A stretch of DNA of 64,000 nucleotides from contig JAJZRQ010000003.1 of NCBI GenBank assembly GCA_021802585.1, positions 2,048 through 66,047 on the forward strand. The letters are read 5' to 3'. This document shows, piece after piece, positions 1-64,000 of this stretch; the first letter of the stretch is position 1, and each line of letters starts with the position of its first letter. Source of the DNA: Chloroflexota bacterium (GTDB lineage: Bacteria > Chloroflexota > Limnocylindria > Limnocylindrales > CSP1-4). A program made the position numbers and the translations under genes. Below the pieces are notes generated by a model, which made no database searches, was not told where the DNA came from, and was given only the letters and a program-made list of their open reading frames with translations.

Positions 1-398
1 AGTACGTCGTCGTGGCCACGCCCTCCGAGCTGACCCTGGCCACGACCCGCAGGACGCTCGAGCTGCTCCGGCGCCTCCGGCTCCCGGTCCTCGGGCTCGT
101 GGAGAACCTCCGCCGCGATGGGGACGCCGCGGTCGCCGGCCGCCTCGGGACGGCCGGGACGGCCGGGACGGTCCGCACCCTCGGCACCGTCCATCTCGAC
201 GACGCGTACGAGCGAAGCCTCGGGGATCCCGGCCGGCTCGCGACCACCCGGTTCGCCGGGGAGGTCGCCGCCGTCGCCCGGGCGATCGTGGAGATCAGCC
301 CGCCGGCCGATGCCCGACGAGACGGAGGGCCGCCGCCCGGATCGCGTCCCACGGCAGGTCCGTCCACCGCGCCCGATAGGCGACGAGCAGCCCGCTGA
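1..398 (+). CDS. P-loop NTPase, Mrp/MinD/ParA-like, C-terminal fragment (5' end outside the window)
   Basis: The frame is open from the window edge. The translation YVVVATPSELTLATTRRTLELLRRLRLPVLGLVENL resembles the conserved strand-helix-strand segment (..TtP..la..d......l.....vpvlGvVeN.) of Mrp/MinD-type ATPases. The last ~40 codons are low-complexity and overlap the convergent TetR gene, so the 3' end is uncertain. Confidence 0.45.
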   Translation, partial: YVVVATPSELTLATTRRTLELLRRLRLPVLGLVENLRRDGDAAVAGRLGTAGTAGTVRTLGTVHLDDAYERSLGDPGRLATTRFAGEVAAVARAIVEISPPADARRDGGPPPGSRPTAGPSTAPDRRRAAR

Positions 399-951
399 AG
401 AAGGCGGCGTGGAGGGCGGCGAGGACGTCGGGGTCGCCCGGCGCGATCGCGCCCTCCGTCCGCGCCTCGGCGAAGATCCGCCGGAGGCCCGCATGGCGCC
501 GCTCGGCCCGCGCCTCGAGGTCGAGCCCGGCGAGCGCCTCGGCGCCGACATCGCCGGCGAGGCTGCCGAGGACGATCGCCAGCTCCGGGTTCGCGGCGTG
601 GAACGCGATCGTCCGATCGATGAGGAGCTCGAGCTTCCGGCGCGCCGGCCCGTAGCCGTCGGCGACCTCGACGATCGTCGCCTCGAGCCCGTCGAGGCCC
701 TCGCCGAGGATCGCCCGGAGGACCGCCTCCTTCGAGTCGACGTGCCGGTAGACGTTGCCCGGGCTCATCCCCGCCCGCCGGGCGACGTCCGCCACGCGGG
801 TCGCGGCGAACCCCCGCTCAGCGAAGAGCGTCCGCGCGACGTCGAGGATCCGGCGCCGCGCGGCGATCCGCCCCGCGTCGCCGCGGCCGCGCGGGGAACG
901 CCGCGCGGGGGCGGCCAGGGCCAGGTCGGGAGGCGGTTGGTGAATGACCAT
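295..951 (-). CDS. TetR-family transcriptional regulator
   Basis: 218-aa ORF. The N-terminal HTH RRRILDVARTLFAERGFAATRVADVARRAGMSPGNVYRHVDSKEAV is a TetR signature, followed by a helical C-terminal domain. The start codon lies inside a palindrome. Confidence 0.85.
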   Translation of the reverse strand: MVIHQPPPDLALAAPARRSPRGRGDAGRIAARRRILDVARTLFAERGFAATRVADVARRAGMSPGNVYRHVDSKEAVLRAILGEGLDGLEATIVEVADGYGPARRKLELLIDRTIAFHAANPELAIVLGSLAGDVGAEALAGLDLEARAERRHAGLRRIFAEARTEGAIAPGDPDVLAALHAAFFSGLLVAYRARWTDLPWDAIRAAALRLVGHRPAG

Positions 952-988
952 TCACTCATGACCCTATGACTGAACGATGATTCAGTCA
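940..988. promoter_or_regulatory. Two palindromic operator-like sites in the divergent tetR / membrane-protein intergenic region
   Basis: GTGAATG-ac-CATTCAC (940-955, overlapping the tetR start codon) and TGACTGAA-cgatga-TTCAGTCA (967-988). Both sit in a locally AT-richer stretch, as expected for TetR operators. Confidence 0.55.
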
Positions 989-1129
989 AGCGGTCGCCGG
1001 GCGCGGGGCGACGAACGGCACTGGGCGCGGGGCGGGCGCGCGGACGATCCTCGGGCGGGAACGTGGCAGGATGCGCCGGGGCGAGCGCGCTCGACGGTCC
1101 GCCGCTCGCCCGCGGGGGTGCCGCGTCGC

Positions 1130-2059
1130 ATGTCGCACGTCGTCGCGCGCCGGTGGGCACGCGAGGGAACCCGGAGGGGACTGGCCGCGCTGCGCGCCGA
1201 GGCGGTCGGGGTCGTGGTGGCGGCGCTCGTCGTCGGGCTCGTCCTCGCGCTCTCGTCCCCCGCCTCGGCGCCATGGGCGACCGGGCGCGACGCGTACTGC
1301 TACTGGATGCCGTCGCTCGGCGACCCGTACGCCCGGTCCGACTGGACGGCCCCGGTCGCGTACGTCTACTCGCCGGCGTTCCTCCAGGGCCTCGCCCCGC
1401 TCCGGGCCCTCCCGTGGCCGGGCTTCCTCGCCCTCTGGACGGCAGTCCTCCTCCTCGCCGTTCGCTGGCTCACGGGCGCCCGGCTGTGGGTCGCCGGGAT
1501 CGCGTTCGCGACGTTCGAGATCGCGGGCGGCAATATCCACCTCCTCCTCGCGGCGGCGATCGTCGCCGGCTTCCGCTGGCCGGCCGCGTGGGCCTTCGTC
1601 CTCCTCACGAAGGTCACGCCCGGGATCGGCCTCGTGTGGTTCGCGGTCCGCCGCGAGTGGCGGCACCTCGCGATCGCCGGCGCGGCCACGGCCGCCGTCG
1701 CCGGGATCTCGTTCGCGCTCGCCTCCCACGCCTGGCTCGACTGGCTCGCCGTCCTGGCGGAGAGCGCCGGCCGGACGACGGGGACGTGGTCGGCCGTCGG
1801 AATCCCGCTCGCCGTCCGGCTTCCCGTCGCCGTCGCCGTCGTCGCGTGGGGGGCGCGGACCGACCGCCGCTGGACGGTCCTGGTGGGCGCGATGCTCGCG
1901 CTCCCGGCGCTCTGGTACGGCAGCCTGGCCATGCTCCTCGCGGTGATCCCGCTGCGTTCCACGGCGGCGCCCTGGGCGCTCGGCCCGGCCCCGGCGCGGG
2001 CCGGCGTGCCCGCCGTCGCCCCCGCCGCGATCACGACGCCGCACCGGACCTCGGCCTAG
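1130..2059 (+). CDS. Polytopic membrane protein, DUF2029/GT87-like glycosyltransferase family
   Basis: Translation has multiple TM segments and motifs such as VAYVYSPAFLQGLAP and LLTKVTPGIGLVWFAV that I associate with GT87/DUF2029 mannosyltransferase-like proteins. The ORF opens at 977, but the first 51 codons are Arg-rich, so I prefer the ATG at 1130. Confidence 0.55.
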   Translation: MSHVVARRWAREGTRRGLAALRAEAVGVVVAALVVGLVLALSSPASAPWATGRDAYCYWMPSLGDPYARSDWTAPVAYVYSPAFLQGLAPLRALPWPGFLALWTAVLLLAVRWLTGARLWVAGIAFATFEIAGGNIHLLLAAAIVAGFRWPAAWAFVLLTKVTPGIGLVWFAVRREWRHLAIAGAATAAVAGISFALASHAWLDWLAVLAESAGRTTGTWSAVGIPLAVRLPVAVAVVAWGARTDRRWTVLVGAMLALPALWYGSLAMLLAVIPLRSTAAPWALGPAPARAGVPAVAPAAITTPHRTSA

Positions 2060-2372
2060 CGCTCGGCGAACCCGCGGGCCGTCCGGCGCGCGAGCGCGAG
2101 GTCCCGTTCCCGTCGCTGGCCCGGGCCCCGCGCATCACGCCGGAACGACACCCGTTGCCGGGCGGGCGACGACCGTTGCCCGCGTTGCCTCCGACCGTCG
2201 CCGCGATCGCTCCGATCGTCGCCGCGCTTCCCCGCGATCGTCGCCGCGATTCCCCGCGATCGTCGGGTGAAGAACGGTCGCCCGTGCGGTGGTGCCGGGC
2301 CCGCCGGGGGCGGAGAGTGGTCAGCGCACGGGGAGGCACGGCCGCCGCCCGTCGCGACACGAGGTGACACAG

Positions 2373-2675
2373 GTGGACCCGCTCGAGATCTTGCTGGCGA
2401 TCCTCATCTGGCTCCTCGTGCTGGGCTTCGCGCTCGTCCGCGCGCCGGGGACGGGCGGCCGGTCCCAGATCGGGGCCTGGCTCGCCCTCAGCGCCCTGAC
2501 GATGTTCGTCGTGTTCGTCGTCTTCTTCGTCGTCTGCCATGTCCTCCTCTTCACCCTCGGGACGGGCGCGGCGACGGTGGGCGTCGTGGCCGCCGTCGTG
2601 GCGCTCGAGGCGACGCCGATCACGTGGGCGCTCATCCTCCGCCGGCGCGGCCGCGACGCCACGGCGCAGGGATGA
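2373..2675 (+). CDS. Small membrane protein (3 predicted TM helices), unknown function
   Basis: Hydrophobic translation VDPLEILLAILIWLLVLGFALV...MFVVFVVFFVVCHVLLFTLG...VGVVAAVVALEA. GTG start at 2373 is preceded by GAGGTGA. Its stop overlaps the next gene's ATG (ATGA at 2672-2675). Confidence 0.45.
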   Translation: MDPLEILLAILIWLLVLGFALVRAPGTGGRSQIGAWLALSALTMFVVFVVFFVVCHVLLFTLGTGAATVGVVAAVVALEATPITWALILRRRGRDATAQG

Positions 2676-3403
2676 GCGGGCCGGACGGCCCGGGCACGAG
2701 CGGCGTGAGCGACGCGACGCCGGGCGGCGGTCCGCGCCTCGGGATCCTCCTCGCGATCTTCGACTTCCCGGCCCTCGTCGCCGGGTATCGCGCGGTGATC
2801 GAGGCCCAGCCCGACATGCGCGTCGTGGGCGTCGTCGACGACCGCGCGTCGCTCCGTGAGCAGGCTGCCCGGACCCCCGCCGACATCGTGATCTCGGAGT
2901 GCGTCCCGGGCTCCGGGTCGGGCTGCGCGTCGTTCGAGGCGATCGAGGCGATCCGGGCGGCAGCCCCGGGGACGCGGATCCTCGCCGTGGAGTGCCGCTG
3001 CGCGAGCGAGCAGTTCTCGCGGGCTCTCCGGGCCGGCGCGGACGGCTACCTCACCCGCGAGGCGGCCGTGGGCGACGTCGTCGAGGCGATCCACCGCCTT
3101 GCCCGCGGGGAGACGTACGTGAGCCCGGCGATCGTCACCCGGATGGTGGACACGTACGTCCGGCGCACGCCCGAGGCGACCGCCGACGACGTGTACGACG
3201 CCCTGAGCGAGCGGTCCCGCGAGGTCCTCCGCCTCGCCGCGTACGGTCACACGAACCGCGAGATCGCGCTGGCGCTGAACCTCTCGGAGCAGACGGTCCA
3301 CAGCCACCGCGCGGCGATCATGGCGAAGCTCGGGTTCCGCGACCGGGTGGAGCTCCTCCGCTACGCTCTCCGGCGCGGCGTGATCCAGGCCGCCGAGCTG
3401 TGA
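2672..3403 (+). CDS. LuxR/NarL-family regulator with atypical (Asp-less, Cys-bearing) receiver domain
   Basis: The C-terminal HTH LSERSREVLRLAAYGHTNREIALALNLSEQTVHSHRAAIMAKLG is LuxR-type. The N-terminal receiver-like fold has FDF in place of the DD pair and ISECVPGSGSGC in place of the phospho-Asp strand. It also has AVECRC at the T/S position and LTR at the Lys position. Confidence 0.85.
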   Translation: MSGPDGPGTSGVSDATPGGGPRLGILLAIFDFPALVAGYRAVIEAQPDMRVVGVVDDRASLREQAARTPADIVISECVPGSGSGCASFEAIEAIRAAAPGTRILAVECRCASEQFSRALRAGADGYLTREAAVGDVVEAIHRLARGETYVSPAIVTRMVDTYVRRTPEATADDVYDALSERSREVLRLAAYGHTNREIALALNLSEQTVHSHRAAIMAKLGFRDRVELLRYALRRGVIQAAEL

Positions 3404-3408
3404 CCGGC

Positions 3409-3486
3409 CCGATGCCCGACCCCGCGCCGGCGCACGACCCGATGCCCGACCCCGCGCCGGCGCACGACCCGGTGCCGGCGCACGAC
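3409..3486. repeat. 30-bp in-frame tandem repeat (2 copies plus a partial third) encoding PMPDPAPAHD
   Basis: ccgatgcccgaccccgcgccggcgcacgac occurs at 3409-3438 and 3439-3468, followed by a shortened third copy. Confidence 0.8.
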
Positions 3487-4275
3487 CCGCTGCCGGCGCT
3501 GGCGGCCGACGCGTCGCTCGACCGCCCGGCGGGCGCCCTCGACTCCGCTCCGGCGCCCCACTCCGCTCCGGCGCCCGACTCCGCTCAGGTGCGCCTCGCC
3601 GGCGCCCGGCGCGTCCTCCGCCGCCTCCGCCCGACGACCCGCCGCGGCGCGCTGCGGCTCGGGATCGCCGGCGCCGGCCTCGTGGCCCTCCTCGGCGTCG
3701 GCGCGGTCGGGATCGCGATCGCCGTGCCCTGGGCCTATGGCGAGTATGGCTTCCACCCGGAGCGGAACGCGCAGTCATGGGCGGCCCTCACGCCCCGCTA
3801 CGCGGACTCGACCCTCTGCCAGCGCTGCCACACCGCCGAGTTCTCCCCCTGGCAGGCCGCGCCGCACGCGGTCGTGACCTGCGAGAGCTGCCATGGGCCG
3901 CTCGGCGAGCACGCCGCGACCGCGCCCGTCCCGGCGACCGACGCGAACGTCGTCGTCGGTGCTCTGCCGGGGACGATCGCCGAGCCGCGCCCCGACCTCT
4001 GCGTCGTCTGCCACGAGCGGATCGCCGGGCGGCCCGCGGCGTTCCCCCAGGTGACGCTCACCGAGCACTACGGCGGGGCGACCTGCCGCGCCTGCCACGA
4101 CCCGCACACGGCGACGGCCGCGACCCCGCCCGACATCTCGCACCCGCTGGCGAAGCTGCCCGCGTGCGTCGTGTGCCACGCGCCGGCCGGCCTCAAGCCG
4201 CTCCCGGCCGGGCACGTCGAATCCCCCGACGCCGTCTGCCGGTCCTGCCATCGGGCCGCGGGCCCGGGCGACTAG
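3412..4275 (+). CDS. Membrane-anchored hexaheme c-type cytochrome
   Basis: Six CxxCH motifs (CQRCH, CESCH, CVVCH, CRACH, CVVCH, CRSCH) follow a Pro/Ala-rich repeat region and one TM helix (LRLGIAGAGLVALLGVGAVGIAIAV). An alternative GTG start at 3400 overlaps the upstream stop. Confidence 0.85.
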   Translation: MPDPAPAHDPMPDPAPAHDPVPAHDPLPALAADASLDRPAGALDSAPAPHSAPAPDSAQVRLAGARRVLRRLRPTTRRGALRLGIAGAGLVALLGVGAVGIAIAVPWAYGEYGFHPERNAQSWAALTPRYADSTLCQRCHTAEFSPWQAAPHAVVTCESCHGPLGEHAATAPVPATDANVVVGALPGTIAEPRPDLCVVCHERIAGRPAAFPQVTLTEHYGGATCRACHDPHTATAATPPDISHPLAKLPACVVCHAPAGLKPLPAGHVESPDAVCRSCHRAAGPGD

Positions 4276-4285
4276 GAGCGTCCCG

Positions 4286-5149
4286 ATGAGCGATCGCGAC
4301 ATGATGCCGGGCGACGGGCGGCCGAGGGGCGGCGCGGGGCTTTCCCGGCGACGGGTGCTCCAGGGCGGCCTGGCGGCCCTCCCCGCGCTCCTCGGCGCGC
4401 GGATCCTCGCGGGCGAGGGCCCGGCCGGCGCGGGGACGACCGCGCGGGCGGCGGAGCCCCCGACGCCGCCGGCCCACGACCCGACGGCCCACGACTGGGC
4501 ATTCGTCATGGACACGACGACGTGCATCGGCTGCGGCCGCTGCGTCGAGGCGTGCAAGCTCGAGAACGACGTCCCCGCGGAGCCGGAGACGAACCGGACG
4601 TGGGTCGAGCTCCACGTCCTCGGCCGCGACGGGAGCGTCGCCGTCACGTCGCCCGACGGCGGCATCGGCAGCTTCCCGGCGGGCGAGGCGGCGATCCCCG
4701 CCGAGGCCGTCGCGAACGCGTACTTCGTGCCCCGGACGTGCATGCAGTGCGAGAACCCGCCCTGCACGTGGGTCTGCCCGGTGAGCGCAACGTACGTGAC
4801 CCCCGACGGCGTCGTCCTCGTCGACGAGGGACGGTGCATCGGCTGCGGCTACTGCCTCGAGGCCTGCCCGTACGGGGCCCGCTACATGGTCCCGGCCGGC
4901 GAGCAGACCCCGAAGGGGACTGCCGGCGTCGTCGACAAGTGCACGTTCTGCTACCACCGGATCAGCCGCGGGAAGCTCCCGGCGTGCGCCGAGGTCTGCC
5001 CGGTGAACGCCCGGATCTTCGGCGACCGGAACGACCCGGCGAGCGCCGTGAGCGTCGCGCTCACCGAGCGGCGCGTCCGGGCGATGAAGCCGTCGCTCGG
5101 GACGCGGCCCCGCGTCTTCTACACCGGGCTCGAAGGCGAGGTGGAGTGA
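4286..5149 (+). CDS. Tat-exported 4Fe-4S ferredoxin-type subunit (NrfC/PsrB/HybA-like)
   Basis: Twin-arginine signal SRRRVLQGG. Cys clusters CIGCGRCVEAC, CMQCENPPC, CIGCGYCLEAC and CTFCYHR...C..VC are typical of the four-cluster iron-sulfur subunits that partner NrfD-type membrane proteins. Confidence 0.9.
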   Translation: MSDRDMMPGDGRPRGGAGLSRRRVLQGGLAALPALLGARILAGEGPAGAGTTARAAEPPTPPAHDPTAHDWAFVMDTTTCIGCGRCVEACKLENDVPAEPETNRTWVELHVLGRDGSVAVTSPDGGIGSFPAGEAAIPAEAVANAYFVPRTCMQCENPPCTWVCPVSATYVTPDGVVLVDEGRCIGCGYCLEACPYGARYMVPAGEQTPKGTAGVVDKCTFCYHRISRGKLPACAEVCPVNARIFGDRNDPASAVSVALTERRVRAMKPSLGTRPRVFYTGLEGEVE

Positions 5150-6543
5150 TGTCCGTCCACGTCGCCGGCCGGTCCCTGGACCCCAGCCCGCGCGCCGTCC
5201 TCCGGGCCCTCGGAGCCGAGGTCGCCGCCACGCCACGGGCCCTGAAGCTGTGGCTCGGCCTCCTCCTCGTCATGTGCGGGATCGGGGCGGGGGGGGCGGT
5301 CCTCAGCCTGCCGCCCGGGTGGGAGGTCCTCGGCACCTCCCCGAGCTTCGAGTGGGGGATCCTCATCACCGCGTACGTCTTCTTCGCGATCACGACGAGC
5401 GGCCTCTGCCTCGCCTCCTCGCTCGGGACCGTCTTCGGGGTCGAGATGTTCCTGCCCCTCGAGAAGCGTCACGCGATCCTCGCCCTCCTGAGCCTCGTCA
5501 CCGCGTTCGGGATCATCGCCCTCGACCTCCACTACCCGGTGCGGATGGTCTTCGGGGCCGTCCTCAGCCCGTCGCCCCTCTCGCCGATGTGGTGGATGGG
5601 CGTGTTCTACGGCATCTACCTCGTCTTCCTCGTGACCGAGGTCTGGAGCATGTTCACGGGGCGGTGGGGGATCCACCGGATCGCCTGCATCCTGTCCTCG
5701 ATCACCGCGGTCCTCGCGCCCACGACCCTCGGCGCGGTCTTCGGGATCCTCGCCGCGCGGTCGTTCTGGCACGGCGCGTTCACCCCGCCGGCGATGGTCG
5801 CCACGGCCCTCCTGTCGGGCGTCGCGCTCCTCGGGATCGTCTTCGCGCTCGTCCACCACTACCGGCTCACCGGCCACGAGCGGGCGGGCACGCTCGCGAT
5901 CCCCGCGATCCGGCTCCTCCTCGCGATCATGCTGCCGGTGACGGTCCTCGTCGTCGCCTGGCAGATGATGTTCGGCCTCTACGGCGCCGTCCCCGGCCTC
6001 GCGGACGCGACCGCGGCGATCCTCGTCGGGCCGCTCGCGCCGCTCTTCTGGATCGGCCGCGTCGTCATCGGGCTCGCGCTCCCGATCGGCCTCCTCCTCT
6101 GGCCCCGGACGCGGACGACGCCCGGCCTCTTCGCGGCGTCCTGCCTGACGTTCGTCGGGATCGCCGTCGACCGGACGGTCTTCGTGGCTGCGGGCCAGGT
6201 CGTCCCGAACTCGGCCGTCGCCGGAACCGTCTCCACGCCGTTCGCGGAGTACGTCCCGTCGCTCGTCGAGATCGCCGTCGTCGTCGGCGCGTTCGGCTTC
6301 TTCGGGCTCGTCTACACGCTCGCCGAGCGCTACCTCCCGATGGACGAGCATCGCGGCCACCTCGCGGGGGCGTTCCTCGGGACGAGCGCGCCGGTCCTCG
6401 CGCCGGAGCCGGTCCTCGCGCCGGAGCCGGTCCTCATCGCCGCCGCGACCGGCCCCGATGGGCCCGCGCCCGAGCCGCCGGATCCGGACGCGGACGCCGC
6501 CCTCGCCGCGTCGGCGGCCGGCTGGCCCGGAGGCGCGACGTGA
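5149..6543 (+). CDS. NrfD/PsrC-family polytopic membrane quinol-interacting subunit
   Basis: 464 aa with about 10 hydrophobic helices. The start overlaps the upstream stop (TGATG at 5147-5151) and the end overlaps the next start. Its genomic position after an NrfC-like gene supports the call. Confidence 0.8.
   Translation: MSVHVAGRSLDPSPRAVLRALGAEVAATPRALKLWLGLLLVMCGIGAGGAVLSLPPGWEVLGTSPSFEWGILITAYVFFAITTSGLCLASSLGTVFGVEMFLPLEKRHAILALLSLVTAFGIIALDLHYPVRMVFGAVLSPSPLSPMWWMGVFYGIYLVFLVTEVWSMFTGRWGIHRIACILSSITAVLAPTTLGAVFGILAARSFWHGAFTPPAMVATALLSGVALLGIVFALVHHYRLTGHERAGTLAIPAIRLLLAIMLPVTVLVVAWQMMFGLYGAVPGLADATAAILVGPLAPLFWIGRVVIGLALPIGLLLWPRTRTTPGLFAASCLTFVGIAVDRTVFVAAGQVVPNSAVAGTVSTPFAEYVPSLVEIAVVVGAFGFFGLVYTLAERYLPMDEHRGHLAGAFLGTSAPVLAPEPVLAPEPVLIAAATGPDGPAPEPPDPDADAALAASAAGWPGGAT
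6400..6435. repeat. 18-bp in-frame tandem repeat (APEPVL x2) in the NrfD-like C-terminal tail
   Basis: gcgccggagccggtcctc is repeated at 6400-6417 and 6418-6435. Confidence 0.75.
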
Positions 6544-7346
6544 GCGGCCGCCGGTTCGGCCGCCTCGTCCTCGGCCTGGTCGCGGCGGTCGCGGCCGTCG
6601 CCTTCGGCGTCGCGCTCGGCCTCGGCGTCATCCGGTCGGGCGTCCTCCAGGCAGGTCTCGGGCCGGGACCGACGACGTCGCCGTCGCCGACCCCTGCCCT
6701 CACCGCTCCCGCCGGGAGCCCGGGACCGATCGGCGGCACGCCGTCGCCGAAGCCGCCGGCCGTCGCCCTCGAGATGCCAGCGGGCTCGAACTGCCTCGCC
6801 TGCCACACGACCGCCGACGGCGGCGTCGGGAACGTCCCGATCCCACCGATCGGGCACCCCCTCGAGGGCTGGACGGCGTGCCTCTCCTGCCACGCCAGCG
6901 ACCGGCTCGTGCAGACGGCGCCCGGCCACGTGGGGATCCACGCCGACCAGTGCCTCCTCTGCCACACGGCGACGACCCCGGCGGCGGAGTCCCGGCCGCA
7001 CTCGACCCACCGGAACGTGGCGTGCCTCTCCTGCCACGGCTCGAAGGCGCCGCTCCCGGCGAGCATGCAGAACCGCTCCGAGAGCACCTGCTGGCTCTGC
7101 CACCAGGGGTCGTCGCAGGAGGCCCCGCTCTACCTCCACCCGACGCCCGCCGACGGCCAGTGCCTCACGTGCCACGTCGCCGGCAAGGTCGGGGCGCTCC
7201 CCCGCGACCACGCGGACCGGACGAACGACATGTGCACCGCCTGCCACGCGCCGGCGACGACGACCGCGGTGAAGGCGCCACACGACCTCGCGTCGCGCGA
7301 GGGGATGTGCACGTTCTGCCACGGGGAGTCGAGCGGGCGCCAGTAG
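6540..7346 (+). CDS. Membrane-anchored octaheme c-type cytochrome
   Basis: Eight CxxCH motifs (CLACH, CLSCH, CLLCH, CLSCH, CWLCH, CLTCH, CTACH, CTFCH). N-terminal TM anchor FGRLVLGLVAAVAAVAFGVALGLGV. The GTG start overlaps the upstream stop (GTGA at 6540-6543). Confidence 0.85.
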   Translation: MSGRRFGRLVLGLVAAVAAVAFGVALGLGVIRSGVLQAGLGPGPTTSPSPTPALTAPAGSPGPIGGTPSPKPPAVALEMPAGSNCLACHTTADGGVGNVPIPPIGHPLEGWTACLSCHASDRLVQTAPGHVGIHADQCLLCHTATTPAAESRPHSTHRNVACLSCHGSKAPLPASMQNRSESTCWLCHQGSSQEAPLYLHPTPADGQCLTCHVAGKVGALPRDHADRTNDMCTACHAPATTTAVKAPHDLASREGMCTFCHGESSGRQ

Positions 7347-7541
7347 GACGGCGGACCCGGCGCCGGGCACGGGACCGGCACGCCCTCGGGCGTCGACGAG
7401 GGCCCCACGTCCCTCGCGCCGTGGGCCACACGGATCGCGCAACGCGACCGATGGCCCTACGCCCACCCCACCCCCGTCGGCGGATAGTGGCACGAGCGTC
7501 CCGGCGCGGCATCGGCGCGCGATGCACGACGGTGAGGTGAC

Positions 7542-8246
7542 GTGAGCACGAGCGGGAGCATCCCGGGGAGCGGACGGCAGCTCGGCGTCCTCCTCGCGAT
7601 CTTCGACTTCCCCATGCTCAACGTCGGGCTCCGCGAGGTGATCGACGCCGAGCCGGACATGCGCGTGCTCGGCGAGGCCTCGAGCCGCGAGGCGATGCGC
7701 GAGGAGGTCCTCGCGTCGGGCGCCGACGTCGTCGTCACCGAGTGCCTCCCGTACGACCACTCCGGCTGCACCTCGTTTCAGATGATCGAGGCGATCCGCG
7801 CGGCGAAGCCGGGGATCCGGATCCTCGCCGTCGAGTGCCGCTGCTCGAGCGAGCAGTTCTCCCTGGCGATCAAGGCCGGCGCCGACGGCTTCCTCACCCG
7901 CGAGGCCCAGGTGTCGGACTTCGTGACCGCGATCCGCTCGATCAGCCGCGGGCAGACGTACGTGAGCCCCTCGATCGTGACCCGGATGGTCAACACGTAC
8001 GTCCTGAAGACGCCCGGCGGCACGCTCGAGGACCCGTACGAGACCCTGAGCGAGCGCGAGCGCGAGGTCATGCTCCTCGCCGCGGTCGGCCACACGAACC
8101 GGGAGATCGCCCGGACGCTCCACCTCGCCGAGCAGACCGTCCACAACTACCGGGCCAACGTCATGGAGAAGCTCGGCTTCCACGACCGGGTCGAGCTCCT
8201 CAAGTACGCGATCCGCCGCGGCCTCATCGACGTGGCGGACCTGTAG
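7542..8246 (+). CDS. LuxR/NarL-family regulator, paralog of 2672-3403 with the same atypical Cys-bearing receiver
   Basis: It aligns by eye along its full length with the 2672-3403 product. It conserves FDF, TECLPYDHSGC, AVECRC and LTR, plus the LuxR HTH LSEREREVMLLAAVGHTNREIARTLHLAEQTVHNYRANVMEKLG. Confidence 0.85.
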   Translation: MSTSGSIPGSGRQLGVLLAIFDFPMLNVGLREVIDAEPDMRVLGEASSREAMREEVLASGADVVVTECLPYDHSGCTSFQMIEAIRAAKPGIRILAVECRCSSEQFSLAIKAGADGFLTREAQVSDFVTAIRSISRGQTYVSPSIVTRMVNTYVLKTPGGTLEDPYETLSEREREVMLLAAVGHTNREIARTLHLAEQTVHNYRANVMEKLGFHDRVELLKYAIRRGLIDVADL

Positions 8247-8279
8247 GGGGACGCAGGCCGCCACGCGTCCCCCTTCTTC
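8246..8279. terminator. Bidirectional intrinsic-terminator-like hairpin between convergent genes
   Basis: GGGGGACGC-aggccgccac-GCGTCCCCC followed by TTCTTC. It lies directly after the LuxR stop and before the convergent MFS stop. Confidence 0.6.
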
Positions 8280-8286
8280 AGGACAT

Positions 8287-9660
8287 TCAGACGGGCGTCG
8301 TGCCTCCCTCGTCCGGCGCCGGGGGGACCCGGCCGCCGAGCCACCAGAGGCCGGCCGCGATCCCGGCGCACGTCGCGGCCGTGGCCAGCCACAGGGTCGC
8401 TCCCGGGGCGACGTCGAGGACGAGGCCGCCGGCGACCGGCCCGATCGCCGAGCCGAGGCCCATGGCCGCCCCGAGGTAGCCCTGGTAGCGCCCCCGGAGC
8501 GCGGGCGGCGACAGCTCGGAGACGAACGACGTCTCGACGGGGAAGACGAACATCTCGCCGAGCGTGGCGAGGACGACCGTGCCGGCGAGCGCGGCGATCG
8601 CGAGGTCGGTCCCCGGGACGATCCCGATCACGAGGTACCCGAGCCCGTACCAGGCCATGCCCACGGCCATGAACCGCGGCCGGGACCGCCGCTCGGCGAG
8701 CGACGCCACGCGGAGCTGGAAGACGAAGATGAGGATCCCGTTGAGGGCGAAGAGGAGGCCCCAGGTCGCGGTCGAGACGTCGAGGCGGGCGTGGGCGTGG
8801 ATCGGGAGGGTGACGACCCACTGGAACGACGCGGCGTGGACCGCCACCGCGAGGAGGAGGAAGAGGGCGAGGATCCGTCGCGGGCCCAGGGGCCGGGCGC
8901 CGCCACGGACCGCCGCCCCGGCCGGGGGCGACGAGGCCGGCGGCGCGGCGGGGAGCGCCGGCGCCCCCTCCCCGGCGATCCCGGGGCCGCCCTCCCCGGC
9001 CTGGCCCGCCACATCGGCCGGGCCTGGCACGCCGGCCGCGGGGTGGATCCCCGGCCGCGTCTCGCGGAGGCCGACGACGAGGATCACCGCGTAGCCGGCG
9101 ATGATCACGCCGGCGGTCACGAACAGGACCCCGTACCCGAGGTTCGAGAGCCCGGCGCCGACCGACGGGCCCGCGATCCAGCCGACGCTCGAGGCCATCG
9201 CCAGGAGGCCGTACGCGCGCGGGCGCCGCTCGACCGGGACGACGTCGGCGACGGCGGCCCGCGCTGCCGGGACGAACGGCGGGTCGACGAGGCCGAGGAG
9301 GAGGGTGAGGGCGGCGACCCAGGCCAGGTCCCGGACGAGGCCCATCGCGGCGACGGTCGCGGCGGTCAGGATGATCGAGACGACCATGACCGGCTTGCGC
9401 CCGACCCGGTCGGCGAGCCAGCCGCCAACGGCGTTCGAGACGATCGAGACGACCGCGTAGAGCCCGACGACGGCGCCGGCGGCGAGGGCGGTCGCGCCGA
9501 GCTCGGCCGTCAGGTAGATCGTGAGGAACGGGAAGACGAGGCTGAACCCGAAGCTCGCGACGAGGTCGCCTGCGGCGAGGACGAAAATCGCGCGGTCGAA
9601 CTCGCGCCGCAGCTCGCGGAGCCTCCTGGTGGGCGCGAGGCGCTCACGGAGCACGGTCAC
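8287..9660 (-). CDS. MFS transporter
   Basis: 457 aa, 12-TM-like profile with the MFS loop motif GGWLADRVGRKPVM. An Ala/Pro-rich central loop is present. Confidence 0.8.
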   Translation of the reverse strand: MTVLRERLAPTRRLRELRREFDRAIFVLAAGDLVASFGFSLVFPFLTIYLTAELGATALAAGAVVGLYAVVSIVSNAVGGWLADRVGRKPVMVVSIILTAATVAAMGLVRDLAWVAALTLLLGLVDPPFVPAARAAVADVVPVERRPRAYGLLAMASSVGWIAGPSVGAGLSNLGYGVLFVTAGVIIAGYAVILVVGLRETRPGIHPAAGVPGPADVAGQAGEGGPGIAGEGAPALPAAPPASSPPAGAAVRGGARPLGPRRILALFLLLAVAVHAASFQWVVTLPIHAHARLDVSTATWGLLFALNGILIFVFQLRVASLAERRSRPRFMAVGMAWYGLGYLVIGIVPGTDLAIAALAGTVVLATLGEMFVFPVETSFVSELSPPALRGRYQGYLGAAMGLGSAIGPVAGGLVLDVAPGATLWLATAATCAGIAAGLWWLGGRVPPAPDEGGTTPV

Positions 9661-9726
9661 GGGTCGAGTATGGGCCGCCGCACCCGCCGCCGGGACCCCG
9701 CGATGCGGGCCGCGACGGGCCGGTCG

Positions 9727-10437
9727 TCAGCGGCGGCCGACGGCCACGAGCTGGGTCGCGCCGCGGGCGCCGGTCGCGCGCAGCCGGGCCCGGAGCTCCT
9801 CGCCGCGTCGCTCGAGGTCGGGGTGCCCGGCGGCGAGCGCGACGTGACGGTCGATCGCGGCCTCGAGGTCGGCGAGCGTCGCCGGGTCGTGCGGGTCCTC
9901 GTCGGGGTCGGCAACGTCGGCCAGGCGGAGGCCGGCGAGCCCGAGGTCGTCGAGGATCGCCAGGATCTCGGCCCGCCGGTACGTCTCCCGGTGGACCTCG
10001 CCGCCGGCGGTGTTCACGGCCGCCCACCAGTGATGGAGGAGGACGTGCGTCATCTGCGTCTCGGACTGGCTGTCGCGGTACATCTCGTTGACGACGACGT
10101 GGCCGCCCGGCCGGACGACGCGGAGCATCTCGGCGAGGACGGGTGCCGGGTCGGCGAAGTGATGGAGGGAGTTCGACACGCAGACGGTGTCGAACGACCC
10201 GTCGGCGAAGGCGAGGCGGTGGGCGTCCATCTCGACGAAGCGGACGTCGTCGCGGTCGCCGAACGCCTCGGCGAAGGCGGCGCCGCGGGCCGGGTTCGCG
10301 TCGATCCCGATGATCTCGCCGTGGCCGCGGAGGCCGTCGAGGAGGAAGCCGACGAAGCCGCCGGCGCCGGTCGCGACGTCGAGGACGCGCCCGCCGTCGA
10401 TGTCGCCGAGGACCTGGCGCGGGTCGAGAGCGGTCAT
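9727..10437 (-). CDS. Class I SAM-dependent methyltransferase
   Basis: Motif I VLDVATGAGGF, then IGIDANP, and a post-II/III region DTVCVSNSLHHF...VVRPGGHVVV. Confidence 0.8.
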   Translation of the reverse strand: MTALDPRQVLGDIDGGRVLDVATGAGGFVGFLLDGLRGHGEIIGIDANPARGAAFAEAFGDRDDVRFVEMDAHRLAFADGSFDTVCVSNSLHHFADPAPVLAEMLRVVRPGGHVVVNEMYRDSQSETQMTHVLLHHWWAAVNTAGGEVHRETYRRAEILAILDDLGLAGLRLADVADPDEDPHDPATLADLEAAIDRHVALAAGHPDLERRGEELRARLRATGARGATQLVAVGRR

Positions 10438-10630
10438 GGTGCGAGGATGCCACGCCGGGGGCGCGGCCGCCGCGCGGCCCCGTCCCCGCGGGCTCGACGC
10501 GGCTCCCTCGATCGCGTTCCGGACCGACTCCGTCTCCGGTGCGACCGCGCCGCACGCGGCCGACCTGCACGAGGTCGTCGTCCGGTGGCCGTCCCGCGGC
10601 GATCCGGCGCGTGTCCGCTACGCTGTTGCG

Positions 10631-11155
10631 GTGAGCGTCCCCGGCCCCGCGCCCAGCGTCCCCGGCCCCGAGCCCGCCGACACGCCCGCGATCCGCGCGA
10701 TCGCCGGCTCCGGCGTGCCGTTCAGCGTCATCCGCACGGCGCGTCCGCACGGACCCGAGGAGAGCGCGCGGCTCCAGGGGATCGAGCTCGGGTCGCTCCT
10801 CCGGACGATCGTCGTGCGCCGCGGCGCGGATGACTACGTCTTCGTCCTCGTGCCGGCGGGGCGGCGGTTCGACTGGCCGAAGCTCCGCGCGCACCTCGGC
10901 GTGACCCGCCTCTCGCTGCCCGACCAGGAGGAGGCGAAGGCGGCCACCGGCTACGAGCGCGGCGCGATCACGCCATTCGGCGCCTCCCATGCCTGGCCTG
11001 TTGTCGCCGACGCGTCGATCGCCGGGCTTCCGCGGGTCGCGATCGGGGGCGGGGCCCACGGGGTCAACCTCCACCTCGCCGCCGCGGACCTCGTCGTGGC
11101 GCTCGCGGCCGAGGTGGCGGACGTCACCGTCGCAGAGGACGGGCCCGCGGGCTGA
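10631..11155 (+). CDS. YbaK/EbsC-type aminoacyl-tRNA editing (deacylase) domain protein
   Basis: The translation contains LRTIVVRRGADDYVFVLVPAGRRFDWPKL...GYERGAITPFG...RVAIGGGAHGVNL, which is the YbaK-family pattern. The GTG start at 10631 was chosen because the upstream part of the ORF is low-complexity. Confidence 0.65.
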   Translation: MSVPGPAPSVPGPEPADTPAIRAIAGSGVPFSVIRTARPHGPEESARLQGIELGSLLRTIVVRRGADDYVFVLVPAGRRFDWPKLRAHLGVTRLSLPDQEEAKAATGYERGAITPFGASHAWPVVADASIAGLPRVAIGGGAHGVNLHLAAADLVVALAAEVADVTVAEDGPAG

Positions 11156-11266
11156 CCCCTTCCGCACGATGCTCCGCACCCGGCACGCTCCGCCCCCAGC
11201 GACCTCGAGGACGAGCCCGTGACCTTGTCCGGGCGGAGGCGCCGCACGCGACCGACCGCCCGAGGC

Positions 11267-12550
11267 TCAGGGGACCGGCTCGGGTGCGCGGAGCGCCGGC
11301 GACACGTAGCGGCGGAGCTCCGGATAGCGCCGCACGACGCCCGCCAGCCCCACGAGGCAGAGGATCCCGCCCGACACGACCGACAGCTGCGGGCCGACGA
11401 CCGCCGCAACGGCGGCCGCCTCCGCGTCGCCGAGGCGCGGGCCGCTCGTCACGACGAGGATGTGGATCGAGGCGACCCGGCCGCGGAGCGCGTCCGGCGT
11501 GTCGAGCTGGACGATCGCCGACCGCAGGACCGCGCTGAAGACGTCGGCCGCCCCCGCCACGGCGAGGAAGGCGAGGGCGAGGGCGAAGCTGAACGTCGAG
11601 AGCCCGAAGGCCGTGATCGCGACGCCCCAGACGGCCACCGCGCCGATGACGGCCCGCCCGGGATGGACGAGCCGGCCGACCCAGCCCGAGAGCGCGGCAC
11701 CGACGAGGGCCCCCGCGGCCGGAGCCGCGACCATGAGGCCGACGCCGGCCGGCCCGGCGGCGAACACGCCGAGGGCGAGGGCGGGGAACAGGGAGGTCGG
11801 CATCCCGAAGACCATCGCCACGAGGTCGATGACGAACGTCGAGAGGACGACGCGGCGGCCGCGGACGAACCGGAGCCCCACCGCGACGGTGCCGAGGCTC
11901 GGGCGGGCCGCGTCCGGGTGGGGCGGGATCGGGGCGATGACGAGAAGAGCGAGGATCGCCGCCCCGAACGTGACGGCGTCGACGAAGAACGCGGCGGCGA
12001 CCCCGATCGTCGCGATCAGGACCCCGCCGAGCGCGGGCCCGGCCACGGCCATCGCCTGGAAGCCGAGCTGGTTCAGGGCGATCGCCGCCGGCAGCCGCGC
12101 CACCGGCACGAGGCGCGGGATCGCCGAGGTGCGGGCCGGCTGGTCCACGGCGCCGAGGCCCGCGGCGACGAAGGCGACGGCGTAGTAGGTCCAGACGGGC
12201 GTGCCAGGGGTGAGGGCGAGCCAGAAGAACGCCGTGCTCGCCGCGGCGAGCCCGAGCTGGGTGGCGAGGAGGAGGCGCCGCCGGTCGACGGCGTCGGCGA
12301 TCGCGCCGCCGCCGAGGGCGAAGGCAAGAATCGGCACGAGCTGGACGAGCGCGAGGAGCCCGACGGCGAGGGTCGAGCCGGTCAGGACGTAGAGCTGGAA
12401 GGGCAGCGCCACGACCGTGACCTGGCGCCCTCCGCCGCTCACGAGCTGCCCGATCCAGAGGAGCCGGTAGTCGCGGTCGCGCCGGAGCGGCTCGACGTCG
12501 AGGAGGATCCCGCGGAGGCGCCCGCGTCGCGTCCGGGGATCGGGGGTCAT
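11267..12550 (-). CDS. MFS transporter (EntS/DUF894-like)
   Basis: N-terminus LRRDRDYRLLWIGQLVSGGGRQVTVVALPFQLY and a 12-TM profile. The ATG at 12550 gives 427 aa. The longer 979-aa ORF upstream of that is Arg/Pro-rich shadow. Confidence 0.8.
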   Translation of the reverse strand: MTPDPRTRRGRLRGILLDVEPLRRDRDYRLLWIGQLVSGGGRQVTVVALPFQLYVLTGSTLAVGLLALVQLVPILAFALGGGAIADAVDRRRLLLATQLGLAAASTAFFWLALTPGTPVWTYYAVAFVAAGLGAVDQPARTSAIPRLVPVARLPAAIALNQLGFQAMAVAGPALGGVLIATIGVAAAFFVDAVTFGAAILALLVIAPIPPHPDAARPSLGTVAVGLRFVRGRRVVLSTFVIDLVAMVFGMPTSLFPALALGVFAAGPAGVGLMVAAPAAGALVGAALSGWVGRLVHPGRAVIGAVAVWGVAITAFGLSTFSFALALAFLAVAGAADVFSAVLRSAIVQLDTPDALRGRVASIHILVVTSGPRLGDAEAAAVAAVVGPQLSVVSGGILCLVGLAGVVRRYPELRRYVSPALRAPEPVP

Positions 12551-12736
12551 GGCCCGAAGGATACGGAAGGGCGGCGGGGCATACCCGGGCCTGTGCCGGG
12601 GCCGCGTGCCCGGTGACGGGCATTCGGCGCGTCGGGCGCGACGCTCGCGCCCCGCGGCCGCGGCGGCGCGCCGGGCGCAACGCCCGCGTCGCGCAACGCC
12701 CGCGTCGCGCGGCCGCCGCTCCCCTACGCTTGGCCC

Positions 12737-14125
12737 GTGGACGACTACGCCGGCGTCTCGTACTGGCTGGAGTCGAGCGGCGATCTCGCGCCGCGGCCGC
12801 CGCTCGACGGGTCGACGGCCTGCGACGTCGCGATCCTCGGCGCCGGGTACACGGGACTCTGGACCGCCTGGTACCTCCTCCGGCGGCAGCCCGGCCTGCG
12901 CGTCGTCGTCGCCGAGGCGGAGGTCGCGGGGTTCGGGGCCTCCGGCCGCAACGGGGCCTGGTGCGCGCCGGATCTCAACATCTCGATCGAGCGCCTCGCC
13001 CGGCTGCACGGGGAGGATGCCGCCCGCCGCCTCCAGCATGCGACGTACGACGCCGTCGACGAGGTCGGCCGGGCGGCGGCGGAGGCGGGGATCGACGCCG
13101 GCTTCCACAAGGGCGGCGAGCTCCTCGTGGCGCGCGGGCCGCACCATGTCCCGGCGATCGAGGCGGCGTACCGCGAATACGAGCGGTTCGGCTTCGGCGA
13201 CCGGTACGAGCTCCTCGACGGCGCCGGCGTCGCCGCGCGGGTCCGGATCGCCGGCGCCGTCGCCGGCCTCCGGACGCCGGACGCGGCGGTCATCCACCCC
13301 GGCCGCCTCGTGCGCGGGCTCGCGACCGCCGTCGAGCGGATGGGGGCCCGGATCGTCGAGCGGACCCCGGTCACCGGCATCCGAGCCGCCGCCGGAGGGG
13401 CGCCCGCCGCCCTGCTCACGCCGCGCGGCGAGATCCGGGCCCCGGTCGTCGTCCTCGCCGGGGAGGCGTACCTCGTCCGCCTCGCGCAGCTCCACCGGCA
13501 GCTCGTCCCGATGTACTCGCTCATCGTCCTCACCGAGCCACTCTCCGACGCGCGGTGGGCCGAGATCGGGTGGGCCGGCCGCGAGGTCGTCGCCTCGGCC
13601 CGCCTCTCGATCGACTACCTGTCGCGGACGGAGGACGGCCGGATCCTCTTCGGCGGGCGCGGGGCGCCGTACCGCCTCGGCTCGCCGATCCGCGACGCGT
13701 ACGACCGCCACGCGGCGACCCACGAGATGCTTCGCGGCTTCGCCCGGGCGTGGTTCCCGGCCCTTCGCGACGTCCGCTTCACCCACGCCTGGGGCGGGCC
13801 CCTCGGGATGCCGCGCGACTGGCACCCGACGATCGCGTTCGACCGGCGGTCCGGGATCGCGACCGCCCGCGGGTACGTCGGCCACGGCGTCTCGACGGCG
13901 AACCTCGCCGGCCGGACGCTCGCCGACCTCGTCGCGGGCGAGCGCACGCCGCTCACGGAGTTGCCGCTCGTCGGCCACCGGAGCCCCGACTGGGAGGTCG
14001 AGCCGCTCCGCTGGCTGGGGATCCGGTACGCGCAGGGAGCCCTCTCCCGGCTCGACCGCCGCGCAGAGGCGACTGGCCGGCCGCCGACGGGGCGGTCGCT
14101 CGCCGAGCGGCTCGCGAGCCACTGA
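12737..14125 (+). CDS. FAD-dependent oxidoreductase (DAO family)
   Basis: N-terminal dinucleotide fold CDVAILGAGYTGLWTAWYL followed by GASGRNGAW. 462 aa. Confidence 0.8.
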   Translation: MDDYAGVSYWLESSGDLAPRPPLDGSTACDVAILGAGYTGLWTAWYLLRRQPGLRVVVAEAEVAGFGASGRNGAWCAPDLNISIERLARLHGEDAARRLQHATYDAVDEVGRAAAEAGIDAGFHKGGELLVARGPHHVPAIEAAYREYERFGFGDRYELLDGAGVAARVRIAGAVAGLRTPDAAVIHPGRLVRGLATAVERMGARIVERTPVTGIRAAAGGAPAALLTPRGEIRAPVVVLAGEAYLVRLAQLHRQLVPMYSLIVLTEPLSDARWAEIGWAGREVVASARLSIDYLSRTEDGRILFGGRGAPYRLGSPIRDAYDRHAATHEMLRGFARAWFPALRDVRFTHAWGGPLGMPRDWHPTIAFDRRSGIATARGYVGHGVSTANLAGRTLADLVAGERTPLTELPLVGHRSPDWEVEPLRWLGIRYAQGALSRLDRRAEATGRPPTGRSLAERLASH

Positions 14126-14168
14126 CCCGGCGCCGGCGGGGGGTGCCCGCGCCGCGGGCCCTGGTGCC

Positions 14169-14250
14169 GCCCTGCGACGAGGCGGCGCGGCCCTGGTGCC
14201 GGCCACGGGGTGGCGCCCTGCGACGAGGCGGCGCGGCCCTGGTGCCGGCC
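14169..14250. repeat. 36-bp direct repeat (2 copies, 46-bp period) in a long intergenic region
   Basis: gccctgcgacgaggcggcgcggccctggtgccggcc occurs at 14169-14204 and 14215-14250. The core ggccctggtgccg occurs a third time just upstream (about 14157). Confidence 0.75.
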
Positions 14251-14764
14251 CACGGAGCAGGCGCGCGGTCGGCCCGGCTCCCCAATGCCGGTCCAGAGAT
14301 CATTCGTCATCGCCTGCCCGGCCGACGGGGATCCACCGCCGGGCAGATCCCCCGGTGGCCCTCCGTGTCGAGCTCGGTCCAGCTCGCGAGGGGGCCCGGG
14401 CGAGGGCGACGGTGGCCCCAACGGGGAGCGGACGGCCGCATCGTCCTGCGCAGTGATCCAGAGGGCCGCATCGGGGAGCGGGGACGGCCGCGCCACCGGG
14501 GGCGGGGAGCGGCCGCCGCGCTGCCGGGGCGGGGACGATGCCCGGCCCGCCGGCGACGCCATCACCGCGGCCCGGCTCCGCGGCCGGCGACGTCGTGGCG
14601 GGCGGCCTCGTTTGACGACTCCCCGCTCGTGGCCTACGCTCACCGCCCAAAGGCGATGGTGTCCGCCGAGACGCTCGACGTCTGAACAGCCCGATCGGGA
14701 TGATGGCCCCTGGACTGCTCGTGCAGGCCGGGGGCCATTGTGGTCTCCCGGGCCGGGAGATGGC

Positions 14765-15532
14765 ATGGACGACAGAAACACGACCGTCGCGACCGCGGCC
14801 GGGCCAGCGATCGGCGGCGAGCGCGCCGATCCGCGGCCCCGCCCCCCGGTCGAAGAGGTCGGCGATGTCGCCCTTGCCGACCTCTTCGCGGAGCCAGGCT
14901 GCCCGCTCTGCCGGCTCCGCGAGCGCTCGGCGCGTCGCTTCGTCGGGTCGTTCCTCTGGGAGAGCGTGACCGACGTCGACTTCCGCGAGCGCCTCGCCCG
15001 GGGGCGCGGGTTCTGCCCAGAGCACGGTGGGCTCGTCCTCGCGATCGACACCGCGGCGGAGGGGACACCCGTGGGCAGCGCGATCCTCCTCGAGTCGATC
15101 CTGCGGCTCCGCCTCGCCGACCTCGAGGACCGGGGCCGCCGGGCGCCGCGGCCGCGGCGCGGCCGACGCGCGGGGGATCCGGGGGCCGTGGATTGTCCCG
15201 TCTGCGAGCAGGTGGACGTGGCGGTCGCCGGCGCCTCGGCGCGCATCCTCGACCTCCTCCGTCTTCCCGCGTGGCGCGCGACGCTCGCCGCCGCCGAGCC
15301 GTGCATCCCCGACCTCGAGAGCCTCGACCGCCTCGCCTCCGCGCGCCGGACGGCGGCGTGGGCAGAGGTCGCCGCCGCCCAGCGCGCGCGGCTCGTCGCC
15401 GTCGCGGATCGGCTCGCCGGCCTCGTCGCGCACAGCGCCCACGACCGCCGGCACCTGCGGACGCGCTCCGAGGTCGCGGCGGTGGGCGAGGCCGCGGCGC
15501 TCCTCGGCTTCCGGGCGTCGACCGATGGCTGA
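14765..15532 (+). CDS. Cys-rich protein with CxxC...GFCxxH module(s), DUF6062-like, function unknown
   Basis: The translation has CPLC followed 37 residues later by GFCPEH. A second CPVC is followed by a degenerate EPCIPD. Composition is natural after the ATG at 14765, and the stop overlaps the next gene's ATG. Confidence 0.6.
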   Translation: MDDRNTTVATAAGPAIGGERADPRPRPPVEEVGDVALADLFAEPGCPLCRLRERSARRFVGSFLWESVTDVDFRERLARGRGFCPEHGGLVLAIDTAAEGTPVGSAILLESILRLRLADLEDRGRRAPRPRRGRRAGDPGAVDCPVCEQVDVAVAGASARILDLLRLPAWRATLAAAEPCIPDLESLDRLASARRTAAWAEVAAAQRARLVAVADRLAGLVAHSAHDRRHLRTRSEVAAVGEAAALLGFRASTDG

Positions 15533-16868
15533 CCCGACGAGCGGCACGGCGGCGGCGGTGGGCGTCGAGGCACGGGCGTCGACCGGCATGGCGACGGCGG
15601 CGGGCGTCGAGGCACGGGCGTCGAGCGGCACGTCGGCGGCAACCGGCGCGCGGTGGCTCAACCGGAACGTCGCCGCGATGGGAATCACGAGCCTCTTCTC
15701 AGACGCCAGTCACGAGACGGCGACGGCGGTCCTGCCGGGGTTCCTCGGGGTCCTCGGCCTCCCGCCCGTCGCCCTCGGCGTCATCGAGGGCGCCTCCGAC
15801 GCGCTGGCGAGCTTCGTGAAGCTCGGGTCCGGCTGGATCGGCGACCGGACCGCCAGCCGCTGGGGCATCGCCGTCGTCGGCTACACGCTCACCGGGATCA
15901 TGCCGCTCGGGCTCGCTCTCGCCGGCTCGTGGCCGGTCGTCCTCGGGGCGAAGCTCGTGGGGTGGCTCGGCCGGGGGATCCGGGGCCCCGTCCGCGACGC
16001 GATGCTCGCCGCGTCCGTCGCGCCGGAGGCGCGGGGCCGCGCGTTCGGATTCCACCGGGCCGGCGACACGATCGGCGCGGTGATCGGCCCGGCGCTCGGG
16101 GTCGCGGTCCTCGGGGCGTTCGCGGCGACGGCGACCGAGCCCCTCGCGGCGTTCCGCGCGGTCTTCCTCCTCGCGCTCATCCCCGGGATCCTCGCCGCGC
16201 TCACGTTCGCCGTCTTCGTCCGGGACCCGGCGACCGGCAGCCGCTCCACGGGCACGTTCCGGGCCGCCGTCGTCGGACTCCCCGCGCGGTTCCGGCGCTA
16301 CCTCGTCGCCGTCGGCCTGTTCGGGATCGGCGACTTCGCGCCGAGCCTTCTCATCCTCGCCGCGACGACGCTCCTCGCGCCCTCGCTCGGGATCGTCGCC
16401 GCCGGCGCGACCGCCGGGCTCCTCTACGTCCTCCGCAACGCGGTCTACGCCCTCGGCGCGTACCCTGTCGGCGCCCTGAGCGACCGGACGGGGCGCCCGG
16501 TCCTCCTCCTCGCCGTCGGCTACGCGCTCGGCGCCGCCGTCGCCGCGGGCACCGCGCTCGCCTTCGCGGCCGCCATCGACGACCCAGCGTACCTCGCCCT
16601 CCTCTTCGTCGGCTCGGGGCTCCTCGCGGCGGTCGAGGACACCCTCGAGGCCGTCTCGACGGCCGAGCTCGCCGGCGACACGGCGCGGGCGACCGCCTTC
16701 GGCCTCCTCGGCACGGTGAACGGCGTCGGTGACCTCGTCGCGAGCGCGGGGGTGGGCCTCGTCTGGACGGTCCTCTCGCCGTTCGCCGCGTTCGGCGCGG
16801 CGACGGTCGCGATGGGGGCGGGCGCGGCCCTCGTCGCCGGCATGGCCCTCCGGGGAGCCGCGCGATGA
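15525..16868 (+). CDS. MFS transporter
   Basis: NRNVAAMGITSLFSDASHE... followed by a 12-TM-like profile. The start is uncertain (ATG at 15525 overlapping the upstream stop, or ATG at 15588). The stop overlaps the MoxR ATG (ATGA). Confidence 0.7.
   Translation: MADPTSGTAAAVGVEARASTGMATAAGVEARASSGTSAATGARWLNRNVAAMGITSLFSDASHETATAVLPGFLGVLGLPPVALGVIEGASDALASFVKLGSGWIGDRTASRWGIAVVGYTLTGIMPLGLALAGSWPVVLGAKLVGWLGRGIRGPVRDAMLAASVAPEARGRAFGFHRAGDTIGAVIGPALGVAVLGAFAATATEPLAAFRAVFLLALIPGILAALTFAVFVRDPATGSRSTGTFRAAVVGLPARFRRYLVAVGLFGIGDFAPSLLILAATTLLAPSLGIVAAGATAGLLYVLRNAVYALGAYPVGALSDRTGRPVLLLAVGYALGAAVAAGTALAFAAAIDDPAYLALLFVGSGLLAAVEDTLEAVSTAELAGDTARATAFGLLGTVNGVGDLVASAGVGLVWTVLSPFAAFGAATVAMGAGAALVAGMALRGAAR
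15560..15624. repeat. 23-bp direct repeat, 42-bp period, at the 5' end of the MFS gene
   Basis: gggcgtcgaggcacgggcgtcga occurs at 15560-15582 and 15602-15624. If translated, it encodes GVEARAS twice. Confidence 0.7.
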
Positions 16869-17890
16869 GCGACGAGACGGCGCTCCTGCCGGCGGCCGAG
16901 CCGCAGGTGGGAGCCGAGCCGCGGGCGACGAGCGCGTCGCGGGAGGGGGTCGCGGGCGAGCGGTTCTGGACGGGCATCCGGGCGGCGGTCGCGAACGCGG
17001 TCGTCGGGGCCGAGCCGGCCCTCCGGCTCCTCGCCGTGGCGCTTCTCGCCGACGGGCACGCCCTCGTGGAGGACGTCCCCGGGACCGGCAAGACGACCCT
17101 CGCCCGGGCGTTCGCCCGCGCCCTCGGGCTCGGCTTCGGGCGGGTGCAGGGGACGCCGGACCTCCTCCCCGGCGACGTCACGGGCAGCAGCGTCTACGAG
17201 GGGGGCACGTTCCGCTTCGTGCCCGGGCCGATCTTCACGAACGTCCTCCTCGTCGACGAGGTGAACCGGGCGACGCCCCGCACGCAGGCGGCGCTCCTCG
17301 AGGCGATGCAGGAGCGCCAGGTGTCGGTCGACGGGGAGACCCGCCGGCTGCCGGAGCCGTTCCTCGTGCTGGCCACCCAGAACCCGATCGAGCTCGAGGG
17401 GACGTTCGCCCTTCCCGAGGCCCAGCTCGACCGCTTCCTCGTCCGGATCGAGCTCGGCTACCCGTCCGAGGACGCGGAGCTCGAGATCGCCGCCCGCTAC
17501 CAGGCCACGGACGAGCCGCTCGAGCGGGTCGAGGCAGCCTTCGCCCCGCCCGACCTCCGCGCGCTTCGCGAGGCCGCGCGGACAGCCGTCGTCGGCGACG
17601 AGGTGGCCCGCTACCTCGTGGCCCTCGTCCGGCGGACGCGCGGGCACCCCGACCTGCGCCTCGGGGCGAGCCCCCGGGCGAGCGTCGCCCTCTACCGGGC
17701 GAGCCAGGCGTGGGCGACCCTCGACGGCCGCCGGTTCGTCCTCCCCGACGACGTCGCGGCCGTCGCCCCGGCCGTCCTCTCCCACCGCATCCTCCTCGAC
17801 ATCGACCGGGAGCTCCGGGGCGCGACGACAGCGGCGGTGGTCGCCGACGTCCTCGCGGACGTGCCCGTCCCGATCGTCCGGGCACGATGA
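16865..17890 (+). CDS. MoxR-family AAA+ ATPase
   Basis: Walker A EDVPGTGKTTLA, Walker B LLVDEVNRATPRTQAALLEAM, and LVLATQNPIELEGTFALPEAQLDRF are hallmark MoxR motifs. Confidence 0.9.
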   Translation: MSDETALLPAAEPQVGAEPRATSASREGVAGERFWTGIRAAVANAVVGAEPALRLLAVALLADGHALVEDVPGTGKTTLARAFARALGLGFGRVQGTPDLLPGDVTGSSVYEGGTFRFVPGPIFTNVLLVDEVNRATPRTQAALLEAMQERQVSVDGETRRLPEPFLVLATQNPIELEGTFALPEAQLDRFLVRIELGYPSEDAELEIAARYQATDEPLERVEAAFAPPDLRALREAARTAVVGDEVARYLVALVRRTRGHPDLRLGASPRASVALYRASQAWATLDGRRFVLPDDVAAVAPAVLSHRILLDIDRELRGATTAAVVADVLADVPVPIVRAR

Positions 17891-17921
17891 AGGCGGCGAT
17901 CGCCGGCAGGGCGGTCGGGCG

Positions 17922-19154
17922 GTGAGCCCGAGCGTCGCTGTCGGGCTCGTCGTGATCGCCGCCGGCGCGCTGGGCGGCGTGCCGGGGGTCGCGATCCTCG
18001 GCGCCCTCGCGGTCACCATTTCCTGGCTCTCCGAACTGTGGAGTCGCCACGGGCTCGCCCGGGTCACGTACACGCGCCGCCTGACCCGCGACCGCGCGGT
18101 GTGGGGCGACCGGGTCGCCCTCGACGTCACGGTCCACAACGCGAAGCTCCTCCCGCTCGGCTGGCTCCAGGCCGACGACTTCGCCAGCGAGTCGCTCGTC
18201 GTCGAGGAGCGGCCGCTCCTGCCGAGCGACCGGCCGGGCCTCGGGATCCTCCGGAACGTCTGGGCCCTCGGCCCGTTCGAGCGGGTGGACCGGCGGGTCC
18301 ACGTCGTCGCCGACCACCGCGGCCGCTACGAGCTCTCGCGGGTCGCGCTCAGCGTCGCGGACCTCTTCGGGCGCGCCGTCGCGACCGCGGAGTCGACGCA
18401 GCCGGCCCACCTCATCGTCCGGCCGCGGACCGTCCCGGTCCGGTCGGAGGCCGCGAGCGTCACCCTCGAGGGGGCGCGCCGCGCCCGACGCGGGCTCCAC
18501 GAGGATCCGGCGCTCTTCGCCGGCGTCCGCCCGTTCCAGCCGGGCGACTCCCGGCGCCGGGTCCACGCCCGCGCGTCCGCCCGCGTCGGGCGGCCCGTGA
18601 GCAAGCGGTTCGAGCCCCCGATCGCGCGCGACGTCGTCGTCGCCCTCGACGTGCAGACCCACGAGGGACCGCACTGGCTCCTCGCGTACGACGAGGACGT
18701 CATGGAGTCGCTCGCCGTCACCGCCGCCTCGCTCGCGCGGCGGCTCCTCGCCGACGGGGCCGCCTGCGGGCTCGTCGCGAACGGCTGGACATGGTCGCCG
18801 GCCCACACCGCCGTCGTCGCTCCCAGGGCGGGGCAGGAGCAGCTGACGCGGATCGCCGACATGCTCGGGCGCCTCAGCTCGATCCCCTCGCTCCCGTTCG
18901 AGGACGTCCTCGCCGGCCTGCCCGCGCGCGTCCCCGGCGGGGCACTCGTGTGGATCGTGTCGTCGCGCGACGTCGCGGCGCTCGGCGGGGTGCTCCGGCG
19001 GCTCCGCGCGGCCGGGTTCGAGCTCCGGCTCGTGGCGCTCGGGCCGCACGCGGCCGCCCACGCCGCCCGGGCGCGGCGGCTCGGGATCGAGGCGGTCGTC
19101 GCCCTCCTGCGACCCGACTGGAGGTCGTGCGATGCGGTCGCCCTCGCGAGCTGA
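17922..19154 (+). CDS. DUF58 (vWA-like) protein, MoxR partner
   Basis: The motif GLHEDPALFAGVRPFQPGDSRRRVHARASAR is the DUF58 signature (e..eF.g.R.Y.pGD..r.IdW..sAR). N-terminal TM helices are present, and the gene sits directly after MoxR. Confidence 0.8.
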   Translation: MSPSVAVGLVVIAAGALGGVPGVAILGALAVTISWLSELWSRHGLARVTYTRRLTRDRAVWGDRVALDVTVHNAKLLPLGWLQADDFASESLVVEERPLLPSDRPGLGILRNVWALGPFERVDRRVHVVADHRGRYELSRVALSVADLFGRAVATAESTQPAHLIVRPRTVPVRSEAASVTLEGARRARRGLHEDPALFAGVRPFQPGDSRRRVHARASARVGRPVSKRFEPPIARDVVVALDVQTHEGPHWLLAYDEDVMESLAVTAASLARRLLADGAACGLVANGWTWSPAHTAVVAPRAGQEQLTRIADMLGRLSSIPSLPFEDVLAGLPARVPGGALVWIVSSRDVAALGGVLRRLRAAGFELRLVALGPHAAAHAARARRLGIEAVVALLRPDWRSCDAVALAS

Positions 19155-20484
19155 CCTCGGCGACCGGCTCGTCGGCCTCCTGCCCCCCGGCGCCGTGGCC
19201 GTCGCCGAGGGCGCCTGGATCGCCGTCGTCCACGCGGCCGTGACGGTCGGACTCCTCCACGGCGCAGCGGGGCCCGGCGTCGTCGCCTTCGCCGCCGCGG
19301 CCGGGCTCGGGATCGTCGCCGCGCGGCGGGCCGCGCCCGCCACGCCGGCCGGCGCGGCCTGGCGGGGAGCCGCCATCGCGGCGGCCGGTCTCGCGGGCTG
19401 GGCGGCCGATCCCGCCGTCCAGGGGTCCCTGGCGGCCGGAGCGCTGCCCGCGTCCACCGCCGCCGGGGCCACGGGACTCCTCCTCGCGCTCGCCGCCTGG
19501 CGCGGGACCCGCCACCGGGAGGCCACGGCCGACGACCTCGCCGTCGGGACGCTCCTCGCGCGAGGCGTGCCGGGCCTCGCGGTGCCGTGGATCATCGGGA
19601 GCGCATCGCCGGCGACCCGCGGGGCGTTCGGTGCGGAGGCGCTGCCGGCGACGCTCCTGTTCGTTGCCGGCGGGCTCGCGGCGATCGGCCTCACCCGGCT
19701 CGACGCCGTGAGCCGCGCGGCGGGCGTGGACTGGCGCGGACGGCGAGCATGGCCGGCGCTCATCGGCGGGGTCGTCGTCGTCGTCCTCGCGCTCGGCGTC
19801 CCCGCGGCGCTCCTCCTCGACGTCCCGCTCGCGACGCTCGTCCGGTTCGTCACCGATCCGCTGGCCCACGCCGGGACGGCCGTGTCGGACGCCCTTCGAG
19901 GGGTGATCGGGAGCGGAGGGTCGGCCGCCCCGCCGGCGCCGGCACCGGGCGTGCCGGGCCCGCCGGCCGCCGGAGGTGGCGCGGCCGTCACGGGCATCCT
20001 CGTCCTCCTCCTGGCCGCCGTTGGCGGCGTCGCCGCGGCGGCGGTCGCCCTCCTCGTTCGCGACCGCGAGTCGCGCGGCCCGCGCGTCCCGCCGCCGGCT
20101 CCGGAGCCGGCGGAGTCGCGGCGGCTCGTCCTGCCCGCGCTCCGCTTCCGCGCCCCGCGGCCGCGCCTGCCGCGGTTCGCCCGGCTCGCCGCCGAACGCC
20201 CGCGGACCGCCGCCGACGCGTATGTCCTGCTCGTCGAGGACCGCGCGACCGACCCGGCGACCGCGCGGCGCGCGGGGGAGTCGCCCTCCGCCCACGCCCG
20301 GCGCCTCCGGGCGGCGGGACGCGGCGCGCTCGGCCTGGACCTCCTCGCCGCGGACTACGCGCTCGAGCGGTACGCAGGCGTCCGGCTCACGGCGAGGGAG
20401 ACGCGGCGCGCCGCCGCCCGCTGGCGCGCGCTCCGCCGGCGGTGGCCGGTCGGTCGGCCGGCCGGCCGACGGGTGGCTCCGTGA
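19132..20484 (+). CDS. Polytopic membrane protein with C-terminal DUF4129-like domain
   Basis: Several Ala/Gly-rich TM segments are followed by a C-terminal segment ...ESPSAHARRLRAAG...LDLLAADYALERYAG..., as in DUF4129 proteins that follow MoxR/DUF58. It overlaps both neighbours. Confidence 0.6.
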   Translation: MRSPSRADLGDRLVGLLPPGAVAVAEGAWIAVVHAAVTVGLLHGAAGPGVVAFAAAAGLGIVAARRAAPATPAGAAWRGAAIAAAGLAGWAADPAVQGSLAAGALPASTAAGATGLLLALAAWRGTRHREATADDLAVGTLLARGVPGLAVPWIIGSASPATRGAFGAEALPATLLFVAGGLAAIGLTRLDAVSRAAGVDWRGRRAWPALIGGVVVVVLALGVPAALLLDVPLATLVRFVTDPLAHAGTAVSDALRGVIGSGGSAAPPAPAPGVPGPPAAGGGAAVTGILVLLLAAVGGVAAAAVALLVRDRESRGPRVPPPAPEPAESRRLVLPALRFRAPRPRLPRFARLAAERPRTAADAYVLLVEDRATDPATARRAGESPSAHARRLRAAGRGALGLDLLAADYALERYAGVRLTARETRRAAARWRALRRRWPVGRPAGRRVAP

Positions 20485-21998
20485 CCGAGGCCGGGCGCGC
20501 GGCCGCGCCGGCCGGCGTCGACGCGCCGTCGCCGGCGGACCCGCCGGCGCCGGTCGCACGCTGCGTCGTCTGTTCGTTCGTCGCCGACGCGGTCGACCGG
20601 CGGCTCTTCTTCCTCTTCGCCGAGTCGATCGGCGACGGCTGGTTCCTCGAGGCGATGCGCGCCGGCGGCTTCTGCCTCCGGCACGCCCGCCGGGTGTTCC
20701 GCGCGCCGGACGTCGTGGGGATGACGATCCCGATCCGGGAGCTCCTTCGCGGCTGGCGCGCCCGACGGGCCGGGGCGGCGCGCCCGGCCGGCCCGACGCC
20801 GTGGCTCGGAGGGCCGTGCCCGCTCTGCGTCACGGCCGCGTGGGCCGAGGCGCACGCCCTGTGGATCCTCGACGAGCCGGTCGTCCGCAAGGCCGCGGGC
20901 ACCCTCGGGGCCGATGGGCCGGTCTGCCTCCCCCACCTCGACCGGCGCCTCGACGCGCGGGACCCCTGGCGGATCGCCGTCGTCGCCGGCGCGATCCGGG
21001 CCCGGATCGGAGCGGCCGGGGAGGCCGGCCCCGATGCCGCGCTCGGGGCGGTCGCCGGCGACGACGTCGACCGGGTCATCCGGGGCGCTCCCGCGCCCGA
21101 GGGCGGGGACGGCGAGGCGGCGCGTCCTGGGCCGGCTGCCCCGGCAACCCTGACCGGCGCGCCAGCTGCGCCGGCGCGCAACGATGCCCGCGCCCGTGAG
21201 CGGGGCCCCGACGCCCTCGGCCGGGCGCTCGACGCGGGAGCCTGCCCGGCCTGCGCGGCGAGCGCGGCCGCGGCCCGCTGGCCGATCGCCTTCCTCGCCT
21301 CGGCCGCGCCGGGGGAGGACGTCCGCGACCTCGACCGTCTCTGCGTGCGGCACCTCCACGACGCGGCCGCGACGTCGCCCGCGGCAGCCGCCCGTGCCGT
21401 CGCCGGGTCGCTCCGCGGCTGGTGGTCCGCCATCGAGGTGCTCCCCGCTGTCGCGGACCTCCCTCCCCGGTCGCTCGCGGCGCGGGCGCGATGGCTCGCC
21501 CCGCGGGCCCTGCCGCCCGGCCGACGCCGCCCGGCGCTCGGGACGCTCGCGGAGGGGCTCGCCCGGCCGGACCGCGCGCCCCGGCGGGCGATCGCCGCGG
21601 CGCGCCTCCGCCGCTCGCGCGCGTGCGTTGCGTGCGAGGCGGCCACGACGGCCGCGGATCGCTCCCTCGCGCTCCTCGGGGCGCTCCTCGCCGGGCGCCC
21701 ATGGCGCGACCGCTTCGAACGCTCCGACGGCCTCTGCCTCCGCCACGTCGAGATCGCGCTCGGCGTCCTCGACCCATCCGCGGCGGCGGTCGTCGGCGCC
21801 GTCGCCGACGCGCGGGCGGCGCGCCTCGAGTGGGCCCTCGACGAGTCCGTCCGCCGCAGCTCGTGGTCGGTCCGCTACGAGCCGGAGGCGCCCGAGTCGG
21901 GAGCGTGGGTCGAGGCCTTCGTCTTCGTCCACGGGGAGGGCGTCCGGCGGCGGGACCTCCTCGGCCCCGACGGCGAGGGGCGGGAGCCGGCGGCGTGA
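20481..21998 (+). CDS. 505-aa protein made of four CxxC...CxxH modules (DUF6062-like repeats), unknown function
   Basis: Modules: CVVC...GGFCLRH, CPLC...GPVCLPH, CPAC...RLCVRH, CVAC...DGLCLRH. The GTG start overlaps the upstream stop (GTGA at 20481-20484) and the stop overlaps the next start (GTGA at 21995-21998). Confidence 0.65.
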   Translation: MTEAGRAAAPAGVDAPSPADPPAPVARCVVCSFVADAVDRRLFFLFAESIGDGWFLEAMRAGGFCLRHARRVFRAPDVVGMTIPIRELLRGWRARRAGAARPAGPTPWLGGPCPLCVTAAWAEAHALWILDEPVVRKAAGTLGADGPVCLPHLDRRLDARDPWRIAVVAGAIRARIGAAGEAGPDAALGAVAGDDVDRVIRGAPAPEGGDGEAARPGPAAPATLTGAPAAPARNDARARERGPDALGRALDAGACPACAASAAAARWPIAFLASAAPGEDVRDLDRLCVRHLHDAAATSPAAAARAVAGSLRGWWSAIEVLPAVADLPPRSLAARARWLAPRALPPGRRRPALGTLAEGLARPDRAPRRAIAAARLRRSRACVACEAATTAADRSLALLGALLAGRPWRDRFERSDGLCLRHVEIALGVLDPSAAAVVGAVADARAARLEWALDESVRRSSWSVRYEPEAPESGAWVEAFVFVHGEGVRRRDLLGPDGEGREPAA

Positions 21999-23329
21999 CC
22001 GCAGCGACCGACGCGCCCCTCCTCCTCGAGGTCGAGGACGCCGCCGGGCCGGGCGTCGACTTCGAGCGGGTCGGGCACGAGCTCGTCGGGCGGCGCGTCC
22101 GCCGGGGCGGCCTGTGGCTCGGGTTCGACCGCGGGGCCGTCCTCGAGACCGACGACGGGGCGGGAACGCGCCTCGCCGCGGTCGTCGCCCTGCCGGCCTC
22201 GACGCACGCGGGCTGCCGGCTCGAGGCGGAGCCGGCGGGCGGATGGCTCGCCGACGGCCGCCTCGTCGTCGTCGCGCGGCTCGCCGGCGCCCCCTCGCCC
22301 CTCCCCGCGCTCGCGCGCCTCGCCGCGGGCGTCCCCGAGGACGCGGCGTGGCTCGACGCGGCCGCCGTCGGCCGCGAGGTCCAGCACGCCCGGCAGCGAT
22401 TCCGCGAGCGCCGCGCCCATGCCCGGATCCTCGGCGGGCGGGCCTGGCACGGCGCCGGGCACGGCGCCGGGGCGAGCGTCGAGGCGAGCCGCTTCACGAC
22501 GCCGCACTCGGCCGCCGAGTACCGCCTCGACGGTCTCCCGCAGCGCTTCCTCCGGGGTCTTGCCGGCCTCCTCGACGACGACGAGCGGCTCCTCTACGCG
22601 ATCGAACGGCCGGAGGACCGGGACGCCGGGATCGTCGCCCGCACGTTCCGCCGGGAGGACCGGCGGGCGGCGCTCCTCGCCCTCACCGACCGCCAGCTCC
22701 TGTGGGTCGTCGACCATGCCGACCCGGACCGCTTCCTCGGCGATTGGGGCGTCGACGTCGAGGTCGTCCCCGTCGAGCGGATCACCGCGGTCGACGTGCT
22801 CCCCGGCCCGGGGTCGGGCATCGCGGTCGCGACCGACGGCGGGCGGCGCGCCTACCGGCTGCCGGCCGAGCTCGGCGCGGAGATCGCGGTCCTCGCGCGC
22901 CTCATCCGGCGGTTCGTCGCCGCCGCGGACGAGTCGCCGCTCCGCCGCCTCTACGGCGTCCCGGCGGTCGAGCCGGAGGAGGGCCCGCTCGACGCGTTCG
23001 GCCAGGCGGCCGAGGCCCGCGCCGCCGTGGCGGCGGAGCGGCGGGCGGTGCCGGTCCTCGGCGCCTTCTACGACCCGCGCCGGCCGGGCGTCCGGGGCCC
23101 GTCCCTCGTCGTCCTCCGCGAGGACGCGGTCGCGCTGCGCTCCGCGGCCGCGGTCCGGAGCGTCCGGCTCGACGACGTGGCGGCCCTCGGGATCACGCTC
23201 TCGGCTCTTGTCGGGCGCCTCGTCGTCCGAGGGCGGACGGAATCGCTCGACCTCCGCTTCCCAGCGCCGCTCTCGACCGGCGCGGCGGCATGGGTCCGGT
23301 CGGCCCGGCGGGCGCTCGCGAACCGCTGA
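21995..23329 (+). CDS. 444-aa hypothetical protein, terminal gene of the MoxR operon
   Basis: The start is translationally coupled. Composition is natural (for example ERLLYAIERPEDRDAGIVARTFRREDRRAALLALTDRQLLWVVDHADPDRF and ITAVDVLPGPGSGIAVATDGGRRAYRLP), suggestive of repeated PH/GRAM-like beta-sandwich units. I saw no recognisable catalytic motif. Confidence 0.55.
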   Translation: MTAATDAPLLLEVEDAAGPGVDFERVGHELVGRRVRRGGLWLGFDRGAVLETDDGAGTRLAAVVALPASTHAGCRLEAEPAGGWLADGRLVVVARLAGAPSPLPALARLAAGVPEDAAWLDAAAVGREVQHARQRFRERRAHARILGGRAWHGAGHGAGASVEASRFTTPHSAAEYRLDGLPQRFLRGLAGLLDDDERLLYAIERPEDRDAGIVARTFRREDRRAALLALTDRQLLWVVDHADPDRFLGDWGVDVEVVPVERITAVDVLPGPGSGIAVATDGGRRAYRLPAELGAEIAVLARLIRRFVAAADESPLRRLYGVPAVEPEEGPLDAFGQAAEARAAVAAERRAVPVLGAFYDPRRPGVRGPSLVVLREDAVALRSAAAVRSVRLDDVAALGITLSALVGRLVVRGRTESLDLRFPAPLSTGAAAWVRSARRALANR

Positions 23330-23363
23330 CCGCGCCGCGCGCCGCGTCGTGCCCGGGGCGATC

Positions 23364-23999
23364 TCACGACGCCTCGGCCTCCTCGCCGCGCCAGGCCTCG
23401 AGCGCCTCGCGGCCGATGAGGGCCGTCATCGCGAGGGCGGCGAGCGGATCCGCCCACCACGCTCCGACGAGGGCGTTCGCACCGATCCCGATGATGAGGA
23501 AGACGGAGAGCCAGAAGCAGGCGTCCGTCTGGAATGCGTCGGCGGCCATCGCCCGGCTGCCGAGGGCGACGCCGACCGCCCGCTTCGCGCGGGCGAGCCA
23601 GCGCATGACGGCGATCGAGGCGAGCCCGAGGGCGATCCCGACCGGGGACGGCTCCGGGCGCTCGCCGGCGGCGAGCGACGTCACGGAATCCCAGCCGATG
23701 TAGACGGCGAGGAGGACGAGCGAGGCGGCGACGAGTCGCCGGGCCCGCTGCTCGACCTGCTCGACCCGCTCCTCGTCCTCCGCCCGCCGCTCGGCGTGGA
23801 GCCGCCAGATCATCACCGAGCCCGACGCCGACTCGACGAAGCTGTCGATGCCGAAGCCGAGGAGCGCGACGGAGCCGGCGGCGATGCCGGCGGTGACCGC
23901 GACGAGGCCCTCGACGACGTTCCAGCCGACCGTCAGGTACTCGAGCCGCAGCGCCCGGCGGAGGAGACCGCGGCGCTCGCCCGTCGTCGTCGCGGTCAC
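23364..23999 (-). CDS. Short cation-efflux (CDF-related) membrane protein lacking the cytoplasmic C-terminal domain
   Basis: LEYLTVGWNVVEGLVAVTAGIAAGSVALLGFGIDSFVESASG and MAADAFQTDAC resemble TM2/TM5 metal-site helices of cation diffusion facilitators. Only 211 aa. The GTG start overlaps the czcD-like stop (GTGA). Confidence 0.6.
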   Translation of the reverse strand: MTATTTGERRGLLRRALRLEYLTVGWNVVEGLVAVTAGIAAGSVALLGFGIDSFVESASGSVMIWRLHAERRAEDEERVEQVEQRARRLVAASLVLLAVYIGWDSVTSLAAGERPEPSPVGIALGLASIAVMRWLARAKRAVGVALGSRAMAADAFQTDACFWLSVFLIIGIGANALVGAWWADPLAALAMTALIGREALEAWRGEEAEAS

Positions 24000-24889
24000 G
24001 CGTGGTGCCGCTCCTCGAGGCGGCGCCGGTCGGCCGCCTCGAGCTGGAACGTGGAGTGCTCGATGTCGAAGTCGCCGGCGAGGCAGCCGCAGAGCTCGTC
24101 GAGGACGGCCGGGGCCTCCGCTCCTTCGGCAAGCACGACGTGGGCCGAGACGACGGGCACGCCCGAGGTGATCGTCCAGGCGTGGAGGTCGTGGACGTCG
24201 ACGACGCCGTCGAGCCCGCGGATGTGGGCCCGGACCTCGTCGAGGTTCATCCCCTTCGGCGTCGCCTCGAGGAGGACGTCGGTCGCCTCGCGGAGGAGGC
24301 CCCACGTGCGCGGCAGGATGAGGAGCCCGATCGCCGCCGAGGCGACGGCGTCGGCCGCCGTCCAGCCCGTCGTGGCGATGACGACGGCGGCCACGATCAC
24401 GGCCGCCGAGCCGGCGAGGTCGCCGAGCACCTCGAGGTACGCCCCCCGCAGGTTGAGGCTCTCGCCCTGGGCCCGGCGCAGGAGGACGAGCGAGGCCGCG
24501 TTCGCGACGAGGCCGAGGACGGCGACCGCGAGCATGAGACCGGACTCGACCTCCGGCGGCTCCGCGAGGCGACGCCAGGCCTCGACGAGGACGAGGACGG
24601 CGACGCCGAAGAGGAGGACCGCGTTCGCCACGGCGGCGAGGATCTCGACGCGGAGGAAGCCGTACGTCCGGCCGTTCGACGGCGGCCGGCGGGCGAACCA
24701 GATCGCGCCGAGGGCGAGGGCGAGGCCGACGACGTCCGTGAGCATGTGGCCGGCGTCCGCGAGGAGGGCGAGGCTGTTCGCCGCGATCCCGCCGACGACC
24801 TCGACGGCGAGGACCGTCGCGGTGACCGCGAAGACGGCGGCGAGGCGCCGCCGGTGGGCGTCCGCCGCGCTGACGGGGACGTGGGGCAC
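23996..24889 (-). CDS. czcD: Cation diffusion facilitator, CzcD/ZitB-like metal efflux protein
   Basis: IAANSLALLADAGHMLTDV, LEVLGDLAGS and the C-terminal domain DVHDLHAWTITSG...HSTFQLE are typical CDF motifs. Confidence 0.85.
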   Translation of the reverse strand: MPHVPVSAADAHRRRLAAVFAVTATVLAVEVVGGIAANSLALLADAGHMLTDVVGLALALGAIWFARRPPSNGRTYGFLRVEILAAVANAVLLFGVAVLVLVEAWRRLAEPPEVESGLMLAVAVLGLVANAASLVLLRRAQGESLNLRGAYLEVLGDLAGSAAVIVAAVVIATTGWTAADAVASAAIGLLILPRTWGLLREATDVLLEATPKGMNLDEVRAHIRGLDGVVDVHDLHAWTITSGVPVVSAHVVLAEGAEAPAVLDELCGCLAGDFDIEHSTFQLEAADRRRLEERHHA

Positions 24890-24891
24890 GA

Positions 24892-25281
24892 TCAGGCCGA
24901 GGCTTCCGCGGCGTGCGTCGCCGCGTCGAGCACGAGGGCCCGGAGGTGATCGTCGACGAGGCGGTAGCGGGCGATCCGGCCGTCCTTCCGGCGGACGACG
25001 GCGCCGCGCTCGCGGAGCGTCCGGAGCTGATGCGAGAGGGCCGAGACGCTCATCCCGAGGACGAGCGCGATGTCGCAGACGCAGAGGTCCGCCTCCGCGA
25101 TCGCGAGGAGGTGGACGATCCGGGCGCGCGAGGGGTCGGCGAGGGTCGAGAAGAGGTCGGCGACCGCCGTCGAGCCCGCCGGGCCGAGGCTCCGGCCGAG
25201 GAGCGGGCGGATCGCCGCCGGGTGGAGGCACGCGACCTCGCAGCGGTCGGCGTCGATCGCCGAGGCGAACAGTTGAGCCAC
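24892..25281 (-). CDS. ArsR/SmtB-family metal-sensing repressor
   Basis: LADPSRARIVHLLAIAEADLCVCDIALVLGMSVSALSHQLRTLRERGAV is a winged HTH with the LCVCD metal-site motif. It lies immediately upstream of the CDF genes. Confidence 0.85.
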   Translation of the reverse strand: MAQLFASAIDADRCEVACLHPAAIRPLLGRSLGPAGSTAVADLFSTLADPSRARIVHLLAIAEADLCVCDIALVLGMSVSALSHQLRTLRERGAVVRRKDGRIARYRLVDDHLRALVLDAATHAAEASA

Positions 25282-25401
25282 CGCTCAAGTATTGCACGCC
25301 GCCGGCCGCCCCGCCGTGCCGGTGCGGCCGCGCCGCGCCGGTGTCCCGGCCCGGGCCCGCATGCGGTTGCGCGAACCGCGGATGTGGCGGACCCTTCGCA
25401 C

Positions 25402-26103
25402 GTGACCACGTCCCCGTCCCGCATCCTCGTCGTCGACGACGAGGCCCCGATTCTCGACCTCGTCCGCGGCTACCTCGAGCGCGAGGGGTTCACGGTGACG
25501 ACCGCGGCGGACGGCCCTTCCGCCCTCGAGGCCGTGCGGTCCGCGGCGCCCGACGTCGTGATCCTCGACGTCATGCTCCCCGGCATCGACGGGATCGAGG
25601 TCTGCCGGCGGCTGCGGACGTTCTCCGACGCGTACGTCCTCATGCTCACCGCCCGCGGCGAGGAGATCGACCGGATCGTCGGGCTGAGCGTCGGCGCCGA
25701 CGACTACCTCGTGAAGCCGTTCTCGCCGCGCGAGCTCGTGGCCCGGGTGAAGGCGCTCCTCCGCCGCCCGCGCGGGGCGGGCCCCGGCGCGGAGCCCGCC
25801 TCGCGGATCGCGGCCGGCCTCGAGATCGACGAGGCCCGCCGATCCGTCCGCGTCGACGGCCGGGCCGTGGAGCTGACGACGATCGAGTTCGACCTCCTGG
25901 CGACCCTCGCCCGCGACCCCGGCGTCGTCGTCCGGCGGCAGGCGCTCCTCGACCGCGTCTGGGGGATCGACTTCGTCGCCGACGACCATCTCGTCGACGT
26001 CCACGTCGCGAACCTCCGCCGCAAGCTCGGCGACGACCCGGCGCAGCCGCGCTTCGTCGAGACGGTCCGCGGCGTCGGCTACCGGCTCCGCGAGGAGGCG
26101 TGA
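25402..26103 (+). CDS. OmpR-family response regulator (TCS-1)
   Basis: Canonical receiver RILVVDDE...DVVILDVMLPGIDG...MLTARGEE...[10 protein letters not shown] and a winged-helix output TIEFDLL...VDVHVANLRRKL...ETVRGVGYRL. Confidence 0.9.
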   Translation: MTTSPSRILVVDDEAPILDLVRGYLEREGFTVTTAADGPSALEAVRSAAPDVVILDVMLPGIDGIEVCRRLRTFSDAYVLMLTARGEEIDRIVGLSVGADDYLVKPFSPRELVARVKALLRRPRGAGPGAEPASRIAAGLEIDEARRSVRVDGRAVELTTIEFDLLATLARDPGVVVRRQALLDRVWGIDFVADDHLVDVHVANLRRKLGDDPAQPRFVETVRGVGYRLREEA

Positions 26104-27194
26104 TGCCGTTCATCCGCTCGCTCCGCGCCCGGCTCCTCGTCGCCTTCCTCGTCGTCATCGGGGCGACCCTCGGGACCGTCGCCGTGGCGGCACTCCTCGT
26201 CGGCCCCGGCTACTTCGCCGAGGCGATGGGGCACCTCCCGGGGGACCAGATGGGGCAGGCGATGGCCGACGCGACCCAGGCGGCGTTCGACGACGCGATG
26301 CAGCGCGCCCTCGTCGCGGCGACGGTGATCGCCGTCGTCAGCGCGACCGTCGTGAGCCTCGCCGTCGCGGCCCGGATCGCGCGGCCGGCGGCGACGCTCG
26401 CGGCGGCGGCGCGGCGGGTGGCCGGCGGCCACTATGCCGAGCGCGTGCCGGTCGAGGCGCCCGAGGAGCTCGGCGCGCTCGCCGCGTCGTTCAACGAGAT
26501 GGCGGGCTCGCTCGAGGCGACGGAGCGACGCCGCCTCCAGCTCGTCGGCGACGTGGCCCACGAGCTGCGGACGCCGCTCACGACGCTCGACGGGTACCTG
26601 GAAGGTCTGGAGGACGGCGTCATCGCACCGACCGCCGAGACCTGGCGCCTCCTTCGCGCGGAGACCGGCCGGCTCACCAGGCTCGTGAACGACCTCTCCG
26701 AGCTCTGGCGGGCCGAGGCCCGCCAGTTCGCGCTGCGGATCGAGCCCCTCGACATCGCGGGGCTCGCGCGCGAGGTCGCCGACCGCTTCGCGCCGCTGGC
26801 CGCGCCGCGGTCCGTGCGCCTCGACCTGCGCGGCGGGCCGGCCGTCGCGGTCGCCGACCGCGACCGGGTCGCCCAGGTCCTCGCGAACTACCTCTCGAAC
26901 GCTCTCCGCCACGCCCCCGACGGCTCGGCGATCACGGTGTCCGCGACGACGCGCGACGGGCGGGTCGCGCTCGCCGTCGCCGACGAGGGCCCGGGCCTCT
27001 CCCGCGACCAGCTGGAGGCCGTCTTCGAGCGCTTCTACCGCGCCGACCCCGCCCGGAGCCGCGCCTCCGGCGGGTCCGGGATCGGCCTCGCGATCGTGCG
27101 CGCGCTCGCGGCGGCGATGGGCGGGCGCGCCTGGGCCGAGAGCCCGGGACCCGGCCGCGGCGCGACGTTCGTCCTGGAGCTGCCGGCGGCCTGA
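26103..27194 (+). CDS. Sensor histidine kinase with HAMP domain (TCS-1)
   Basis: Two TM helices flank a Met/His/Asp-containing periplasmic loop. H-box VGDVAHELRTPLTTL, N-box NYLSNALRHAP, G-boxes DEGPGL and GGSGIGLAIV. The ATG overlaps the RR stop. Confidence 0.9.
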   Translation: MPFIRSLRARLLVAFLVVIGATLGTVAVAALLVGPGYFAEAMGHLPGDQMGQAMADATQAAFDDAMQRALVAATVIAVVSATVVSLAVAARIARPAATLAAAARRVAGGHYAERVPVEAPEELGALAASFNEMAGSLEATERRRLQLVGDVAHELRTPLTTLDGYLEGLEDGVIAPTAETWRLLRAETGRLTRLVNDLSELWRAEARQFALRIEPLDIAGLAREVADRFAPLAAPRSVRLDLRGGPAVAVADRDRVAQVLANYLSNALRHAPDGSAITVSATTRDGRVALAVADEGPGLSRDQLEAVFERFYRADPARSRASGGSGIGLAIVRALAAAMGGRAWAESPGPGRGATFVLELPAA

Positions 27195-27254
27195 TGCGGC
27201 GGCTCGAGGCGGCGGCTCGAGGCGGCGGCTCGAGGCGGCGGCCTGAGGCGGCGG
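27195..27254. repeat. 13-bp tandem repeat (3 perfect copies, 1 degenerate copy, then a partial) directly after the kinase stop
   Basis: gcggcggctcgag occurs at 27195, 27208 and 27221, then gcggcggcctgag at 27234, then a partial copy. Confidence 0.8.
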
Positions 27255-27434
27255 GCCCGCGCGGCAGGTCGCGCGGCAGGCAGGACCCGGCCGCGGGACC
27301 GCCGGCGGGCCCGGCGCTTGACCGGATCTTGAGGCGCGCTTGCCCCGCGCCGCATCGGCGCCTGAGGCGGTTCCGTGATCCTCGAGGCGTCGCCGGAGGC
27401 GTCCCCCCGGCGAGCCCGCACCGAGGTGCCGACG

Positions 27435-27665
27435 ATGATGACTGGCTGGACCATGGGCCTCGCGGGCTGGGTCTGGATGGGCATCTGGATCCTCGCCCTG
27501 GTCGTCCTCGTCTGGCTCCTCGTGCGGACCCCCACTCCCCGTTCCGAGCCCGGGGCGCCGATCGACGTGCTCCGGGCCCGGCTCGCCCGCGGGGAGATCA
27601 CCCCCGAGGAGTTCGAGCGGGCCCGCGCCCTGCTCGACGCCGACACCCCGAGGAGCTCCCCGTGA
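27435..27665 (+). CDS. SHOCT-domain small membrane protein
   Basis: MMTGWTMGLAGWVWMGIWILALVVLVWLLV (TM helix) followed by LRARLARGEITPEEFERARALL (SHOCT motif). A paralog lies at 49879-50100, and the start was chosen by alignment to it. Confidence 0.7.
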   Translation: MMTGWTMGLAGWVWMGIWILALVVLVWLLVRTPTPRSEPGAPIDVLRARLARGEITPEEFERARALLDADTPRSSP

Positions 27666-27684
27666 TTCCCTGGGCCACCCGGCC

Positions 27685-28143
27685 ATGACCACGCGTGCCG
27701 CCCGCCGGAGCGCCGACGCGTCCCGGCCCACGACGCTCGCACGCCTCCGGCCGCTCGCCTTCGCCGGCGTCGTCGTCGGCGTCCTCACCGTTGGGGCGTT
27801 CCTCGCCTTCGGCGACTTCCTCAACCGGCCGGCGACCGCGGCGGGGACGATCAGCGTCCAGAGCTCGATGGCCGGCTTCACGCCTGCCGAGATCCGGGTG
27901 AAGGCCGGCTCCACCGTCACCCTCGACTGGTGGACGCAGGACGCGGCGATGCACCTCCAGGGCGGCGTCCACACGATGATCGCGCCCGACCTCGGGCTGC
28001 GGGAGGAGCTCGCGGCGGAGAGCCGGAGGGCGGTCGTGTGGCAGGTCCCGGACAAGCCCGGGACGTACGACGTCTACTGCGACACGTGCTGCGGCGGGAA
28101 GGACAGCCCGACGATGCACGGCACGATCGTCATCGAGGCCTGA
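27685..28143 (+). CDS. Membrane-anchored cupredoxin-fold protein with unusual C-x2-CC-GG...MH motif
   Basis: N-terminal TM anchor. FTPAEIRVKAGSTVTLDW...PGTYDVYCDTCCGGKDSPTMHGTIVIEA follows the cupredoxin strand pattern, but the ligand loop is Cys-rich. A paralog lies at the window's right edge. Confidence 0.7.
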   Translation: MTTRAARRSADASRPTTLARLRPLAFAGVVVGVLTVGAFLAFGDFLNRPATAAGTISVQSSMAGFTPAEIRVKAGSTVTLDWWTQDAAMHLQGGVHTMIAPDLGLREELAAESRRAVVWQVPDKPGTYDVYCDTCCGGKDSPTMHGTIVIEA

Positions 28144-28146
28144 GCG

Positions 28147-29034
28147 GTGGCGACCTCCGCCGCCCCGACCCGGACGACGCCGGCCGCACCCGACGAGGCA
28201 CCTCCGGCGGCCCCGCGCCTCGTCCTCGGCCTGCCCGTCGCGGCGGCGGTGCTCGGGGGCGCCCTCGCGGCCGTCGGCCTCGTCGCCGCCGCGTACGTGG
28301 CGGCCGTCCCGTTCGACACCGCGGCGTTCGGCGGGCTGACCGTCCCGACCGTCCTCGCCTCCGGCGTCGCCGATGGGTTCAACCCCTGCGCATTCGCCCT
28401 CCTCGTCCTGTTCGCGACGTACACCCTCACCCTCGCGAACGCCGTGACGTCGGACGGCCGGCCGACGCTCGAGGCGCGGCGCCGCCTCCTCGGCGCGGGG
28501 TCGCTCTACGTCGGCGCCGTCTGGGTCACGTACTTCATCATCGGGCTCGGCCTCCTGAGCTTCCTCGGCTGGCTCGGGCGCGACCACCTCGTCGCCCGGG
28601 TCGCCTCGATCGTGGCCCTCCTCATGGCGCTGTGGATGCTGAAGGACGTCCTCCTGCCGGGCGTCGGCCCGTCGATGCTGGCCCCCTCGGGGACCCACGG
28701 GCGGATGCAGCGGGCGATGGAGCGCGGCGGCCTCGCCGGGATGCTCGTCGCGGGGGTCCTCGTCGGGATCTGCACGGTCCCCTGCTCGGGCGCGATCTAC
28801 CTCGACATCGTGGCCGTCCTCCACGCCTCCGGCGGCGGCCTCACCGGCCTCGCCCTCCTCGCCCTCTACAACATCGCGTTCATCGTCCCGCTCCTCGTCC
28901 TCCTCCTGGCCGTGAGCGATCGCCGCGTGCTCGGGCAGCTGGGGCGCTGGAACCGGGCGAACTCACCGTGGATCAAGACCGGCCTCGCCCTCGCGGTCAT
29001 CGCGATGAGCTTCGGCCTCATGGTGTCGATGTGA
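28147..29034 (+). CDS. CcdA/DsbD-like transmembrane thiol-disulfide electron-transfer protein
   Basis: Six-TM profile with a Cys in TM1 (GFNPCAFALLVLF) and a CTVPCSGAIY motif in a later helix, as in the DsbD/CcdA superfamily. A paralog lies at 62808-63665. Confidence 0.7.
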   Translation: MATSAAPTRTTPAAPDEAPPAAPRLVLGLPVAAAVLGGALAAVGLVAAAYVAAVPFDTAAFGGLTVPTVLASGVADGFNPCAFALLVLFATYTLTLANAVTSDGRPTLEARRRLLGAGSLYVGAVWVTYFIIGLGLLSFLGWLGRDHLVARVASIVALLMALWMLKDVLLPGVGPSMLAPSGTHGRMQRAMERGGLAGMLVAGVLVGICTVPCSGAIYLDIVAVLHASGGGLTGLALLALYNIAFIVPLLVLLLAVSDRRVLGQLGRWNRANSPWIKTGLALAVIAMSFGLMVSM

Positions 29035-29339
29035 CGCCCGAGCCCCTGCCCGTCGTCGAGACGATCCGCTTCCCCGTCGAGGGCATGACCTGCGTCTCGT
29101 GCGTCAACCGGATCGAGCGCGCCGTGCGGAAGGTCGAGGGCGTCCGCCGGGTCCGCGTCGACCTGGGGCACGAGACGGCGACCGTCAGCCGCGAGCCCGC
29201 CCTGGTGTCGGACGCGGCGCTCGCGGCGGCGGTCGAGGGCGCCGGGTACCGGGCCGACCTCGCGGCCGCGGTCCCCGTGGCGCCCGGCGAAGCGCCCGAC
29301 GGGGCACGCGGCTGGCTGGCGCGGCTCCTCGGGCGCTGA
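29031..29339 (+). CDS. copZ: Heavy-metal-associated (HMA) domain copper chaperone, CopZ-like
   Basis: FPVEGMTCVSCVNRIERAVRKVEGV carries the canonical GMTCxxC motif. The GTG start overlaps the upstream stop (GTGA). Confidence 0.8.
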   Translation: MTPEPLPVVETIRFPVEGMTCVSCVNRIERAVRKVEGVRRVRVDLGHETATVSREPALVSDAALAAAVEGAGYRADLAAAVPVAPGEAPDGARGWLARLLGR

Positions 29340-29355
29340 GCCCCGCGCCTCCGGC

Positions 29356-30789
29356 CTAGCGAATGACGAGCCCCGCAGCCGCGAACGCCGCCACGAACGG
29401 CTCGGCGGCCACGCCCGTCACGACGACGGCCGCCGCCGCCGCGAACGTCGCCGAGGCCGCCGGCCTGCCGAGCACGGCCACCGTCCCGGCGGGCCGGCCG
29501 AAGTACGCCGGTGCCAGCACGCGAACGTAGTAGAAGATCGAGACCACGGTGTTCACGGCGGCGGCGACCGCGAGCCACGCGTAGCCGACCTGGATCGCCA
29601 CGAGGAAGAGGAGCAGCTTCGCGACGAAGCCGTTGAGCGGGGGCACGCCGATGAACGAGAGGAAGCTGATGGCGAGAGCCGCGGTCAGCGCCGGTCGCCG
29701 CTCGCCGATCCCGGCAACGTCGGCGAGGGCCGTGCGACCCCGCAGCTCGACGACGACGCCGAAGGCAGCGAGGTTGCCGAGCACGTAGGCGAGGAGGAAG
29801 AACAGGAGGGCCGGCACCGCGAGGTCGCTGGAGCCGAGGGCCACGACCGCCATGAGGCCGTATCCCGTCTGTGACACGGCCGACCAGCCGAGGAGCCGCC
29901 GCAGGTCGTCCTGCCAGAGGCAGGCGAGGTTGCCGAGCGTCATCGTCGCCGCAGCCAGGACCGCGACGAGCGGCTGCCAGCCGGCTGCGTCCGGCGGCAG
30001 GGCGATGACGAAGCGAGCGAGGAAGATGAAGCCGCCCACCTTCGGAACGGTCGTCACGAAGGCCGCCACCGGCGCGGGGGCGCCCTGGGCGACATCCGGC
30101 ACCCAGGCGTGGGCGGGCACCGCGCCGATCTTGAACGCCAGGCCGACGACCACGAGCCCGACGCCGATGACGAGCGCGAGCCCGCCGTCGGAGGGCAGGC
30201 CGGCGGCGAGGCCGCCGAGCGTCGTCGAGCCGGCCAGCCCGAACAGGAGGGCGACGCCGAAGAGCATCGCCGAGTTCGCCAGGGCGCCGATGAGGTAGTA
30301 CTTGATCGCGGCCTCCGCCGCCTGCGACGAGCGCCGGTGATAGGCCGACAGCACGAACCCGGTGGCGGACGACAGGAGCATCGCGACGACGAGCTCCTTC
30401 AGGTCGGTCGCGCCCGCCAGGAGGATCGCCCCGAGCGAGGAGAAGAGGAGCAGGGTGTAGTACTCCCCGTGGCGTGGATCGCGCCGGAACCACGGCGCCG
30501 ACAGGCCGATCACCGCCACGGTCGCGGCGAGGACGATGATCTTCGCCCAGAGCGCCGTGCGGTCGCGGGCGTACGTGCCGAAGAAGGTCACGAGCTCGGT
30601 GCCCGGCAGCATCGCGAGCGCCACGGTGAGGGCCGCGACGGCCACGAGCATCGCCACGACGGCCGCCCCTCCCTGGAGGCGTCTCGGCGCGAGGAGGGCG
30701 TACAGGAGGACGAGGACGCCACCGGCAACGAGGACGATCTCGGGGAGGACGTCCGTCACCATCGTGGCCATCGTCGCCTGCCCGGTCAT
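29356..30789 (-). CDS. nuoN: Complex-I-like antiporter subunit, NuoN-like
   Basis: EYYTLLLFSSLG, AAIKYYLIGALANSAMLFG, FKIGAVPAHAWVPDV and about 14 TM helices. The ATG at 30789 is preferred over the upstream ATG at 30891, which precedes a non-membrane Arg/Ala-rich leader. Confidence 0.85.
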   Translation of the reverse strand: MTGQATMATMVTDVLPEIVLVAGGVLVLLYALLAPRRLQGGAAVVAMLVAVAALTVALAMLPGTELVTFFGTYARDRTALWAKIIVLAATVAVIGLSAPWFRRDPRHGEYYTLLLFSSLGAILLAGATDLKELVVAMLLSSATGFVLSAYHRRSSQAAEAAIKYYLIGALANSAMLFGVALLFGLAGSTTLGGLAAGLPSDGGLALVIGVGLVVVGLAFKIGAVPAHAWVPDVAQGAPAPVAAFVTTVPKVGGFIFLARFVIALPPDAAGWQPLVAVLAAATMTLGNLACLWQDDLRRLLGWSAVSQTGYGLMAVVALGSSDLAVPALLFFLLAYVLGNLAAFGVVVELRGRTALADVAGIGERRPALTAALAISFLSFIGVPPLNGFVAKLLLFLVAIQVGYAWLAVAAAVNTVVSIFYYVRVLAPAYFGRPAGTVAVLGRPAASATFAAAAAVVVTGVAAEPFVAAFAAAGLVIR

Positions 30790-30862
30790 GTGCCGACCCT
30801 CGCGGCGTCCGCCTGCCGCGCCGGCCGCCGGGGGCGACGAAGGCGCTCGTGCCTGCCCCTCG

Positions 30863-32362
30863 TCATGGTCGACCGACGAACGGGCCGGCAAAGGAATCGA
30901 CGACGCCGAGCAGCCACGCCGGGGCGACGCCGATGAGGACGACGAGGAAGACGAGCAGCCCGAGCCCGGCGGTCTCGACCCGCGTGAGGTCCGGGAAGGA
31001 CCGCCAGCGCTCCGGGAGGGACCCGAGGAAGAGCTTCTGGAGCATCCGCAGGAAGAGCGCGGCCGTGATGACGATGCCCAGCAGGCCCACGCCGGCGAGG
31101 ACGGGGTAGATCGCCAGCGTCCCGACGAACACCTGGATCTCGGCCACGAACCCGGCGAGCCCGGGAAGGCCGAGGCTGGCGAAGGCGAGGACGGCCGTCA
31201 GGCCCGTGAGCGAGCGGGCGCGGGTGAGGAGTCCGCCGTACTCATCCATCTCGTACGTGCCGCCGCGCGCGAGGATGGCACCGCTGACGAGGAACAGGCC
31301 GCCGGTGATGAGGCCGTGGGCGACCATCTCGACCGTCGCCCCCGTCAGGGCGATCGCCCGCGCCGCCTCCTGGCCGGTGACCGCCGCGCCGGCGACGGCA
31401 AGACCGAGGATGACATAGCCCATGTGGTTGACGCTCGTGTACGCGATGGCCCGCTTGAGGTTCGTCTGCGCGAGCGCCACGAGGGCCCCGTAGACGATCG
31501 CGACCACCGCGAGGATGGCGATCGGAAGCGAGAGCTGGGCCCATGTGTCGGGCATCATCGCCATGAGGATCCGCACGAACCCGTACGTCCCCATCTTGAG
31601 GAGGACGCCGGCGAGGATTGCCGACGCCGGCCCGGGCGCGTCGACGTGGGCCGGCGGCAGCCACGTGTGAACGGGGACGAGGGGCGTCTTGATCGCGAAG
31701 CCGATGAAGAAGCCGATGAAGACGAGGATCGCGTACGGGCTCCCGGCGGGCAGCGGCTGCTGGCGGATGATCTGCGCCATGTCGAAGGTCCGCGGCTCGG
31801 TGACGAGGTAGAGGCCGAGGATCGCCAGCAGGAGGGGCAGCGAGCCGGCGAACGTGTAGAGGAAGAACTTGAGCGCCGATCGCTGGGCGTCGCCGTGGCC
31901 CCAGGCCCCGATGAGGAAGTACATCGCGACGAGCGAGACGTCCCAGAAGACGAAGAACAGGAAGAGGTCGAGAGCGAGGAAGAGGCCGATCGAGATCCCC
32001 TCCAGGAACAGCATGAGGGCGAAGTACGGGACGGGCCGGCCGCGGAGGTCGACCGGGAAGGCGATCGCGACGACGAAGACGACCGCGGTCATGGCCGCGA
32101 GTGGAAGCGACAGGCCGTCGACCCCGACGCGATAGCCGATCCCCAGGGTCGGGATCCAGTCCACGGCCTCGACCTGCTCGAACGCTCCCGTGCCCCGGAA
32201 CCCGAGCCAGGAGGCCGCGACCAGGACGAGAGGCAGCGCGCTGATGACCGTCGCGAGCACCTGGACCCGGCGCTCCGCCCCGGGTCCGGCGGTGCGGCCG
32301 CGGGGCAGGATGGCGAACCCGACGGACGCGATGATCGGGACGAAGATGGCGGCGGTCAGCAC
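30863..32362 (-). CDS. nuoM: Complex-I-like antiporter subunit, NuoM-like
   Basis: GVDGLSLPLAAMTAVV, LFLFFVFWDVSLVAMYFLIGAWG, ALKFFLYTFAGSLPLL and KTPLVPVHTWLPPAHV are NuoM/Nqo13 signatures. Confidence 0.9.
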   Translation of the reverse strand: MLTAAIFVPIIASVGFAILPRGRTAGPGAERRVQVLATVISALPLVLVAASWLGFRGTGAFEQVEAVDWIPTLGIGYRVGVDGLSLPLAAMTAVVFVVAIAFPVDLRGRPVPYFALMLFLEGISIGLFLALDLFLFFVFWDVSLVAMYFLIGAWGHGDAQRSALKFFLYTFAGSLPLLLAILGLYLVTEPRTFDMAQIIRQQPLPAGSPYAILVFIGFFIGFAIKTPLVPVHTWLPPAHVDAPGPASAILAGVLLKMGTYGFVRILMAMMPDTWAQLSLPIAILAVVAIVYGALVALAQTNLKRAIAYTSVNHMGYVILGLAVAGAAVTGQEAARAIALTGATVEMVAHGLITGGLFLVSGAILARGGTYEMDEYGGLLTRARSLTGLTAVLAFASLGLPGLAGFVAEIQVFVGTLAIYPVLAGVGLLGIVITAALFLRMLQKLFLGSLPERWRSFPDLTRVETAGLGLLVFLVVLIGVAPAWLLGVVDSFAGPFVGRP

Positions 32363-32416
32363 GATCGGGCTCCCCGATGGTCGGCGTGAATGGCGGACGG
32401 CATCGCCGGCGTGCCT

Positions 32417-34342
32417 TCAGCGAGCTGTGGCCAGGATCGCCACGACGGCCGCCAGTCCGACGGCCATGACGACGAAGTACTCGTGGGACAGCCCCGTCTG
32501 GAGCCTGCGACTCTGGTGCCCGGCCAGGCCGACGCCCTGCCCGATTGCCTCCACGGTGGCGTCGACGCCCGCGTCGTCGGCGATCCGTGAGGCGGCGGCC
32601 GTGGACAGCCAGCCCCGGGCGACGAGCCCGACGGCGCCGTCGATCATCCGCTCCAGGCGTCGCGAGAAGAGGCGTGACACGGTCTCCCCGAGCGCGGCGG
32701 TGCGCCGAACCCCCGCGTCGACCACCCGCTCGTCGAGGAGGCGGAGCAGGCGCGACAGCCTGAGGGAGGGTCGCACGACGAGCGCACCGGTCGCGGCTGG
32801 GAGCCCAAGCCAGTCACCGGCCGCGTCCTGCGCGGCTGGCGCCAGCCCCAGCGTCAGCAGGTGGCTGCGTCGCCGCAGGAGGAACGCGAGCCAGAACGCG
32901 ACGGCGACGAGGAGGAGCGCCGCGGCCGTCTCTCCCGGCGGGCCTGCCGGGGGCAGCGGACCGGCGACCTCCTCAACGAGCGCGGCGGCGCCCGGGAGCC
33001 ACAGGAGGGACAGGCCGACGGTCACCGTCGCCAGCACCGCCATGCTGCCGGTCGCCACCCGGCCGGGAGCGTGGAGGCCCTGCGGCCCGTCCGCCCCGGG
33101 GCCCTCGGCGCGACCGTAGGCGAGGAGCTGGTAGCGGGCGGCGTAGAGGGCGCTGAGGAAGCCGGCGGCGAGGACGGCGGCGCCGAACCACGCGGATGCG
33201 TCGGCGGCGCCGGCGAGGATCTGCTCCTTGGACCAGGCGGCCCCGAGCGGTGGGACGGCGGCCAGGGCGAGCGCGCCGATCCACGACAGCAGCGCGATCC
33301 GCGGCAGCGCGCGTCCCAGCCTCAGGCCCCCGAGCCGGCCCGTCCCGCCGGCGTGGATGGCGACCCCGGCCCCGAGGAACAGGAGGGACTTGAAGGCGGC
33401 GTGGGCCACGAGCTGCGCCGCAGCAGCGGCCGGGAAGCCGGCTCCGACGGCGGCGAACATGAGGCCGTACTGGGCGGATGTCGAGGCCGCCAGCGCCCGC
33501 TTCGCGTGCGTCTGGACCGTCGCGACGATCCCGCCGGCGAGGGCGGTCACGAGGCCGACGACGGCGACGGCCGGCAGGAACCAGCCGACGGGTTCGAGGA
33601 CGGGCGAGAGCCGGATGAGGAGGAAGGCACCGGCAGCGACGAGGGTCGCGGAGTGGAGGAGCGCCGAGACGGGCGTCGGGCCCGCCATCGCCGCGAAGAG
33701 CCAGGGCGAAAATGGCACCTGGGCGGACTTGGCCGCGGCCGCCAGGAGGACACCGGCCGCGATGATGCCGCGAGCCGTGCCGTCCGTGCCTCCCACGGCC
33801 TCGAACGCGAACGACCCGCTGGCGGCGAACGTCGTCCCCGCGGCGAGGTAGAGCCCCAGGTCCCCGAGGCGCGTCGTGAGGAAGGCGGCGGCCGCGGCGC
33901 GGGGGTTGTCCGGGTCGCGCCAGCCGTGGCCGATGAGCGCCCAGGACAGGGCCCCCACGAGCTCCCACGCGACGAGGAGCGTGACGAAGTCGGACGCCGA
34001 GACCAGCAGGAGCATCGCCGCGACGAACGCGAGCATGAGGCCCAGGAGGCGCACGCGCCCCTCGTCCTCCGTGACCGCCGCGTAGGCCACGATCGGCGTC
34101 GCCACGAGCGGGACGAGGACGATCATGACCCTCCCGAAGCCCTCGACGGCGAGCCGCAGCTCGATGAGGCGGCTCCACTGCCAGGCGAACGTGGGCTCCG
34201 TCGTCGCGACCCAGGCGCCGACGCCGATCGTCACGACGAGCGCCAGCACGGCGACCCCGGCGACGGCGCGGGCGTGCGCGCGCAGCACGACGACGAGGAC
34301 GGCACCGAGCGCCGGGACGACGAGGGGCAGCAGGGCGTTCAT
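32417..34342 (-). CDS. nuoL: Complex-I-like antiporter subunit with C-terminal lateral helix, NuoL-like
   Basis: LLVAWELVGALSWALIGHGW, KSAQVPFSPWLFAAMAGPTPVSALLHSATLV, and a long C-terminal amphipathic segment plus a final TM helix, as in NuoL/Nqo12. Confidence 0.9.
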   Translation of the reverse strand: MNALLPLVVPALGAVLVVVLRAHARAVAGVAVLALVVTIGVGAWVATTEPTFAWQWSRLIELRLAVEGFGRVMIVLVPLVATPIVAYAAVTEDEGRVRLLGLMLAFVAAMLLLVSASDFVTLLVAWELVGALSWALIGHGWRDPDNPRAAAAAFLTTRLGDLGLYLAAGTTFAASGSFAFEAVGGTDGTARGIIAAGVLLAAAAKSAQVPFSPWLFAAMAGPTPVSALLHSATLVAAGAFLLIRLSPVLEPVGWFLPAVAVVGLVTALAGGIVATVQTHAKRALAASTSAQYGLMFAAVGAGFPAAAAAQLVAHAAFKSLLFLGAGVAIHAGGTGRLGGLRLGRALPRIALLSWIGALALAAVPPLGAAWSKEQILAGAADASAWFGAAVLAAGFLSALYAARYQLLAYGRAEGPGADGPQGLHAPGRVATGSMAVLATVTVGLSLLWLPGAAALVEEVAGPLPPAGPPGETAAALLLVAVAFWLAFLLRRRSHLLTLGLAPAAQDAAGDWLGLPAATGALVVRPSLRLSRLLRLLDERVVDAGVRRTAALGETVSRLFSRRLERMIDGAVGLVARGWLSTAAASRIADDAGVDATVEAIGQGVGLAGHQSRRLQTGLSHEYFVVMAVGLAAVVAILATAR

Positions 34343-34644
34343 CCCTTGAGCCGCCGCAGCTTCTCGGTGATGTCGGCGCGCCGTACCCGGTAGACACCGG
34401 TGATGAGGGCGAAGCCGAGCGCCATCTCGACCGCCATGACCGTCATGAAGACGACCCCGAGCATCTGGCCCTGCGGGCTCCCGCCCGCGGCCCGGGCCCA
34501 GAGGACCACGAGGGCGAGGATCGCCCCGTTGATGAGCAGCTCGATGCCCATCATGAGCATGACGAACGACTGCTGGCTCAGGGCGCCGTACACCCCGATG
34601 CCGAACAGGGCCGCGGCGACGACGAGGACCGCCTCCGTCGTCAT
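34339..34644 (-). CDS. nuoK: NuoK-like subunit
   Basis: 101 aa, 3 TM helices, with MMGIELLINGAIL and AVEMALGFALI carrying the two conserved Glu. 4-nt overlaps with both neighbours. Confidence 0.85.
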   Translation of the reverse strand: MTTEAVLVVAAALFGIGVYGALSQQSFVMLMMGIELLINGAILALVVLWARAAGGSPQGQMLGVVFMTVMAVEMALGFALITGVYRVRRADITEKLRRLKG

Positions 34645-35210
34645 CGGCCGGGCTCCTCGTCCGGCTGGAGGGACGGCTCGATCGAGTCCTCCTCGGCGAC
34701 GCCGAAGCGACCCTTCCGGCCCGCGATGACGACGGCGCCGATCATCGTCGACAGGAGCGCAACGCCGGCCGACTGGAAGACGAGCATGGAGTCTCCCAGG
34801 AGCTCTGTCCCCAGCTCGGCGGTGGCGGTCGAGGGATCCGGGACGGGTCGCGCCGGGAAGTTTCCGAGGAGCCCGACCGCGGCGAGGGCGACGAAGGCGA
34901 CGATGCCGGCCACCGCGGCGCGGCGGTTCTGGTGGACCATGACCATCGGGTTGAGGCCGGCTGGGTTCATCATGAACATCACCATCACGATGGCCATGAT
35001 CAGCATCTCGCCCGCCATCATGAGGATGAGCACCATCCCCAGGAACTCCGCCCCGAGGAGGACGACGATCCCGCCGACGCCGGCGAACGAGGCGAGGAGG
35101 TAGAAGGCGGCCCGGACCATGGAATCCGTGCGGAAGACGCGGTAGCCCGCGACGATGCTGCCGAGCGCGAACACCCAGAACGTGGCGTCGACGAGCGGCC
35201 CGGCGATCAC
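34641..35210 (-). CDS. nuoJ: NuoJ-like subunit
   Basis: 189 aa. FWVFALGSIVAGYRVFRTDSMVRAAFYLLASFAGVGGIVVLLGAEFLGMVLILMMAGEMLIM resembles the NuoJ N-terminal helices. The GTG start overlaps the nuoH-like stop (GTGA). Confidence 0.75.
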   Translation of the reverse strand: MIAGPLVDATFWVFALGSIVAGYRVFRTDSMVRAAFYLLASFAGVGGIVVLLGAEFLGMVLILMMAGEMLIMAIVMVMFMMNPAGLNPMVMVHQNRRAAVAGIVAFVALAAVGLLGNFPARPVPDPSTATAELGTELLGDSMLVFQSAGVALLSTMIGAVVIAGRKGRFGVAEEDSIEPSLQPDEEPGR

Positions 35211-36139
35211 AGGAGGATGGCCCCCGACACGAAGACGTTGAGGAGGGCGAGGGGGATGAGGACGGCCCAGGCGACGAGGACGAAGGTCGCGATCCGGACG
35301 CGCGCGAGCAGGTGGCCGGCGGCGAGGATCGCGAGGAGGACCGCCCCCGTCTTCGCGATCATCCATGCCGGGCCGGGCAGGATCGGGCCCCACCAGCCGC
35401 CGAGGAACCCGGCAGCTCCCATCGCGGCGACCGCGACCAGCATGGCCGAGCGGGCAATCGTCCAGAGGAGCCGGGCGACCCCGCTGTCCTCCACCGAGGT
35501 GCCGCCCGCCACGTCGCTCGCGTCGCTGAGGTTGAGCGGCCCCCAGAAGCTGACCCCCACCCCGACGACGAGGTAGAGCGGCAGGCCGAGCGGCTGTCGG
35601 AGCACGTTCCAGGCGGGTTCCTGGGCCCGCACGATGTCGACGATGGAGAGCGACTCGGCCGGCAGCGCGGTGGCCAGCATCGCCAGGAGGAACGGGATCT
35701 GGAAGGACAGGGCGGCCGCCCCGTACCGGTACGCGCCATGGAGTGCGAATGGCGAGTTCGGCGACCAGCCGTGGAGGAACACCGCGATCATGACGAAGGC
35801 GATCGCGGCGGAGAAGGCGACGAAGCCAGTCGACGGATCAGCGATGACGAGATCGGGGCCAAGCGGGACGAGCGCGAGGGCGAAGGCCGCGAGGCCGAAG
35901 AAGAGCGCCGGGGCGACCGCCCAGCCGGCGCCGTCGGGGCGCTCCGTCGTGCGACGCTGCTGGACGAGGAGCGCGGCGGCCGCTGCGAGCGGGACGACGA
36001 GGAGCCGCCGCCACGAGCCGACCGCACCGGCCACGAGCGCGGCGGCGAACCGGTCGAGGACTGCCACGAGGTACACGCCTGCCACGAGCGCGGCGGCGGT
36101 CGCGAGCAGGGCGACCTCCGCGCCGACGTACGGCCTCAC
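35207..36139 (-). CDS. nuoH: Divergent NuoH-like subunit
   Basis: HGWSPNSPFALHGAYRYGAAALSFQIPFLL and GGWWGPILPGP align with NuoH GWsSNskYallGalRaaAQ.iSYEv and fGGW.gP. The conserved acidic loop is altered (see findings). The GTG at 36139 overlaps the upstream stop. Confidence 0.75.
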   Translation of the reverse strand: MRPYVGAEVALLATAAALVAGVYLVAVLDRFAAALVAGAVGSWRRLLVVPLAAAAALLVQQRRTTERPDGAGWAVAPALFFGLAAFALALVPLGPDLVIADPSTGFVAFSAAIAFVMIAVFLHGWSPNSPFALHGAYRYGAAALSFQIPFLLAMLATALPAESLSIVDIVRAQEPAWNVLRQPLGLPLYLVVGVGVSFWGPLNLSDASDVAGGTSVEDSGVARLLWTIARSAMLVAVAAMGAAGFLGGWWGPILPGPAWMIAKTGAVLLAILAAGHLLARVRIATFVLVAWAVLIPLALLNVFVSGAILL

Positions 36140-37455
36140 GCCGCGGCCTCGGGGCGGGCCCGGCCTCGGGCGAGGGGCCCCTCCTCGAGATCGAGGTCGA
36201 GGCTCACGATCGTCGCGACGACGTCGCCCCACTCGTGCTCGCGGAGGAGGGACGGGAGCACCGTGAAGAGGCGCTCACTCGCCGAGCTCTCCGCCTCGAG
36301 GCGACCACGCGGCGTCTCGACGCGACCCGTGGCCGTCGCGGCACGGGCGCCCGCGCGCGCCGCGAGGTCCAGCGACTGGACGGCCTCGCCGAGGCGGAGC
36401 CGCAGCCGCGCGGCGGCATCGCCACCCGCGTCGACGAGCGGAGCGAAGCCGAGGTCGCGGTATGCCGGATCCTCCAGACGGAGGTCCTCCCGCAGGCCGG
36501 AAGCCCGGGCGACTGGTCCGGCGCCGAGCCCGGCGACGGCTTCCGGCGGCACAGCCCCGACGCCTCGAAGGGACCACCGCAGGACCTGGGTCGCCGAGAT
36601 GATCGTGGCCAGGCGGCGGACGAGCGCCCCGTCGCCCGCCCGGAGGTTGGCCGCGATCCGGAGCGCGCGGAGCGCCAGCGCCTCGAGCCCGGCCGCGAGG
36701 AGCGCCTCGGCCACCGAGCGCAGGTGGGCGCGGGCCCGGGCGAGCTCGAGGTCAGCGATCGCGACCCGCTCGCCGAGCGCGCGGAGGAACGGGTCGGCCT
36801 CTGGAGAAGGCGCGGCTGCGGTGGCGTTCGCCAGGAGGTTCGCGACCTCGACCTCGAGCACGAGGTCACCGGCCAGGCGGGCGTCGACGACGAGGCCCGC
36901 CGGGAACCGGGGGAAGAGCGGGCCGACCGCCACCGGAAGCACGTCGAGGCGGAGCCCATCCGGGTCCGGCCCGAGCTCGGCCATCGGTCGGCCATACGGG
37001 ACGCCTCCCGTCATCCCGCTCCCGCCCTGGCCGTACGGGCCGACCCCGCGCCACGGCGCGGGGTCGACGTCGGGCAAGATCGGCGGCTCGGAGCCACGGC
37101 GACCGACGAGGATGTCGCGGTAGGCGGCGACGCACGCAGCGACGGGGTCGCCGTCGACGGGGATCGCGTCGTCGAATCCTTCCGGTCGCCCGAGACCGGC
37201 CGCTCCGGCCGACCAGAGGACGGTCGCCCGCGGGTGGGCCATCGCGTCATGCACGCGGGCGACCGCCATCTCCATCTCCGCGGGCACCAACCCGCCGACG
37301 AGCAGGACGGAGGCCGGCCGCGGGGTGTCGACGAGGCGGATCTCCGGTCGGAGGCGGAGATCCCGGATCAGCGAGCGCGTCCCGGGGCCGGCCACGGCGA
37401 ACACGGGGACGGGCGCGCCCGTGGCGACGCGGGCGAGGAGAGCCGTCAGGCCCAT
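36136..37455 (-). CDS. Single ORF fusing a Cys-poor NuoB-like domain to a NuoD-like (49-kDa/NiFe large-subunit-like) domain
   Basis: The N-terminal VDTPRPASVLLVGGLVPAEM resembles the NuoB SPRQADvmiVaGtvt.km segment. The C-terminal part contains VETPRGRLEAE (compare NuoD/hydrogenase EAPRGElg) and ends GDVVATIVSLDLDLEE (compare NuoD aDvvAiiGSiDiVmGEvDR). There is only one Cys in the whole NuoB-like part. Confidence 0.7.
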   Translation of the reverse strand: MGLTALLARVATGAPVPVFAVAGPGTRSLIRDLRLRPEIRLVDTPRPASVLLVGGLVPAEMEMAVARVHDAMAHPRATVLWSAGAAGLGRPEGFDDAIPVDGDPVAACVAAYRDILVGRRGSEPPILPDVDPAPWRGVGPYGQGGSGMTGGVPYGRPMAELGPDPDGLRLDVLPVAVGPLFPRFPAGLVVDARLAGDLVLEVEVANLLANATAAAPSPEADPFLRALGERVAIADLELARARAHLRSVAEALLAAGLEALALRALRIAANLRAGDGALVRRLATIISATQVLRWSLRGVGAVPPEAVAGLGAGPVARASGLREDLRLEDPAYRDLGFAPLVDAGGDAAARLRLRLGEAVQSLDLAARAGARAATATGRVETPRGRLEAESSASERLFTVLPSLLREHEWGDVVATIVSLDLDLEEGPLARGRARPEAAA

Positions 37456-37808
37456 TCCAGGGCCCGCTCCCGCCACGCGTAGAGCACCCCGAGGAGGAGG
37501 ATCGTGATGAACATCCCCATCTCGACCATCGCGATGAGCCCTTCCCGGACGAAGACGACCGCCCACGGGTACATGAAGACCATCTCCATGTCGAAGGCGA
37601 GGAAGATGAGCGCCATCGAGTAGTAGCGGACGTGGTAGCGGTTCCAGGCATGCACGCGGGGGTCGGCGCCGCCCCCGAACGGCACGCGTTCGGGGGCGGT
37701 CTGCGCGGGGGACCGGGGCCGACCCCCGAGCCACCAGGACGCCAGCACGACCGCGAACCCGGCCACGAAGACGGCGAACGAGACGGCAAGCGGACCGAGA
37801 GCAACCAT
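37446..37808 (-). CDS. nuoA: Divergent NuoA-like subunit
   Basis: 120 aa, 3 TM helices. RYHVRYYSMALIFLAFDMEMVFMYPWAVVF matches NuoA F...fYlvAilFiiFDvEvvFlyPWa. The usual YECG segment reads FGGG here. Confidence 0.75.
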   Translation of the reverse strand: MVALGPLAVSFAVFVAGFAVVLASWWLGGRPRSPAQTAPERVPFGGGADPRVHAWNRYHVRYYSMALIFLAFDMEMVFMYPWAVVFVREGLIAMVEMGMFITILLLGVLYAWRERALEWA

Positions 37809-37846
37809 GGCGGCCGCCGACGACGAGGCGGCTCCGACCTCCGGCG

Positions 37847-38005
37847 TCAGACGTAGTCCTCGGGAGCCTCCGTGAAGCTGTCGGCGCAGTCCTGGCTGCA
37901 GAAGGAGTAGACGGTGCCGTCGTGCTCGACGGTCGCCACGGCATCCGACGGGCGGATGCGCATCTGGCAGACGGGGTCGACGACGAGCTGCTCGGTGTCG
38001 GACAT
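37847..38005 (-). CDS. YHS/TRASH-domain small metal-binding protein
   Basis: VVDPVCQMRIRPSDAVATVEHDGTVYSFCSQDCADSFTEAPEDY is a YHS-domain pattern (DPVCgM...y.FCs..C...F). The ATG at 38005 is preceded by GGAGGAG. It lies 38 bp upstream of, and co-directional with, the nuoA-like gene. Confidence 0.75.
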   Translation of the reverse strand: MSDTEQLVVDPVCQMRIRPSDAVATVEHDGTVYSFCSQDCADSFTEAPEDYV

Positions 38006-38145
38006 GTGGAACTCCTCCGTGGGGTGCTGGTCGGCGGTCCTACCGTCGGGCCGACGGATGAGAGACACATGAGCGCCGCGTGAGAACGAGCCCGGGGCGA
38101 GCCCGCCCTGTCACGCCTCCGACGGCCATGTCGTAGCATAGGTCC

Positions 38146-38529
38146 ATGACCAAGCCTGCCACCGTGATCGACCCCGTCTGCGGGATGACCGTCCGTGTCG
38201 CGACGGCCGAGGAGGCCGGACTCGTCGTCGAACATGGCGGACGCACGTACGCGTTCTGCCGGGCCGCCTGTCGGCAGGCGTTCGTCGAAGCGCCCGAGGC
38301 ATACGCCGCCGCCGCCAACGAATCGCCTCCCGGCGAGCGCGAGGGCCATGCCCATGCAGTCGGGGAGCCCGTCATCGACGAGGGCATCCGCCGCTGGTAC
38401 GAGAGCTGCTCCTGCTGCCTCGGCGACGCGTACCCCGGCATCAAGGCGCAGCTGGACGCCGAGCGGGCCGCCGCCGCGGCGGCTCCGGCGGGGCCTGGGA
38501 TCTGCGAAGTCGCCGAGTCGGCAGGCTGA
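38146..38529 (+). CDS. YHS/TRASH-domain protein with Cys/His-containing C-terminal extension
   Basis: VIDPVCGMTVRVATAEEAGLVVEHGGRTYAFCRAACRQAFVEAPEAY, followed by GEREGHAHAVGEP...YESCSCCLGD...GICE. Confidence 0.75.
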   Translation: MTKPATVIDPVCGMTVRVATAEEAGLVVEHGGRTYAFCRAACRQAFVEAPEAYAAAANESPPGEREGHAHAVGEPVIDEGIRRWYESCSCCLGDAYPGIKAQLDAERAAAAAAPAGPGICEVAESAG

Positions 38530-38711
38530 GCGCCCGGCGCCACGCGCCGGGCCCCCACGCCGCACAGCCCCCGGTCAGCCCGCCAGCCACCGCACGAGGA
38601 TGACGGCGCCGGCCCCGACCGCTGCGAGGATCCGGAGGCCACGCCCCACCGTCGCGCGCCACCCTCCCCCGCCGGAGCGATCCGGCGGTCGTTCGTCCGT
38701 CTCCGGCCGCG

Positions 38712-39464
38712 TCAGGACAGGGGCACCGACCCCCCGACCTGGCAGGCGACGGCGATCGTCGCGAGCGCTGCGATGGGTAGCCACTCGTACGGAAGCCGGG
38801 CGGGCGTCCGATCCTCGCCGTCGACGGCGATCTCCAGCAGGCCTCGCAGGCGGCGGTCTGCCCGGGCAGCGAAACCCACTCCCATCGACCGGAAGCCGCC
38901 ATCGGCCTTGACGAGCGCGGCCGCCAGGGTGGCAGGACGCACGCCTGCCTGGAGCGCCGCCCGGTCTGCGTCTCGCTCGAGATCGGCGGTCCGCTCGTCG
39001 ATCGCGGCCCGGATCGCCGCCCAGCGACCGGCGAGGGCCAGCCAGGCCTCCAGGCCGACGGAGCGGAGCGGCGCGCGCGTGCGCCGGTGGTGCTCCTCGT
39101 GGAGCACGACGGCCCGCAGTTCGTCAGCGGCGAGGGCCAGCAGCAGGGCCTCGCCCACGTAGACCCGCGGCCGCAGCGCGCCGAGGACGAACGCCTCGCT
39201 CGCTCCGCCGACGATGACCTGGCACTCGACGCCGGCGACCTGCGACGGCCGGCAGCGGGACCCGAGCCGCGCGGCGGCGCGCGACCCGCGGTAGGCCGAC
39301 CTGGCACCGAGGAGGAGCCATATCGCCACGAGAGCGCTGACGGCGACCTCGAGGGCGGCCATCGGATCGCCGCCGGGCAGCCGCGCGGCGATCACGCAGA
39401 GGAGGGTGACCGCCGTTGCCGCCGTCGCGACGGCGATCACCGCGCGGCGTCCGGACGGGCTCAT
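38712..39464 (-). CDS. M56 (BlaR1-type) membrane metalloprotease lacking an extracellular sensor domain
   Basis: TM helices plus ELRAVVLHEEHHRRTRAPL (HExxH in the BlaR1/M56 context). 250 aa. The ATG overlaps the blaI-like stop (ATGA). Confidence 0.7.
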   Translation of the reverse strand: MSPSGRRAVIAVATAATAVTLLCVIAARLPGGDPMAALEVAVSALVAIWLLLGARSAYRGSRAAARLGSRCRPSQVAGVECQVIVGGASEAFVLGALRPRVYVGEALLLALAADELRAVVLHEEHHRRTRAPLRSVGLEAWLALAGRWAAIRAAIDERTADLERDADRAALQAGVRPATLAAALVKADGGFRSMGVGFAARADRRLRGLLEIAVDGEDRTPARLPYEWLPIAALATIAVACQVGGSVPLS

Positions 39465-39880
39465 CCTTCGTCCTGCGATGCGAGCGCGATGATCCGGTCG
39501 CGCAACTCCGGGTCGGCATCCGCGAGGCGCTCGCCGAACTGGCGGAGCGCAGCGGACCCGTACCGGGCGAGGATGTCGTCGACGGCGCGGCGGCCGACGA
39601 GCTCGAGCAGGTCGTGCTCGCCGGCGACCGGCCGGTAGAGGAAGTGGCGACCAGATCGCTGACGGGTCAGGAAACCGCGTTCATGGAGCCGCACGAGGAT
39701 CGTCATGACGGTCGTGTAGGCGAGCGGCCGGGACGGGCGCGCGTTCAGCGCCGCCACCACGGATGCGACGCTGACCTCGCCCTGGGCCCACGCCTCGCGC
39801 ATGACCGCGGCGCCGAGCGGGCCGAGGACGTCGTCGATCGTCGGCTGGCGGGCGTCGCCGCCACGGAGGACCTCAGCCAT
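39461..39880 (-). CDS. BlaI/MecI/CopY-family winged-helix repressor
   Basis: LGPLGAAVMREAWAQGEVSVASVVAALNARPSRPLAYTTVMTILVRLHERGFLTR is the penicillinase-repressor fold pattern. There is no C-terminal Cys cluster. Confidence 0.75.
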   Translation of the reverse strand: MAEVLRGGDARQPTIDDVLGPLGAAVMREAWAQGEVSVASVVAALNARPSRPLAYTTVMTILVRLHERGFLTRQRSGRHFLYRPVAGEHDLLELVGRRAVDDILARYGSAALRQFGERLADADPELRDRIIALASQDEG

Positions 39881-40062
39881 GAGGCCGCCACCGTACCAGA
39901 TGCAATGCCCGGGCACGCGGGGCCACCCGTCGCCCGGGCCGGTGCCACGTCGGGAGGCCGGTCGAGTTCGCCGGCGCGCCGCGTCCTCTCAGGACATCCT
40001 CATCGTGCTCTCAGGGAAGGCCCGCATCGTCAGCGCGATCCGCAGCCGCCAGGGGGATTCTG

Positions 40063-41205
40063 ATGCCGATCCGCTCGATTCGCGCCGTCGTCGCGCTCTC
40101 GCTCGTCGCCGGCCTCGCCGCCGGCGCCGCCGGCGCCGCCGGGACGCTCTCGCTCGCGCAGTCTCCCGGGCCTCGGGCCAGCTCCGGCGGCGCCGACCGG
40201 GCGGCGCTCGAGGCGCTCCTCGCCGAACGTCCTGTGACCCCGACGGGCGTGACCCGGCAGTTCGACCTCGCGGTGCGGCGCGCGAGCTGGGAGCTCGTCG
40301 GTGGCGTGCGGACCGATGCCGTCACGTTCAACGGGACCGTGCCGGGGCCCACGATCCGGGTGACCGAGGGCGACACCGTGGAGGTGACGGTCCGGAACGA
40401 GCTCGATGAGCCGACATCGGTCCACTGGCACGGCCTCCACGTGCCGAATGCGCAGGACGGGGTGGCCGGGATCACGCAGGATCCGATCCTGCCCGGCAGC
40501 ACGTTCTCGTACCGCTTCGTCGCCCCGCACGCGGGGACGTTCATGTACCACGCCCACGGGCCCCGGAGCCGCGAGCAGATCGACCGCGGCCTGGCCGCGC
40601 CGTTCATCATCGACCCGCCCGGGGCCGACCCCATCGCGGCGGATCGCGAGTTCACCCTCACGATCGGCAACTGGATGGCCGGCGACGGGATGGCCGGCAT
40701 GGACGCGATGAGCATGGAGTACTCGTACTTCACGATCAACGGGAAGGCGTATCCCGACACCGCGCCGATCGTCGTCGACGAAGGCGACCTCGTCCGGCTC
40801 CGGTTCGTGAACCCCAGCCAGACGATCCACCCGATGCACCTCCACGGGATGGACATGGCGGTGGTCGCCAAGGACGGCGAGCCACTGGTCGAGCCGCAGC
40901 GGCTGAACACGCTCGACATCGCGCAGGGCGAGACGTACGACGTTGTGTTCCGGGCGGACAACCCCGGCACCTGGCTCCTCCACTGCCACGACCTTCACCA
41001 CGCGTCGAACGCCGGGGTGGAGCCGGGCGGGCTCATCGTGGCGGTCACCGTGCGGCCGAAGGGATCGCCCGGGCAGCCGCCGGCGGGGGCGTCCGCGGCG
41101 CCCGGGGGCACGCCTCCCGCACCATCGGCGTCGTCGGCGCCTACGATGGGGCCGGACATGACCTCCGGGCCGGGCATGACGTCGATGCCGGGCATGAACC
41201 CCTGA
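40063..41205 (+). CDS. Two-domain multicopper oxidase with Met-rich C-terminal tail
   Basis: Copper-ligand motifs HWHG, HAHG, HPMHLHG and HCHDLHH. With only 380 aa it is a 2-cupredoxin-domain type. N-terminal signal-like segment. The tail is [19 protein letters not shown]. Confidence 0.85.
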
Positions 41206-41221
41206 AGAGGAGGTCCGCGAG

Positions 41222-41902
41222 ATGAGCGATGCTGCACGGATCCTCGTCGTGGACGACGACCCGAAGATTCGCGCCGTCGTTCGACGCGGGCTGGCGTACG
41301 AGGGGTACCGCGTCGTCGAGGCCGCATCGGGCGAGGATGGCCTCGACAAGGCCCGGGAGCACCTCCCGGACCTCGTGATCCTCGACGTGATGATGCCGGG
41401 CCTGAGCGGGCTGGAGGTGACCCGCCGCCTCCGTTCGTCCGGCGACGCGGTGGCGATCCTCATGCTCACCGCGCGGGACGAGGTCCGGGACCGGGTCGAG
41501 GGCCTGGAGACGGGCGCCGACGACTACCTCGTGAAGCCCTTCAACTTCGAGGAGCTCCTGGCTCGGGTCCATGCGCTCCTCCGCCGACGGGCGGCTCCTG
41601 CCGGCGAGATCCTCCGCTTCGCGGACCTCGAGCTCGATGTCGATGCCCGGGAGGCAGGGCGCGGAGACCGCCGGATCGAGCTCACGACAACGGAGTACAA
41701 CCTCCTCCTCCTGTTCATGCGCCACCCGCGCAAGGTGCTGACCCGCGACGTGATCATGGAGCACGTCTGGGCCTACGACTTCGACGGCGAGTCCAATGTG
41801 CTCGAGGTCTATGTGCGGTACCTCCGCAACAAGCTCGAGGCGGGCCATGAGCCGCGCCTCCTGCACACCGTTCGCGGAGCGGGCTACGTGCTCCGCGAGT
41901 GA
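41222..41902 (+). CDS. OmpR-family response regulator (TCS-2)
   Basis: [12 protein letters not shown]...[14 protein letters not shown]...MLTARDE...[10 protein letters not shown]...TEYNLLLLF...[11 protein letters not shown]...TVRGAGYVL. Confidence 0.9.
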
Positions 41903-43308
41903 CCCGCTGGCGGGGCCGCGTCGCGATCCGGGCGCGGCTGGCGCTGCTCTACACGGGGCTGCTCGCGGCAGCGCTCGCCGCGTTCGGCAGCGGCATGTAC
42001 GTGGTCCTCGCGGGCGAGCTCGGGCAGTCGTTCGACGCCGCCCTTCGCGCGAACGCCGAGCACGCCGCCGGCGCGTTCAGCCAGGACGTCGAGGCGGCCG
42101 GCGGCCTGCGTCCCACGGTCCGGCTGGTTTCCCAGCTTGCCTCCACGGGCGGGCGCGTCGTCGTGCTCGACGCGGCCGGCGCACGGCTGGCCGACTCCGC
42201 ACCGTCGGGGAGCGCGGCGCTGCCCATCTCGTCTGCCGACCTTGCCGCGGCAGCTCGCCACGCGAAGGCCGTGTGGGACGTGCGGATCGCCTCCGAGATG
42301 GCACGCCTCACGATCGAGCCGATCTCCGGTCCCGACGGCCGGATCGCGGGCTATGTCGCCTGGGCGGCTTCGACCGCCTCGCTCGAGGCCGTGCTCAGCA
42401 CGGTGGGCGCCGCCCTCCTTCTCGGCGGCGCCTTCGTTGTCGGGATCGCCCTCGCGGCCGGCCTCGTCGTGGCCGGCCGGGCCCTGAAGCCTGTCGCCGA
42501 CGTGACCGAGACGGCGCGCGCGATCGCGCTCTCGGGGGACTTCGGCGCACGCGTCGAGGGTGGAGAGCCGGGTGACGAGATCGGGGAGCTCGCCCTCGCG
42601 TTCAACGAGATGCTCGCGGCGCTCGAAGACAACCACCAGGCGCTCCAGCGGTTCCTCGGCGACGCCTCGCATCAGCTCCGGACGCCGCTGACCGTGATCC
42701 GCGCGAATCTCGACCTCGCGAGGCGCCCCGACCTCGCCGACGAGGAACGGGCGGCGATCCTGGCAGATGCCCGGGACGAAGCCGAGCGGATGGCGCGGCT
42801 CATCGGTGACCTCCTGTCGCTGGCGCGCGCGGACTCTGGCGCCCGCCTCGAGTTCGAGCGCGTCGAGCTCGACGCCCTCCTCGTCGACGCGGTGCGGCGG
42901 CAGCGGCTCGCCGCACCTCACGTGCGCATGAGCGTCGCGCACGTCGAGCTGGCTCTCGTCGACGGGGATCGCGACCGGCTCCGGGAGCTCCTCGGGATCG
43001 TCCTCGACAACGCGGCTCGCTACACGCCCGACGGCGGGAGCGTCGCGGCGTCGCTCACCGTCGCCGACCGGCGGGCGGTCATCGTCGTCGAGGACAGCGG
43101 CATCGGGATCGACGAAGAGGATCGCGAGCAGCTCTTCGAGCGTCTCCATCGCGGCCGGCGTGCCCGCCAGCTGCGCCCGTCCGGCACGGGCCTCGGCCTC
43201 GCCATCGCGAGGTGGATCACGTCGGCCCACGGAGGGACGATCGACCTCGCCCCGCGTGCCGGCCAGGGCACGGTCGTGACGATCACACTCCCGGTGGCCG
43301 CGCCGTGA
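41899..43308 (+). CDS. Sensor histidine kinase with HAMP domain (TCS-2)
   Basis: Two TM helices around a periplasmic domain of about 130 aa. H-box [17 protein letters not shown]-box [10 protein letters not shown]-box GTGLGLAIA. The GTG overlaps the RR stop. Confidence 0.9.
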
Positions 43309-44003
43309 GCATTCCGCGCGTCGTGGTCGTGGACGACGAGGTACCGCTCGCGGAGCTCGTGCGCGCGTACCTCGAGGACGCCGGCATGGACGTCCTCGTC
43401 GAGCACGACGGCCAGCGCGGCCTGCGGGCGATCCGCGACCGGGATCCGGACGTCGTCGTGCTCGACGTCATGCTGCCCGGTCTCGACGGGTTCGAGGTCC
43501 TCCGGCAGGCGCGGGCATTCTCGGATGCCTACGTGATCATGCTGACCGCTCGCGCCGAGGAGGTCGATCGCGTCGTCGGCCTCTCCATGGGGGCCGACGA
43601 CTACCTCGTGAAGCCGTTCTCCCCGCGCGAGCTGGCCGCGCGCGTCCGGGCGCTCCTGCGCCGACGGCGGCCCGCCCTGCCCGAGCGCGAGGGGCCGTTG
43701 CGGTCGGGGAGGGTGACGGTCGACGCGCGGCGCCACTCGGTGACGGTCGACGACGCCCCGATCGCCCTGACGACGATCGAGTTCGACCTGCTGCGAGCGC
43801 TCATCCGGGATCCTGGTGCCGTGTTCACGCGCCAGCAGCTCCTCGACGCGGTCTGGGGGATCGACTACGTGGGAGATGAGCGCGTCGTCGACGTGCACGT
43901 CGCACACCTCCGTCGCAAGCTGGGCGACCAGCGCGGTGGTCCCCGCTCCATCGAGACGGTGCGCGGCGTCGGTTTCCGGTTCCACGAGGACGGTCATCCG
44001 TGA
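43305..44003 (+). CDS. OmpR-family response regulator (TCS-3, paralog of TCS-1 RR)
   Basis: RVVVVDDE...DVVVLDVMLPGLDG...[39 protein letters not shown] is nearly colinear with the 25402-26103 product. The GTG overlaps the upstream stop. Confidence 0.9.
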   Translation: MSIPRVVVVDDEVPLAELVRAYLEDAGMDVLVEHDGQRGLRAIRDRDPDVVVLDVMLPGLDGFEVLRQARAFSDAYVIMLTARAEEVDRVVGLSMGADDYLVKPFSPRELAARVRALLRRRRPALPEREGPLRSGRVTVDARRHSVTVDDAPIALTTIEFDLLRALIRDPGAVFTRQQLLDAVWGIDYVGDERVVDVHVAHLRRKLGDQRGGPRSIETVRGVGFRFHEDGHP

Positions 44004-45106
44004 TGGGCCGGTTGCGCCTCCGGGGCCGCCTGCTCGCCAGCCACCTCCTCGTCGTGGTCGTCGGCACGATCACGCTCGTCGCGACGGTCGGCGTCGTCGC
44101 CCCCGGAGCGCTCGACATGGCGATGGGCCATGTCATGACCGACAGCATGAACGAGGCGATGGCCCCGGTCATCCGCCAGGCGTTTTCGAATGCCATCGTG
44201 TCGGCGCTTGTCGTCGCCGCCACGGTCGCCGGAGGGGCGGCGGTCATCGTGAGCGTGCTCGTGTCGTCGCGCCTGGCGCGTCGCGTGGCCCGGCTCGCGG
44301 CCGCCAGTCGCCGGATCGCCGACGGGCGCTATGCCGAGCGGGTCAGCGTCACCTCCGACGACGAGATCGGCGAGCTCGCCGCCTCGTTCAACCGGATGGC
44401 GGAATCGCTCGAATCCACGGAGCGACGGCGTCTCCAGCTCGTCGGCGACGTCGCTCACGAGCTCCGCACGCCGCTCGCCACGCTCGAGGGGTACCTCGAG
44501 GGCCTCCAGGACGGTGTGATCCGGGCATCGGAGCCGACGTGGGACCTCCTCCATGCGGAGACGGCGCGCCTGGCGCGGCTCGTGAACGACCTCCAGGAGC
44601 TGTGGCGGGCCGAGGCGCGCCAGGTCCCGTTGACGATCGCCGCCGTGGACGTCGAGGCGATGCTGGCCGCCGCAGTCGACCGGTTCAGCCCGAAGGCGGC
44701 GGAAGGCTCGGTGGACCTGCGCCTGGCGGTCTCGCCGGGCGTCCCGACCGTGCGTGCCGACGCCGACCGCCTGGCGCAGGTACTCGACAACCTCGTGAGC
44801 AACGCCCTCCGGTACGCCCCCGCCGGGAGCCGGGTGATCATCGGCGCGGGAGCTGCCGCCGACCGGATCCGCCTCTTCGTCGAGGACGAGGGTCCGGGCC
44901 TCACCGCGGAGCAGCGGGAGCGCGTCTTCGAGCGCTTCTATCGGGTCGACCCCTCGCGCTCGCGGGCGCTCGGCGGCTCGGGGATCGGACTGGCGATCGC
45001 CCGGGCCCTCGTCGACGCGATGGGCGGCCGGATCTGGGCGGAAAGCGAGGGGCCCGACCACGGGACGACGTTCGTCGTCGAGATGCCGCACTTCGTGCGC
45101 CGGTGA
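44000..45106 (+). CDS. Sensor histidine kinase (TCS-3, paralog of TCS-1 kinase)
   Basis: Same architecture and long identical stretches as 26103-27194 (for example STERRRLQLVGDVAHELRTPL, LVNDLxELWRAEARQ). The periplasmic loop is rich in Met/His (LDMAMGHVMTDSMNEAM). Confidence 0.9.
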   Translation: MMGRLRLRGRLLASHLLVVVVGTITLVATVGVVAPGALDMAMGHVMTDSMNEAMAPVIRQAFSNAIVSALVVAATVAGGAAVIVSVLVSSRLARRVARLAAASRRIADGRYAERVSVTSDDEIGELAASFNRMAESLESTERRRLQLVGDVAHELRTPLATLEGYLEGLQDGVIRASEPTWDLLHAETARLARLVNDLQELWRAEARQVPLTIAAVDVEAMLAAAVDRFSPKAAEGSVDLRLAVSPGVPTVRADADRLAQVLDNLVSNALRYAPAGSRVIIGAGAAADRIRLFVEDEGPGLTAEQRERVFERFYRVDPSRSRALGGSGIGLAIARALVDAMGGRIWAESEGPDHGTTFVVEMPHFVRR

Positions 45107-45327
45107 CCGCAGCCCTCCGGCCGCGTCGACTGGAGGTGCCGCCGAGGATGGAGCGAGATGCGTCGGGGCTGGGGGACGGGTCGCATGGTGGGCGCGAGAT
45201 CTCACGCGCGCCTCATCGACCGCTCAGAGTCACGCCCGACGCTTGCGGCATGGCAACGAGGCGCGCATCGCGCAGCCCGGCGCGACGGGCAGCCCGGTGG
45301 CCCGGGCGCCCGGACGAGGCGTGACCC

Positions 45328-46422
45328 GTGCTCCTCGCCCGTCGCAACCTCTTCCGGGACCGGACGCGGTTCCTCCTCAGCGTCCTCGGCGTCGCCGTCT
45401 CGGTCGGCCTCATCCTGCTCCTGGCCGGCTACCGAGCCGGCGTCTACCGGCAGGCCTCGGCGTACCTCGACAACGCTCCGGGGAGCGTCGTCGTCGCCGA
45501 GAAAGGAATCCGAGACTTCCTCGGCACGAGCTCGGTCCTCCCGGCCGGCTCCCTTGCTGCGATCCGGGCCGCGCCGGGTGTCGACCGCGTCGTCCCCGTC
45601 GTCTCGCAGTTCGTCATCTTCGAGCGTCACGGGCGCAAGGACGGCTTCTTCCTCATCGGCTATGACCCCGCGAGCGGCGGCGGGCCGTGGAGGCTCGTCG
45701 ACGGTCGCGAGCCCCGGGCCGATGACGAGCTCGTTCTCGACCGAACGACCGCCCGCCAGCACGACATCGCCATCGGCGACGAGGTGACCCTTCTCGACCG
45801 GCAGGCGACCGTCGTCGGGCTGGCGGACGACACGACGTTCTGGGCGGGGTCGATCGCCTTCGCCCGGATCACGACGCTCGAATCGCTGCTCCGGGCGCCG
45901 GGCCTGCGGAGCTTCCTCCTCGTGACCCCCGCCGGCGGCGTCAGCCCGGAAGCCCTCCGTGGCCAGCTCACCGTCCCGGGAGCAGACGTCCTCCTGAAGT
46001 CCGACGTCGTCGCCAACGACGCGAAGCTCCTGGCCCGGGTCTTCGACGCCCCGATCGGGCTCATGGTGGCGATCGCGTTCATCGTCGGCGTCCTCGTCGT
46101 CGGCCTCGTCATCTACACCGCGACGATCGAGCGGCGTCGCGAGTACGGCGCGGTGAAGGCGATCGGCGCCCGCAACCGGACCCTCTACCGAGTCGTGGCG
46201 ATCCAGGCCGTCATCGCGGCCATCGTCGGGGCGATGGCGGGGATCGGCCTCGCCATCGCCGCCGGCGCGGCGCTCATGTCGTGGCGCCCCCAGTTCCTCG
46301 TCGCGATCGAGCCGCCGGCGGTGGCGGCGGTGCTGGCGAGCAGCCTGCTCATGGCCCTCCTCGCGGCCCTGATCCCGGCCCGCTCGATCGCGAGGCTGGA
46401 GCCGGCCGAGGTGTTCCGATGA
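45328..46422 (+). CDS. ABC transporter permease, FtsX/MacB-like
   Basis: N-terminal TM helix, a large extracytoplasmic domain, then 3 C-terminal TM helices with ERRREYGAVKAIGARNRTLYRVV (FtsX-type motif). Confidence 0.85.
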   Translation: MLLARRNLFRDRTRFLLSVLGVAVSVGLILLLAGYRAGVYRQASAYLDNAPGSVVVAEKGIRDFLGTSSVLPAGSLAAIRAAPGVDRVVPVVSQFVIFERHGRKDGFFLIGYDPASGGGPWRLVDGREPRADDELVLDRTTARQHDIAIGDEVTLLDRQATVVGLADDTTFWAGSIAFARITTLESLLRAPGLRSFLLVTPAGGVSPEALRGQLTVPGADVLLKSDVVANDAKLLARVFDAPIGLMVAIAFIVGVLVVGLVIYTATIERRREYGAVKAIGARNRTLYRVVAIQAVIAAIVGAMAGIGLAIAAGAALMSWRPQFLVAIEPPAVAAVLASSLLMALLAALIPARSIARLEPAEVFR

Positions 46423-47552
46423 TGGGCGCAGGCGTGCTCCTGGCGCGCAGGAACCTCGGCCGGGATCGGGTCCGTCTCGCCGCGTCGGTCGGCGGCATCG
46501 CCCTGGCGCTCTCGCTGACGCTCGCGCTCGACGCGATCTACGCGGGGGTCGCGAACCAGCTGACGACGTACATCGAACGCAGCGGGGCCGATGTGTGGGT
46601 CGCGCAGGCGGGTGTCCGCAACCTCCACATGGTCGCCTCGGCCCTGCCAGCCTCGGTCGTCGACGCCGTCCGAGCCATCGACGGCGTGGCCACCATCACG
46701 CCGATCCTCGAGGCCACCGACACGATCGCCGCGGGCGAGGAGCGGGCCGTGGCCTATGTCATCGGGCTGCCTGCGGGCGCTGCGGCGGGCGGCCCGTGGG
46801 ACATCGCTGAGGGATCGGCGCAGGTCGGCCCGGGAGAGATCATCGTCGACCGCGGCTTCGCGCGAACGGCGGGGGTCGCCCTCGGCGGCACCGTCGAGGT
46901 GCTCGGCGGGCAGGCCCGGATCGTCGGCCTGTCGTCCGGCACGGCGAGCCTCGTCAACACGGTCGCCTTCGTCTCCTTCGGCGACTTCCGCGCGATGCGG
47001 GGGGGCGCGGCGGTCATCAGCTTCGCCCTGGTCACGGTCGCTCCCGGGGCATCCGCGGATGGCGTCGCGGCCGCCATCGAGCGCCGCGTCCCGGGCGTGA
47101 CCGCGCAGTCGCGTGCCGACTTCATGGCCCAGGAACGGCGGATCGTGACCGACATGAGTGCCGATGTCATCGCGATCATGAGCATCGTCGGCTTCGTCGT
47201 AGCGCTCGCCGTCGTGGCCCTCACCGTGTACGTGGCGACGCTCGCCCGACGGCGGGACTACGGAGTCCTCAAGGCGCTCGGTGCCCGCAACCGCGTGCTC
47301 TACCGCGTGGTCCTCGCCCAGGCGGCGATCAGCGTCGCCGCCGGCCTCGCGGTCGGTCTTGGGTTCACGGCGTCGCTCTCCATCCTCGTCGGCTGGACGG
47401 ACCTCGACCTCCAGCTTGCCATCACCGCCTCGTCGGTGGAGAAGGTCGCCGTGTTCGCGGCGGTCATCGCCGGCCTGGCAGCGATCCTGCCGATCCGCCA
47501 GATCGGCGGTGTCGACCCGGCGATCGTCTTCCGGAGGGGAGCCCCGGCATGA
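46419..47552 (+). CDS. ABC transporter permease, FtsX/MacB-like (second copy)
   Basis: Same architecture, with RRRDYGVLKALGARNRVLYRVV. ATGA overlap with the upstream gene and ATGA overlap with the ATPase gene. Confidence 0.85.
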   Translation: MMGAGVLLARRNLGRDRVRLAASVGGIALALSLTLALDAIYAGVANQLTTYIERSGADVWVAQAGVRNLHMVASALPASVVDAVRAIDGVATITPILEATDTIAAGEERAVAYVIGLPAGAAAGGPWDIAEGSAQVGPGEIIVDRGFARTAGVALGGTVEVLGGQARIVGLSSGTASLVNTVAFVSFGDFRAMRGGAAVISFALVTVAPGASADGVAAAIERRVPGVTAQSRADFMAQERRIVTDMSADVIAIMSIVGFVVALAVVALTVYVATLARRRDYGVLKALGARNRVLYRVVLAQAAISVAAGLAVGLGFTASLSILVGWTDLDLQLAITASSVEKVAVFAAVIAGLAAILPIRQIGGVDPAIVFRRGAPA

Positions 47553-48418
47553 CCGAACTCACCCTCGATGTTCGCGACATCAGCAAGCGGTTCGGGGACG
47601 GCGAGACCGGTGTCCTCGCCGTCCGCGACGTCAGCCTCGCGATCGAACCCGGCGAGATCGTCCTCATCATGGGCCCGTCCGGATCCGGCAAGACAACCCT
47701 CCTGTCGATGATGGGCGCGCTGCTCAGGCCGACGAGCGGCTCGATCCACCTCGACGGCATGCCCATCTCCATGATGTCCGAGGATCGCCTGCCGGACATC
47801 CGGCTGCGCCAGATCGGGTTCATCTTCCAGGACTTCAACCTCCTGTCGGCGCTGACGACCCTCGAGAACGTCTCGGTGGTGGCGGAGCTCGCCGGCGTGA
47901 AGGGGCGCGCCGCTCGCGGCCGGGCCCAGGCACTCCTGTCCGACCTCGGGCTCGGCGAGCGTCTCGACTTCCTGCCCGAGAAGTTGTCCGGTGGCGAGAA
48001 GCAGCGCGTGGCGATCGCGCGGGCCCTGGTCAACGACCCGCCCCTCATCCTCGCCGACGAGCCGACGGCCAATCTCGACTCGAAGATCGGCCACGAGATC
48101 ATGCGGCTCCTCCGGGCGGTGGCGAAGCAGGAGGGTCGCAGTGTCGTCATCGTCAGCCACGACGAGCGGATCCGCGACATCGCGGACCGGGTCCTGTGGC
48201 TCGAGGACGGCGCCCTCCGGGACATCGTCACGATGGCGACCGATCCCGTGTGCGGCATGGCGATCGAGCGCGAGCGGGCGGTGAGCGCCGCGCGAGACGG
48301 CGAGACCTGGTACTTCTGCTCGCGGGGCTGCCGGGCAGAGTACCTTGGGGGCCCGACGGCCGAGGCCGTGATCGAGGGTCCTGCCGGGGACAGGCAGGCT
48401 GCCGACCGGGAGCGGTGA
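47549..48418 (+). CDS. ABC transporter ATP-binding protein with C-terminal YHS/TRASH domain fusion
   Basis: Walker A GPSGSGKTT, signature LSGGEKQR, Walker B LILADEPT. After about residue 225 comes TDPVCGMAIERERAVSAARDGETWYFCSRGCRAEY, a YHS pattern. Confidence 0.85.
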   Translation: MTELTLDVRDISKRFGDGETGVLAVRDVSLAIEPGEIVLIMGPSGSGKTTLLSMMGALLRPTSGSIHLDGMPISMMSEDRLPDIRLRQIGFIFQDFNLLSALTTLENVSVVAELAGVKGRAARGRAQALLSDLGLGERLDFLPEKLSGGEKQRVAIARALVNDPPLILADEPTANLDSKIGHEIMRLLRAVAKQEGRSVVIVSHDERIRDIADRVLWLEDGALRDIVTMATDPVCGMAIERERAVSAARDGETWYFCSRGCRAEYLGGPTAEAVIEGPAGDRQAADRER

Positions 48419-48584
48419 CCGCGGGCCGCGCCGGGGCCGCTTCGGCGCGGAGTGGGATGCCTGTGCCGCCCGCACGGCACGCTTCCTGCCCCGGCCCGGC
48501 GCCCGACCGGCCGTCACGCCACCCTGAACGAGCCCGGACAGGATCCTGGCGGACGTACGGCAGTGCAGTCGATCACATGTCGAC

Positions 48585-49341
48585 ATGCCCCGGCCAGGGC
48601 GTCATGATGACGGCCTCTCGTACGACGGGGATGTAGTATCCCGCAGATCGTGCACGAGCGAGGGAGGGGCGAGGGAGCGCGGAACAACCAATCGACGGTT
48701 CTTGGGAGGGACGGTCGCGCTCCTGCTGGCGGTTGTGTCCCCCGGTCCCGCCGCGGCTGCCGATACGATCCCGCCCTCCTCGGCTGGGCGTGGCCGGCGG
48801 GCACCACGGGCACCTGGCGCTTCGGGTCGTTTGCGACGACGAGCTGGATGCGGACGGCGGCGACGAACGCGGTGAACACGATCAGCCACTCGCCCTACCG
48901 CAGCCCGGACTTCGAGCACGCCACGGGCTCGAGCGCGAACGTCACCGTCGAATACGTGAGTGGTCAGACCTCTTGCGCTGGCAAGACTGGCTGGGTGGGC
49001 TGCGCCACGACGACGCTGTAAACCCATTCACGACCTGGTGGGTGTGGCTGGCCAGCAACCGCTGCTGGACGAACGGGTCCGGCGGGCGGACCTGCGGCTC
49101 GGACACCGGTGCCTACGACGTCCAGACCGTGACCCTCAACGAGATGGGGCACGTGAACATCCTCGGCCACCACGTGAACCCGGCCTACTCGGACGCCGTC
49201 GTCCAGGCAGCGCCGGTCAGCTATCCGAGCACGGACTGGCAGATGCGCACCCTCCGTTGGGCGGACACCGGGCGCCTCAACCTCCTCTACGGACGCGATC
49301 CCTGCACGACCCCGCCGTGCCCGCTGGGAGCCGGCTCATGA
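48585..49341 (+). pseudogene. Secreted snapalysin/matrixin-like metalloprotease, apparently disrupted by frameshifts
   Basis: Natural-looking coding sequence is split over three frames. First, a Tat-like signal TNRRFLGGTVALLLAVVSPGPAAAAD (frame of 48585). Second, a mid part ...GTTGTWRFGSFATTSWMRTAATNAVNTISHSPY...CAGKTGWVGCATTT ending at 49021 (frame of 48650). Third, a C-terminal part NPFTTWWVWLASNRCW...VTLNEMGHVNILGHH...LLYG ending at 49341 (frame of 48733). The zinc motif reads NExxH rather than HExxH. Confidence 0.5.
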
Positions 49342-49724
49342 ACCGCACGTCGCTCGCCCTCGCCGGCAGCCTCACGCTCGTGCTCGTGCTCGCCGCCTGT
49401 GGCTCTTCGGGTGCCGACCGAGGGGCCCCGGGTGCCCCGGCCGCGCCAGCACCGGCCACCACCACCGCTCCGGCATCGCCGACCCCGGCGGTCCGCACGT
49501 GGGGCGGCTTTGCCGTCTCGATCCCGTACGGCTCCTTCGCCGAGTGGGCACGCGATCTTCTGCGCCAGGGCGGCGGGGTCGCCCTCGTGCGGATCGTCGA
49601 CGTCTCCCCCGTCCGCTGGAGCACGGCGTCCGGCAGGGGCCCAGGTGCGGCTGACATCGCCCGCTACAACCGGGGCGAGGTCGACAACGACCTGACGCCC
49701 TCCTTCGACCCAGCGCCGGGTTGA
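49338..49724 (+). CDS. Lipoprotein, unknown function
   Basis: Signal peptide with lipobox MNRTSLALAGSLTLVLVLAAC|GSS. The ATG overlaps the preceding stop (ATGA). Confidence 0.6.
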   Translation: MNRTSLALAGSLTLVLVLAACGSSGADRGAPGAPAAPAPATTTAPASPTPAVRTWGGFAVSIPYGSFAEWARDLLRQGGGVALVRIVDVSPVRWSTASGRGPGAADIARYNRGEVDNDLTPSFDPAPG

Positions 49725-49878
49725 CCGAGCCACAGCCGGTCTTCTCGTGGCCGCGGACCCGCCACCTGGCGCGCGTCCCTTGACGTGAACTTGAGCCAGC
49801 CAGTCCCGGGGCCTTCACGCCCGCCTCCTACCGTGAACCCCGTCAACTTGCTGCGACAACCACCGGAGGTACCTCGCG

Positions 49879-50100
49879 ATGATGGCTGGATGGGGCTGGG
49901 GCATGGGCCTCGGCGGATGGCTGTGGATGATCATCGGCGTGATCGCGCTCGTGGCGATCGTCTGGGCGATCGCGTCCGCGGGCTCGAGCCGCGATCGTTC
50001 TGCAGTGAACGACGCCGCCGAGGCACTCCGGCTCCGGTTCGCCCGCGGCGAGATCACGGAAGCGGAATACCAGCAGGCGCGTCGCCTGCTCGGCGTCTAG
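49879..50100 (+). CDS. SHOCT-domain small membrane protein (paralog of 27435-27665)
   Basis: MMAGWGWGMGLGGWLWMIIGVIALVAIVWAI followed by LRLRFARGEITEAEYQQARRLL. Confidence 0.75.
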   Translation: MMAGWGWGMGLGGWLWMIIGVIALVAIVWAIASAGSSRDRSAVNDAAEALRLRFARGEITEAEYQQARRLLGV

Positions 50101-50145
50101 GCCCGGCCCGCTCCCTCGGGCCGGCGACAGGAGAAAGGACCCACC

Positions 50146-50484
50146 ATGACCTCGAAGCGCACCCGGCTCCTTGCCGGCATGATCCTCGGCGGCTCCCTGC
50201 TGCTCGGCAGCACGGGCCTCGTCCTCGCCCAGGGCCCCACGGCCACGCCCACGGCCACGCCGCCGGCTCCCGCCGGAGATCCCGGCGGGATGATGAACGG
50301 CCAGGCCGGCGGGATGATGAACGGCCAGGCCGGCGGGATGATGAACGGCCAGGCCGGCGGGATGATGAACGGCCAGGCCATGGACACCAAGGGAATGGCG
50401 ACCGCGCACGCCGCGATGCAGCAGGCCGGGGCATGCAGCCGGACGCTCATGAATTCGGTCCGCGGCGGGACCCCGGGCCGCTGA
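50146..50484 (+). CDS. Secreted Met-rich repeat protein (putative Cu(I)-binding)
   Basis: Signal peptide, then GGMMNGQA x4, then MDTKGMATAHAAMQQAGAC. AGGAGAAAGGA lies upstream of the ATG. Confidence 0.7.
   Translation: MTSKRTRLLAGMILGGSLLLGSTGLVLAQGPTATPTATPPAPAGDPGGMMNGQAGGMMNGQAGGMMNGQAGGMMNGQAMDTKGMATAHAAMQQAGACSRTLMNSVRGGTPGR
50284..50379. repeat. Perfect 24-bp tandem repeat x4 (encodes GGMMNGQA)
   Basis: ggcgggatgatgaacggccaggcc is repeated four times without mismatch. Confidence 0.9.
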
Positions 50485-50491
50485 CCACACG

Positions 50492-50528
50492 CGACGACCC
50501 CGGCCCGGGTCCCGGGCCGGGGTCGTCG
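50492..50528 (+). terminator. Strong GC hairpin after the Met-rich protein gene
   Basis: cgacgaccccggcccgg-gtc-ccgggccggggtcgtcg is a 17-bp perfect stem, followed by gctgttctc. Confidence 0.6.
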
Positions 50529-50573
50529 GCTGTTCTCACGCGTCGCTCAGCAGCGTCTCAGCCGGAGCCCCGA

Positions 50574-51044
50574 ATGTCGTCGCCCATGAAGGCCGTTCTC
50601 CGCGGTGTCCTCCCGCTGGCGCTGGCCGTCGTCGTCGGAGGCTGCGCCGGCGCCGCTCCCGCGGCTCCGCCTCCCACCTCGAACCTCACCTCGCCGGCCC
50701 CCTCGGCGGCGGCCACGACCCAGCGCGACGATGCCGGGGCGGTCACGATCGAGGCGGCATGGCGCGGCGCGAGCACGGGTGCCGTCTTCGACCTCGCCCT
50801 CGACACGCACTCGGTCGATCTCGATGCGCTCGACCTTGCCGACGCCACGCTCCGGAACGACCGGGGGGATGTCCTCGACGCGGAGCCGTGGCAGGCCCCG
50901 AAGGGAGGTCACCACCGTGAGGGTACGCTGACATTCGCCGGCGATGCCGCAGGCTTCTTCGCCGGAGCTCGCTGGTTCGAGCTCGTCCTCGTCGGCCTCG
51001 GCGACACGCCCCAGCGTGTGCTCCGCTGGACGCCCGTCCCGTGA
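50574..51044 (+). CDS. Lipoprotein, unknown function (possible metal-related beta-sandwich)
   Basis: Lipobox LALAVVVGGC|AG. The mature part is AVTIEAAWRGASTGAVFDLALDTHSVDLD...EPWQAPKGGHHREGTLTF. The stop overlaps the next gene's start. Confidence 0.6.
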   Translation: MSSPMKAVLRGVLPLALAVVVGGCAGAAPAAPPPTSNLTSPAPSAAATTQRDDAGAVTIEAAWRGASTGAVFDLALDTHSVDLDALDLADATLRNDRGDVLDAEPWQAPKGGHHREGTLTFAGDAAGFFAGARWFELVLVGLGDTPQRVLRWTPVP

Positions 51045-51547
51045 CCGCGATCGTTCGACCCCGGCTACGACCGGCCGGCCTCGCCGGTCGGTCCGTCGCC
51101 ATCGGCGTCATCGCGTCGGCGGGCCTCCTCGGCACCTACCTCCTCATCATCACCCTCGCCCAGGGATCCGGCCACGCCGTCGAGCAGCTGGCCACCGACG
51201 CCCCGTTCGTGATCCTCGTCACCCTCGGCTTCGGCACGCAGGTCGCCCTGTTCACCGAGCTCCGTTCCGTCGACCGGCGTCATCGGGCGGCCGTCGCGGT
51301 CACGGCCGCTGGAACGGGGACGTCCGCGGCCGCCATGCTCGCCTGCTGCGCGCATCACCTTGTCGACCTCCTGCCGCTGTTGGGGCTCTCGGCCGCCGCG
51401 GTCTTCCTCGACGCCTGGAAGACGCCGCTCCTCCTCGCCGGGATCGGCATGAACGCGCTCGGGATCGTCGCCATCGCCCGCCAGCTCGCGGCTGCGCGAC
51501 GCGCGTGCGCGATCGTCGACGGGGCGACATTCGAGAGCGGGGGCTGA
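51041..51547 (+). CDS. Four-TM membrane protein with intramembrane CC-x-HH motif, unknown function
   Basis: Hydrophobic profile. TSAAAMLACCAHHLVDLLPLLG lies within a predicted helix. The GTG start overlaps the upstream stop. Confidence 0.55.
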   Translation: MTAIVRPRLRPAGLAGRSVAIGVIASAGLLGTYLLIITLAQGSGHAVEQLATDAPFVILVTLGFGTQVALFTELRSVDRRHRAAVAVTAAGTGTSAAAMLACCAHHLVDLLPLLGLSAAAVFLDAWKTPLLLAGIGMNALGIVAIARQLAAARRACAIVDGATFESGG

Positions 51548-51845
51548 TCCTGTGCGCGCCGGCGACGCCCCGCGTCCTCTGGCGTGCCCGACGGTCGGGC
51601 GCGCCGCGCCGCGACGGGTCACGGTCCGACCGCTTGCAGCCGTCGCTGCCTCCTGCACCTGTCCGAGGCCCCGGCCCGCCTGACCGCGGGCGGGGCACGC
51701 TCCGAATCCTCGGATCTGCCCGCACGGCCGCATCGGATGCGCCCGGTCGGGCCCGAGCGTCTGCGCTCCACAGGCGCCGCGATCGCGCAGGACCCGGGTC
51801 TCACCGGGGTCCACGCGGTCGCGCCAGGACGCGGAGGACATCCTC

Positions 51846-53336
<1,491 letters not shown>

Positions 53337-53416
53337 GCTGGGGAACGCGGCTCCTTCTCAGCGGCGACGCAGGGACGGCTCATCGCGCTCTCAGGTGGGC
53401 GCGGTGGAATCCAGCC

Positions 53417-53716
53417 ATGTCGATGCCAGACGCCATGCCGACCCCGCCCTCGAACCTCGGCCGCGCGGACGCTGGAGGTCGCTCCCCCTGGCGCCTCGAC
53501 GGTCGGGCGACGGGAGTCCTCCGCGATGCGCTCGCGATCCTCGCCGCCGAGATGCACGAGGCCGTGGCGCGGCGCCGGGTCGCGGCGCCCGAGACGGAGG
53601 CGTATCGGAACGCGGACGAGCGCGTCGCCTACCTGGTGGACCTGTTCCGGCAGCTCCAGGACCGCATGGTGATCCCCGCCGAGGTCTGGCACCTGCGCCG
53701 GGAGCTCGCCCAGTGA
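53417..53716 (+). CDS. Hypothetical small protein
   Basis: The helical C-terminal half has natural composition (LRDALAILAAEMHEAVARRR...VAYLVDLFRQLQDRMVIPAEVWHLRRELAQ). The stop overlaps the next ATG (TGATG). The start is uncertain. Confidence 0.35.
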   Translation: MSMPDAMPTPPSNLGRADAGGRSPWRLDGRATGVLRDALAILAAEMHEAVARRRVAAPETEAYRNADERVAYLVDLFRQLQDRMVIPAEVWHLRRELAQ

Positions 53717-53973
53717 TGGCGTCGACGGACGCCGAGGCTCACCGCCCGCTCCGACGGCACATCCGCGTGCCAGTCGGCGGGATCGCGTGCAGCAGCGACG
53801 CCGTCGCGCTCGAACGGGCGCTCTCCGCGGTCGCGGGCGTGTTCGCGGCGTATGTCAACACGGCAACGGACACCGCGTACGTGGCCTACGACCCGGGCCA
53901 GGTCGATGGGGACGCACTCGCTGCGGCCGTCACCGCGGCCGGGTATCGAGCGGGGCGCCCCGTGCCCTCGTGA
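53716..53973 (+). CDS. HMA-fold protein with degenerate metal-binding loop
   Basis: IRVPVGGIACSSDAVALERALSAVAGVFAAYVNTATDTAYVAYDPGQVDGDALAAAVTAAGY follows the ferredoxin-like HMA pattern, but GMxCxxC is replaced by GIACSSD (a single Cys). Confidence 0.55.
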   Translation: MASTDAEAHRPLRRHIRVPVGGIACSSDAVALERALSAVAGVFAAYVNTATDTAYVAYDPGQVDGDALAAAVTAAGYRAGRPVPS

Positions 53974-54089
53974 GCCGACGTCCGGCCCGGCTCCGCGCGT
54001 CATTCGAGGCGCGACAGGCCGGTCCTGCGCTGATGACCGGGCGCGGCATGTCGGCCGCCTCCGAGAAGGACCCAGAAAGGAACGTGGAC

Positions 54090-54278
54090 ATGACCGAGAC
54101 CATCCCAGCGATCACCGACCCCGTCTGTGGGATGGCGGTCGATCCGTTCGACGCCGCGAAGGTGGAGGTCGACGGCCGGATCTACTTCTTCTGCGATCCC
54201 TCCTGCGCGGACATCTTCCGCGACGAGCCGGCGCGCTGGACCGAGGACGGCTCCGGCGCTTTCGTGCACGAGCACTGA
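54090..54278 (+). CDS. YHS/TRASH-domain small metal-binding protein
   Basis: ITDPVCGMAVDPFDAAKVEVDGRIYFFCDPSCADIFRDEP. The ATG is preceded by GAAAGGAAC. Confidence 0.75.
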   Translation: MTETIPAITDPVCGMAVDPFDAAKVEVDGRIYFFCDPSCADIFRDEPARWTEDGSGAFVHEH

Positions 54279-54323
54279 CCCGAGACAGGCTCGGACGTTC
54301 GTCCGGCGGAGGGCTCGCGGTCA

Positions 54324-54355
54324 GGGTCGGGCGGACGACGACGCCCGCCCGACCC
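54324..54355 (+). terminator. GC hairpin downstream of the YHS gene
   Basis: gggtcgggcgg-acgacgacgc-ccgcccgaccc is an 11-bp stem. No clear U-tract follows. Confidence 0.4.
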
Positions 54356-54482
54356 TCGGGAAGCGATCTGCTACGGTAGTGTCGTACTGGTTCCGCGTCC
54401 CTCTGGAGCCATCGCGCGCGGCACGACGCACGCGTTCGGCGCGGTCACGCGGCGCGGGCGAAGGAAGGAGGGCCAGCAACGG

Positions 54483-55658
54483 GTGGGACGGCACAGGACA
54501 TCGGGCTCGCGTCGCGGCGCCGGGAACCCAGCCGCGCGACAGCGCGCCCAGGGGGCGACGGTGGCAGCGCGCCCAGCCTGGGGGCAGGTCTCCTCCCCCG
54601 GGGCGTCCGCCGTCGAGGCGGCCGAGCCCCAGGCACTCGTCGTAAGCCACTGGTTCGACTCGGGAGACGAGGGCGAGCCATACACCGCCACGATCCGGCT
54701 CCACGGCCGCCGCGTCGGCGCGGACGGCGCCCCGGTCCGGGGGCAGACCTTCGTCCACGAGGAGAGTGTCCAGGGCGTCGTCCCCGGCACCGGCCGCGTC
54801 TCGCTCACGAGCTGGGTCTATGGGATCGCCAAAGGCGAGTGGATCGTCAACGCGGAGCTCGCAGCGCCCGCACGGCGGAGCGGCGGGCAGCTCGGTGCCG
54901 AACGGGGCCGCCGGGAATCCGCCGTGACCTCGGCCGCGTGGTCGTGGCGCCACTGGCGTCTCACGGATGGATCGTCCGGGCCCGTGGCCACGCGCTGGGC
55001 GCTCCTGGCGCCCCTCGCGCGCTCCCCCGGGGTCCTGCCCGGCGCGTTCACCGCCCTCGCCGTCGTTGGCATCATCCTGGCCATCGTCACGCAGGCGGTC
55101 ATCCTCGGGGGGCGTGGCCTGCCGGTCGCCAGCGGCGTCGTCGCGAGCATCGTCGCGCTCTCGGGCGGCCTCATCGGCGCCAAGCTGTGGTACATGGCGA
55201 TCAAGGGTCAACCCTGGCGCCAGGCGATCGGCCAGGGCTGGTCCGTGGACGGGTTCATCGTGCTCGCTCCCCTCGTCGCCGTCGTCACGTCGCTCGGGAT
55301 GGGCGTTCCGACCGGCGCCTACCTCGACGCGGCGGCGCCCGGGATCTTCCTCGCCGTCGCGATCGGTCGGGTGGGCTGTTTCGTGACGGGCTGCTGCGCG
55401 GGACGGTGCACAGCGTCGCGCTGGAGCGTGTGGTCCTCGGATCGGCGGGTGGGAGCGAGGCGGATCCCGACCCAGCTCCTCGAATCGGGAGTCGGCCTGG
55501 TCCTGGCCATCGTCACCGGTGTCGCGATCATGAACCCGGTGCCGGGCGCGGACGGGATGGTCTTCGTGGCCTCGATGGTCCTGTACGGCGTGGCCCGGCA
55601 GGGGCTGCTGCGTCTGCGCGCCGAGACCCGGCGGTTCTCGTGGCGACGCGCCGGCTGA
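54483..55658 (+). CDS. lgt: Lgt-family (prolipoprotein diacylglyceryl transferase-like) membrane protein with N-terminal extra domain
   Basis: IGRVGCFVTGCCAGR and RIPTQLLESG correspond to the Lgt GRiGNFiNgElwGr and hPsQLYE motifs. The N-terminal ~170 aa are soluble-looking, and the start codon is uncertain. Confidence 0.6.
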   Translation: MGRHRTSGSRRGAGNPAARQRAQGATVAARPAWGQVSSPGASAVEAAEPQALVVSHWFDSGDEGEPYTATIRLHGRRVGADGAPVRGQTFVHEESVQGVVPGTGRVSLTSWVYGIAKGEWIVNAELAAPARRSGGQLGAERGRRESAVTSAAWSWRHWRLTDGSSGPVATRWALLAPLARSPGVLPGAFTALAVVGIILAIVTQAVILGGRGLPVASGVVASIVALSGGLIGAKLWYMAIKGQPWRQAIGQGWSVDGFIVLAPLVAVVTSLGMGVPTGAYLDAAAPGIFLAVAIGRVGCFVTGCCAGRCTASRWSVWSSDRRVGARRIPTQLLESGVGLVLAIVTGVAIMNPVPGADGMVFVASMVLYGVARQGLLRLRAETRRFSWRRAG

Positions 55659-56323
55659 CGTTGGCGGGGGCCGCGGGAGCCGCGGGCGGCGGCATCGTCG
55701 CCGTCGCAACCATGCTCACGATCGCCGGGGCCGTCGTGCTCCTGTTCTTCAACCCGGCGTGGGTCGACGTCGCCCAGCGCCGTGCGAGCGTCGACCGGAT
55801 CACCGGGTACCCGATGAGCGAGGTGCGGCGCGTCACCGACGCGATGATCGGCGAGATCTACCTCGGCCCGGGAACGTTCGAGATGGCGGTCGACGGCGTG
55901 CCCGTCCTGACGCAGCGCGAGCGGACGCACATGGGCGACGTGCGGGTGGTCGTCCTCCGGTTCCTCCTCGTCGCCGGCGCGGGCGCCGCCGCCCTCGCGG
56001 GCGTTGCCGCCGTCGGACGGCGCCGCCCGTGGTTCTGGCGGGGCATGGCCGCGGGGGCCGGAACGATTGTCGCCGTGGGTCTCGTCGCCGGGGCCGGCCT
56101 CATCGTCGCCTTCGACGCCACGTTCACCTTCTTCCACCTGCTCTTCTTCCAGCCGGGCTCCTTCGTCTTCGACCCCCGGATCGAACGGCTCGTCCAGCTC
56201 TTCCCGGAGCAGCTGTGGGTCGAGTCGTTCATCGCGGTGGCCATCACCGGCTTCGTCGTGGCGCTCGCCGTCCTGGTCGTCGCGCTCGCGCGCCTGCGCC
56301 GGTTCGCCGCCGCTCGCAGCTGA
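55640..56323 (+). CDS. DUF1461/TIGR01906-like integral membrane protein (Lit, lipoprotein intramolecular transacylase-like)
   Basis: Four TM helices. The extracytoplasmic loop contains LTQRERTHMGDVRVV, matching my recollection of the f..rE..HM.DVk motif. The C-terminal FFHLLFFQPGSFVFDP...LFPEQLW is also as I recall for this family. It overlaps the Lgt-like gene's end. Confidence 0.55.
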   Translation: MATRRLTLAGAAGAAGGGIVAVATMLTIAGAVVLLFFNPAWVDVAQRRASVDRITGYPMSEVRRVTDAMIGEIYLGPGTFEMAVDGVPVLTQRERTHMGDVRVVVLRFLLVAGAGAAALAGVAAVGRRRPWFWRGMAAGAGTIVAVGLVAGAGLIVAFDATFTFFHLLFFQPGSFVFDPRIERLVQLFPEQLWVESFIAVAITGFVVALAVLVVALARLRRFAAARS

Positions 56324-56617
56324 CCGAGGGATCCGCGCCGGTCGGCTGGTGCGGCCGCCCGGGAACGAGCGTTCGGCCCGCCCGGGCGGCACGGGTCCGG
56401 GTGGGCACGAGGCTCAGTGGCCCGCGTGGCCGCCGTGGCTCCTCACTTGGGGGTGGTACTGGTCCCTCCGGTGAGCCGGCGGCCGGGGCCGACGTGCGGA
56501 GTCATCGGGCGCGCTCGCGGGCCCGGGGCGCGGGCCGGCTCGCTCGCGCCCGGCGGCCAGCACTCACCGGCGGCAGGCGAATGGCCGCCCGGCGGCGGTC
56601 CTGCGGAATGCGGGGGG

Positions 56618-59101
56618 TCAGGGTCGGGCGGCGCCATAGCGACGGATCCCCTCGAGCTTCGTCCGCTTCAGGAGGAGGGCATTGACGGCGACGAGGAACG
56701 AGCTGCCGGCCATGCTGATCGCCGCGATCTCCGGCCGGAGGAGGAGGCCGAGCGACGGGTAGAGGATCCCGGCCGCTATGGGGAAGGCGACCGTGTTGTA
56801 CCCGACCGCCCAGACCAGGTTCTGGCGCATCTTGCGGACGGTGGCCCGGCTGAGGGCGATCGCGCCGAGGACGTCCACCGGGTCGCTCTTCATGAGGACG
56901 ACGTCGGCGGTTTCCACCGCCACGTCCGTCCCGGCGCCGATTGCGATCCCCACGTCCGCCTGGGCGAGCGCCGGGGCATCGTTGATGCCGTCCCCGACCA
57001 TGGCGACGAGCGTGCCGGTGCCCTGGAGCTCTTTCACCTTGTCGGCCTTCTGGCCGGGCAGGACCTCGGCGAAGACGGTGTCGAGGCCCAGCTCGGCCGC
57101 AATCCGATCCGCGGTCGCCCGGTTGTCGCCGGTGAGCATCGCGACCCTCACACCCAGGTTGTGGAGCCGCTCGATCGTCTCTCTCGCTGTTGGGCGGACG
57201 GCGTCCGCGATCGCGATCAGGCCGCCCGGCTCGCCGTCGACGGCGATCCGGATGACCGTGCGGCCGGCCCCCTCGAGCTCCTCGGCCCGAGCGCTCAGGC
57301 CGTCGAACGCGATGCCGCGGTCGCCCATGAGCTTTGCGTTCCCGACGAGGACGGTCCGCCCGTCGACCGTCGCCTCGAGCCCGTGGCCGGGGACGGCGTT
57401 GAAGCCGGTGGCATCGACGAGGGCGAGCCCGCGCTCCTTCGCGGCGTCGACGACGGCGGCCGCGAGCGGGTGCTCGCTCGAGCCCTCGGCCGAGGCGGCC
57501 AGCCGCAGCAGCTCGTCCTTGCTCACCGGATTGCCGGTGCCGACGAGGTCCACGACGCGTGGCTGGCCGACCGTGAGGGTGCCGGTCTTGTCGAAGATGA
57601 CCACTCCGACCTTCGACGCCTGCTCCAGGGCGGTCGCGTTCTTGAAGAGGATCCCGTTGAGCGCGCCGAGGCCGGTGCCGACCATGATCGCCGTCGGCGT
57701 GGCGAGGCCGAGGGCATCCGGGCAGGCGATGATGACGACGGTGATCGCCAGCGTCAGCGCGAAGACGAAGGTCGCGCCACCGATCCAGTACCAGCCGGCG
57801 AACGTGAGCAGGCCGAACACGACAGCGGCGGCCACGAGCCACTGGGCCGCGCGGTCGGCAAGCCGCTGGGCCGGCGCCTTCGAGTTCTGGGCGAGCTGGA
57901 CGAGGCGGACGATCTGGGCGAGCGCGGTGTCGGCGCCGACCTTCGTGGCGCGGAACCGGAACGTACCGGTCTTGTTGATCGTCGCGCCGATGACCGCCGA
58001 GCCGACCGCCTTCTCGAGCGGGACGCTCTCGCCGGTGATCATCGACTCGTCGACGGCGGAGCTCCCGTCGACCACGACGCCGTCGACCGGGATCTTGTCG
58101 CCGGGGCGGATGAGGACGACATCCCCGATGACGACATCGGATGTGGGGATCTCCAGGGGTTCGCCGGCGCGGATGACCGTCGCCTTCGGCGGCGCGAGGT
58201 CGAGAAGGGCGCGGATGGCGTCGGATGCGCCGGCGCGGGCCCGCATCTCGAGCCAGTGACCGAAGAGAACGAAGGCGAGGAGGACGACGGAGGCCTCGTA
58301 GAAGACCTCACCCCGGAAGATGAACGTGGCCGCGACGCTGAAGAGGTACCCCGAGCCCACGGAGAGGGCGACGAGGACACTCATGTCCAGGGTCCGGTTC
58401 CGCAGGGCGCGCCACGCCCCGACGAAGAAGATCTGGCCGCTCCACAGCACCGCGGGCGTCGCCAGGATGAACAGGAGGAGGTTCGGGTCGAGCCCGAATG
58501 GCGTCGCGAGGCGGAGGCCGAACACCTCCGTGGCGAGCGGGGAGTACAGGAAGACGGGGATGGCGAGGACGAGGGCGACGAGGAAGCGGTTCCGCATGTC
58601 GCGGACCATCGCGTCCATGCTCATGCCGGCGCCGTGGCCCATCGCGTGGGCCATCTGGGCCATCTCGCCGACCGCGGCGGGGGCGGCCGCGGCGCGCGGC
58701 ATGGCGTGGCCGGCGTGCTCCGCCGGGGTGGGTGCCGGGGCGACGGACGGCATGGCGTGGCCGGCGTGCTCCGCCGGGGTGGGTGCCGGGGCGACGGACG
58801 GCATGGCGTGGCCGGCGTGCTCCGCCGGGGCGACCGCGACGCCGCCAAGCGTGGCCGGGCGGCCGCCCGACATCACGTGACCTGGCGCCACCTCGCCGCC
58901 GCATGTGCAGCCGAAGCTCTCGATGAGGCCACGGATCCGCTCCGGGTCGAGCCTCGTCTCGTCGTAGCGGACGGTCACGGTCTGCGAGACGGGGTTGACC
59001 TCGGCGTCGGTGACGCCGGCCTGGCGGCGCAGGTACCCCTCGAGCGAGGCTCCCGTGCTCGCGCGCAGCAGCCCTGCGGCTTCGAAGATGCCAGTCGTCA
59101 C
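56618..59101 (-). CDS. P1B-type heavy-metal ATPase (CopB-like) with non-canonical CPD transmembrane motif
   Basis: [19 protein letters not shown] and MLTGDN are present. TM6 reads [13 protein letters not shown]; I checked the DNA, and the reverse complement of ggcatccgggcaggc gives GCC TGC CCG GAT GCC. The N-terminus has a CxxC-less HMA-like fold plus His/Met-rich repeats. The GTG at 59101 is preceded by GGGAGGA. Confidence 0.85.
58698..58830. repeat. 51-bp in-frame tandem repeat (2 full copies plus a partial third) in the ATPase N-terminus
   Basis: ggcatggcgtggccggcgtgctccgccggggtgggtgccggggcgacggac occurs at 58698 and 58749, with a partial copy at 58800. On the coding strand it encodes [17 protein letters not shown]. 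Confidence 0.85.
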
Positions 59102-59710
59102 AGGTTCCTCCCCTGTCCGGCCACCCGGGGCTCGCCGGCGATGGAGCGACCCGAGCGCGCCGGCCCGTCCGGCGCGGCCACCCGGTACCGGTTTCGTCCC
59201 ACGCTGCAGCGGGCGACCGAAGCGCTCGTGAGAGCCAGATGAGAATCGCCGCGCCCGTCGTCCTGATGATGCCGGCCATCCGTCTTGATACCGAGCGCTC
59301 ACCATAGTCTCAGGCCCGGGCGCGAGCCTCGCAACCGCCCGCTGAGCCAGGGTGGAGCAGGCCGGCGAAGGCTCGGCCGGTGAGAACCCGCGCATCCCGT
59401 CCGCGTGACGCGTCGGTCGCTTCGCCCGGCGACCCGGCCGCGCCGCCCGGTCCGCTCCCCGACCGGGGGTGGGCGACGGGCCGGCGCACGCGGGCGGCCC
59501 GCCACCCCGGGCCGCCCGCTGCCTCACCTGCCGTCCGCCGAGGGTGCCAGCCCGGCGTAAGCACCTCCACCGTCCGGCTCCGGCCCCGGATCCTCAGGAT
59601 TCGCACAGACGACATTCACGTGGCTCTCAGGCGCGGGGCCTGAACTGCACGGTGGCACAGGTCGGCGTCCGGGGCCGCGCACGGAACGAGACGATGAGAA
59701 GGAGGCTGGG

Positions 59711-60799
59711 ATGGCAGCCGCAGCGCCCGCGGTCGAGACGGGGCGAAGAGGCATCTGGGCGGCGATCGACGAACGGCTCGGTCTCAGCGGCCTCGCCTAC
59801 CCGGTGCCGGCCCACGCGAACGGGATCGGGTACATCCTCGGGGGGATCACCGCCTTCGGATTCGCGGTCCTGGCCCTGACGGGTGTCTGGCTCGCCCAGT
59901 TCTACCACCCCACCCCGGGGACCGCGCGCGAGAGCGTCGTCTACATCATGAACGTGGCCCCGCTCGGCGACGTGGTCCGGGGGATCCACTTCTGGGTGGC
60001 CAACATCGTCATGGCCACCGTCCTGCTGCACCTGGGCCGGGTGTTCGTGACGGGCGCGTACAAGCGTCCCCGCGAGGCGAACTGGCTGATCGGCCTCGGC
60101 CTCCTCGCCGTGACGCTCGGCCTCATCTTCACGGGCACGGTCCTCAAGTGGGACCAGGAGGGCTACGAGGCCCTTGGCCACAACACCGAGATGGGCGGTC
60201 TCCTCGGGGCGATCGGCTTCTGGTTCGCCTCCGACTTCACGGCCAGCCTGCCGATCCTCGGGCGGCTCTACATGGCCCACGTCGTCATCCTGCCGGCGAT
60301 CGGGATGCTGCTGCTCATCGCGCACTTCCTGCTCGTGAAGCGACATGGGATCTCGTCGCGCCCGGCCGATCACGACGCCGCCGTGAACGGGGCGCCGGAG
60401 CCGTCCCGCCGCGGGTCCACGTTCGCCGCCCACCTTGTCCGGATGACCGGGTTGGGGCTCCTGCTCCTCGCCGCGGCAGCCGTGCTCTCCATCGTGTCGC
60501 CGGCGCCACTCGGCGACCGTCCGATCCCGGGCACGGAGACGACGAAGCCGCCCTGGATGTTCCTCCCGTTCTATCCGTTCGAGGACTGGTTCGGCTTGCC
60601 CGCCCTCCTCGTGGTTCCGGGAGTCCTCTTCGCGGCACTGGCCGCCGTGCCGTTCCTCGACCGAAGCCGCTACCGCGCGCCGTCGCGGCGGCGCCTGTTC
60701 ATCGCCGCGGGCGCCACGGTCGCCATCGCCGCCGTGCTGCTCGTCGCGTACGCGGCGGTGACGGTGCCCCAGACCCACATCGGAGGGGCCGTGCGGTGA
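59711..60799 (+). CDS. Cytochrome b (bc/b6-type, di-heme)
   Basis: His pairs have the canonical spacing: GIHFWVANIVMATVLLH (H-x13-H) and AHVVILPAIGMLLLIAH (H-x14-H). Also WLIGLGLL..TG..L.WDQ. 362 aa. Confidence 0.85.
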   Translation: MAAAAPAVETGRRGIWAAIDERLGLSGLAYPVPAHANGIGYILGGITAFGFAVLALTGVWLAQFYHPTPGTARESVVYIMNVAPLGDVVRGIHFWVANIVMATVLLHLGRVFVTGAYKRPREANWLIGLGLLAVTLGLIFTGTVLKWDQEGYEALGHNTEMGGLLGAIGFWFASDFTASLPILGRLYMAHVVILPAIGMLLLIAHFLLVKRHGISSRPADHDAAVNGAPEPSRRGSTFAAHLVRMTGLGLLLLAAAAVLSIVSPAPLGDRPIPGTETTKPPWMFLPFYPFEDWFGLPALLVVPGVLFAALAAVPFLDRSRYRAPSRRRLFIAAGATVAIAAVLLVAYAAVTVPQTHIGGAVR

Positions 60800-61002
60800 G
60801 GCAGACGTTCGTCCGACTTGCCCTGCTGGTCGTGGGCCTGGCCGCCGTCGAGATCGGCCTCGGCGATGCGATCACCGGCCGGTCGTGGGCCGGCTGGGTC
60901 ATCGTGGCCGCAGGCATCGCCGTCCTCGTCGCGGGGACGGCGGGCTTCATGGTGCCGCTGCTCGCGGCCCACTCGAGGAAGGATGGGACCCGCGATGCGT
61001 AG
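60796..61002 (+). CDS. Small two-TM membrane protein
   Basis: FVRLALLVVGLAAVEIGLG...WAGWVIVAAGIAVLVAGTAGFMV. The GTG overlaps the cytochrome b stop (GTGA). Confidence 0.45.
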   Translation: MRQTFVRLALLVVGLAAVEIGLGDAITGRSWAGWVIVAAGIAVLVAGTAGFMVPLLAAHSRKDGTRDA

Positions 61003-61525
61003 GCAGTTGACCCTCGCGGCATCGGCAAGCGTCGCCCTTCTCGGCCTCGCCCTCGTCGGCGCAGGACCGGCGCTCGCCCACGGAGGCGCCGGAGGTGAGA
61101 GCCTCCAGGTCGAGCCCACGACCGTCGACGCCGGGGGCACCGTCGTCCTCGCGGGCAGCGGCCTCGAGCCGGACAATGAGCGCGTCCTCGTCCTCGCCGG
61201 ACAGAACCTCGTCGTCGAGTTCGGGACCGTCACGACCGATGCGGAAGGAATGTTCTCGAAGGAGCTCTCGATCCCCGGTCATCTCCCGGCCGGTACGTAC
61301 GAGCTGCGAGCGATCGGCGACGAGACACTGACCGTCCCGCTGGACCTCACGGCGGGAAGCGCCGGCGCTGTTCCCGCGGCTGGGGGCGGGACGCAGGAGA
61401 CGGTGACGCCGCGGCAGCGGACACCCGCCGAGCTGGCGATCTTCGCAGTGCTCATCGCGGGCCTGGCGACCGCCGGCGGCCTCCTGCTCGTCCGTGGTGA
61501 GCGGCTGGGGCTGGTGGCCGACTAG
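60995..61525 (+). CDS. Secreted, C-terminally anchored protein whose mature N-terminus is predicted to be His
   Basis: Signal peptide ...LALVGAGPALA|HGGAGGESLQVEP, a beta-rich domain (TVVLAGSGLEPD...AGTYELRAIGDETLTV), and a C-terminal TM helix ELAIFAVLIAGLATAGGLLLV. Confidence 0.6.
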   Translation: MRRQLTLAASASVALLGLALVGAGPALAHGGAGGESLQVEPTTVDAGGTVVLAGSGLEPDNERVLVLAGQNLVVEFGTVTTDAEGMFSKELSIPGHLPAGTYELRAIGDETLTVPLDLTAGSAGAVPAAGGGTQETVTPRQRTPAELAIFAVLIAGLATAGGLLLVRGERLGLVAD

Positions 61526-61582
61526 CACGGCGGCCTGCAGGACGAGCGGCCAGGCCCGGCAGCGGGGCGCCGCCCGCGGGCG

Positions 61583-62737
61583 ATGACGCCTGGCCGGTCC
61601 CATTCTCTGTCGACGTTGCGGCGATGGTTCGCGGTCGGGCCCGGCTGGCACGGGCCCGCCGCCGCTGCCGGGCTCCTGCTCGCCGCGTACGCCGCCTCGC
61701 ATCAGGCGGCAGCAGCGGGCGCCGCCTTCCTCGTGGCGATCGCGACCGGGTCGGTCGCTGCGAGCTCCAGCCTGCTCCTCTCGCGCATCGCCCGTGGCGT
61801 CGTGCTCCGTGCCGCCGGCAGCCACGAACCGGTCGTCCTGCTCGGGCGCTGGGACGGCGCCCCGGCCGATCCGCGAATCCGGCCACGCTGGCGGATCGCA
61901 TCGCTGGGTGTCGGCGCGGTCGTCTGCGCCGGCGCCGCACTCGCGGCCTTCCGCGTCGTCGAGAGCGCTGTCCCGACCTCTCCCCTCCACGCGGCGGCCG
62001 TCGCGGCGACGGCGGCGAACGTCGCGCTTCTCGTCGCGAGCGGCGCCCCGACACCCGGCCTCCCCGGGTGGGCCCTGGCCCTCGCACTCGTCGAGGCAGC
62101 CGGAGCCACGCCCGGCGAGCGGATCGAGCGGGCTGCGCGCTTCGCCCGGATCGTCGGCGCCCCGCTGCTCCTCGCGCTCGCGGCCGTGGCCGCCCTGGCC
62201 GCCACGCCGGTCCTCATCGTCACCGGCGTCGGCCTCGCCTACCTGACGTGGACCCGGAGCTCGATCGTGACAGCGGAGGACGCGATCGCCCGGTTTCTCG
62301 CCCCACGGCACGTCGATCACCTCGCCAGGCCGATCGCCCGCTCCGCGCACCCGGACGAGCGGGTCCTCGACGTCACCCCAGCGGCAGCGACCGGCCCCCA
62401 GAGCATCTCGATCGTCTCCGCCGGCGGAGGTCTCGTGGGGATCGTCGGCCCGCGGCAGCTCGTCGTGGCGTGCGAGTCAGGCGCGAACCGAAGGTGCGAC
62501 GAGGTGATGGTCCCGCTCCGCGACCTCACGCTCATTGGGCCGTCGTGGCCCGCCGTGACCGCCCTCCCCGAACTCGCCCGCCACGGGTTCGCCCTGACGC
62601 GCGACGGCCGGCGCGTCATCGAGACGGCCGACCTCGCATCGCAGCTCCGCGTCTGGGCGATCCTCGCCAGGCGCGGCCCGGCCCTGCTGGGCACCCGCGC
62701 GGCCATCGACGAGGAGGACGGGACGCACCGCGAGTAG
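61583..62737 (+). CDS. Membrane protein with C-terminal CBS-domain pair
   Basis: The N-terminal ~230 aa are hydrophobic helices. The C-terminal part has two CBS-like repeats (...SIVSAGGGLVGIVGPRQL... and ...FALTRDGRRVIETADLASQL). I saw no intact HExxH. Confidence 0.5.
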   Translation: MTPGRSHSLSTLRRWFAVGPGWHGPAAAAGLLLAAYAASHQAAAAGAAFLVAIATGSVAASSSLLLSRIARGVVLRAAGSHEPVVLLGRWDGAPADPRIRPRWRIASLGVGAVVCAGAALAAFRVVESAVPTSPLHAAAVAATAANVALLVASGAPTPGLPGWALALALVEAAGATPGERIERAARFARIVGAPLLLALAAVAALAATPVLIVTGVGLAYLTWTRSSIVTAEDAIARFLAPRHVDHLARPIARSAHPDERVLDVTPAAATGPQSISIVSAGGGLVGIVGPRQLVVACESGANRRCDEVMVPLRDLTLIGPSWPAVTALPELARHGFALTRDGRRVIETADLASQLRVWAILARRGPALLGTRAAIDEEDGTHRE

Positions 62738-62807
62738 CGAGGGCGCGGCTCGCGAGCCGGGGGCGACGTGGTCCGCAGGGCGGGAGGGCGAGGTCGTGCG
62801 CGGCGGC

Positions 62808-63665
62808 CTATACCGTGACGAGGATCGCGAACCCGAGGACGAGGACGACGACCGCGAGGACGAGCTTCGTCCCGCCCGCGTATCGCAGGTGCCACCGGTT
62901 CAGGACGCGGATGAGACCGGGCCGGCTGGCGAGGAGGAGCAGCGCCACGAGGGGCGTGATGTAGGCGAGGTTGTAGAGGGCGAGGCCACCCAGCCCGGCG
63001 GCGACGGTCCCGCTCGTGCCAAGGAGGGCGACGACCCCCAGGTAGACCGCGCCGCTGCAGGGCACCGTGCAGAGCCCGATGAGCACGCCGCCGCCGAACA
63101 GGGCGAGCGGCGAGCTCGTCCGCGCCCACGCGCGCATGCGGCCGTGGAGGGCGTGAGGGGCCTCGAGCTGCCAGGAGGCGTCCGGCAGGAGGACGTCGCG
63201 AATCATCCAGATCCCCATCCCCACGGCGATGAGCGCGGCGATCCGGCTCGGCAGGTGATTGCTCCCGAAGTCGGCGAGCGACGCCACGGTCGTCAGGAGA
63301 CCGAGGCCGAGCACGAAGTACGTCACGAGCACGCCGAGGACGAAGAAGATCCCAAGGCCGAGCACGGTCCGGCTGGCGGCCCTCGCGCCGGCGAGGTCGG
63401 GAGTGGCCGACGACCGCACGGACTCGCGCGCGGCGAGCCCGAGGGCGAACGTCGCGAAGAGGATGAGGACGCCGAACGCGCAGGGGTTGAAGCCGTCGAG
63501 GATCCCGGCCGCGACGATCGCCGGAGCGCTGAGGTCGACCAGCGTCCGATGGTCGCCCATCGCCGGCGCGGCGCCGGCGACCGCGGCGACCGCGGCCGCC
63601 GCGACGACCCCGGCGACGACGAGGAACAGTCGGGGATGCGCGACCCGGCCGCTCGGAGCCTGCAT
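62808..63665 (-). CDS. CcdA/DsbD-like transmembrane protein (paralog of 28147-29034)
   Basis: It conserves GFNPCAFGVLILFATF and GLCTVPCSGAVYLGVVALL, and is colinear with the other copy. Confidence 0.7.
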   Translation of the reverse strand: MQAPSGRVAHPRLFLVVAGVVAAAAVAAVAGAAPAMGDHRTLVDLSAPAIVAAGILDGFNPCAFGVLILFATFALGLAARESVRSSATPDLAGARAASRTVLGLGIFFVLGVLVTYFVLGLGLLTTVASLADFGSNHLPSRIAALIAVGMGIWMIRDVLLPDASWQLEAPHALHGRMRAWARTSSPLALFGGGVLIGLCTVPCSGAVYLGVVALLGTSGTVAAGLGGLALYNLAYITPLVALLLLASRPGLIRVLNRWHLRYAGGTKLVLAVVVLVLGFAILVTV

Positions 63666-64000
63666 CAGGCGGTCACGGTGAGGGTCCCGCGCATCGACGG
63701 GTTGTCACGCCCGCCGCAGCAGATCCCGCAGTACCACGTGTACGTGCCCGCCGCCGGCGCGGTCAGGGTGAAGACCCTGCTCTCTTCGGGGCCGACCTTC
63801 CAGTCGACGCCCAGCTCATCCACGGCGAATTCGTGCCACCCGCCCCCGTCGGCGTGGAACTGCGTGTCCATGTTCGCGAGCTCGATCCGGACTTCCTGGC
63901 CGGCCTTGACGGCGAGCGCCGCAGGCTCGAACCCTCCCATCGACGTGTGGACCTGGAGGGCCGTCGCGTCGGTCGCCCCGGGTGGCTGGAGCCGGCTGAC
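63665..64000 (-). CDS. Cupredoxin-fold protein with C-x2-CC-GG motif (paralog of 27685-28143); 5' end outside the window
   Basis: FEPAALAVKAGQEVRIELAN...AGTYTWYCGICCGGRDNPSMRGTLTVTA. The frame stays open to the window edge, and the upstream residues (..ATALQVHTSMGGF) align with the paralog, so the true start is beyond 64000. Confidence 0.7.
   Translation of the reverse strand, partial: VSRLQPPGATDATALQVHTSMGGFEPAALAVKAGQEVRIELANMDTQFHADGGGWHEFAVDELGVDWKVGPEESRVFTLTAPAAGTYTWYCGICCGGRDNPSMRGTLTVTA

Follow-up and report, generated by a model that had tools for sequence, protein, structure and literature searches.

A conserved NrfC/NrfD/multiheme cytochrome c module without a catalytic subunit in Limnocylindria (Chloroflexota), a putative quinol-to-outside electron conduit

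Results

The window, a 64,000-nucleotide stretch of DNA from a Chloroflexota bacterium, carries seven tightly spaced genes on its plus strand between positions 2373 and 8246 (Table 1). They code, in this order, for a small membrane protein, a regulator, a 6-heme cytochrome, an NrfC-type iron-sulfur protein, an NrfD-type membrane protein, an 8-heme cytochrome and, after the one larger gap, a second regulator; the other junctions are overlaps of 1 to 4 nt or gaps of 8 to 10 nt. The products, of 100, 243, 287, 287, 464, 268 and 234 aa, are confirmed by independent gene calls in public records for three contigs of this organism. In the public records, these proteins are labelled "hypothetical protein" or bear generic, likely misleading names such as "HybB-like" or "molybdoenzyme membrane anchor." A cytochrome b gene is found elsewhere in the window, at 59711-60796.

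A first-pass annotation of this DNA had described four translationally coupled genes, from the first cytochrome to the second. The four ORFs are present with their motifs, and domain, motif and hydropathy checks bore out the subunit types, the Tat signal, the N-terminal anchors and the heme counts. The junctions are indeed tight, but the coupled unit begins upstream, with the small membrane protein gene that overlaps the first regulator gene, and only 8 nt separate the latter from the first cytochrome gene. The two cytochrome ORFs together hold 14 CxxCH motifs (6 + 8), whereas all other predicted ORFs of the window are devoid of CxxCH. As the motifs are also kept in orthologues, their occurrence is not due to chance.

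Table 1. Features of the module and its surroundings (positions in the window)
Feature	Position	Strand	Basis or remark
Candidate operator, near-palindrome CGACGACCGTTG	2167-2178	.	206 nt upstream of the unit's first gene
Small membrane protein, 100 aa	2373-2675	+	three helices (hydropathy); stop overlaps regulator start, ATGA
Regulator 1, NarL-type GerE HTH + pseudo-receiver	2672-3403	+	GerE 65.5 bits, Response_reg 31.3 bits
Hexaheme cytochrome c, N-terminal membrane anchor or long signal peptide	3412-4275	+	CxxCH x6
NrfC/PsrB-type Fe-S subunit, Tat-exported (predicted)	4286-5149	+	SRRRVLQ; 16 Cys; Fer4_11
NrfD-type quinone-interacting membrane subunit (predicted), 10 helices, variable cytoplasmic tail	5149-6543	+	Pfam NrfD
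Octaheme cytochrome c, N-terminal anchor	6540-7346	+	CxxCH x8; GTG start overlaps nrfD stop
Regulator 2, paralogue of regulator 1, separate transcription unit	7542-8246	+	195-nt gap after octaheme gene

The locus was compared with 80 species-level related loci (1.1 Mb; NrfD identity, 53 to 78%), nearly all of which are labelled Chloroflexota or Limnocylindria. The cytochrome/NrfC/NrfD/cytochrome core is kept across this set, and the order regulator, 6-heme cytochrome, NrfC, NrfD, second cytochrome is found in almost all loci with a long enough contig. The flanks are unrelated, and the only recurrent gene families are the six genes of the module. Some metagenome-assembled genomes (MAGs) have two copies of it (L006 with L027; L040 with L056), and in four loci (L013, L016, L050 and L065) the module is joined by a NapC/NirT-type decaheme protein.

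For the hexaheme gene, the ATG at 3412 is backed by a public protein of 287 aa (P0121); alternative starts are found at 3400 and 3589. The protein has a single hydrophobic helix after an Arg-rich N terminus. Its six CxxCH motifs are kept in at least 69 of 72 orthologues, 65 of which have exactly 6 motifs. Six further His residues do not vary in a 40-sequence alignment, and at least 70 of the 72 orthologues have them, consistent with six bis-His hemes; the alignment has no spare conserved Cys for a DsrJ-type His/Cys heme. Comparisons of the profile with solved structures yielded weak matches to MtrA (1e-8) and ActA (0.012); the protein is a candidate counterpart of ActA, QrcA or DsrJ. In two loci (L066 and L055), it is fused to 18 extra c7-type hemes, giving 24 in all.

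The NrfC-like protein (287 aa; Pfam Fer4_11, 74 bits) has 16 Cys in four ferredoxin-type groups. All of them are kept in at least 70 of 72 orthologues, and a twin-arginine motif, RRx[FVLI][LIV], is found in 63. The four Cys groups and the Tat signal place it with the four-cluster subunits of the CISM (complex iron-sulfur molybdoenzyme)/NrfC type, and its closest solved relative is PsrB (2vpw_B, 5e-46). Among the NCBIfam models DsrO came first, at 187.3 bits (cut-off, 200), followed by TtrB and NrfC. The complete set of Cys would be enough for four [4Fe-4S] clusters, which this subunit is thus predicted to carry.

The NrfD-like protein belongs to the Pfam NrfD superfamily (PF03916; 81.2 bits, cut-off 25.8). 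Its AlphaFold2 model (pLDDT, 79.5) has 10 predicted helices, and the top Foldseek matches were ActC of four ACIII structures (TM-score, 0.66 to 0.72), followed by ActF and PsrC. The ActC alignments span the full length (435 to 443 columns) at 15 to 16% identity, a fold-level match only, and sequence and profile searches of solved structures returned no match, ActC included. No conserved Cys/His heme-ligand pattern stood out among the residues that do not vary. By analogy with DsrP, QrcD and NhcC, the way in which invariant Asp126 and Ser142/Ser145 are spaced suggests a possible quinone site. A profile search against 1.84 billion cluster representatives gave only 1,671 matches at E<=1e-3. Sister-clade NrfD proteins from other metagenomes are located in classical molybdopterin/FeS/NrfD operons. 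Some records show fused NrfD-cytochrome ORFs (P0093; L018), but these may be artefacts, since the long-read MAGs in which they occur contain frameshifts as well.

The second cytochrome consists of the anchor, a Pro/Thr/Ser/Ala-rich tether of ~50 aa, a conserved 5-heme core and a clade-specific 3-heme extension, with 16 His in all. The first five CxxCH motifs are found in 58 of 58 sequences. Among related species, the number of hemes is 5 in 48 cases, 7 in 5 and 8 in 20. The 8-heme cytochrome reported earlier is correct for the window, but the 8-heme state is specific to a clade and most species have 5. The core has 3 to 4 conserved distal His and two near-invariant Met residues, Met79 and Met176, which would allow for one His/Met heme. 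Hemes 1 to 3 of this cytochrome and the last three hemes of the hexaheme protein are homologous (hhalign probability, 97%), and the core matched NrfB weakly (E, 0.007).

No CxxCK motif was found in the cytochromes of the window or in the 104 multiheme ORFs of the related loci. Similarly, tblastn with a MopB-like molybdopterin oxidoreductase had no match in the window or in the 1.1 Mb of related loci, and no catalytic gene was found within about 8 kb on either side of the 80 modules or in the 64-kb window. The first-pass annotation had noted that CxxCK, a molybdopterin subunit and a reductase gene are all missing. This absence extends to all 80 loci, in which the missing genes were sought next to the orthologues and not found. 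The module might be the membrane half, for electron delivery, of a reductase encoded elsewhere in the genome, whether NrfA-like, octaheme or molybdopterin dependent, or it might have a DsrJOP-type sulfur function. The proximity of its NrfC-like subunit to DsrO, then TtrB and NrfC, and the operons of the sister-clade NrfD proteins would fit this idea. However, reductases known to depend on NrfCD normally share an operon with it, and the negative searches, together with the lack of CxxCK, of a spare Cys for a DsrJ-type heme and of DsrMK, argue against it. With 11 to 14 hemes in the operon an extra carrier is also unnecessary, and we regard this explanation as very improbable.

The two regulators are paralogues (62% identity), each composed of a REC and a GerE domain. 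The GerE scores (65.5 and 69.7 bits; cut-off, 23.5) identify the output domain as that of the NarL/FixJ type, and VraR and NarL are the closest solved relatives of regulator 1. In contrast, the receiver does not have the phosphorylation residues of that type (Asp, acidic pocket, Thr/Ser and Lys). Relative to NarL, D59 is replaced by Glu in 58 of 64 regulators and K109 by Arg in 64 of 64, while D13 is Val or Phe and S87 is Asp or Glu. Four Cys (C77, C85, C108 and C110) near the former phosphorylation site are kept in 54 to 60 of the 64, and regulator 2 shares the Glu, Arg and four-Cys substitutions. The replacement of the phospho-acceptor Asp bears out the earlier description of the pair as atypical. 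No histidine kinase gene was found adjoining them. Regulator 1 is upstream of the module in 63 to 65 of the 80 loci and in nearly every locus whose contig extends that far. About 25 close relatives also have regulator 2 downstream of the module, on one strand or the other. The bracketing by two regulators initially proposed therefore applies only to the subclade of the window (about 25 of 80 loci), to which the upstream regulator is not confined.

The small membrane protein has no Pfam match and no conserved Cys or His. It is encoded directly upstream of the regulator in 42 to 52 related loci and may be an accessory subunit or, alternatively, a membrane partner of the regulator. A CGACGGCCGTCG-like 12-mer is present 135 to 272 nt (mostly 135 to 226 nt) 5' of the small membrane protein orthologue in 25 of 40 loci, compared with 1.7% of 3,618 control windows, often in 2 to 3 copies with a spacing of 21 nt. 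Within the window alone its occurrence is not significant (2 matches versus 1.0 expected). The near-palindrome may bind a regulator.

Discussion

With moderate confidence, we propose that the cluster codes for a self-contained menaquinol:multiheme-cytochrome c oxidoreductase located on the outside of the cytoplasmic membrane in a monoderm Limnocylindria bacterium. Anatomy and analogy with known complexes suggest that it would act as a conduit from quinol to the outside. Quinol would bind to the 10-helix NrfD-type subunit near the outer membrane surface, and electrons would flow to the four putative [4Fe-4S] clusters of the Tat-exported NrfC-type subunit, then to the membrane-anchored hexaheme cytochrome and to the second cytochrome (mostly 5 hemes, 8 here) on its flexible Pro/Thr-rich tether. 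If the subunits assemble in this way, the second cytochrome would pass electrons to a partner outside the membrane. The likeliest partners are Fe(III) or Mn(IV) minerals, humic quinones, additional multiheme cytochromes or other acceptors located outside the cytoplasm or the cell. As the hemes would be the working end, no catalytic subunit would be needed. NrfD complexes that have only cytochromes at that end have precedents in ACIII, Qrc, Nhc and DsrJOP (PMC8076601), to which NetBCD (PMC8805035) and the clusters of Methanoperedens (PMC7327174), discussed below, can be added. The orphan pseudo-receiver regulators, which would sense redox or O2 through their four Cys, probably make expression conditional.

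The NrfC, NrfD, DsrO, DsrP, QrcC, QrcD and HmcB models all scored below their cut-offs. These scores and the missing defining subunits rule out an operon of the usual ACIII, Nrf, Qrc or Dsr type. The cluster belongs to none of the Nrf, Dsr, Qrc, Hmc and ACIII families as tested, which points to an undescribed form of quinol:multiheme-cytochrome oxidoreductase.

Like ACIII (ActABCDEF; 6F0K, 6BTM, 6LOD and 8K9E), the module has a 10-helix NrfD-type subunit, best matched in structure by ActC, an outer-face FeS module of four clusters that is exported by Tat, and a membrane-anchored multiheme cytochrome encoded first in the operon, with hemes as the end point and no further catalytic cofactor. In contrast with ACIII, it lacks the molybdopterin-like B1 domain of ActB, the NrfC-like protein corresponding to the ferredoxin part only, as well as ActD, the monoheme ActE and the second NrfD-like subunit ActF, each locus having one NrfD gene. 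Its 16 Cys predict four [4Fe-4S] clusters, judging from sequence only, where ACIII has one [3Fe-4S] and three [4Fe-4S]; its hemes number 6 + 5/8 instead of 5 + 1, and its identity to ActC is about 16%.

The lineage is mostly facultatively aerobic, and nearly all of its genomes encode cytochrome c oxidase (bioRxiv 10.1101/2021.08.23.457424), which makes the feeding of an oxidase a serious alternative, with which the possible His/Met heme fits. The module would then be a minimal ACIII analogue passing electrons from menaquinol via the tethered penta- or octaheme cytochrome to cytochrome c oxidase, and would serve aerobic respiration in a monoderm without soluble periplasmic cytochrome c. The ActC matches of the NrfD model, the weak but co-linear alignment of the hexaheme profile, helix included, with Chloroflexus ActA (E, 0.012), a 5-heme core in which, as in ActA, four hemes may be bis-His and one His/Met, and the conservation of the module across many species of the class all favor it. 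Nevertheless, we consider it unlikely. Besides the missing ActB1 domain, ActD, ActE and ActF, all four clusters are of the four-Cys type, whereas both ACIII and Qrc have one [3Fe-4S]. The dedicated regulators, the variation between 5, 7 and 8 hemes and the neighbouring 10- and 24-heme proteins better suit a conditional electron wire, and the cytochrome b gene elsewhere in the window and the two module copies of some MAGs also count against an ACIII analogue.

In QrcABCD and NhcABCD/HmcABC of sulfate reducers, the multiheme cytochrome (6 hemes in QrcA) is the working subunit, associated with FeS and 10-helix NrfD proteins and no reductase; Nhc has a small extra membrane subunit, and the FeS subunit of Qrc carries one [3Fe-4S] cluster (PMC8076601). 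The module shares this composition, but it lacks QrcB, and its scores are low with QrcC (105 versus 400), QrcD (21.6 versus 570) and HmcB (102.7 versus a cut-off of 420). All four of its Cys groups are complete, with no [3Fe-4S] signature. Unlike Qrc and Nhc, it has two membrane-anchored cytochromes, and its host is a monoderm Chloroflexota. Since QrcACD and NhcABC, with their hexaheme or nonaheme cytochrome, work as cytochrome:quinone oxidoreductases (PMC8076601), electrons might flow inward, from an outside donor to menaquinone, with charge separation across NrfD; a partner cell, dehydrogenases of the periplasmic type, Fe(II) or reduced humics could be the source. The DsrO/DsrP, QrcC/QrcD and HmcB matches, the best though weak, and the CO- or H2-oxidising and CO2-fixing members of the lineage (bioRxiv 10.1101/2021.08.23.457424) are in line with such a quinone reductase. 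However, no donor enzyme (hydrogenase, formate dehydrogenase or Cyc2-like) is conserved near the module, and low-potential bis-His hemes and [4Fe-4S] clusters suit either direction. We find reverse flow quite improbable.

Other relatives differ in both composition and scores. NetBCD is a stand-alone inner-membrane quinol dehydrogenase that feeds extracellular electron transfer (PMC8805035), and like NrfBCD it combines a pentaheme cytochrome, a four-[4Fe-4S] NrfC and NrfD. However, NrfB and NetB are soluble, whereas the cytochromes of the module are anchored and two in number. NrfD of the module has 10 helices rather than the 8 of Nrf-type NrfD (PMC8076601), the NrfC model scored 138.9 versus 377.6, the NrfD equivalog gave no match at E<=0.01, and the catalytic pentaheme NrfA of NrfABCD, with its CxxCK, has no counterpart. 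DsrJOP has the same order of cytochrome, FeS and NrfD genes, a DsrP of 10 helices (PMC8076601) and, with DsrO and DsrP, the best HMM matches, but both are under the cut-offs (187.3 versus 200; 45.5 versus 350). DsrM and DsrK are not among the conserved neighbours, and DsrJ is triheme, whereas the module's cytochrome is hexaheme with all sites bis-His. The NrfD/FeS/multiheme clusters of Methanoperedens, uncharacterised and proposed to be menaquinone:cytochrome c oxidoreductases, include NrfD proteins that group with those of Chloroflexota (PMC7327174). They and those of metal reducers are similar in gene content, but the arrangement with a small membrane protein and a pseudo-receiver regulator is not described there (PMC7327174).

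The extracellular conduit that we favor receives indirect support from the predicted outward-facing heme chain, the neighbouring 10- and 24-heme proteins of some species and the lineage, which is inferred to be monoderm (bioRxiv 10.1101/2021.08.23.457424).

Limnocylindria (Ellin6529) are an abundant, uncultured class of soil and freshwater, regarded as aerobic oxidisers of gases and organic carbon. We tentatively suggest, as a broader possibility, that many or most of them carry a monoderm conduit of this new composition, for mineral or humic respiration or electron uptake in anoxic microsites, switched by O2- or redox-sensing four-Cys pseudo-receiver regulators. These might form a new class of DNA-binding regulators, with a four-Cys site, possibly Fe-S, built where the phosphorylation pocket was. 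To our knowledge, FixT is the single published Fe-S-binding receiver domain, and the four-Cys pseudo-receivers would carry this case over to DNA-binding regulators. The module would represent a compact natural machine of the ACIII/Qrc type without the molybdopterin-derived relic subunit, a composition useful for probing the 10-helix NrfD alone, including any proton coupling. If our proposal is correct, an abundant soil and freshwater class has an unrecognised link between its quinone pool and the cell exterior, which would matter for the cycling of iron, manganese and humics and for survival in microsites without oxygen.

Organization and conservation of the module

Seven genes occupy positions 2373 to 8246 of the window, whose G+C content is about 75%, and all are on the + strand (see the table). 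The first six either overlap by 1 to 4 nt or are spaced by 8 to 10 nt, with Shine-Dalgarno-like purine runs, and a 195-nt gap separates the octaheme gene from regulator 2. Public gene calls made independently on three contigs of this organism, one of them from NCBI GCA_027399955.1, list the same seven products, and Pfam and NCBIfam confirmed the domain types. The first-pass annotation was thus right in all checkable details (ORFs, motifs and domain types), and its interpretation as a quinol-to-outside conduit is supported to the extent that sequence allows. A promoter and terminator scan of 2000-8700, which is uninformative at 75% G+C, gave no match. The small membrane protein was rejected as a heme or metal binder, as its single Cys and single His are not conserved.

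Features of the module, of related loci and of the rest of the window (L013 to L066, related loci; L088, metagenome contig with a sister-clade NrfD)
Feature	Locus	Position	Strand	Length (aa)	Remarks
CGACGGCCGTCG copy	window	2167-2178			within array region 2140-2200
Small membrane protein	window	2373-2675	+	100	three predicted helices
Regulator 1	window	2672-3403	+	243	
Hexaheme cytochrome c	window	3412-4275	+	287	6 CxxCH
NrfC-type protein	window	4286-5149	+	287	
NrfD-type protein	window	5149-6543	+	464	
Octaheme cytochrome c	window	6540-7346	+	268	8 CxxCH
Regulator 2	window	7542-8246	+	234	
DsbD/CcdA-like membrane protein	window	28147-29034			weak match, 24.3 bits, under cut-off
Complex I-like cluster	window	29356-37808	-		
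Multicopper oxidase	window	40063-41205			
HMA-domain P-type ATPase	window	56618-59101			
Cytochrome b/b6-type gene	window	59711-60796			Pfam Cytochrom_B_N_2, 102.5 bits
24-heme protein	L066	474-2372			in place of normal first cytochrome
24-heme protein	L055	2994-4955			additional gene upstream
Decaheme protein	L013	12038-13741	-		
Decaheme protein	L016	6365-8080	-		
Decaheme protein	L050	3793-5553			
Decaheme protein	L065	682-2364			
5-heme cytochrome with C-terminal motif	L027	5641-6351			
5-heme cytochrome with C-terminal motif	L030	9324-10031			
5-heme cytochrome with C-terminal motif	L037	9413-10090			
DUF3373 protein	L088	1625-3109			

We scanned one genome per GTDB species and confirmed 124 loci, 80 of which were retained. 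With few exceptions, their records bear the label Chloroflexota or Candidatus Limnocylindria/Limnocylindrales MAG; the sources are soil, aquifer, permafrost and lakes. Almost all of the 80 loci with a long enough contig preserve the order regulator, hexaheme cytochrome, NrfC, NrfD, second cytochrome, with no catalytic gene adjoining. Many species of an uncultured class share the module, and we found no description of it for Limnocylindria/Ellin6529 in the literature searched. Metagenomes hold hundreds of NrfD relatives at 55 to 79% identity, without any functional name. The small membrane protein gene precedes the regulator in 42 to 52 of the 80 loci. The bracketing by two regulators pointed out in the first-pass annotation is present in the window, but among the 80 loci a downstream regulator, on either strand, was found in only about 25 close relatives. 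In some MAGs the module occurs twice (L006 with L027, and L040 with L056); the former pair comprises one 8-heme-type and one 5-heme-type copy, so the two types may differ in role.

The module is flanked in the window by genes for a TetR regulator, a GT87 glycosyltransferase, MFS transporters, a methyltransferase and an FAD oxidase. Counting plausible genes, the commonest neighbour family beyond the module's six occurs at only 24 loci and is housekeeping-like. A molybdopterin-oxidoreductase query had no match in the window or in 1.1 Mb of related loci, and CxxCK was absent from the 104 multiheme ORFs of those loci, indicating that a catalytic subunit is absent from the neighbourhood in all loci examined, as initially proposed for the window. 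No CxxCH motif was present in the remaining predicted ORFs of the 64-kb window. An alternative to an outside partner for the module would be a reductase encoded in trans.

Relationship to known NrfD-containing complexes

The NrfD complexes known to use a multiheme cytochrome as their working subunit are ACIII, Qrc, Nhc and the JOP part of Dsr (PMC8076601). NrfBCD-like NetBCD, a quinol dehydrogenase that stands alone, supplies electrons to an extracellular electron-transfer pathway (PMC8805035), and NrfD/FeS/multiheme clusters of Methanoperedens are proposed to be menaquinone:cytochrome c oxidoreductases (PMC7327174). Like ActA, QrcA, DsrJ and NhcA, the hexaheme protein is encoded first in the cytochrome/NrfC/NrfD set.

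We compared the module with these families. An ordinary nrf operon was rejected because neither CxxCK nor NrfA is present and the family models score under cut-off, and an ordinary ACIII because the module lacks B1, D, E and F, and its NrfC keeps all 16 Cys. DsrJOP was dismissed for want of DsrMK and of a His/Cys heme candidate. The JGI name 'HybB-like' would imply a hydrogenase anchor, a reading that was rejected: hydrogenase subunits are encoded in no flank of the loci, and HypA is found upstream of the module in the window's own organism only. Since tested defining features of Nrf, ACIII, Qrc, Dsr and Hmc are lacking, the module falls outside all five, in line with the distinct subunit composition first noted for it. 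It probably works like such cytochrome-ended NrfCD complexes.

The NrfD subunit has a predicted ActC-like fold

The best NCBIfam matches of NrfD were DsrP (45.5 bits) and QrcD (21.6 bits), far under the respective cut-offs of 350 and 570. Searching a profile against 1.84 billion cluster representatives returned 1,671 proteins at E<=1e-3 and 179 at E<=1e-30; by sequence comparison, the module's NrfD clade is small and distinct. Neither the single sequence nor a 40-sequence profile matched any solved structure, and fold comparison alone did so. The AlphaFold2 model, built with 40 homologues (pLDDT 79.5), has about ten membrane helices, and its four best PDB matches were ActC of the alternative complexes III of Chloroflexus, Flavobacterium, Roseiflexus and Rhodothermus (TM-score 0.66 to 0.72 over 435 to 443 aligned columns, at 15 to 16% identity). 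ActF and the 8-helix PsrC came next. Invariant Asp126 lies at the outer end of helix 2; together with the likewise invariant Ser142/Ser145 it has the Asp-(~18 residues)-Ser spacing given for quinone binding by DsrP, QrcD and NhcC (PMC8076601), and these residues are a candidate quinone site.

NrfD proteins of the sister clade likewise lie outside all named families. Many of those on metagenome contigs belong to Pfam-confirmed operons for a molybdopterin protein (733 aa), an FeS protein (184 aa) and NrfD (383 aa), and others adjoin cytochromes in differing gene orders. The Limnocylindria module looks like a further case of a Psr-type FeS/NrfD pair coupled to multiheme cytochromes in place of a molybdoenzyme. 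In the metagenome contigs L084-L163, the molybdopterin/FeS/NrfD operons of these 10-helix proteins are often preceded by a gene for a DUF3373 protein of ~490 to 590 aa, and NrfD/FeS/triheme or nonaheme/NrfD/FeS arrangements also occur. Fused NrfD-cytochrome ORFs (protein record P0093 and related locus L018) make topological sense; their source MAGs, built from long reads, also show frameshifts, and we therefore give these ORFs little weight.

Cofactor sites of NrfC and of the two cytochromes

NrfC carries a twin-arginine (Tat) motif, which reads SRRRVLQ in the window; a Tat motif is present in 63 of 72 orthologues. Its 16 Cys form four ferredoxin-type groups and are all kept in at least 70 of the 72. 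Four [4Fe-4S] clusters are thus predicted, as in PsrB, NrfC and DsrO, whereas ActB and QrcC have one [3Fe-4S] and three [4Fe-4S] clusters.

Both cytochromes begin with an Arg-rich stretch followed by one hydrophobic helix, which places the N terminus inside and the heme domain outside; in the second cytochrome a Pro/Thr/Ser/Ala-rich linker of ~50 aa comes after the helix. Exactly six CxxCH motifs are present in 65 of 72 hexaheme orthologues, and six non-motif His, invariant in a 40-sequence alignment, are found in at least 70 of the 72. This pattern, with no spare Cys and no open site, fits six bis-His, purely electron-carrying hemes. An AlphaFold2 model of the hexaheme protein (pLDDT 79.7), uninformative on heme packing because it was computed without hemes, matched nothing significantly in Foldseek (best E, 0.46). 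In this protein, the cytoplasmic N terminus includes a short tandem repeat (MPDPAPAHDP twice, then VPAHDP; 3412-3480). Most orthologues are ~219 rather than 287 aa long and apparently lack the N-terminal extension, which makes the start of the gene ambiguous (3400, 3412 or 3589).

In the second cytochrome, the first five CxxCH motifs are invariant, and the heme number among related species is 5 (48 species), 7 (5) or 8 (20), the window's clade having the 8-heme form. The first three hemes of the second cytochrome have homologues in the last three of the hexaheme protein (hhalign probability 97%). In the 5-heme core, three distal His are invariant, a fourth occupies one or other of two adjacent sites, and Met79 and Met176 are nearly invariant, so that one His/Met heme is possible. 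Many 5-heme proteins end in a low-complexity Pro/Ser/Ala spacer and a short W/F-x-L-V/I-x-P-like motif (e.g., TWALVTP, SWALVRP, RWGLILP), which could be a docking or sorting signal.

Atypical regulators and a candidate operator

Both regulators are NarL/VraR-like with a pseudo-receiver, in line with their first description as atypical. Relative to NarL, the phospho-acceptor D59 is replaced by Glu in 58 of 64 sequences and K109 by Arg in all 64, D13 is Val or Phe, and S87 is Asp or Glu. Four Cys, kept in 54 to 60 of the 64 sequences, replace or flank the phosphorylation pocket: one adjoins the former Asp (+1) and the next lies in the following loop (+9), and the others are at +1 and +3 from the former Thr/Ser. 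No histidine kinase gene was found near the regulators in the window flanks or the public contigs. FixT of Caulobacter binds an Fe-S cluster on four Cys of its receiver domain, the first such case according to its authors (PMC7078487). With this precedent, thiol-based or Fe-S redox/O2 sensing by the regulators is plausible, and they may be a DNA-binding counterpart of FixT.

A CGACGGCCGTCG-like near-palindrome lies 135 to 272 nt (mostly 135 to 226) upstream of the small membrane protein gene in 25 of 40 loci, compared with 1.7% of control windows. It often forms arrays of two or three copies at 21-nt spacing, at orthologous positions in L003, L009, L017, L022, L026, L076 and other related loci, and is a candidate operator for these GerE-type regulators.

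Other genes of the window

The complex I-like cluster encodes NuoA, NuoH, J, K, L, M and N and a 439-aa protein with a weak NuoD match; NuoB, C, I, E, F and G were not recognized in it. The cluster may be a Nuo/Mrp-like module that has only the membrane arm or is atypical in some other way. The cytochrome b gene sits among many metal-homeostasis genes, with no c-type cytochrome gene nearby, and its adjoining ORFs have no Pfam match, so that no Rieske protein was recognized. Metal-handling genes are dense in 23364-29339 and 38146-59101, including a cation-efflux protein, several two-component systems and small CxxC metal-binding ORFs.

Proposed electron path

We propose as most likely that quinol would be oxidized at an outer-face site of NrfD, electrons passing through the four clusters of NrfC to the anchored hexaheme protein and leaving via the tethered penta- or octaheme protein. 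A monoderm cell plan has been inferred for the lineage (bioRxiv 10.1101/2021.08.23.457424), and the heme domains would thus face the cell wall and the exterior. Alternatively, the module might feed a cytochrome c oxidase as ACIII does. Such an oxidase is nearly always present in the lineage (bioRxiv 10.1101/2021.08.23.457424), and the ActC-like fold of NrfD and a possible ActA-like His/Met pattern in the second cytochrome would fit this role. At related loci, the hexaheme cytochrome can be fused to ~18 more c7-type hemes in a 24-heme protein, and in several species a decaheme protein of ~560 to 590 aa with a NapC/NirT-type N-terminal region adjoins the module. This fusion and these neighbours, together with a heme number that has changed readily in the evolution of the second cytochrome, speak for an outward electron wire more than for a housekeeping complex. 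The module might also run in reverse, reducing quinone as Qrc does with electrons from an external donor.

The architecture of the module will not surprise a specialist. As a target for experiments it is attractive, being conserved in many species of the class, minimal in composition and accompanied by unusual regulators.

Follow-up and report, generated by a model that had tools for sequence, protein, structure and literature searches.

A predicted fluoride riboswitch ahead of a MoxR-DUF58-DUF4129 and DUF6062 gene string in a Chloroflexota genome

A string of seven genes, located downstream of a fluoride riboswitch aptamer in the window (the whole 64,000-nucleotide stretch of DNA analyzed herein), is probably a fluoride-response operon under riboswitch control. 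The best reading is that this operon represents a lineage-specific assembly of shuffled modules of a fluoride stress regulon.

Gene string and upstream riboswitch aptamer

The genome is about 77% GC and related to the Chloroflexota (Ca. Limnocylindrales) genomes. Since all six frames carry long open reading frames at 76-82% GC, third-position GC was used for gene calling, and exactly seven + strand genes were backed by position-specific GC and an ORF scorer (GC3, 0.91-0.97). These genes, all co-directional and mostly overlapping, occupy 14765-23329 in the following order, preceded by the RNA elements.

14643..14719, + strand: fluoride riboswitch aptamer (crcB motif, RF01734), Limnocylindria-type variant (Rfam cmscan)
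14702..14764, + strand: predicted expression platform (ViennaRNA folds)
14765..15532, + strand: short DUF6062 protein, 255 aa (Pfam, 27.7 bits; GC3, 0.91)
15525..16868, + strand: MFS transporter, 447 aa (MFS_1, 75.6 bits)
16865..17890, + strand: MoxR-class AAA+ ATPase, 341 aa (AAA_3, 193.6 bits; AAA_lid_2, 75.5 bits)
17922..19154, + strand: DUF58-type protein, 410 aa (Pfam DUF58, 21.8 bits; cutoff, 23.4)
19132..20484, + strand: polytopic membrane protein with C-terminal DUF4129-like domain, 450 aa (Pfam matches of orthologs)
20481..21998, + strand: double DUF6062 protein, 505 aa (four Cys3His sites; relatives match DUF6062)
21995..23329, + strand: pyrophosphatase-like protein with two PH-like domains, 444 aa (AlphaFold, Foldseek)

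The MFS gene overlaps both of its neighbors, its start lying within the end of the short DUF6062 gene (ATGGCTGA at 15525-15532) and its end forming an ATGA junction with MoxR (16865-16868). The junctions on both sides of the double DUF6062 gene are GTGA, with the DUF4129 gene at 20481-20484 and with the 444-aa gene at 21995-21998; MoxR and DUF58 are separated by a 31-nt gap, and the DUF58 and DUF4129 genes overlap by 23 nt. All four start/stop junctions pointed out in an earlier sequence-only reading were thus confirmed, and the two genes that it had added to the MoxR-DUF58-DUF4129 trio are real, coding and translationally coupled, as supported by GC3 and homologs. The overlaps and the shared direction suggest that the seven genes form a single operon. 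Neither promoter nor terminator consensus was found.

The aptamer, overlooked in the earlier reading, ends 46 nt ahead of the start codon of the first gene. It covers the full Rfam model (1-64) in cmscan with 30 bits, below the gathering score of 34 because of one G.A mismatch in P3. The E value is 3e-6 in an 801-nt search and 2.4e-4 over the whole 64-kb window, in which it was the sole match among 4227 Rfam families. The alignment retains the conserved core, GGCGAUGGUGUCCGCC / AAC / UGAUGGCCCCU, and, as is characteristic of the variant, P1 and the GAAC linker are separated by an extra hairpin, which is 100% paired with compensatory changes among 29 distinct sequences. The predicted pseudoknot carries a U.C mismatch, as do most of the Limnocylindria copies. 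Near-identical aptamers scoring above the threshold were found at the same position in the related loci L005 (41.2 bits), L012 (38.3), L034 (36.9), L001 (34.6) and L031 (40.1).

In fluoride 'ON' switches, an alternative hairpin usually overlaps the aptamer 3' tail. ViennaRNA folding indicated that the aptamer 3' tail, GAUGGCCCCUGG, can alternatively pair with CCGGGGGCCAUU to form a strong hairpin at 14702-14739, and that a second hairpin, UCUCCCGG/CCGGGAGA, encloses a Shine-Dalgarno-like GGGAGA (14755-14760); the region 14702-14764 is therefore predicted to be the expression platform. The same layout of tail and complementary strand occurs in L001, L005, L012, L031, L027, L021 and L016, and L066 carries a classical U-tract terminator. 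The sub-threshold score, together with the mismatches in P3 and the pseudoknot, might be taken to indicate that the window aptamer is a decayed relic, in which case the operon would be constitutive or otherwise regulated and the fluoride link would hold for the relatives only. This is quite improbable, since both the extra and the alternative hairpin, like the remaining aptamer, are preserved and agree with the threshold-passing copies, the U.C mismatch is common to these copies too, and the whole-window E value is low.

Proteins encoded by the string

The 505-aa protein carries four CxxC...CxxH modules, as noted from the sequence before, and the 16 ligands of its Cys3His sites (C28/C31/C65/H68, C113/C116/C149/H152, C255/C258/C288/H291 and C382/C385/C419/H422) proved to be invariant or nearly so among 23 diverse relatives. 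All 23 sampled double proteins match Pfam DUF6062, the score of the window protein itself being 23.4, under the cutoff of 27. Relative to the Pfam model, two further Cys3His modules are inserted ahead of its C-terminal motif, SSWSVRYEP. Cluster representatives of the double form numbered 1638 at E<=1e-3. The predicted model is all-helical (AlphaFold pLDDT 83.6, pTM 0.82), and no fold match was found in the PDB (best E, 0.11). The short paralog just passes the same cutoff with 27.7 bits, carries the modules CPLC...CPEH and CPVC...C..D, and has 117 homologs, some of which are fused to CYTH or a P-loop kinase.

The MoxR protein retains the P-loop PGTGKT and the Walker B motif VLLVDE. The DUF58 match is slightly under the cutoff, its equivalent in L138 scoring 55.3 bits; the protein has a hydrophobic N-terminus as a membrane anchor and a degenerate MIDAS motif (D-x-Q-T, within a conserved LD[VI]QT). 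No Pfam match was obtained for the 450-aa window protein itself, but 9 of its 12 orthologs match DUF4129 (best E, 3.7e-9). It has TM-like segments and not a single cysteine, and therefore lacks a transglutaminase core.

The AlphaFold model of the 444-aa protein (pLDDT 84.2) consists of a pyrophosphatase-like barrel at about residues 9-140, a long helix, and two PH-like domains (about 199-305 and 356-443), each with seven strands and a C-terminal helix. The PH-like repeats proposed from the sequence were thus found, together with an N-terminal domain that had been missed. Foldseek searching of the PDB placed only family I pyrophosphatases among its 50 highest hits (E down to 1.3e-6; probability, 1.0; TM normalized by target length, about 0.55). 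Pfam gave no matches for 30 members of this family, which has more than 150 homologs, and no sequence-level match to pyrophosphatases was detected. In an hhalign register, itself a weak alignment (probability, 6.6%), the DxDxxD motif and the D97/D102/K104 loop of pyrophosphatase are not kept. The modeled N-terminal domain is thus predicted to share the fold of family I soluble inorganic pyrophosphatase (M. tuberculosis Rv3628, PDB 4z70) without its catalytic Asp motif, and, unlike that family, is followed by a fused pair of PH-like domains. The fold fits a known theme, pyrophosphatase being both a classic target of fluoride and riboswitch-associated as a gene (PMC11139923).

Gene neighborhoods and riboswitches in related loci

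Comparison of about 160 related loci indicated that fluoride riboswitches head strings carrying DUF6062, MFS, MoxR-DUF58-DUF4129, the 444-aa gene, crcB, Na+/H+ antiporters, enolase and pairs of MutS-like ATPases, as well as DUF190-CBS and NUDIX genes; CrcB and DUF190+CBS were confirmed by Pfam. Every module of the window string has relatives behind riboswitches that pass the threshold, either singly or in different company. Such riboswitches numbered 40 in 20 loci (136 kb in total), and a purpose-built covariance model yielded 1.3 riboswitches per 10 kb, detected in 45 of the 92 dereplicated DUF6062 groups and in 24 of the 30 groups for the 444-aa protein. No riboswitch was seen in roughly half the DUF6062 groups, many of the contigs concerned being short. 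Behind the riboswitch, the window carries DUF6062-MFS-MoxR-DUF58-DUF4129-DUF6062-444aa, L012 and L034 carry NaH-CrcB-DUF190CBS-DUF6062-MoxR-DUF58-DUF4129-DUF6062-444aa, L001 and L005 start with NUDIX-MFS-MoxR, and L031 has MoxR-DUF58-DUF4129-444aa. The MoxR/DUF58/DUF4129 trio is present in 11 non-redundant riboswitch strings. Even in distant organisms, a 54.5-bit riboswitch lies directly ahead of double DUF6062-MFS (L066) and a 49-bit riboswitch precedes DUF4129-DUF7269-MoxR-DUF58-...-MutS_V-MutS_V (L138). Among the tracked families, crcB, enolase and Na+/H+ antiporter had no member in the window.

Conservation of the extended order in related genomes had been set beforehand as a test of the seven-gene unit, and MoxR-DUF58-DUF4129-doubleDUF6062-444aa indeed recurs in 7 loci with differing flanks. 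The string is therefore real and conserved, but not fixed: 14 loci have the 444-aa gene on its own, directly behind a separate fluoride riboswitch, and MoxR is missing within 10 kb in 19 of 35 loci. Such variation supports an alternative, which may well hold though it is somewhat less probable than not, that the string is a fluoride island of independent modules sharing riboswitch and transcript through clustering and shuffling, with no complex or pathway among the products. In agreement with this, DUF6062 occurs alone or with MFS in many loci, and the MutS_V pair occurs alone, with riboswitches of their own; gene order varies among the window, L012, L001, L029, L082 and L061/L138; and the double DUF6062 is missing from its place between DUF4129 and the 444-aa gene in five loci. 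MFS homologs (30-48% identity) adjoin DUF6062 genes in 26 of the 92 dereplicated metagenome groups. Full independence is, however, opposed by start/stop overlaps of 4 nt, seen in L001 as well as in the window, which suggest matched expression levels, and by the adjacency of DUF6062 to MoxR/DUF58/DUF4129 in 9 of the 92 groups and in three unrelated orders, far above the chance expectation for genomes with one or two MoxR genes.

This adjacency, seen in at least three gene orders among organisms of GC 0.48-0.77, makes a functional link between the Cys-rich DUF6062 proteins and the MoxR system plausible. The sequence-only reading went further in proposing that the MoxR system matures or remodels the Cys-rich protein as a dedicated client or adaptor, which would be its core purpose regardless of fluoride. 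The four invariant Cys3His sites would suit a protein in need of assisted metal loading, for which NorQD and CoxD offer parallels. This proposal is nevertheless unlikely, since most DUF6062 genes have no nearby MoxR, the five loci above combine the trio with the 444-aa gene but lack the double DUF6062, DUF58 has a degenerate version of the MIDAS motif through which VWA partners usually contact client and metal, and the riboswitch and its company of crcB, Na+/H+ antiporter and enolase are left unexplained. Of the 23 dereplicated groups with contigs of 9 kb or longer, 12 have MFS near DUF6062, 10 the MutS_V pair and 5 MoxR/DUF58/DUF4129. Neither riboswitch nor MoxR accompanies the looked-up short DUF6062 genes L039-L043, MoxR being absent from four inspected contexts of the short form. 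The earlier observation of the gene string is thus confirmed, and its interpretation is partly supported.

Comparison with known systems and possible role

MoxR-DUF58-transglutaminase/DUF4129 clusters are exemplified by the Bifidobacterium PFNA cluster and the Bacteroides Bat operon type. The window cluster shares with them the order of MoxR AAA_3 ATPase, N-anchored DUF58 and polytopic protein ending in DUF4129, but lacks the transglutaminase core and BatA-E-type VWA/TPR proteins, and is extended by DUF6062 and the pyrophosphatase-like protein under a fluoride riboswitch. CbbQ/CbbO and NorQ/NorD serve as the model for ATP-driven inhibitor release or metal insertion. They too combine a MoxR-class ATPase with a VWA-type partner, a likeness in working principle only, membership being judged by Pfam; the window system differs in its membrane anchorage and degenerate MIDAS.

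The crcB and eriC-F operons are examples of fluoride riboswitch (RF01734) regulons (Weinberg 2010; Baker 2012). The window operon has the same aptamer core in the 5' UTR and the alternative stem over the 3' tail, and in related loci this RNA is followed by crcB, Na+/H+ antiporters, DUF190-CBS, NUDIX, enolase and MutS-like genes (PMC2864571; PMC11139923). crcB-motif RNAs sit ahead of mutS, ion transporters and formate hydrogen lyase, with terminators overlapping the motif (PMC2864571), and exporters, Na+/H+ antiporters, pyrophosphatase, HAD phosphoesterases and enolase are common riboswitch-associated genes (PMC11139923). In contrast, the window operon carries no known fluoride exporter, its cargo being MoxR-DUF58-DUF4129, two DUF6062 proteins, MFS and the pyrophosphatase-like protein, and its aptamer has the extra covarying hairpin. 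The organizing principle, the fluoride riboswitch regulon, is thus already known, even though the string had appeared to match no described system; indeed, no paper was found in the literature that ties DUF6062, this MFS, MoxR-DUF58-DUF4129 or the pyrophosphatase-like protein to fluoride.

In the fluoride-response operon as we propose it, fluoride binding would stabilize the pseudoknot, block the alternative hairpin and switch the operon on, and the products would then lessen fluoride damage. By analogy with known systems, roles may be suggested for MoxR, DUF6062 and MFS: the MFS protein could be a membrane transporter for an ion or a metabolite, the AAA+ machine of MoxR/DUF58/DUF4129, anchored in the membrane, could remodel or re-metalate proteins poisoned by metal-fluoride complexes, and the Cys3His DUF6062 proteins could be its metal-binding partners or substrates. 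The specific remodeling step, modeled on the MoxR-VWA activases CbbQO and NorQD, is a tentative and rather doubtful proposal. The pyrophosphatase-like protein might bind or hydrolyze pyrophosphate in a fluoride-insensitive manner, or recognize the poisoned enzyme. If the operon is indeed under riboswitch control, the response of bacteria to toxic fluoride would include the little-understood MoxR-DUF58-DUF4129 machine together with two cysteine-rich DUF6062 proteins and a pyrophosphatase-like protein.

Genes and protein families of the operon

Since long ORFs occur in all six frames at the 76-82% GC around the operon, gene calling was based on position-specific GC. The ORF scorer employed (GC3 minus GC2) retained seven genes with GC3 of 0.91-0.97. 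The frame switches of third-position GC, with the signature always on the + strand, coincide exactly with the gene borders drawn in the sequence-only reading, and these borders and the junction sequences were confirmed, as was its observation as a whole, a MoxR-DUF58-DUF4129 trio followed by two coupled genes.

Genes of the operon (window positions, strand, product, basis of the call)
14765-15532, +, short DUF6062 protein (GC3 scorer, Pfam)
15525-16868, +, MFS protein (GC3 scorer, Pfam)
16865-17890, +, MoxR (GC3 scorer, Pfam)
17922-19154, +, DUF58 protein (GC3 scorer, Pfam below cutoff)
19132-20484, +, DUF4129-type 450-aa protein (GC3 scorer, ortholog Pfam matches)
20481-21998, +, double DUF6062 protein, 505 aa (GC3 scorer, family Pfam matches)
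21995-23329, +, 444-aa protein (GC3 scorer, homologs)

The overlapping junctions read ATGGCTGA, ATGA, GTGA and GTGA; the DUF58 gene is preceded by a 31-nt gap and overlaps the DUF4129-type gene by 23 nt. The scan for promoter and terminator consensus sequences gave nothing useful at the GC content of the window. In NCBIfam and PADLOC the seven proteins matched generic AAA/MFS entries only, and hence showed no sign of a defence system. Convergent with the operon end lie two mutually overlapping CDF (Cation_efflux) genes at 23364-23999 (-) and 23996-24889 (-), the second of which carries a zinc-transporter dimerisation domain.

MoxR matched Pfam AAA_3 (193.6 bits) and AAA_lid_2 (75.5 bits), both over the cutoff, with P-loop PGTGKT and Walker B VLLVDE intact, and the MFS protein matched MFS_1 (75.6 bits). 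The DUF58 protein, with 21.8 bits, missed the Pfam cutoff of 23.4; its equivalent in the distant locus L138 gave 55.3 bits, and the N-terminal anchor and the placement after MoxR also fit this family. The MIDAS motif D-x-S-x-S of VWA domains is absent from this protein, which carries LD[VI]QT instead; the latter is conserved at this position across 14 DUF58 sequences (window 17922-19154 and 13 orthologs). For the 450-aa protein no Pfam DUF4129 match was obtained at E<=1, and 9 of its 12 orthologs (38-59% identity) matched DUF4129, with a best E of 3.7e-9. It contains no cysteine and gave no Transglut_core match in Pfam, and is therefore not a transglutaminase of the TgpA-type membrane protein class, the catalytic Cys being missing. 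To our knowledge the MoxR-DUF58-DUF4129 trio, common in bacteria, has no known job. MoxR-VWA pairs elsewhere serve as activases or metal-insertion chaperones.

The short paralog passed the Pfam DUF6062 cutoff of 27 with 27.7 bits, and the 505-aa protein alone stayed under it with 23.4 bits; Pfam analysis of its family gave DUF6062 for all 23 sampled members (best E 7.8e-15). A word-indexed search gave only 7 close homologs of the 505-aa protein; with an exhaustive profile search the family grew to 1638 cluster representatives (E<=1e-3), of which 90 reach E<=1e-30, and many are full-length proteins of 430-540 aa. The four CxxC-x(33-36)-CxxH modules contribute 16 Cys/His, and these residues, like the C-terminal motif WELxExxRKxSWSVRYEPxGPE, are invariant or nearly so across 23 diverse members. 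In alignment with short DUF6062 proteins, the 505-aa protein has the appearance of a DUF6062 protein into which an extra module pair was inserted ahead of this motif. Its AlphaFold model is all-helical and confident (pLDDT 83.6, pTM 0.82), and every CxxC and CxxH is held at a helix N-terminus. Foldseek gave no significant match for this model (best E 0.11, beta-catenin repeats, TM 0.09). Relaxed-threshold Pfam analysis of 23 double DUF6062 proteins gave noise-level zinc-finger/RING matches and no Fer2_BFD, so that the idea of Bfd-like [2Fe-2S] sites is left with the module spacing as its basis; the metal of DUF6062 may be Zn or Fe-S. DUF6062 was mentioned in none of the papers found. In many short DUF6062 homologs (P0134-P0166 and P0190-P0238) the protein carries either an N-terminal CYTH fusion (389 aa) or a P-loop kinase of the AAA_18/AAA_33 type at the C-terminus (414-433 aa); neither riboswitch nor MoxR was present in the contexts examined (including loci L039 and L040).

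Homologs of the 444-aa protein number more than 150 (43-67% identity), and 30 members of its family gave no Pfam match. Its AlphaFold model (pLDDT 84.2) consists of three parts: an N-terminal barrel with a long helix; residues 199-305, with seven strands and a C-terminal helix in PH-like order; and residues 356-443, in which this domain type is repeated. The two modelled domains are candidates for the PH/GRAM-like repeats of the sequence-only reading, as their secondary-structure order fits PH-like/GRAM folds, with no Pfam match. With the N-terminal part, Foldseek gave a family I inorganic pyrophosphatase for each of the best 50 matches (E down to 1.3e-6, probability 1.0), and a PDB sequence search with the family profile gave no real match. 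The signature of family I pyrophosphatases is D-x-D-x-x-D plus the D97/D102/K104 catalytic loop (E. coli numbering). In hhalign against Rv3628 (reference sequence verified against PDB 4z70), a weak alignment of probability 6.6%, the three DxDxxD Asp positions are A/T/A and the second catalytic loop is deleted. Because sequence resemblance is undetectable and the aspartates and second loop are not kept in this register, we call the protein, on the basis of the model, pyrophosphatase-like and not a pyrophosphatase.

The probable fluoride riboswitch ahead of the operon

The first gene is preceded by a 640-nt gap, in which the Rfam scan revealed a full-length fluoride riboswitch aptamer (RF01734, crcB motif) at 14643-14719. 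Its 30 bits fall short of the gathering score of 34, and a scan at the gathering threshold misses it; when the whole window was compared with 4227 Rfam families, RF01734 was the only match below E 0.05 (E 2.4e-4). The cmscan alignment spans the full model (1-64) with P1 intact and one G.A mismatch in P3, to which the sub-threshold score is due, and the core nucleotides are present: P1 with the GAUGG.GU loop, the AAC linker, P3 and the UGAUG..CCU tail. Apart from the P3 mismatch, the RNA is almost identical to the same-position copies in threshold-passing relatives (L005, 41.2 bits; L012, 38.3; L034, 36.9; L001, 34.6; L031, 40.1). The predicted pseudoknot between P1 loop and 3' tail, judged by eye as the Rfam model does not score it, has 5 of 6 pairs; its one U.C mismatch is common to most Limnocylindria copies, and the pair is restored in loci L035 and L082.

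The aptamer ends 46 nt ahead of the first ATG. Its 3' tail GAUGGCCCCUGG has an alternative partner in CCGGGGGCCAUU, a short way downstream, with which it can form a strong hairpin (14702-14739), and a second predicted hairpin sequesters the Shine-Dalgarno-like GGGAGA. This layout of tail and alternative hairpin recurs in relatives, with a classical U-tract terminator in the distant locus L066. An alternative stem overlapping the aptamer tail is the usual design of fluoride 'ON' switches (PMC2864571), and we infer from sequence that the window RNA is likewise a probable fluoride 'ON' switch.

In Limnocylindria-type aptamers, P1 and the GAAC linker are separated by an additional hairpin (window 14668-14684; columns 29-65 of alignment A9). 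This hairpin varies in length (about 14-40 nt) and is 100% paired; of 29 distinct sequences, 12 show compensatory AU/GC changes. Within the same 640-nt gap, a direct repeat (14163-14250; 42 nt, 46-nt period, 98% identity) sits between an FAD-dependent oxidoreductase gene (12737-14125) and the riboswitch.

Gene order and riboswitches in related loci

The genome scan with the 444-aa family gave 33 loci, all from Chloroflexota MAGs, most of them titled Candidatus Limnocylindrales or 'uncultured Chloroflexia', with a single Terriglobia title as the exception. In this last contig (L007, CAWEJA010000008.1, 'Terriglobia bacterium'), both the 444-aa gene (52% identity) and the riboswitch are of Limnocylindria type, and it may be mis-binned or mislabelled. 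The closest locus, L001, shows 53-83% protein identity to the window genes. Genes of 35 loci, including the window, were called by GC3 and then clustered.

Gene-order classes (35 loci including the window)
7/35: MoxR-DUF58-DUF4129-doubleDUF6062-444aa (window, L001, L005, L012, L014, L026, L034)
5/35: MoxR-DUF58-DUF4129-444aa, without the Cys-rich gene
2/35: DUF4129-MFS-Na/H-doubleDUF6062-444aa
1/35: truncated
1/35: trio 6.5 kb off, on the opposite strand
19/35: 444-aa gene with none of the others inside 10 kb

The double DUF6062 gene immediately precedes the 444-aa gene in 10 of 10 cases. From these classes, the extension of the MoxR trio is conserved but optional, the 444-aa gene being the more widespread part. 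Shared gene order by synteny alone was rejected, because the flanks differ widely among the loci while the modules recur. The interpretation given in the sequence-only reading is thus partly supported: the extended order does persist in relatives, but a fixed seven-gene system is ruled out both by these classes and by the riboswitch-headed gene strings described below.

At least 120 metagenome contigs (GC 0.39-0.79) were collected with a degenerate DNA pattern that encodes the C-terminal motif of DUF6062, forming at least 92 DUF6062 groups after dereplication at 90% nucleotide identity. Gene-neighbourhood statistics, as suggested in the sequence-only reading, were taken for the 23 groups whose contigs reach 9 kb or more, among the contigs listed: near DUF6062 were found the window-type MFS in 12, a pair of ~500-aa MutS_V ATPases in 10, and MoxR/DUF58/DUF4129 in 5.

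Rfam detected 40 threshold-passing fluoride riboswitches in 20 loci (136 kb in total). Our own covariance model, for which nine instances were aligned, located riboswitches at a density of 1.3 per 10 kb in loci chosen by their proteins, independent of the RNA. It had matches in 45 of 92 DUF6062 groups (among the contigs listed) and, for the 444-aa protein, in 24 of 30 groups; its E-values are rough, and the Rfam model confirmed every strong match checked. Gene strings were inferred from co-directional tblastn intervals no more than 400 nt apart (first gene, at most 700 nt). Among the matches listed, the gene first behind the riboswitch was DUF6062 in 23 non-redundant cases, the 444-aa gene in 11 (14 loci), the MutS_V pair in 11 and an Na+/H+ antiporter in 17, and 11 strings contained MoxR/DUF58/DUF4129.

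Representative riboswitch-associated gene strings
L012/L034: Na/H-CrcB-DUF190CBS-DUF6062-MoxR-DUF58-DUF4129-doubleDUF6062-444aa
L031: riboswitch immediately ahead of MoxR
L082: riboswitch-DUF6062-MoxR-DUF58
L066 (GC 0.49): riboswitch-doubleDUF6062-MFS, facing a MutS_V pair
L061/L138 group (GC 0.48), ahead of the riboswitch: MFS-DUF6062-x143-DUF6062-doubleDUF6062
L061/L138 group, behind the riboswitch: DUF4129-DUF7269-MoxR-DUF58-x185-MutS_V-MutS_V-AAA_16-His_Phos_1

CrcB and DUF190+CBS in these strings were confirmed by Pfam. The same families therefore reappear behind this RNA, arranged in several orders.

The pairs of ~500-aa proteins with MutS domain V only adjoin 444-aa or DUF6062 genes, often with their own fluoride riboswitch (L001, 1046-4119; L066, 11811-14227; L138, 2918-5976; many others). 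Their likeness to the KamC reactivase ATPase is weak (36-71 bits against a cutoff of 300), and their position behind fluoride riboswitches agrees with the long-known but unexplained link between 'mutS' and the crcB motif. In the GC-0.48 organism, L061 7301-14862 and L138 1572-10832 form one long, putatively fluoride-controlled string. Its extras are DUF7269, an AAA_16 ATPase, a His_Phos_1 phosphatase and two small uncharacterised proteins, one of 143 aa and a hydrophobic one of 185 aa. Molybdenum cofactor genes (FeS, FmdE, MoCF_biosynth, MoaA) lie at L066 4697-8571, just upstream of riboswitch-doubleDUF6062-MFS, and ModABC-like molybdate transporter genes, judged by eye, follow the 444-aa gene in L012 (transporter genes at 11370-14061) and L014.

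The operon as a probable member of the fluoride regulon

The known fluoride regulon includes Fluc/CrcB and CLC-F exporters, Na+/H+ antiporters, pyrophosphatase, HAD phosphoesterases, enolase, formate hydrogen lyase and MutS-like proteins (PMC11139923, PMC2864571, PMC7266159). The window operon has the same RNA but a new cargo, and membership of this regulon is its best interpretation; among its relatives, genes for CrcB, enolase and an Na+/H+ antiporter also follow this RNA. No literature linking the fluoride riboswitch to MoxR, DUF58 or such an MFS was found, though an earlier listing in Baker et al. 2012 is possible, and none was found on fluoride riboswitches in Chloroflexota. The phosphoesterase theme of the regulon may be represented here by the pyrophosphatase-like 444-aa protein, and in relatives by the NUDIX, HAD-like and His_Phos genes present there (HAD-like by eye, with no Pfam match).

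Fluoride poisons Mg2+-dependent phosphoryl-transfer enzymes via metal-fluoride complexes. Considering this poisoning, the phosphoesterase theme, the fusions of DUF6062 with CYTH and kinase domains, the MoxR-VWA activases and the KamC-like MutS_V, we propose, as an unlikely yet conceivable function, that fluoride-poisoned or demetalated proteins would be rescued by ATP-driven action, with DUF6062 as the metal-binding partner. In its specific form, for which we hold the chances to be rather poor, MoxR-DUF58-DUF4129, the DUF6062 Cys3His proteins and the pyrophosphatase-like protein would constitute a previously unrecognised machine for repair of fluoride damage, a membrane-anchored, ATP-driven 'reactivase' that would strip metal-fluoride dead-end complexes from, or re-metalate, enzymes of Mg2+-dependent phosphoryl transfer, pyrophosphatase and enolase among them. 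At least as likely is a mosaic of independent modules without physical cooperation.

Taken as a member of the fluoride regulon, the operon is probably controlled by a fluoride riboswitch, and this control would place three uncharacterised protein families together with MoxR-DUF58-DUF4129 in a testable physiological setting. The repeated location of the trio, DUF6062 and the pyrophosphatase-like protein behind a ligand-specific RNA switch offers a concrete test condition, fluoride stress. The fluoride regulon would be widened past exporters and replacement enzymes to ATP-driven remodellers, and since MoxR is present here and MutS_V pairs adjoin, this hints at repair of fluoride-poisoned proteins, beyond export alone. 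The repair machine, if true, would be the first physiological role for the widespread but obscure MoxR-DUF58-DUF4129 trio.

Follow-up and report, generated by a model that had tools for sequence, protein, structure and literature searches.

Two tandem DUF6062-like units with four conserved Cys3His sets in a protein from a Chloroflexota bacterium

Introduction

Cys3His zinc sites that tie neighboring helices together are known from all-alpha proteins such as the TAZ domains of CBP/p300 and the ZAS anti-sigma factors, among them RsrA. These helical zinc domains create protein-binding scaffolds or redox switches. Their ligands appear in the order HCCC in TAZ and as H-x3-C-x2-C in ZAS. A different order is found in the ribosomal protein bS18, where the C+ pattern (CXXC)-(CXXH) coordinates one structural Zn2+ (PMC10450194). 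This is, of course, an 84-aa rRNA-binding protein with a single site.

Here, we describe a protein of 505 amino acids that carries the CxxC...CxxH order four times. Its gene lies in a 64,000-nucleotide stretch of DNA from a Chloroflexota bacterium; this whole stretch is called the window below. The gene is translationally coupled to exactly the triad found in operons that join a MoxR (MRP-subfamily) AAA+ ATPase to a DUF58 protein and a membrane protein. MoxR-DUF58 operons are known in Actinobacteria, where they are functionally unclear (PMC12067865).

The Target Gene and Its Modules

The target open reading frame is a real gene. It starts with a GTG codon that overlaps the stop of the upstream gene (GTGA), and its codon-position GC (0.83/0.66/0.94) shows the same pattern as that of the neighboring genes. 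Hydropathy gave no convincing transmembrane segment in its product. Its features, all on the forward (+) strand of the window, are these:

20481..21998, +, target gene; soluble, predicted all-alpha protein of 505 aa, two tandem DUF6062-like units (translation, GC3 frame, orthologs, AlphaFold2)
20562..20684, +, module 1, C28-VV-C31 ... G63-F-C65-LR-H68 (sequence; ligands invariant)
20817..20936, +, module 2, C113-PL-C116 ... C149-LP-H152 (sequence, conservation)
21087..21215, +, Ala/Pro/Gly low-complexity linker between the halves, about residues 203-245 (AlphaFold2, orthologs)
21243..21353, +, module 3, C255-PA-C258 ... C288-VR-H291 (sequence, conservation)
21624..21746, +, module 4, C382-VA-C385 ... 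G417-L-C419-LR-H422 (sequence, conservation)
21813..21950, +, C-terminal helical tail (conservation among family members)

The original prediction had described four tandem CxxC...CxxH modules in one protein, and these are present, with every cysteine of the target (12/12) lying inside one of them. The layout stands as it was given; the spacings do not, since the residues between CxxC and CxxH number 33, 32, 29, and 33 in modules 1-4, rather than 34, 35, 32, and 37. A chance origin of the four modules is excluded. When the target protein was shuffled 200,000 times, not one shuffled sequence had two or more modules.

The modules supply 16 ligand positions, and all are invariant in seven orthologs that share 39-56% identity with the target. 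The same holds for 122 relatives with a mean column identity of 21%, although these were chosen beforehand for having four modules. Across the 196 full-length members of the family HMM alignment, the only changes of a ligand residue are C>D, C>H, H>D, and H>C. For example, the third ligand of module 2 is Asp in 13 members and His in two. Beyond these changes, the alignment departs from the ligand set solely through gaps in module 1, in sequences that are shorter at the N-terminus. The natural reading of this pattern of conservation is that each module is a Cys3His metal site, as was first proposed, giving four in the protein. From the sequence and the predicted secondary structure, we infer that each Cys3His set converges on one ion.

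Duplication and Family Membership

The four modules are related to each other, as the original prediction supposed. Pairwise hhalign comparison within the 122-sequence alignment gave E values from 6e-7 to 2e-16. An earlier internal-repeat test with seven sequences had been weak (E 7e-6 at best), and it was the larger alignment that rendered the comparison decisive. When the N-terminal half of the target is compared with the C-terminal half, the match reaches 99.4% in hhalign (E 2e-21), pairing module 1 with module 3 and module 2 with module 4.

The family to which these halves belong is suggested by Pfam. In a scan of the target at E<=10, DUF6062 (PF19538) was the only match, at 23.4 bits (E 4.6e-5), and its best stretch spans module 4 (residues 370-425 against profile positions 114-170). 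This falls below the gathering cut-off of 27 bits. Among four-module relatives, however, 90 of 100 match DUF6062 at E<=1e-3, and some exceed the cut-off, such as P0045, which scores 67 bits over two stretches. The link to DUF6062 proposed in the earlier note holds for the family, with the target itself scoring under the threshold. The idea that DUF6062 is a single-module form fails, because the Pfam profile (243 positions) covers two modules and a tail. This, in turn, means that the target is two DUF6062 units and not four copies of a one-module unit.

Direct comparison points the same way. An alignment of two-module DUF6062 proteins, taken from neighbors of four-module genes and having a representative that scores 56 bits on DUF6062, matches the N-half of the target at E 4e-26 and the C-half at E 3e-25 in hhalign, with the tail of the C-half shared. 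DUF6062 members and the target are alike in their CxxC...G-x-CxxH modules and in the spacings of these; the unit architecture, two modules followed by a helical tail, occurs twice in the target. On the evidence of these profile comparisons, the target arose when the two-module DUF6062 unit was duplicated in tandem. It differs from a single unit in having two per chain, a first tail that has degenerated, and a linker that is disordered. The linker is modeled at a pLDDT of about 49-62 without secondary structure, varies in length among the orthologs, and has a weaker codon-position signal.

Of the two copies, the C-terminal one alone retains the tail motif. There, W-E-L-x-E-x2-R-K-x2-W-x2-R-x-E-x2-G-x-E-x2-A-W-x-R-A is the best-conserved motif outside the ligands. 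Conserved residues of the tail region are W451, E452, E455, R458, W462, R465, E467, G470, E472, W476, R478, and G485, and R465 is conserved at 100%. An invariant set of Glu, Arg, and Trp could, of course, have a catalytic role rather than serve as an interface.

Membership in PF19538 gives no mechanistic explanation of the target, because the family has no known function; a literature search found no paper mentioning DUF6062 or PF19538 and no characterized member. Nor did Pfam place the target or 100 relatives in any other family: neither the zinc-ribbon clan, to which a relationship had been thought worth checking, nor zf-HC2, zf-TAZ, or another zinc-finger family, nor an Fe-S family gave a match. 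NCBIfam had no match for the target.

The original prediction did not recognize a four-fold tandem as a familiar form. The four-module form is neither rare nor new. It is present in 125 of 156 retrieved proteins, these being the seven orthologs together with the best-scoring of the 1637 cluster representatives (50% identity) that the family profile finds at E<=1e-3. Those 1637 came from an exhaustive search of representatives; word-indexed homolog searches, with the single protein and two alignments as queries, returned only the same six or seven close orthologs. Loci in genomes were found with an alignment, and those in metagenomes with a hand-made degenerate DNA pattern of the tail motif. 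The carriers are metagenome-assembled genomes of Chloroflexota, Gemmatimonadota, and Binatia. The two-site unit is both widespread and duplicated, and this makes the four-site layout common. In the survey of module numbers that the note had called for, four-module and two-module forms were found. Apparent one-module forms (109 to 327 aa, on metagenome contigs) resemble genes that are truncated or carry a frameshift, and were therefore left out as a real class.

Predicted Structure and Comparison with bS18

AlphaFold2 predicts the target to be entirely helical, with a pLDDT of 87 and a pTM of 0.86. In this model, the CxxC and CxxH pairs of the modules sit at the N-termini of helices; in module 1, these are helices 29-49 and 66-73. 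A Foldseek search of the PDB and BFVD found no structural analog of the target (best E 0.3, TM about 0.1). The all-alpha character recalls the TAZ and ZAS domains, but neither zf-TAZ nor zf-HC2 is matched, Foldseek returns neither, and their ligand order and spacing differ from CxxC...CxxH.

The best match of the family profile to sequences in the PDB is mycobacterial bS18 (E 0.005 and 0.027), the one resemblance to a solved structure; a shallow profile gave no more than marginal matches to bS18. The match covers 61 residues, within which all four ligands align without gaps at a 33-residue spacing in modules 2 and 4. Module 2 aligns ungapped to the Zn site of M. tuberculosis bS18. The two share the ligand pattern CxxC-x33-(G-x-)CxxH with the same spacing. 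The match is, however, marginal (E 0.005), and most of it comes from Cys, His, and Gly. The target has neither full-length similarity to bS18 nor its size (about 75-90 aa), its four sites stand against one, and its locus is without ribosomal gene context. Pfam ribosomal S18 has no match in the target, and Foldseek did not recover bS18 for it. bS18 C+ is a chemical precedent for these sites, and not a family assignment.

Gene Neighborhoods

The target is the sixth gene of a co-directional cluster of seven. Its companions, all on the + strand, are:

14765..15532, +, paralog of 255 aa, a two-module DUF6062 protein (tblastn with the DUF6062 protein of locus L015, regex, Pfam)
15525..16868, +, MFS transporter (Pfam MFS_1; 80% identical to the MFS of locus L092)
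16865..17890, +, MoxR-type AAA+ ATPase (Pfam AAA_3 1.9e-57, AAA_lid_2)
17922..19154, +, DUF58-like protein with an N-terminal hydrophobic segment (Pfam DUF58, hydropathy)
19132..20484, +, multi-pass membrane protein, DUF4129 type by orthology (several hydrophobic segments)
21995..23329, +, downstream protein of 444 aa, no recognized family (sequence)

The modules of the paralog read CPLC...GFCPEH and CPVC...PCIPD, the last ligand being Asp; it scores 27.7 bits on DUF6062, against the cut-off of 27, and has a GC3 of 0.92. The MFS gene may start at ATG 15525, GTG 15558, or ATG 15588, and its stop overlaps the MoxR start. NCBIfam assigned no substrate class to this transporter. The DUF58-like protein scores 21.8 bits, below the cut-off of 23.4, and orthologs at the same position are 54-72% identical. 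The membrane protein has no Pfam match of its own; it is 47% identical to a protein of locus L112 that matches PF13559 (DUF4129).

Four-nucleotide overlaps couple the target to both flanking genes, the stop of the membrane protein gene overlapping its start and the GTG start of the 444-aa protein overlapping its stop. The 444-aa protein follows the target in eight distinct Chloroflexota loci. It has no match in Pfam or NCBIfam; its N-terminal ~110 residues are weakly pyrophosphatase-like (PDB profile matches at E 0.024-0.93 only), and a single-sequence structure model was unusable (pLDDT 38). A scan against known anti-phage defense proteins (PADLOC-DB), which covered the target, the paralog, MoxR, the DUF58-like protein, the membrane protein, and the 444-aa protein, gave no match.

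In Chloroflexota metagenome-assembled genomes, the order MoxR, DUF58, membrane protein, target, 444-aa protein is conserved, MoxR being kept upstream of the target orthologs. We know of no earlier description of a DUF6062-type protein in a MoxR/DUF58 operon. Across the wider family, MoxR is usually absent beside the four-module gene. In 24 loci this gene has an adjacent two-module paralog, often overlapping. Other recurrent neighbors are MFS transporters (21 loci), Usp stress proteins (18), Na+/H+ exchangers (16), and P-type-ATPase-like proteins (5), together with NTPases, GTPases, and HEAT-repeat proteins; fusions to HEAT repeats also occur. The downstream gene varies by lineage, and may be the 444-aa protein, a small AAA_16 ATPase, or a P-type-ATPase-like protein. 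With the immediate neighbors varying between lineages, a single fixed partner is not established.

Several clusters of recurrent neighbors proved to be antisense shadow ORFs. An enolase gene that recurs nearby is taken as lineage synteny. In the window, two genes for CDF cation efflux lie convergent just downstream, one with a zinc-transporter dimerization domain; orthologous loci lack them.

Proposed Role and Alternatives

The target is probably a cytoplasmic, all-alpha metalloprotein of two DUF6062 units that holds four structural Zn(II) ions and acts as a scaffold or adaptor with the products of its coupled genes. Here, each unit would comprise two helix-loop-helix modules. In each module, the CxxC and CxxH pairs would most likely hold a single structural Zn(II) between them, with Cys3His geometry, as in bS18 C+, and the four zinc clamps would brace a rigid helical scaffold. 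The charged and aromatic tail, kept by the C-terminal copy, is the likely working surface. So built, the protein would be a non-enzymatic adaptor or regulatory subunit. Its candidate partners at this locus are the MoxR ATPase, the DUF58 protein, the DUF4129-type membrane protein, and the 444-aa protein; for the wider family, they are MFS transporters and two-module DUF6062 paralogs. The data show the gene, its four related modules, the conserved ligands, the duplication, the family, and the neighborhoods; which metal is bound, the role as a scaffold, and the partners are what we infer.

The target is not unique, and points to a large, wholly unstudied family of putative metalloproteins, with a confidently predicted fold that has no solved analog, near-absolute conservation of metal ligands, and recurring neighborhoods. 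Should the sites be structural zinc, the family would add a new helical multi-zinc scaffold. Should they be redox-active or labile, it might offer a new sensor linked with transport or with the MoxR chaperones, few clients of which are known. A broader and quite tentative proposal is that the two- and four-module DUF6062 paralogs form a class of all-alpha multi-metal proteins not described before, whose fold the PDB lacks. In the cytoplasm of Chloroflexota, Gemmatimonadota, and related uncultured bacteria, these might respond to metal or redox state as partners of membrane transporters (MFS, Na+/H+ exchanger, truncated P-type ATPase) and of NTPase remodelers (MoxR, small AAA_16 ATPase, dynamin-like GTPases).

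The sites might instead bind iron, as in rubredoxin, or a [2Fe-2S] or [4Fe-4S] cluster with one His or Asp ligand; the protein would then carry electrons, or sense redox state or O2/NO. Fe-S proteins such as mitoNEET, IscR, and NsrR also use Cys3His and Cys3Asp sets, and both occur here, as variants in relatives and in the CxxD of the paralog. The target is also all-alpha, like WhiB-type Fe-S proteins, and some MoxR systems are linked with the maturation of metal cofactors. We regard this as unlikely. No gene for Fe-S biogenesis or a redox partner recurs in the neighborhoods, no Pfam Fe-S family is matched, and the module design, a pair of two-residue knuckles at the starts of helices with 29-33 residues between them, matches the mononuclear Zn site of bS18 C+.

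Somewhat more unlikely still is that zinc is present in labile Zn-thiolate switches or a zinc buffer, sensing oxidative stress or zinc, or storing and handing over zinc, to tune adjacent transporters. Transporter genes are the most recurrent neighbors, Usp proteins accompany them, and CDF genes lie downstream in the window; Cys3His zinc sites do serve as redox switches in RsrA-type anti-sigma factors. The CDF genes are, however, missing from orthologous loci, the target lacks any regulator or DNA-binding domain, neither Zur nor Zn-uptake genes turned up, and near-absolute conservation of 16 ligands fits structural sites equally well.

That the frame is no gene but an artifact of extreme G+C, with chance Cys/His patterns in a region that is 81.6% G+C and has long overlapping ORFs in several frames, has a negligible likelihood and is already refuted by the conservation data (full-length orthologs and 1637 family representatives), next to which stand the true-gene codon pattern, the shuffles, and a confident structure prediction.

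Four Cys3His modules and their conservation

The 505-aa protein encoded at 20481-21998 (+) contains exactly 12 cysteines, every one of which lies inside one of four CxxC...CxxH modules. The original prediction was right to see four modules, but its spacings were slightly off; they are counted here.

Modules of the protein (ligands; residues between CxxC and CxxH)
Module 1: C28, C31, C65, H68; 33
Module 2: C113, C116, C149, H152; 32
Module 3: C255, C258, C288, H291; 29
Module 4: C382, C385, C419, H422; 33

Two or more modules appeared in 0 of 200,000 shuffles of the protein, and all 16 ligand residues (16/16) are kept in seven orthologs having 39-56% identity. When 1.84 billion cluster representatives were searched exhaustively with the profile, 1637 relatives came out at E<=1e-3, 590 of them at E<=1e-10. 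Four modules with very tight spacing are present in 125 of 156 sequences (the seven orthologs and the best-scoring representatives), a count that rests on the best 150 of the 1637 relatives. The four-fold tandem, unfamiliar when first noticed, turns up often in metagenomic data, and Pfam DUF6062 already covers part of it; the protein therefore joins a known but uncharacterized family.

When 196 full-length members are aligned with the family HMM, non-ligand residues never align at ligand positions (0 cases). Changes there are restricted to C>D (14), C>H (2), H>D (7), and H>C (2); the other deviations are module 1 gaps in N-terminally shorter sequences. Such exchange of ligand for ligand only is, as read from an alignment, a signature of putative metal ligands. 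The best-conserved stretch outside the ligands is the C-terminal tail, W-E-L-x-E-x2-R-K-x2-W-x2-R-x-E-x2-G-x-E-x2-A-W-x-R-A, where R465 is invariant.

Duplication of a two-module unit

The sole Pfam match of the protein is DUF6062, under the cut-off (23.4 vs 27 bits); a scan against NCBIfam gave no match. The lead to this family was sound, as 90 of 100 four-module relatives match it at E<=1e-3. It is not, however, the single-module family that had been supposed. Scans of relatives show that its 243-position profile covers two modules: residues 21-177 of relative P0045 align to profile positions 16-177, residues 224-397 of relative P0033 to positions 20-169, and a 215-aa neighbor protein to positions 19-240.

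The proposed relationship among the four segments holds, with hhalign (122-sequence alignment) relating all modules to one another at E 6e-7 to 2e-16; modules 2 and 4, and modules 1 and 3, are the best pairs. The N-terminal half (modules 1 and 2) matches the C-terminal half at E 2e-21. Both halves align with two-module DUF6062 proteins at E ~1e-25, and the tail of the latter aligns to the tail here. With a profile that spans two modules, these alignments show the protein to be a tandem duplication of a two-module DUF6062 unit, from which its four homologous Cys3His modules arose.

Predicted fold and a chemical precedent

An AlphaFold2 model from the 122-sequence alignment is confident (mean pLDDT 87, pTM 0.86), places each CxxC and each CxxH at a helix N-terminus, and leaves residues ~203-245 as a disordered linker. 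The fold that it predicts is all-alpha and without a solved analog, Foldseek against PDB and BFVD having returned no structural analog (best E 0.3, TM ~0.1). No convincing transmembrane segment was found in the protein. DUF6062 is a large family, predicted to bind metal, structurally novel in the model, and unstudied, although nothing mechanistically surprising has yet emerged for this member.

The top PDB sequence matches of the family profile are mycobacterial bS18 ribosomal proteins (E 0.005 and 0.027), where CxxC-x33-G-x-CxxH aligns ungapped to modules 2 and 4. The pattern (CXXC)-(CXXH) defines the C+ isoform of bS18, which holds a structural Zn2+ (PMC10450194). We take bS18 as a chemical precedent for the sites, by analogy, and not as evidence of homology. 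Each module would, as in bS18 C+, clamp one structural Zn(II), and the protein may be a rigid scaffold or adaptor acting through its conserved tail. The same Cys3His ligands might hold Fe or Fe-S; the precedent being zinc, we consider this unlikely.

The operon

Seven closely packed genes, all on the + strand, form a cluster in which the four-module gene comes sixth.

Genes of the cluster
14765-15532 (+), two-module DUF6062 paralog, 255 aa, first gene
~15525-16868 (+), MFS transporter
16865-17890 (+), MoxR AAA+ ATPase
17922-19154 (+), DUF58-like protein
19132-20484 (+), multi-pass membrane protein, 47% identity to a DUF4129-annotated ortholog
20481-21998 (+), four-module protein
21995-23329 (+), 444-aa protein, no family, N-terminus weakly pyrophosphatase-like

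The paralog is above the Pfam DUF6062 cut-off (27.7 vs 27 bits). Its second site, CPVC...PCIPD, has Asp replacing His, and there may be an overlap between the paralog's stop and the MFS start (ATG 15525). The first ~110 residues of the 444-aa protein give weak inorganic pyrophosphatase profile matches (PDB 3d63, E 0.024), and its single-sequence AlphaFold model has pLDDT 38; by eye, the remainder resembles two PH-like beta domains.

The order MoxR, DUF58, membrane protein, four-module protein, 444-aa protein is kept in Chloroflexota MAGs (Ca. Limnocylindrales, Anaerolineaceae, others); the operon partners are conserved. At loci L111/L112, this order is part of a longer string that reads Na+/H+ exchanger, DUF190/CBS, MFS, MoxR, DUF58, DUF4129, four-module protein, 437-aa protein, MutS_V, MutS_V, enolase. 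MoxR-DUF58 operons are known, their function being unclear (PMC12067865). PADLOC gave no defense-system match for the four-module protein, its paralog, MoxR, DUF58, the membrane protein, or the 444-aa protein. Partners of the four-module protein would be the two-module paralog and membrane proteins or NTPases, in this operon probably the MoxR/DUF58/DUF4129 set.

Directly after the cluster, and convergent with it, are two tandem cation-diffusion-facilitator (Cation_efflux) genes (23364-25297, -), one also having a ZT_dimer zinc-transporter domain. Orthologous loci have none, making any link to the four-site protein doubtful.

Neighborhoods in the wider family

Searching with the tail motif as a degenerate DNA pattern yielded 90 loci from metagenomes, whose neighboring ORFs were clustered.

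Neighbors of four-module genes (loci)
Two-module DUF6062 paralog: 24; mostly directly upstream, 28-51 nt overlap; sometimes a second or third paralog
MFS: 21
Usp: 18
HEAT-repeat/double-zinc-ribbon protein (separate gene): 17
Dynamin-like GTPase: 16
Na+/H+ exchanger: 16
Enolase: 15
Small AAA_16 ATPase: 14; directly downstream
MutS_V-like ATPase: 8
HAD-like protein: 7
Truncated P-type-ATPase-like protein: 5

In L113, the MFS and four-module genes overlap. That labile Zn makes the protein a redox or zinc-buffer switch tuning such transporters is distinctly unlikely, and structural zinc in a scaffold or adaptor remains our reading. In P0112 (809 aa; L018:3037-5466), HEAT repeats are fused N-terminally to the four-module unit, a fusion that, taken with the HEAT neighbors at 17 loci, hints at interaction in the Rosetta-stone sense. 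A four-module ORF of similar length (826 aa) lies at L068:3-2483. Taxonomy is available for few members (one Gemmatimonadales MAG, one Binatia); where named in sources, members are "hypothetical protein."

Three DUF6062 paralogs surround the four-module gene at some loci (L038, L050, L058, L073, L081, L095), one of ~210 aa upstream, one of ~335-364 aa downstream, and sometimes one of ~245-273 aa further upstream. Such a locus encodes at least eight Cys3His modules, which suggests that the products form a hetero-oligomer.

The P-type-ATPase-like protein (~510-560 aa) lies just downstream of the four-module gene at L055:3274-4803 (-), L073:11853-13535 (+), and L058:7064-8746 (+). With its DKTG and GDGTND motifs retained, it seemingly has one C-terminal hydrophobic segment only, and it is distantly related to a full-length P-type ATPase in the window (~56618-59593, -). 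Paired ~510-550-aa proteins having only the MutS domain V ATPase recur beside the cluster, and dynamin-like GTPase pairs recur at other loci; examples of such pairs are at L111/L112:12780-15961 (+) and L001:1-2119 (+).

The coding frame

The window has a G+C content of 71-82%, and many frames are open. That the four-module frame is an artefact is excluded; it is a real gene, with a GTG start at 20481 that shares a GTGA overlap with the upstream stop, a stop overlapped by the downstream GTG start, and a codon-position GC (0.83/0.66/0.94) whose pattern is shared by all neighboring genes.

Overlapping long open frames of up to 920 aa, on the opposite strand or in other frames, occur at 17235-19997 (-), 20355-21932 (-), and 21184-23703 (+). 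Their codon-position GC pattern is wrong for genes; they are by-products of ~80% G+C and are not to be annotated.
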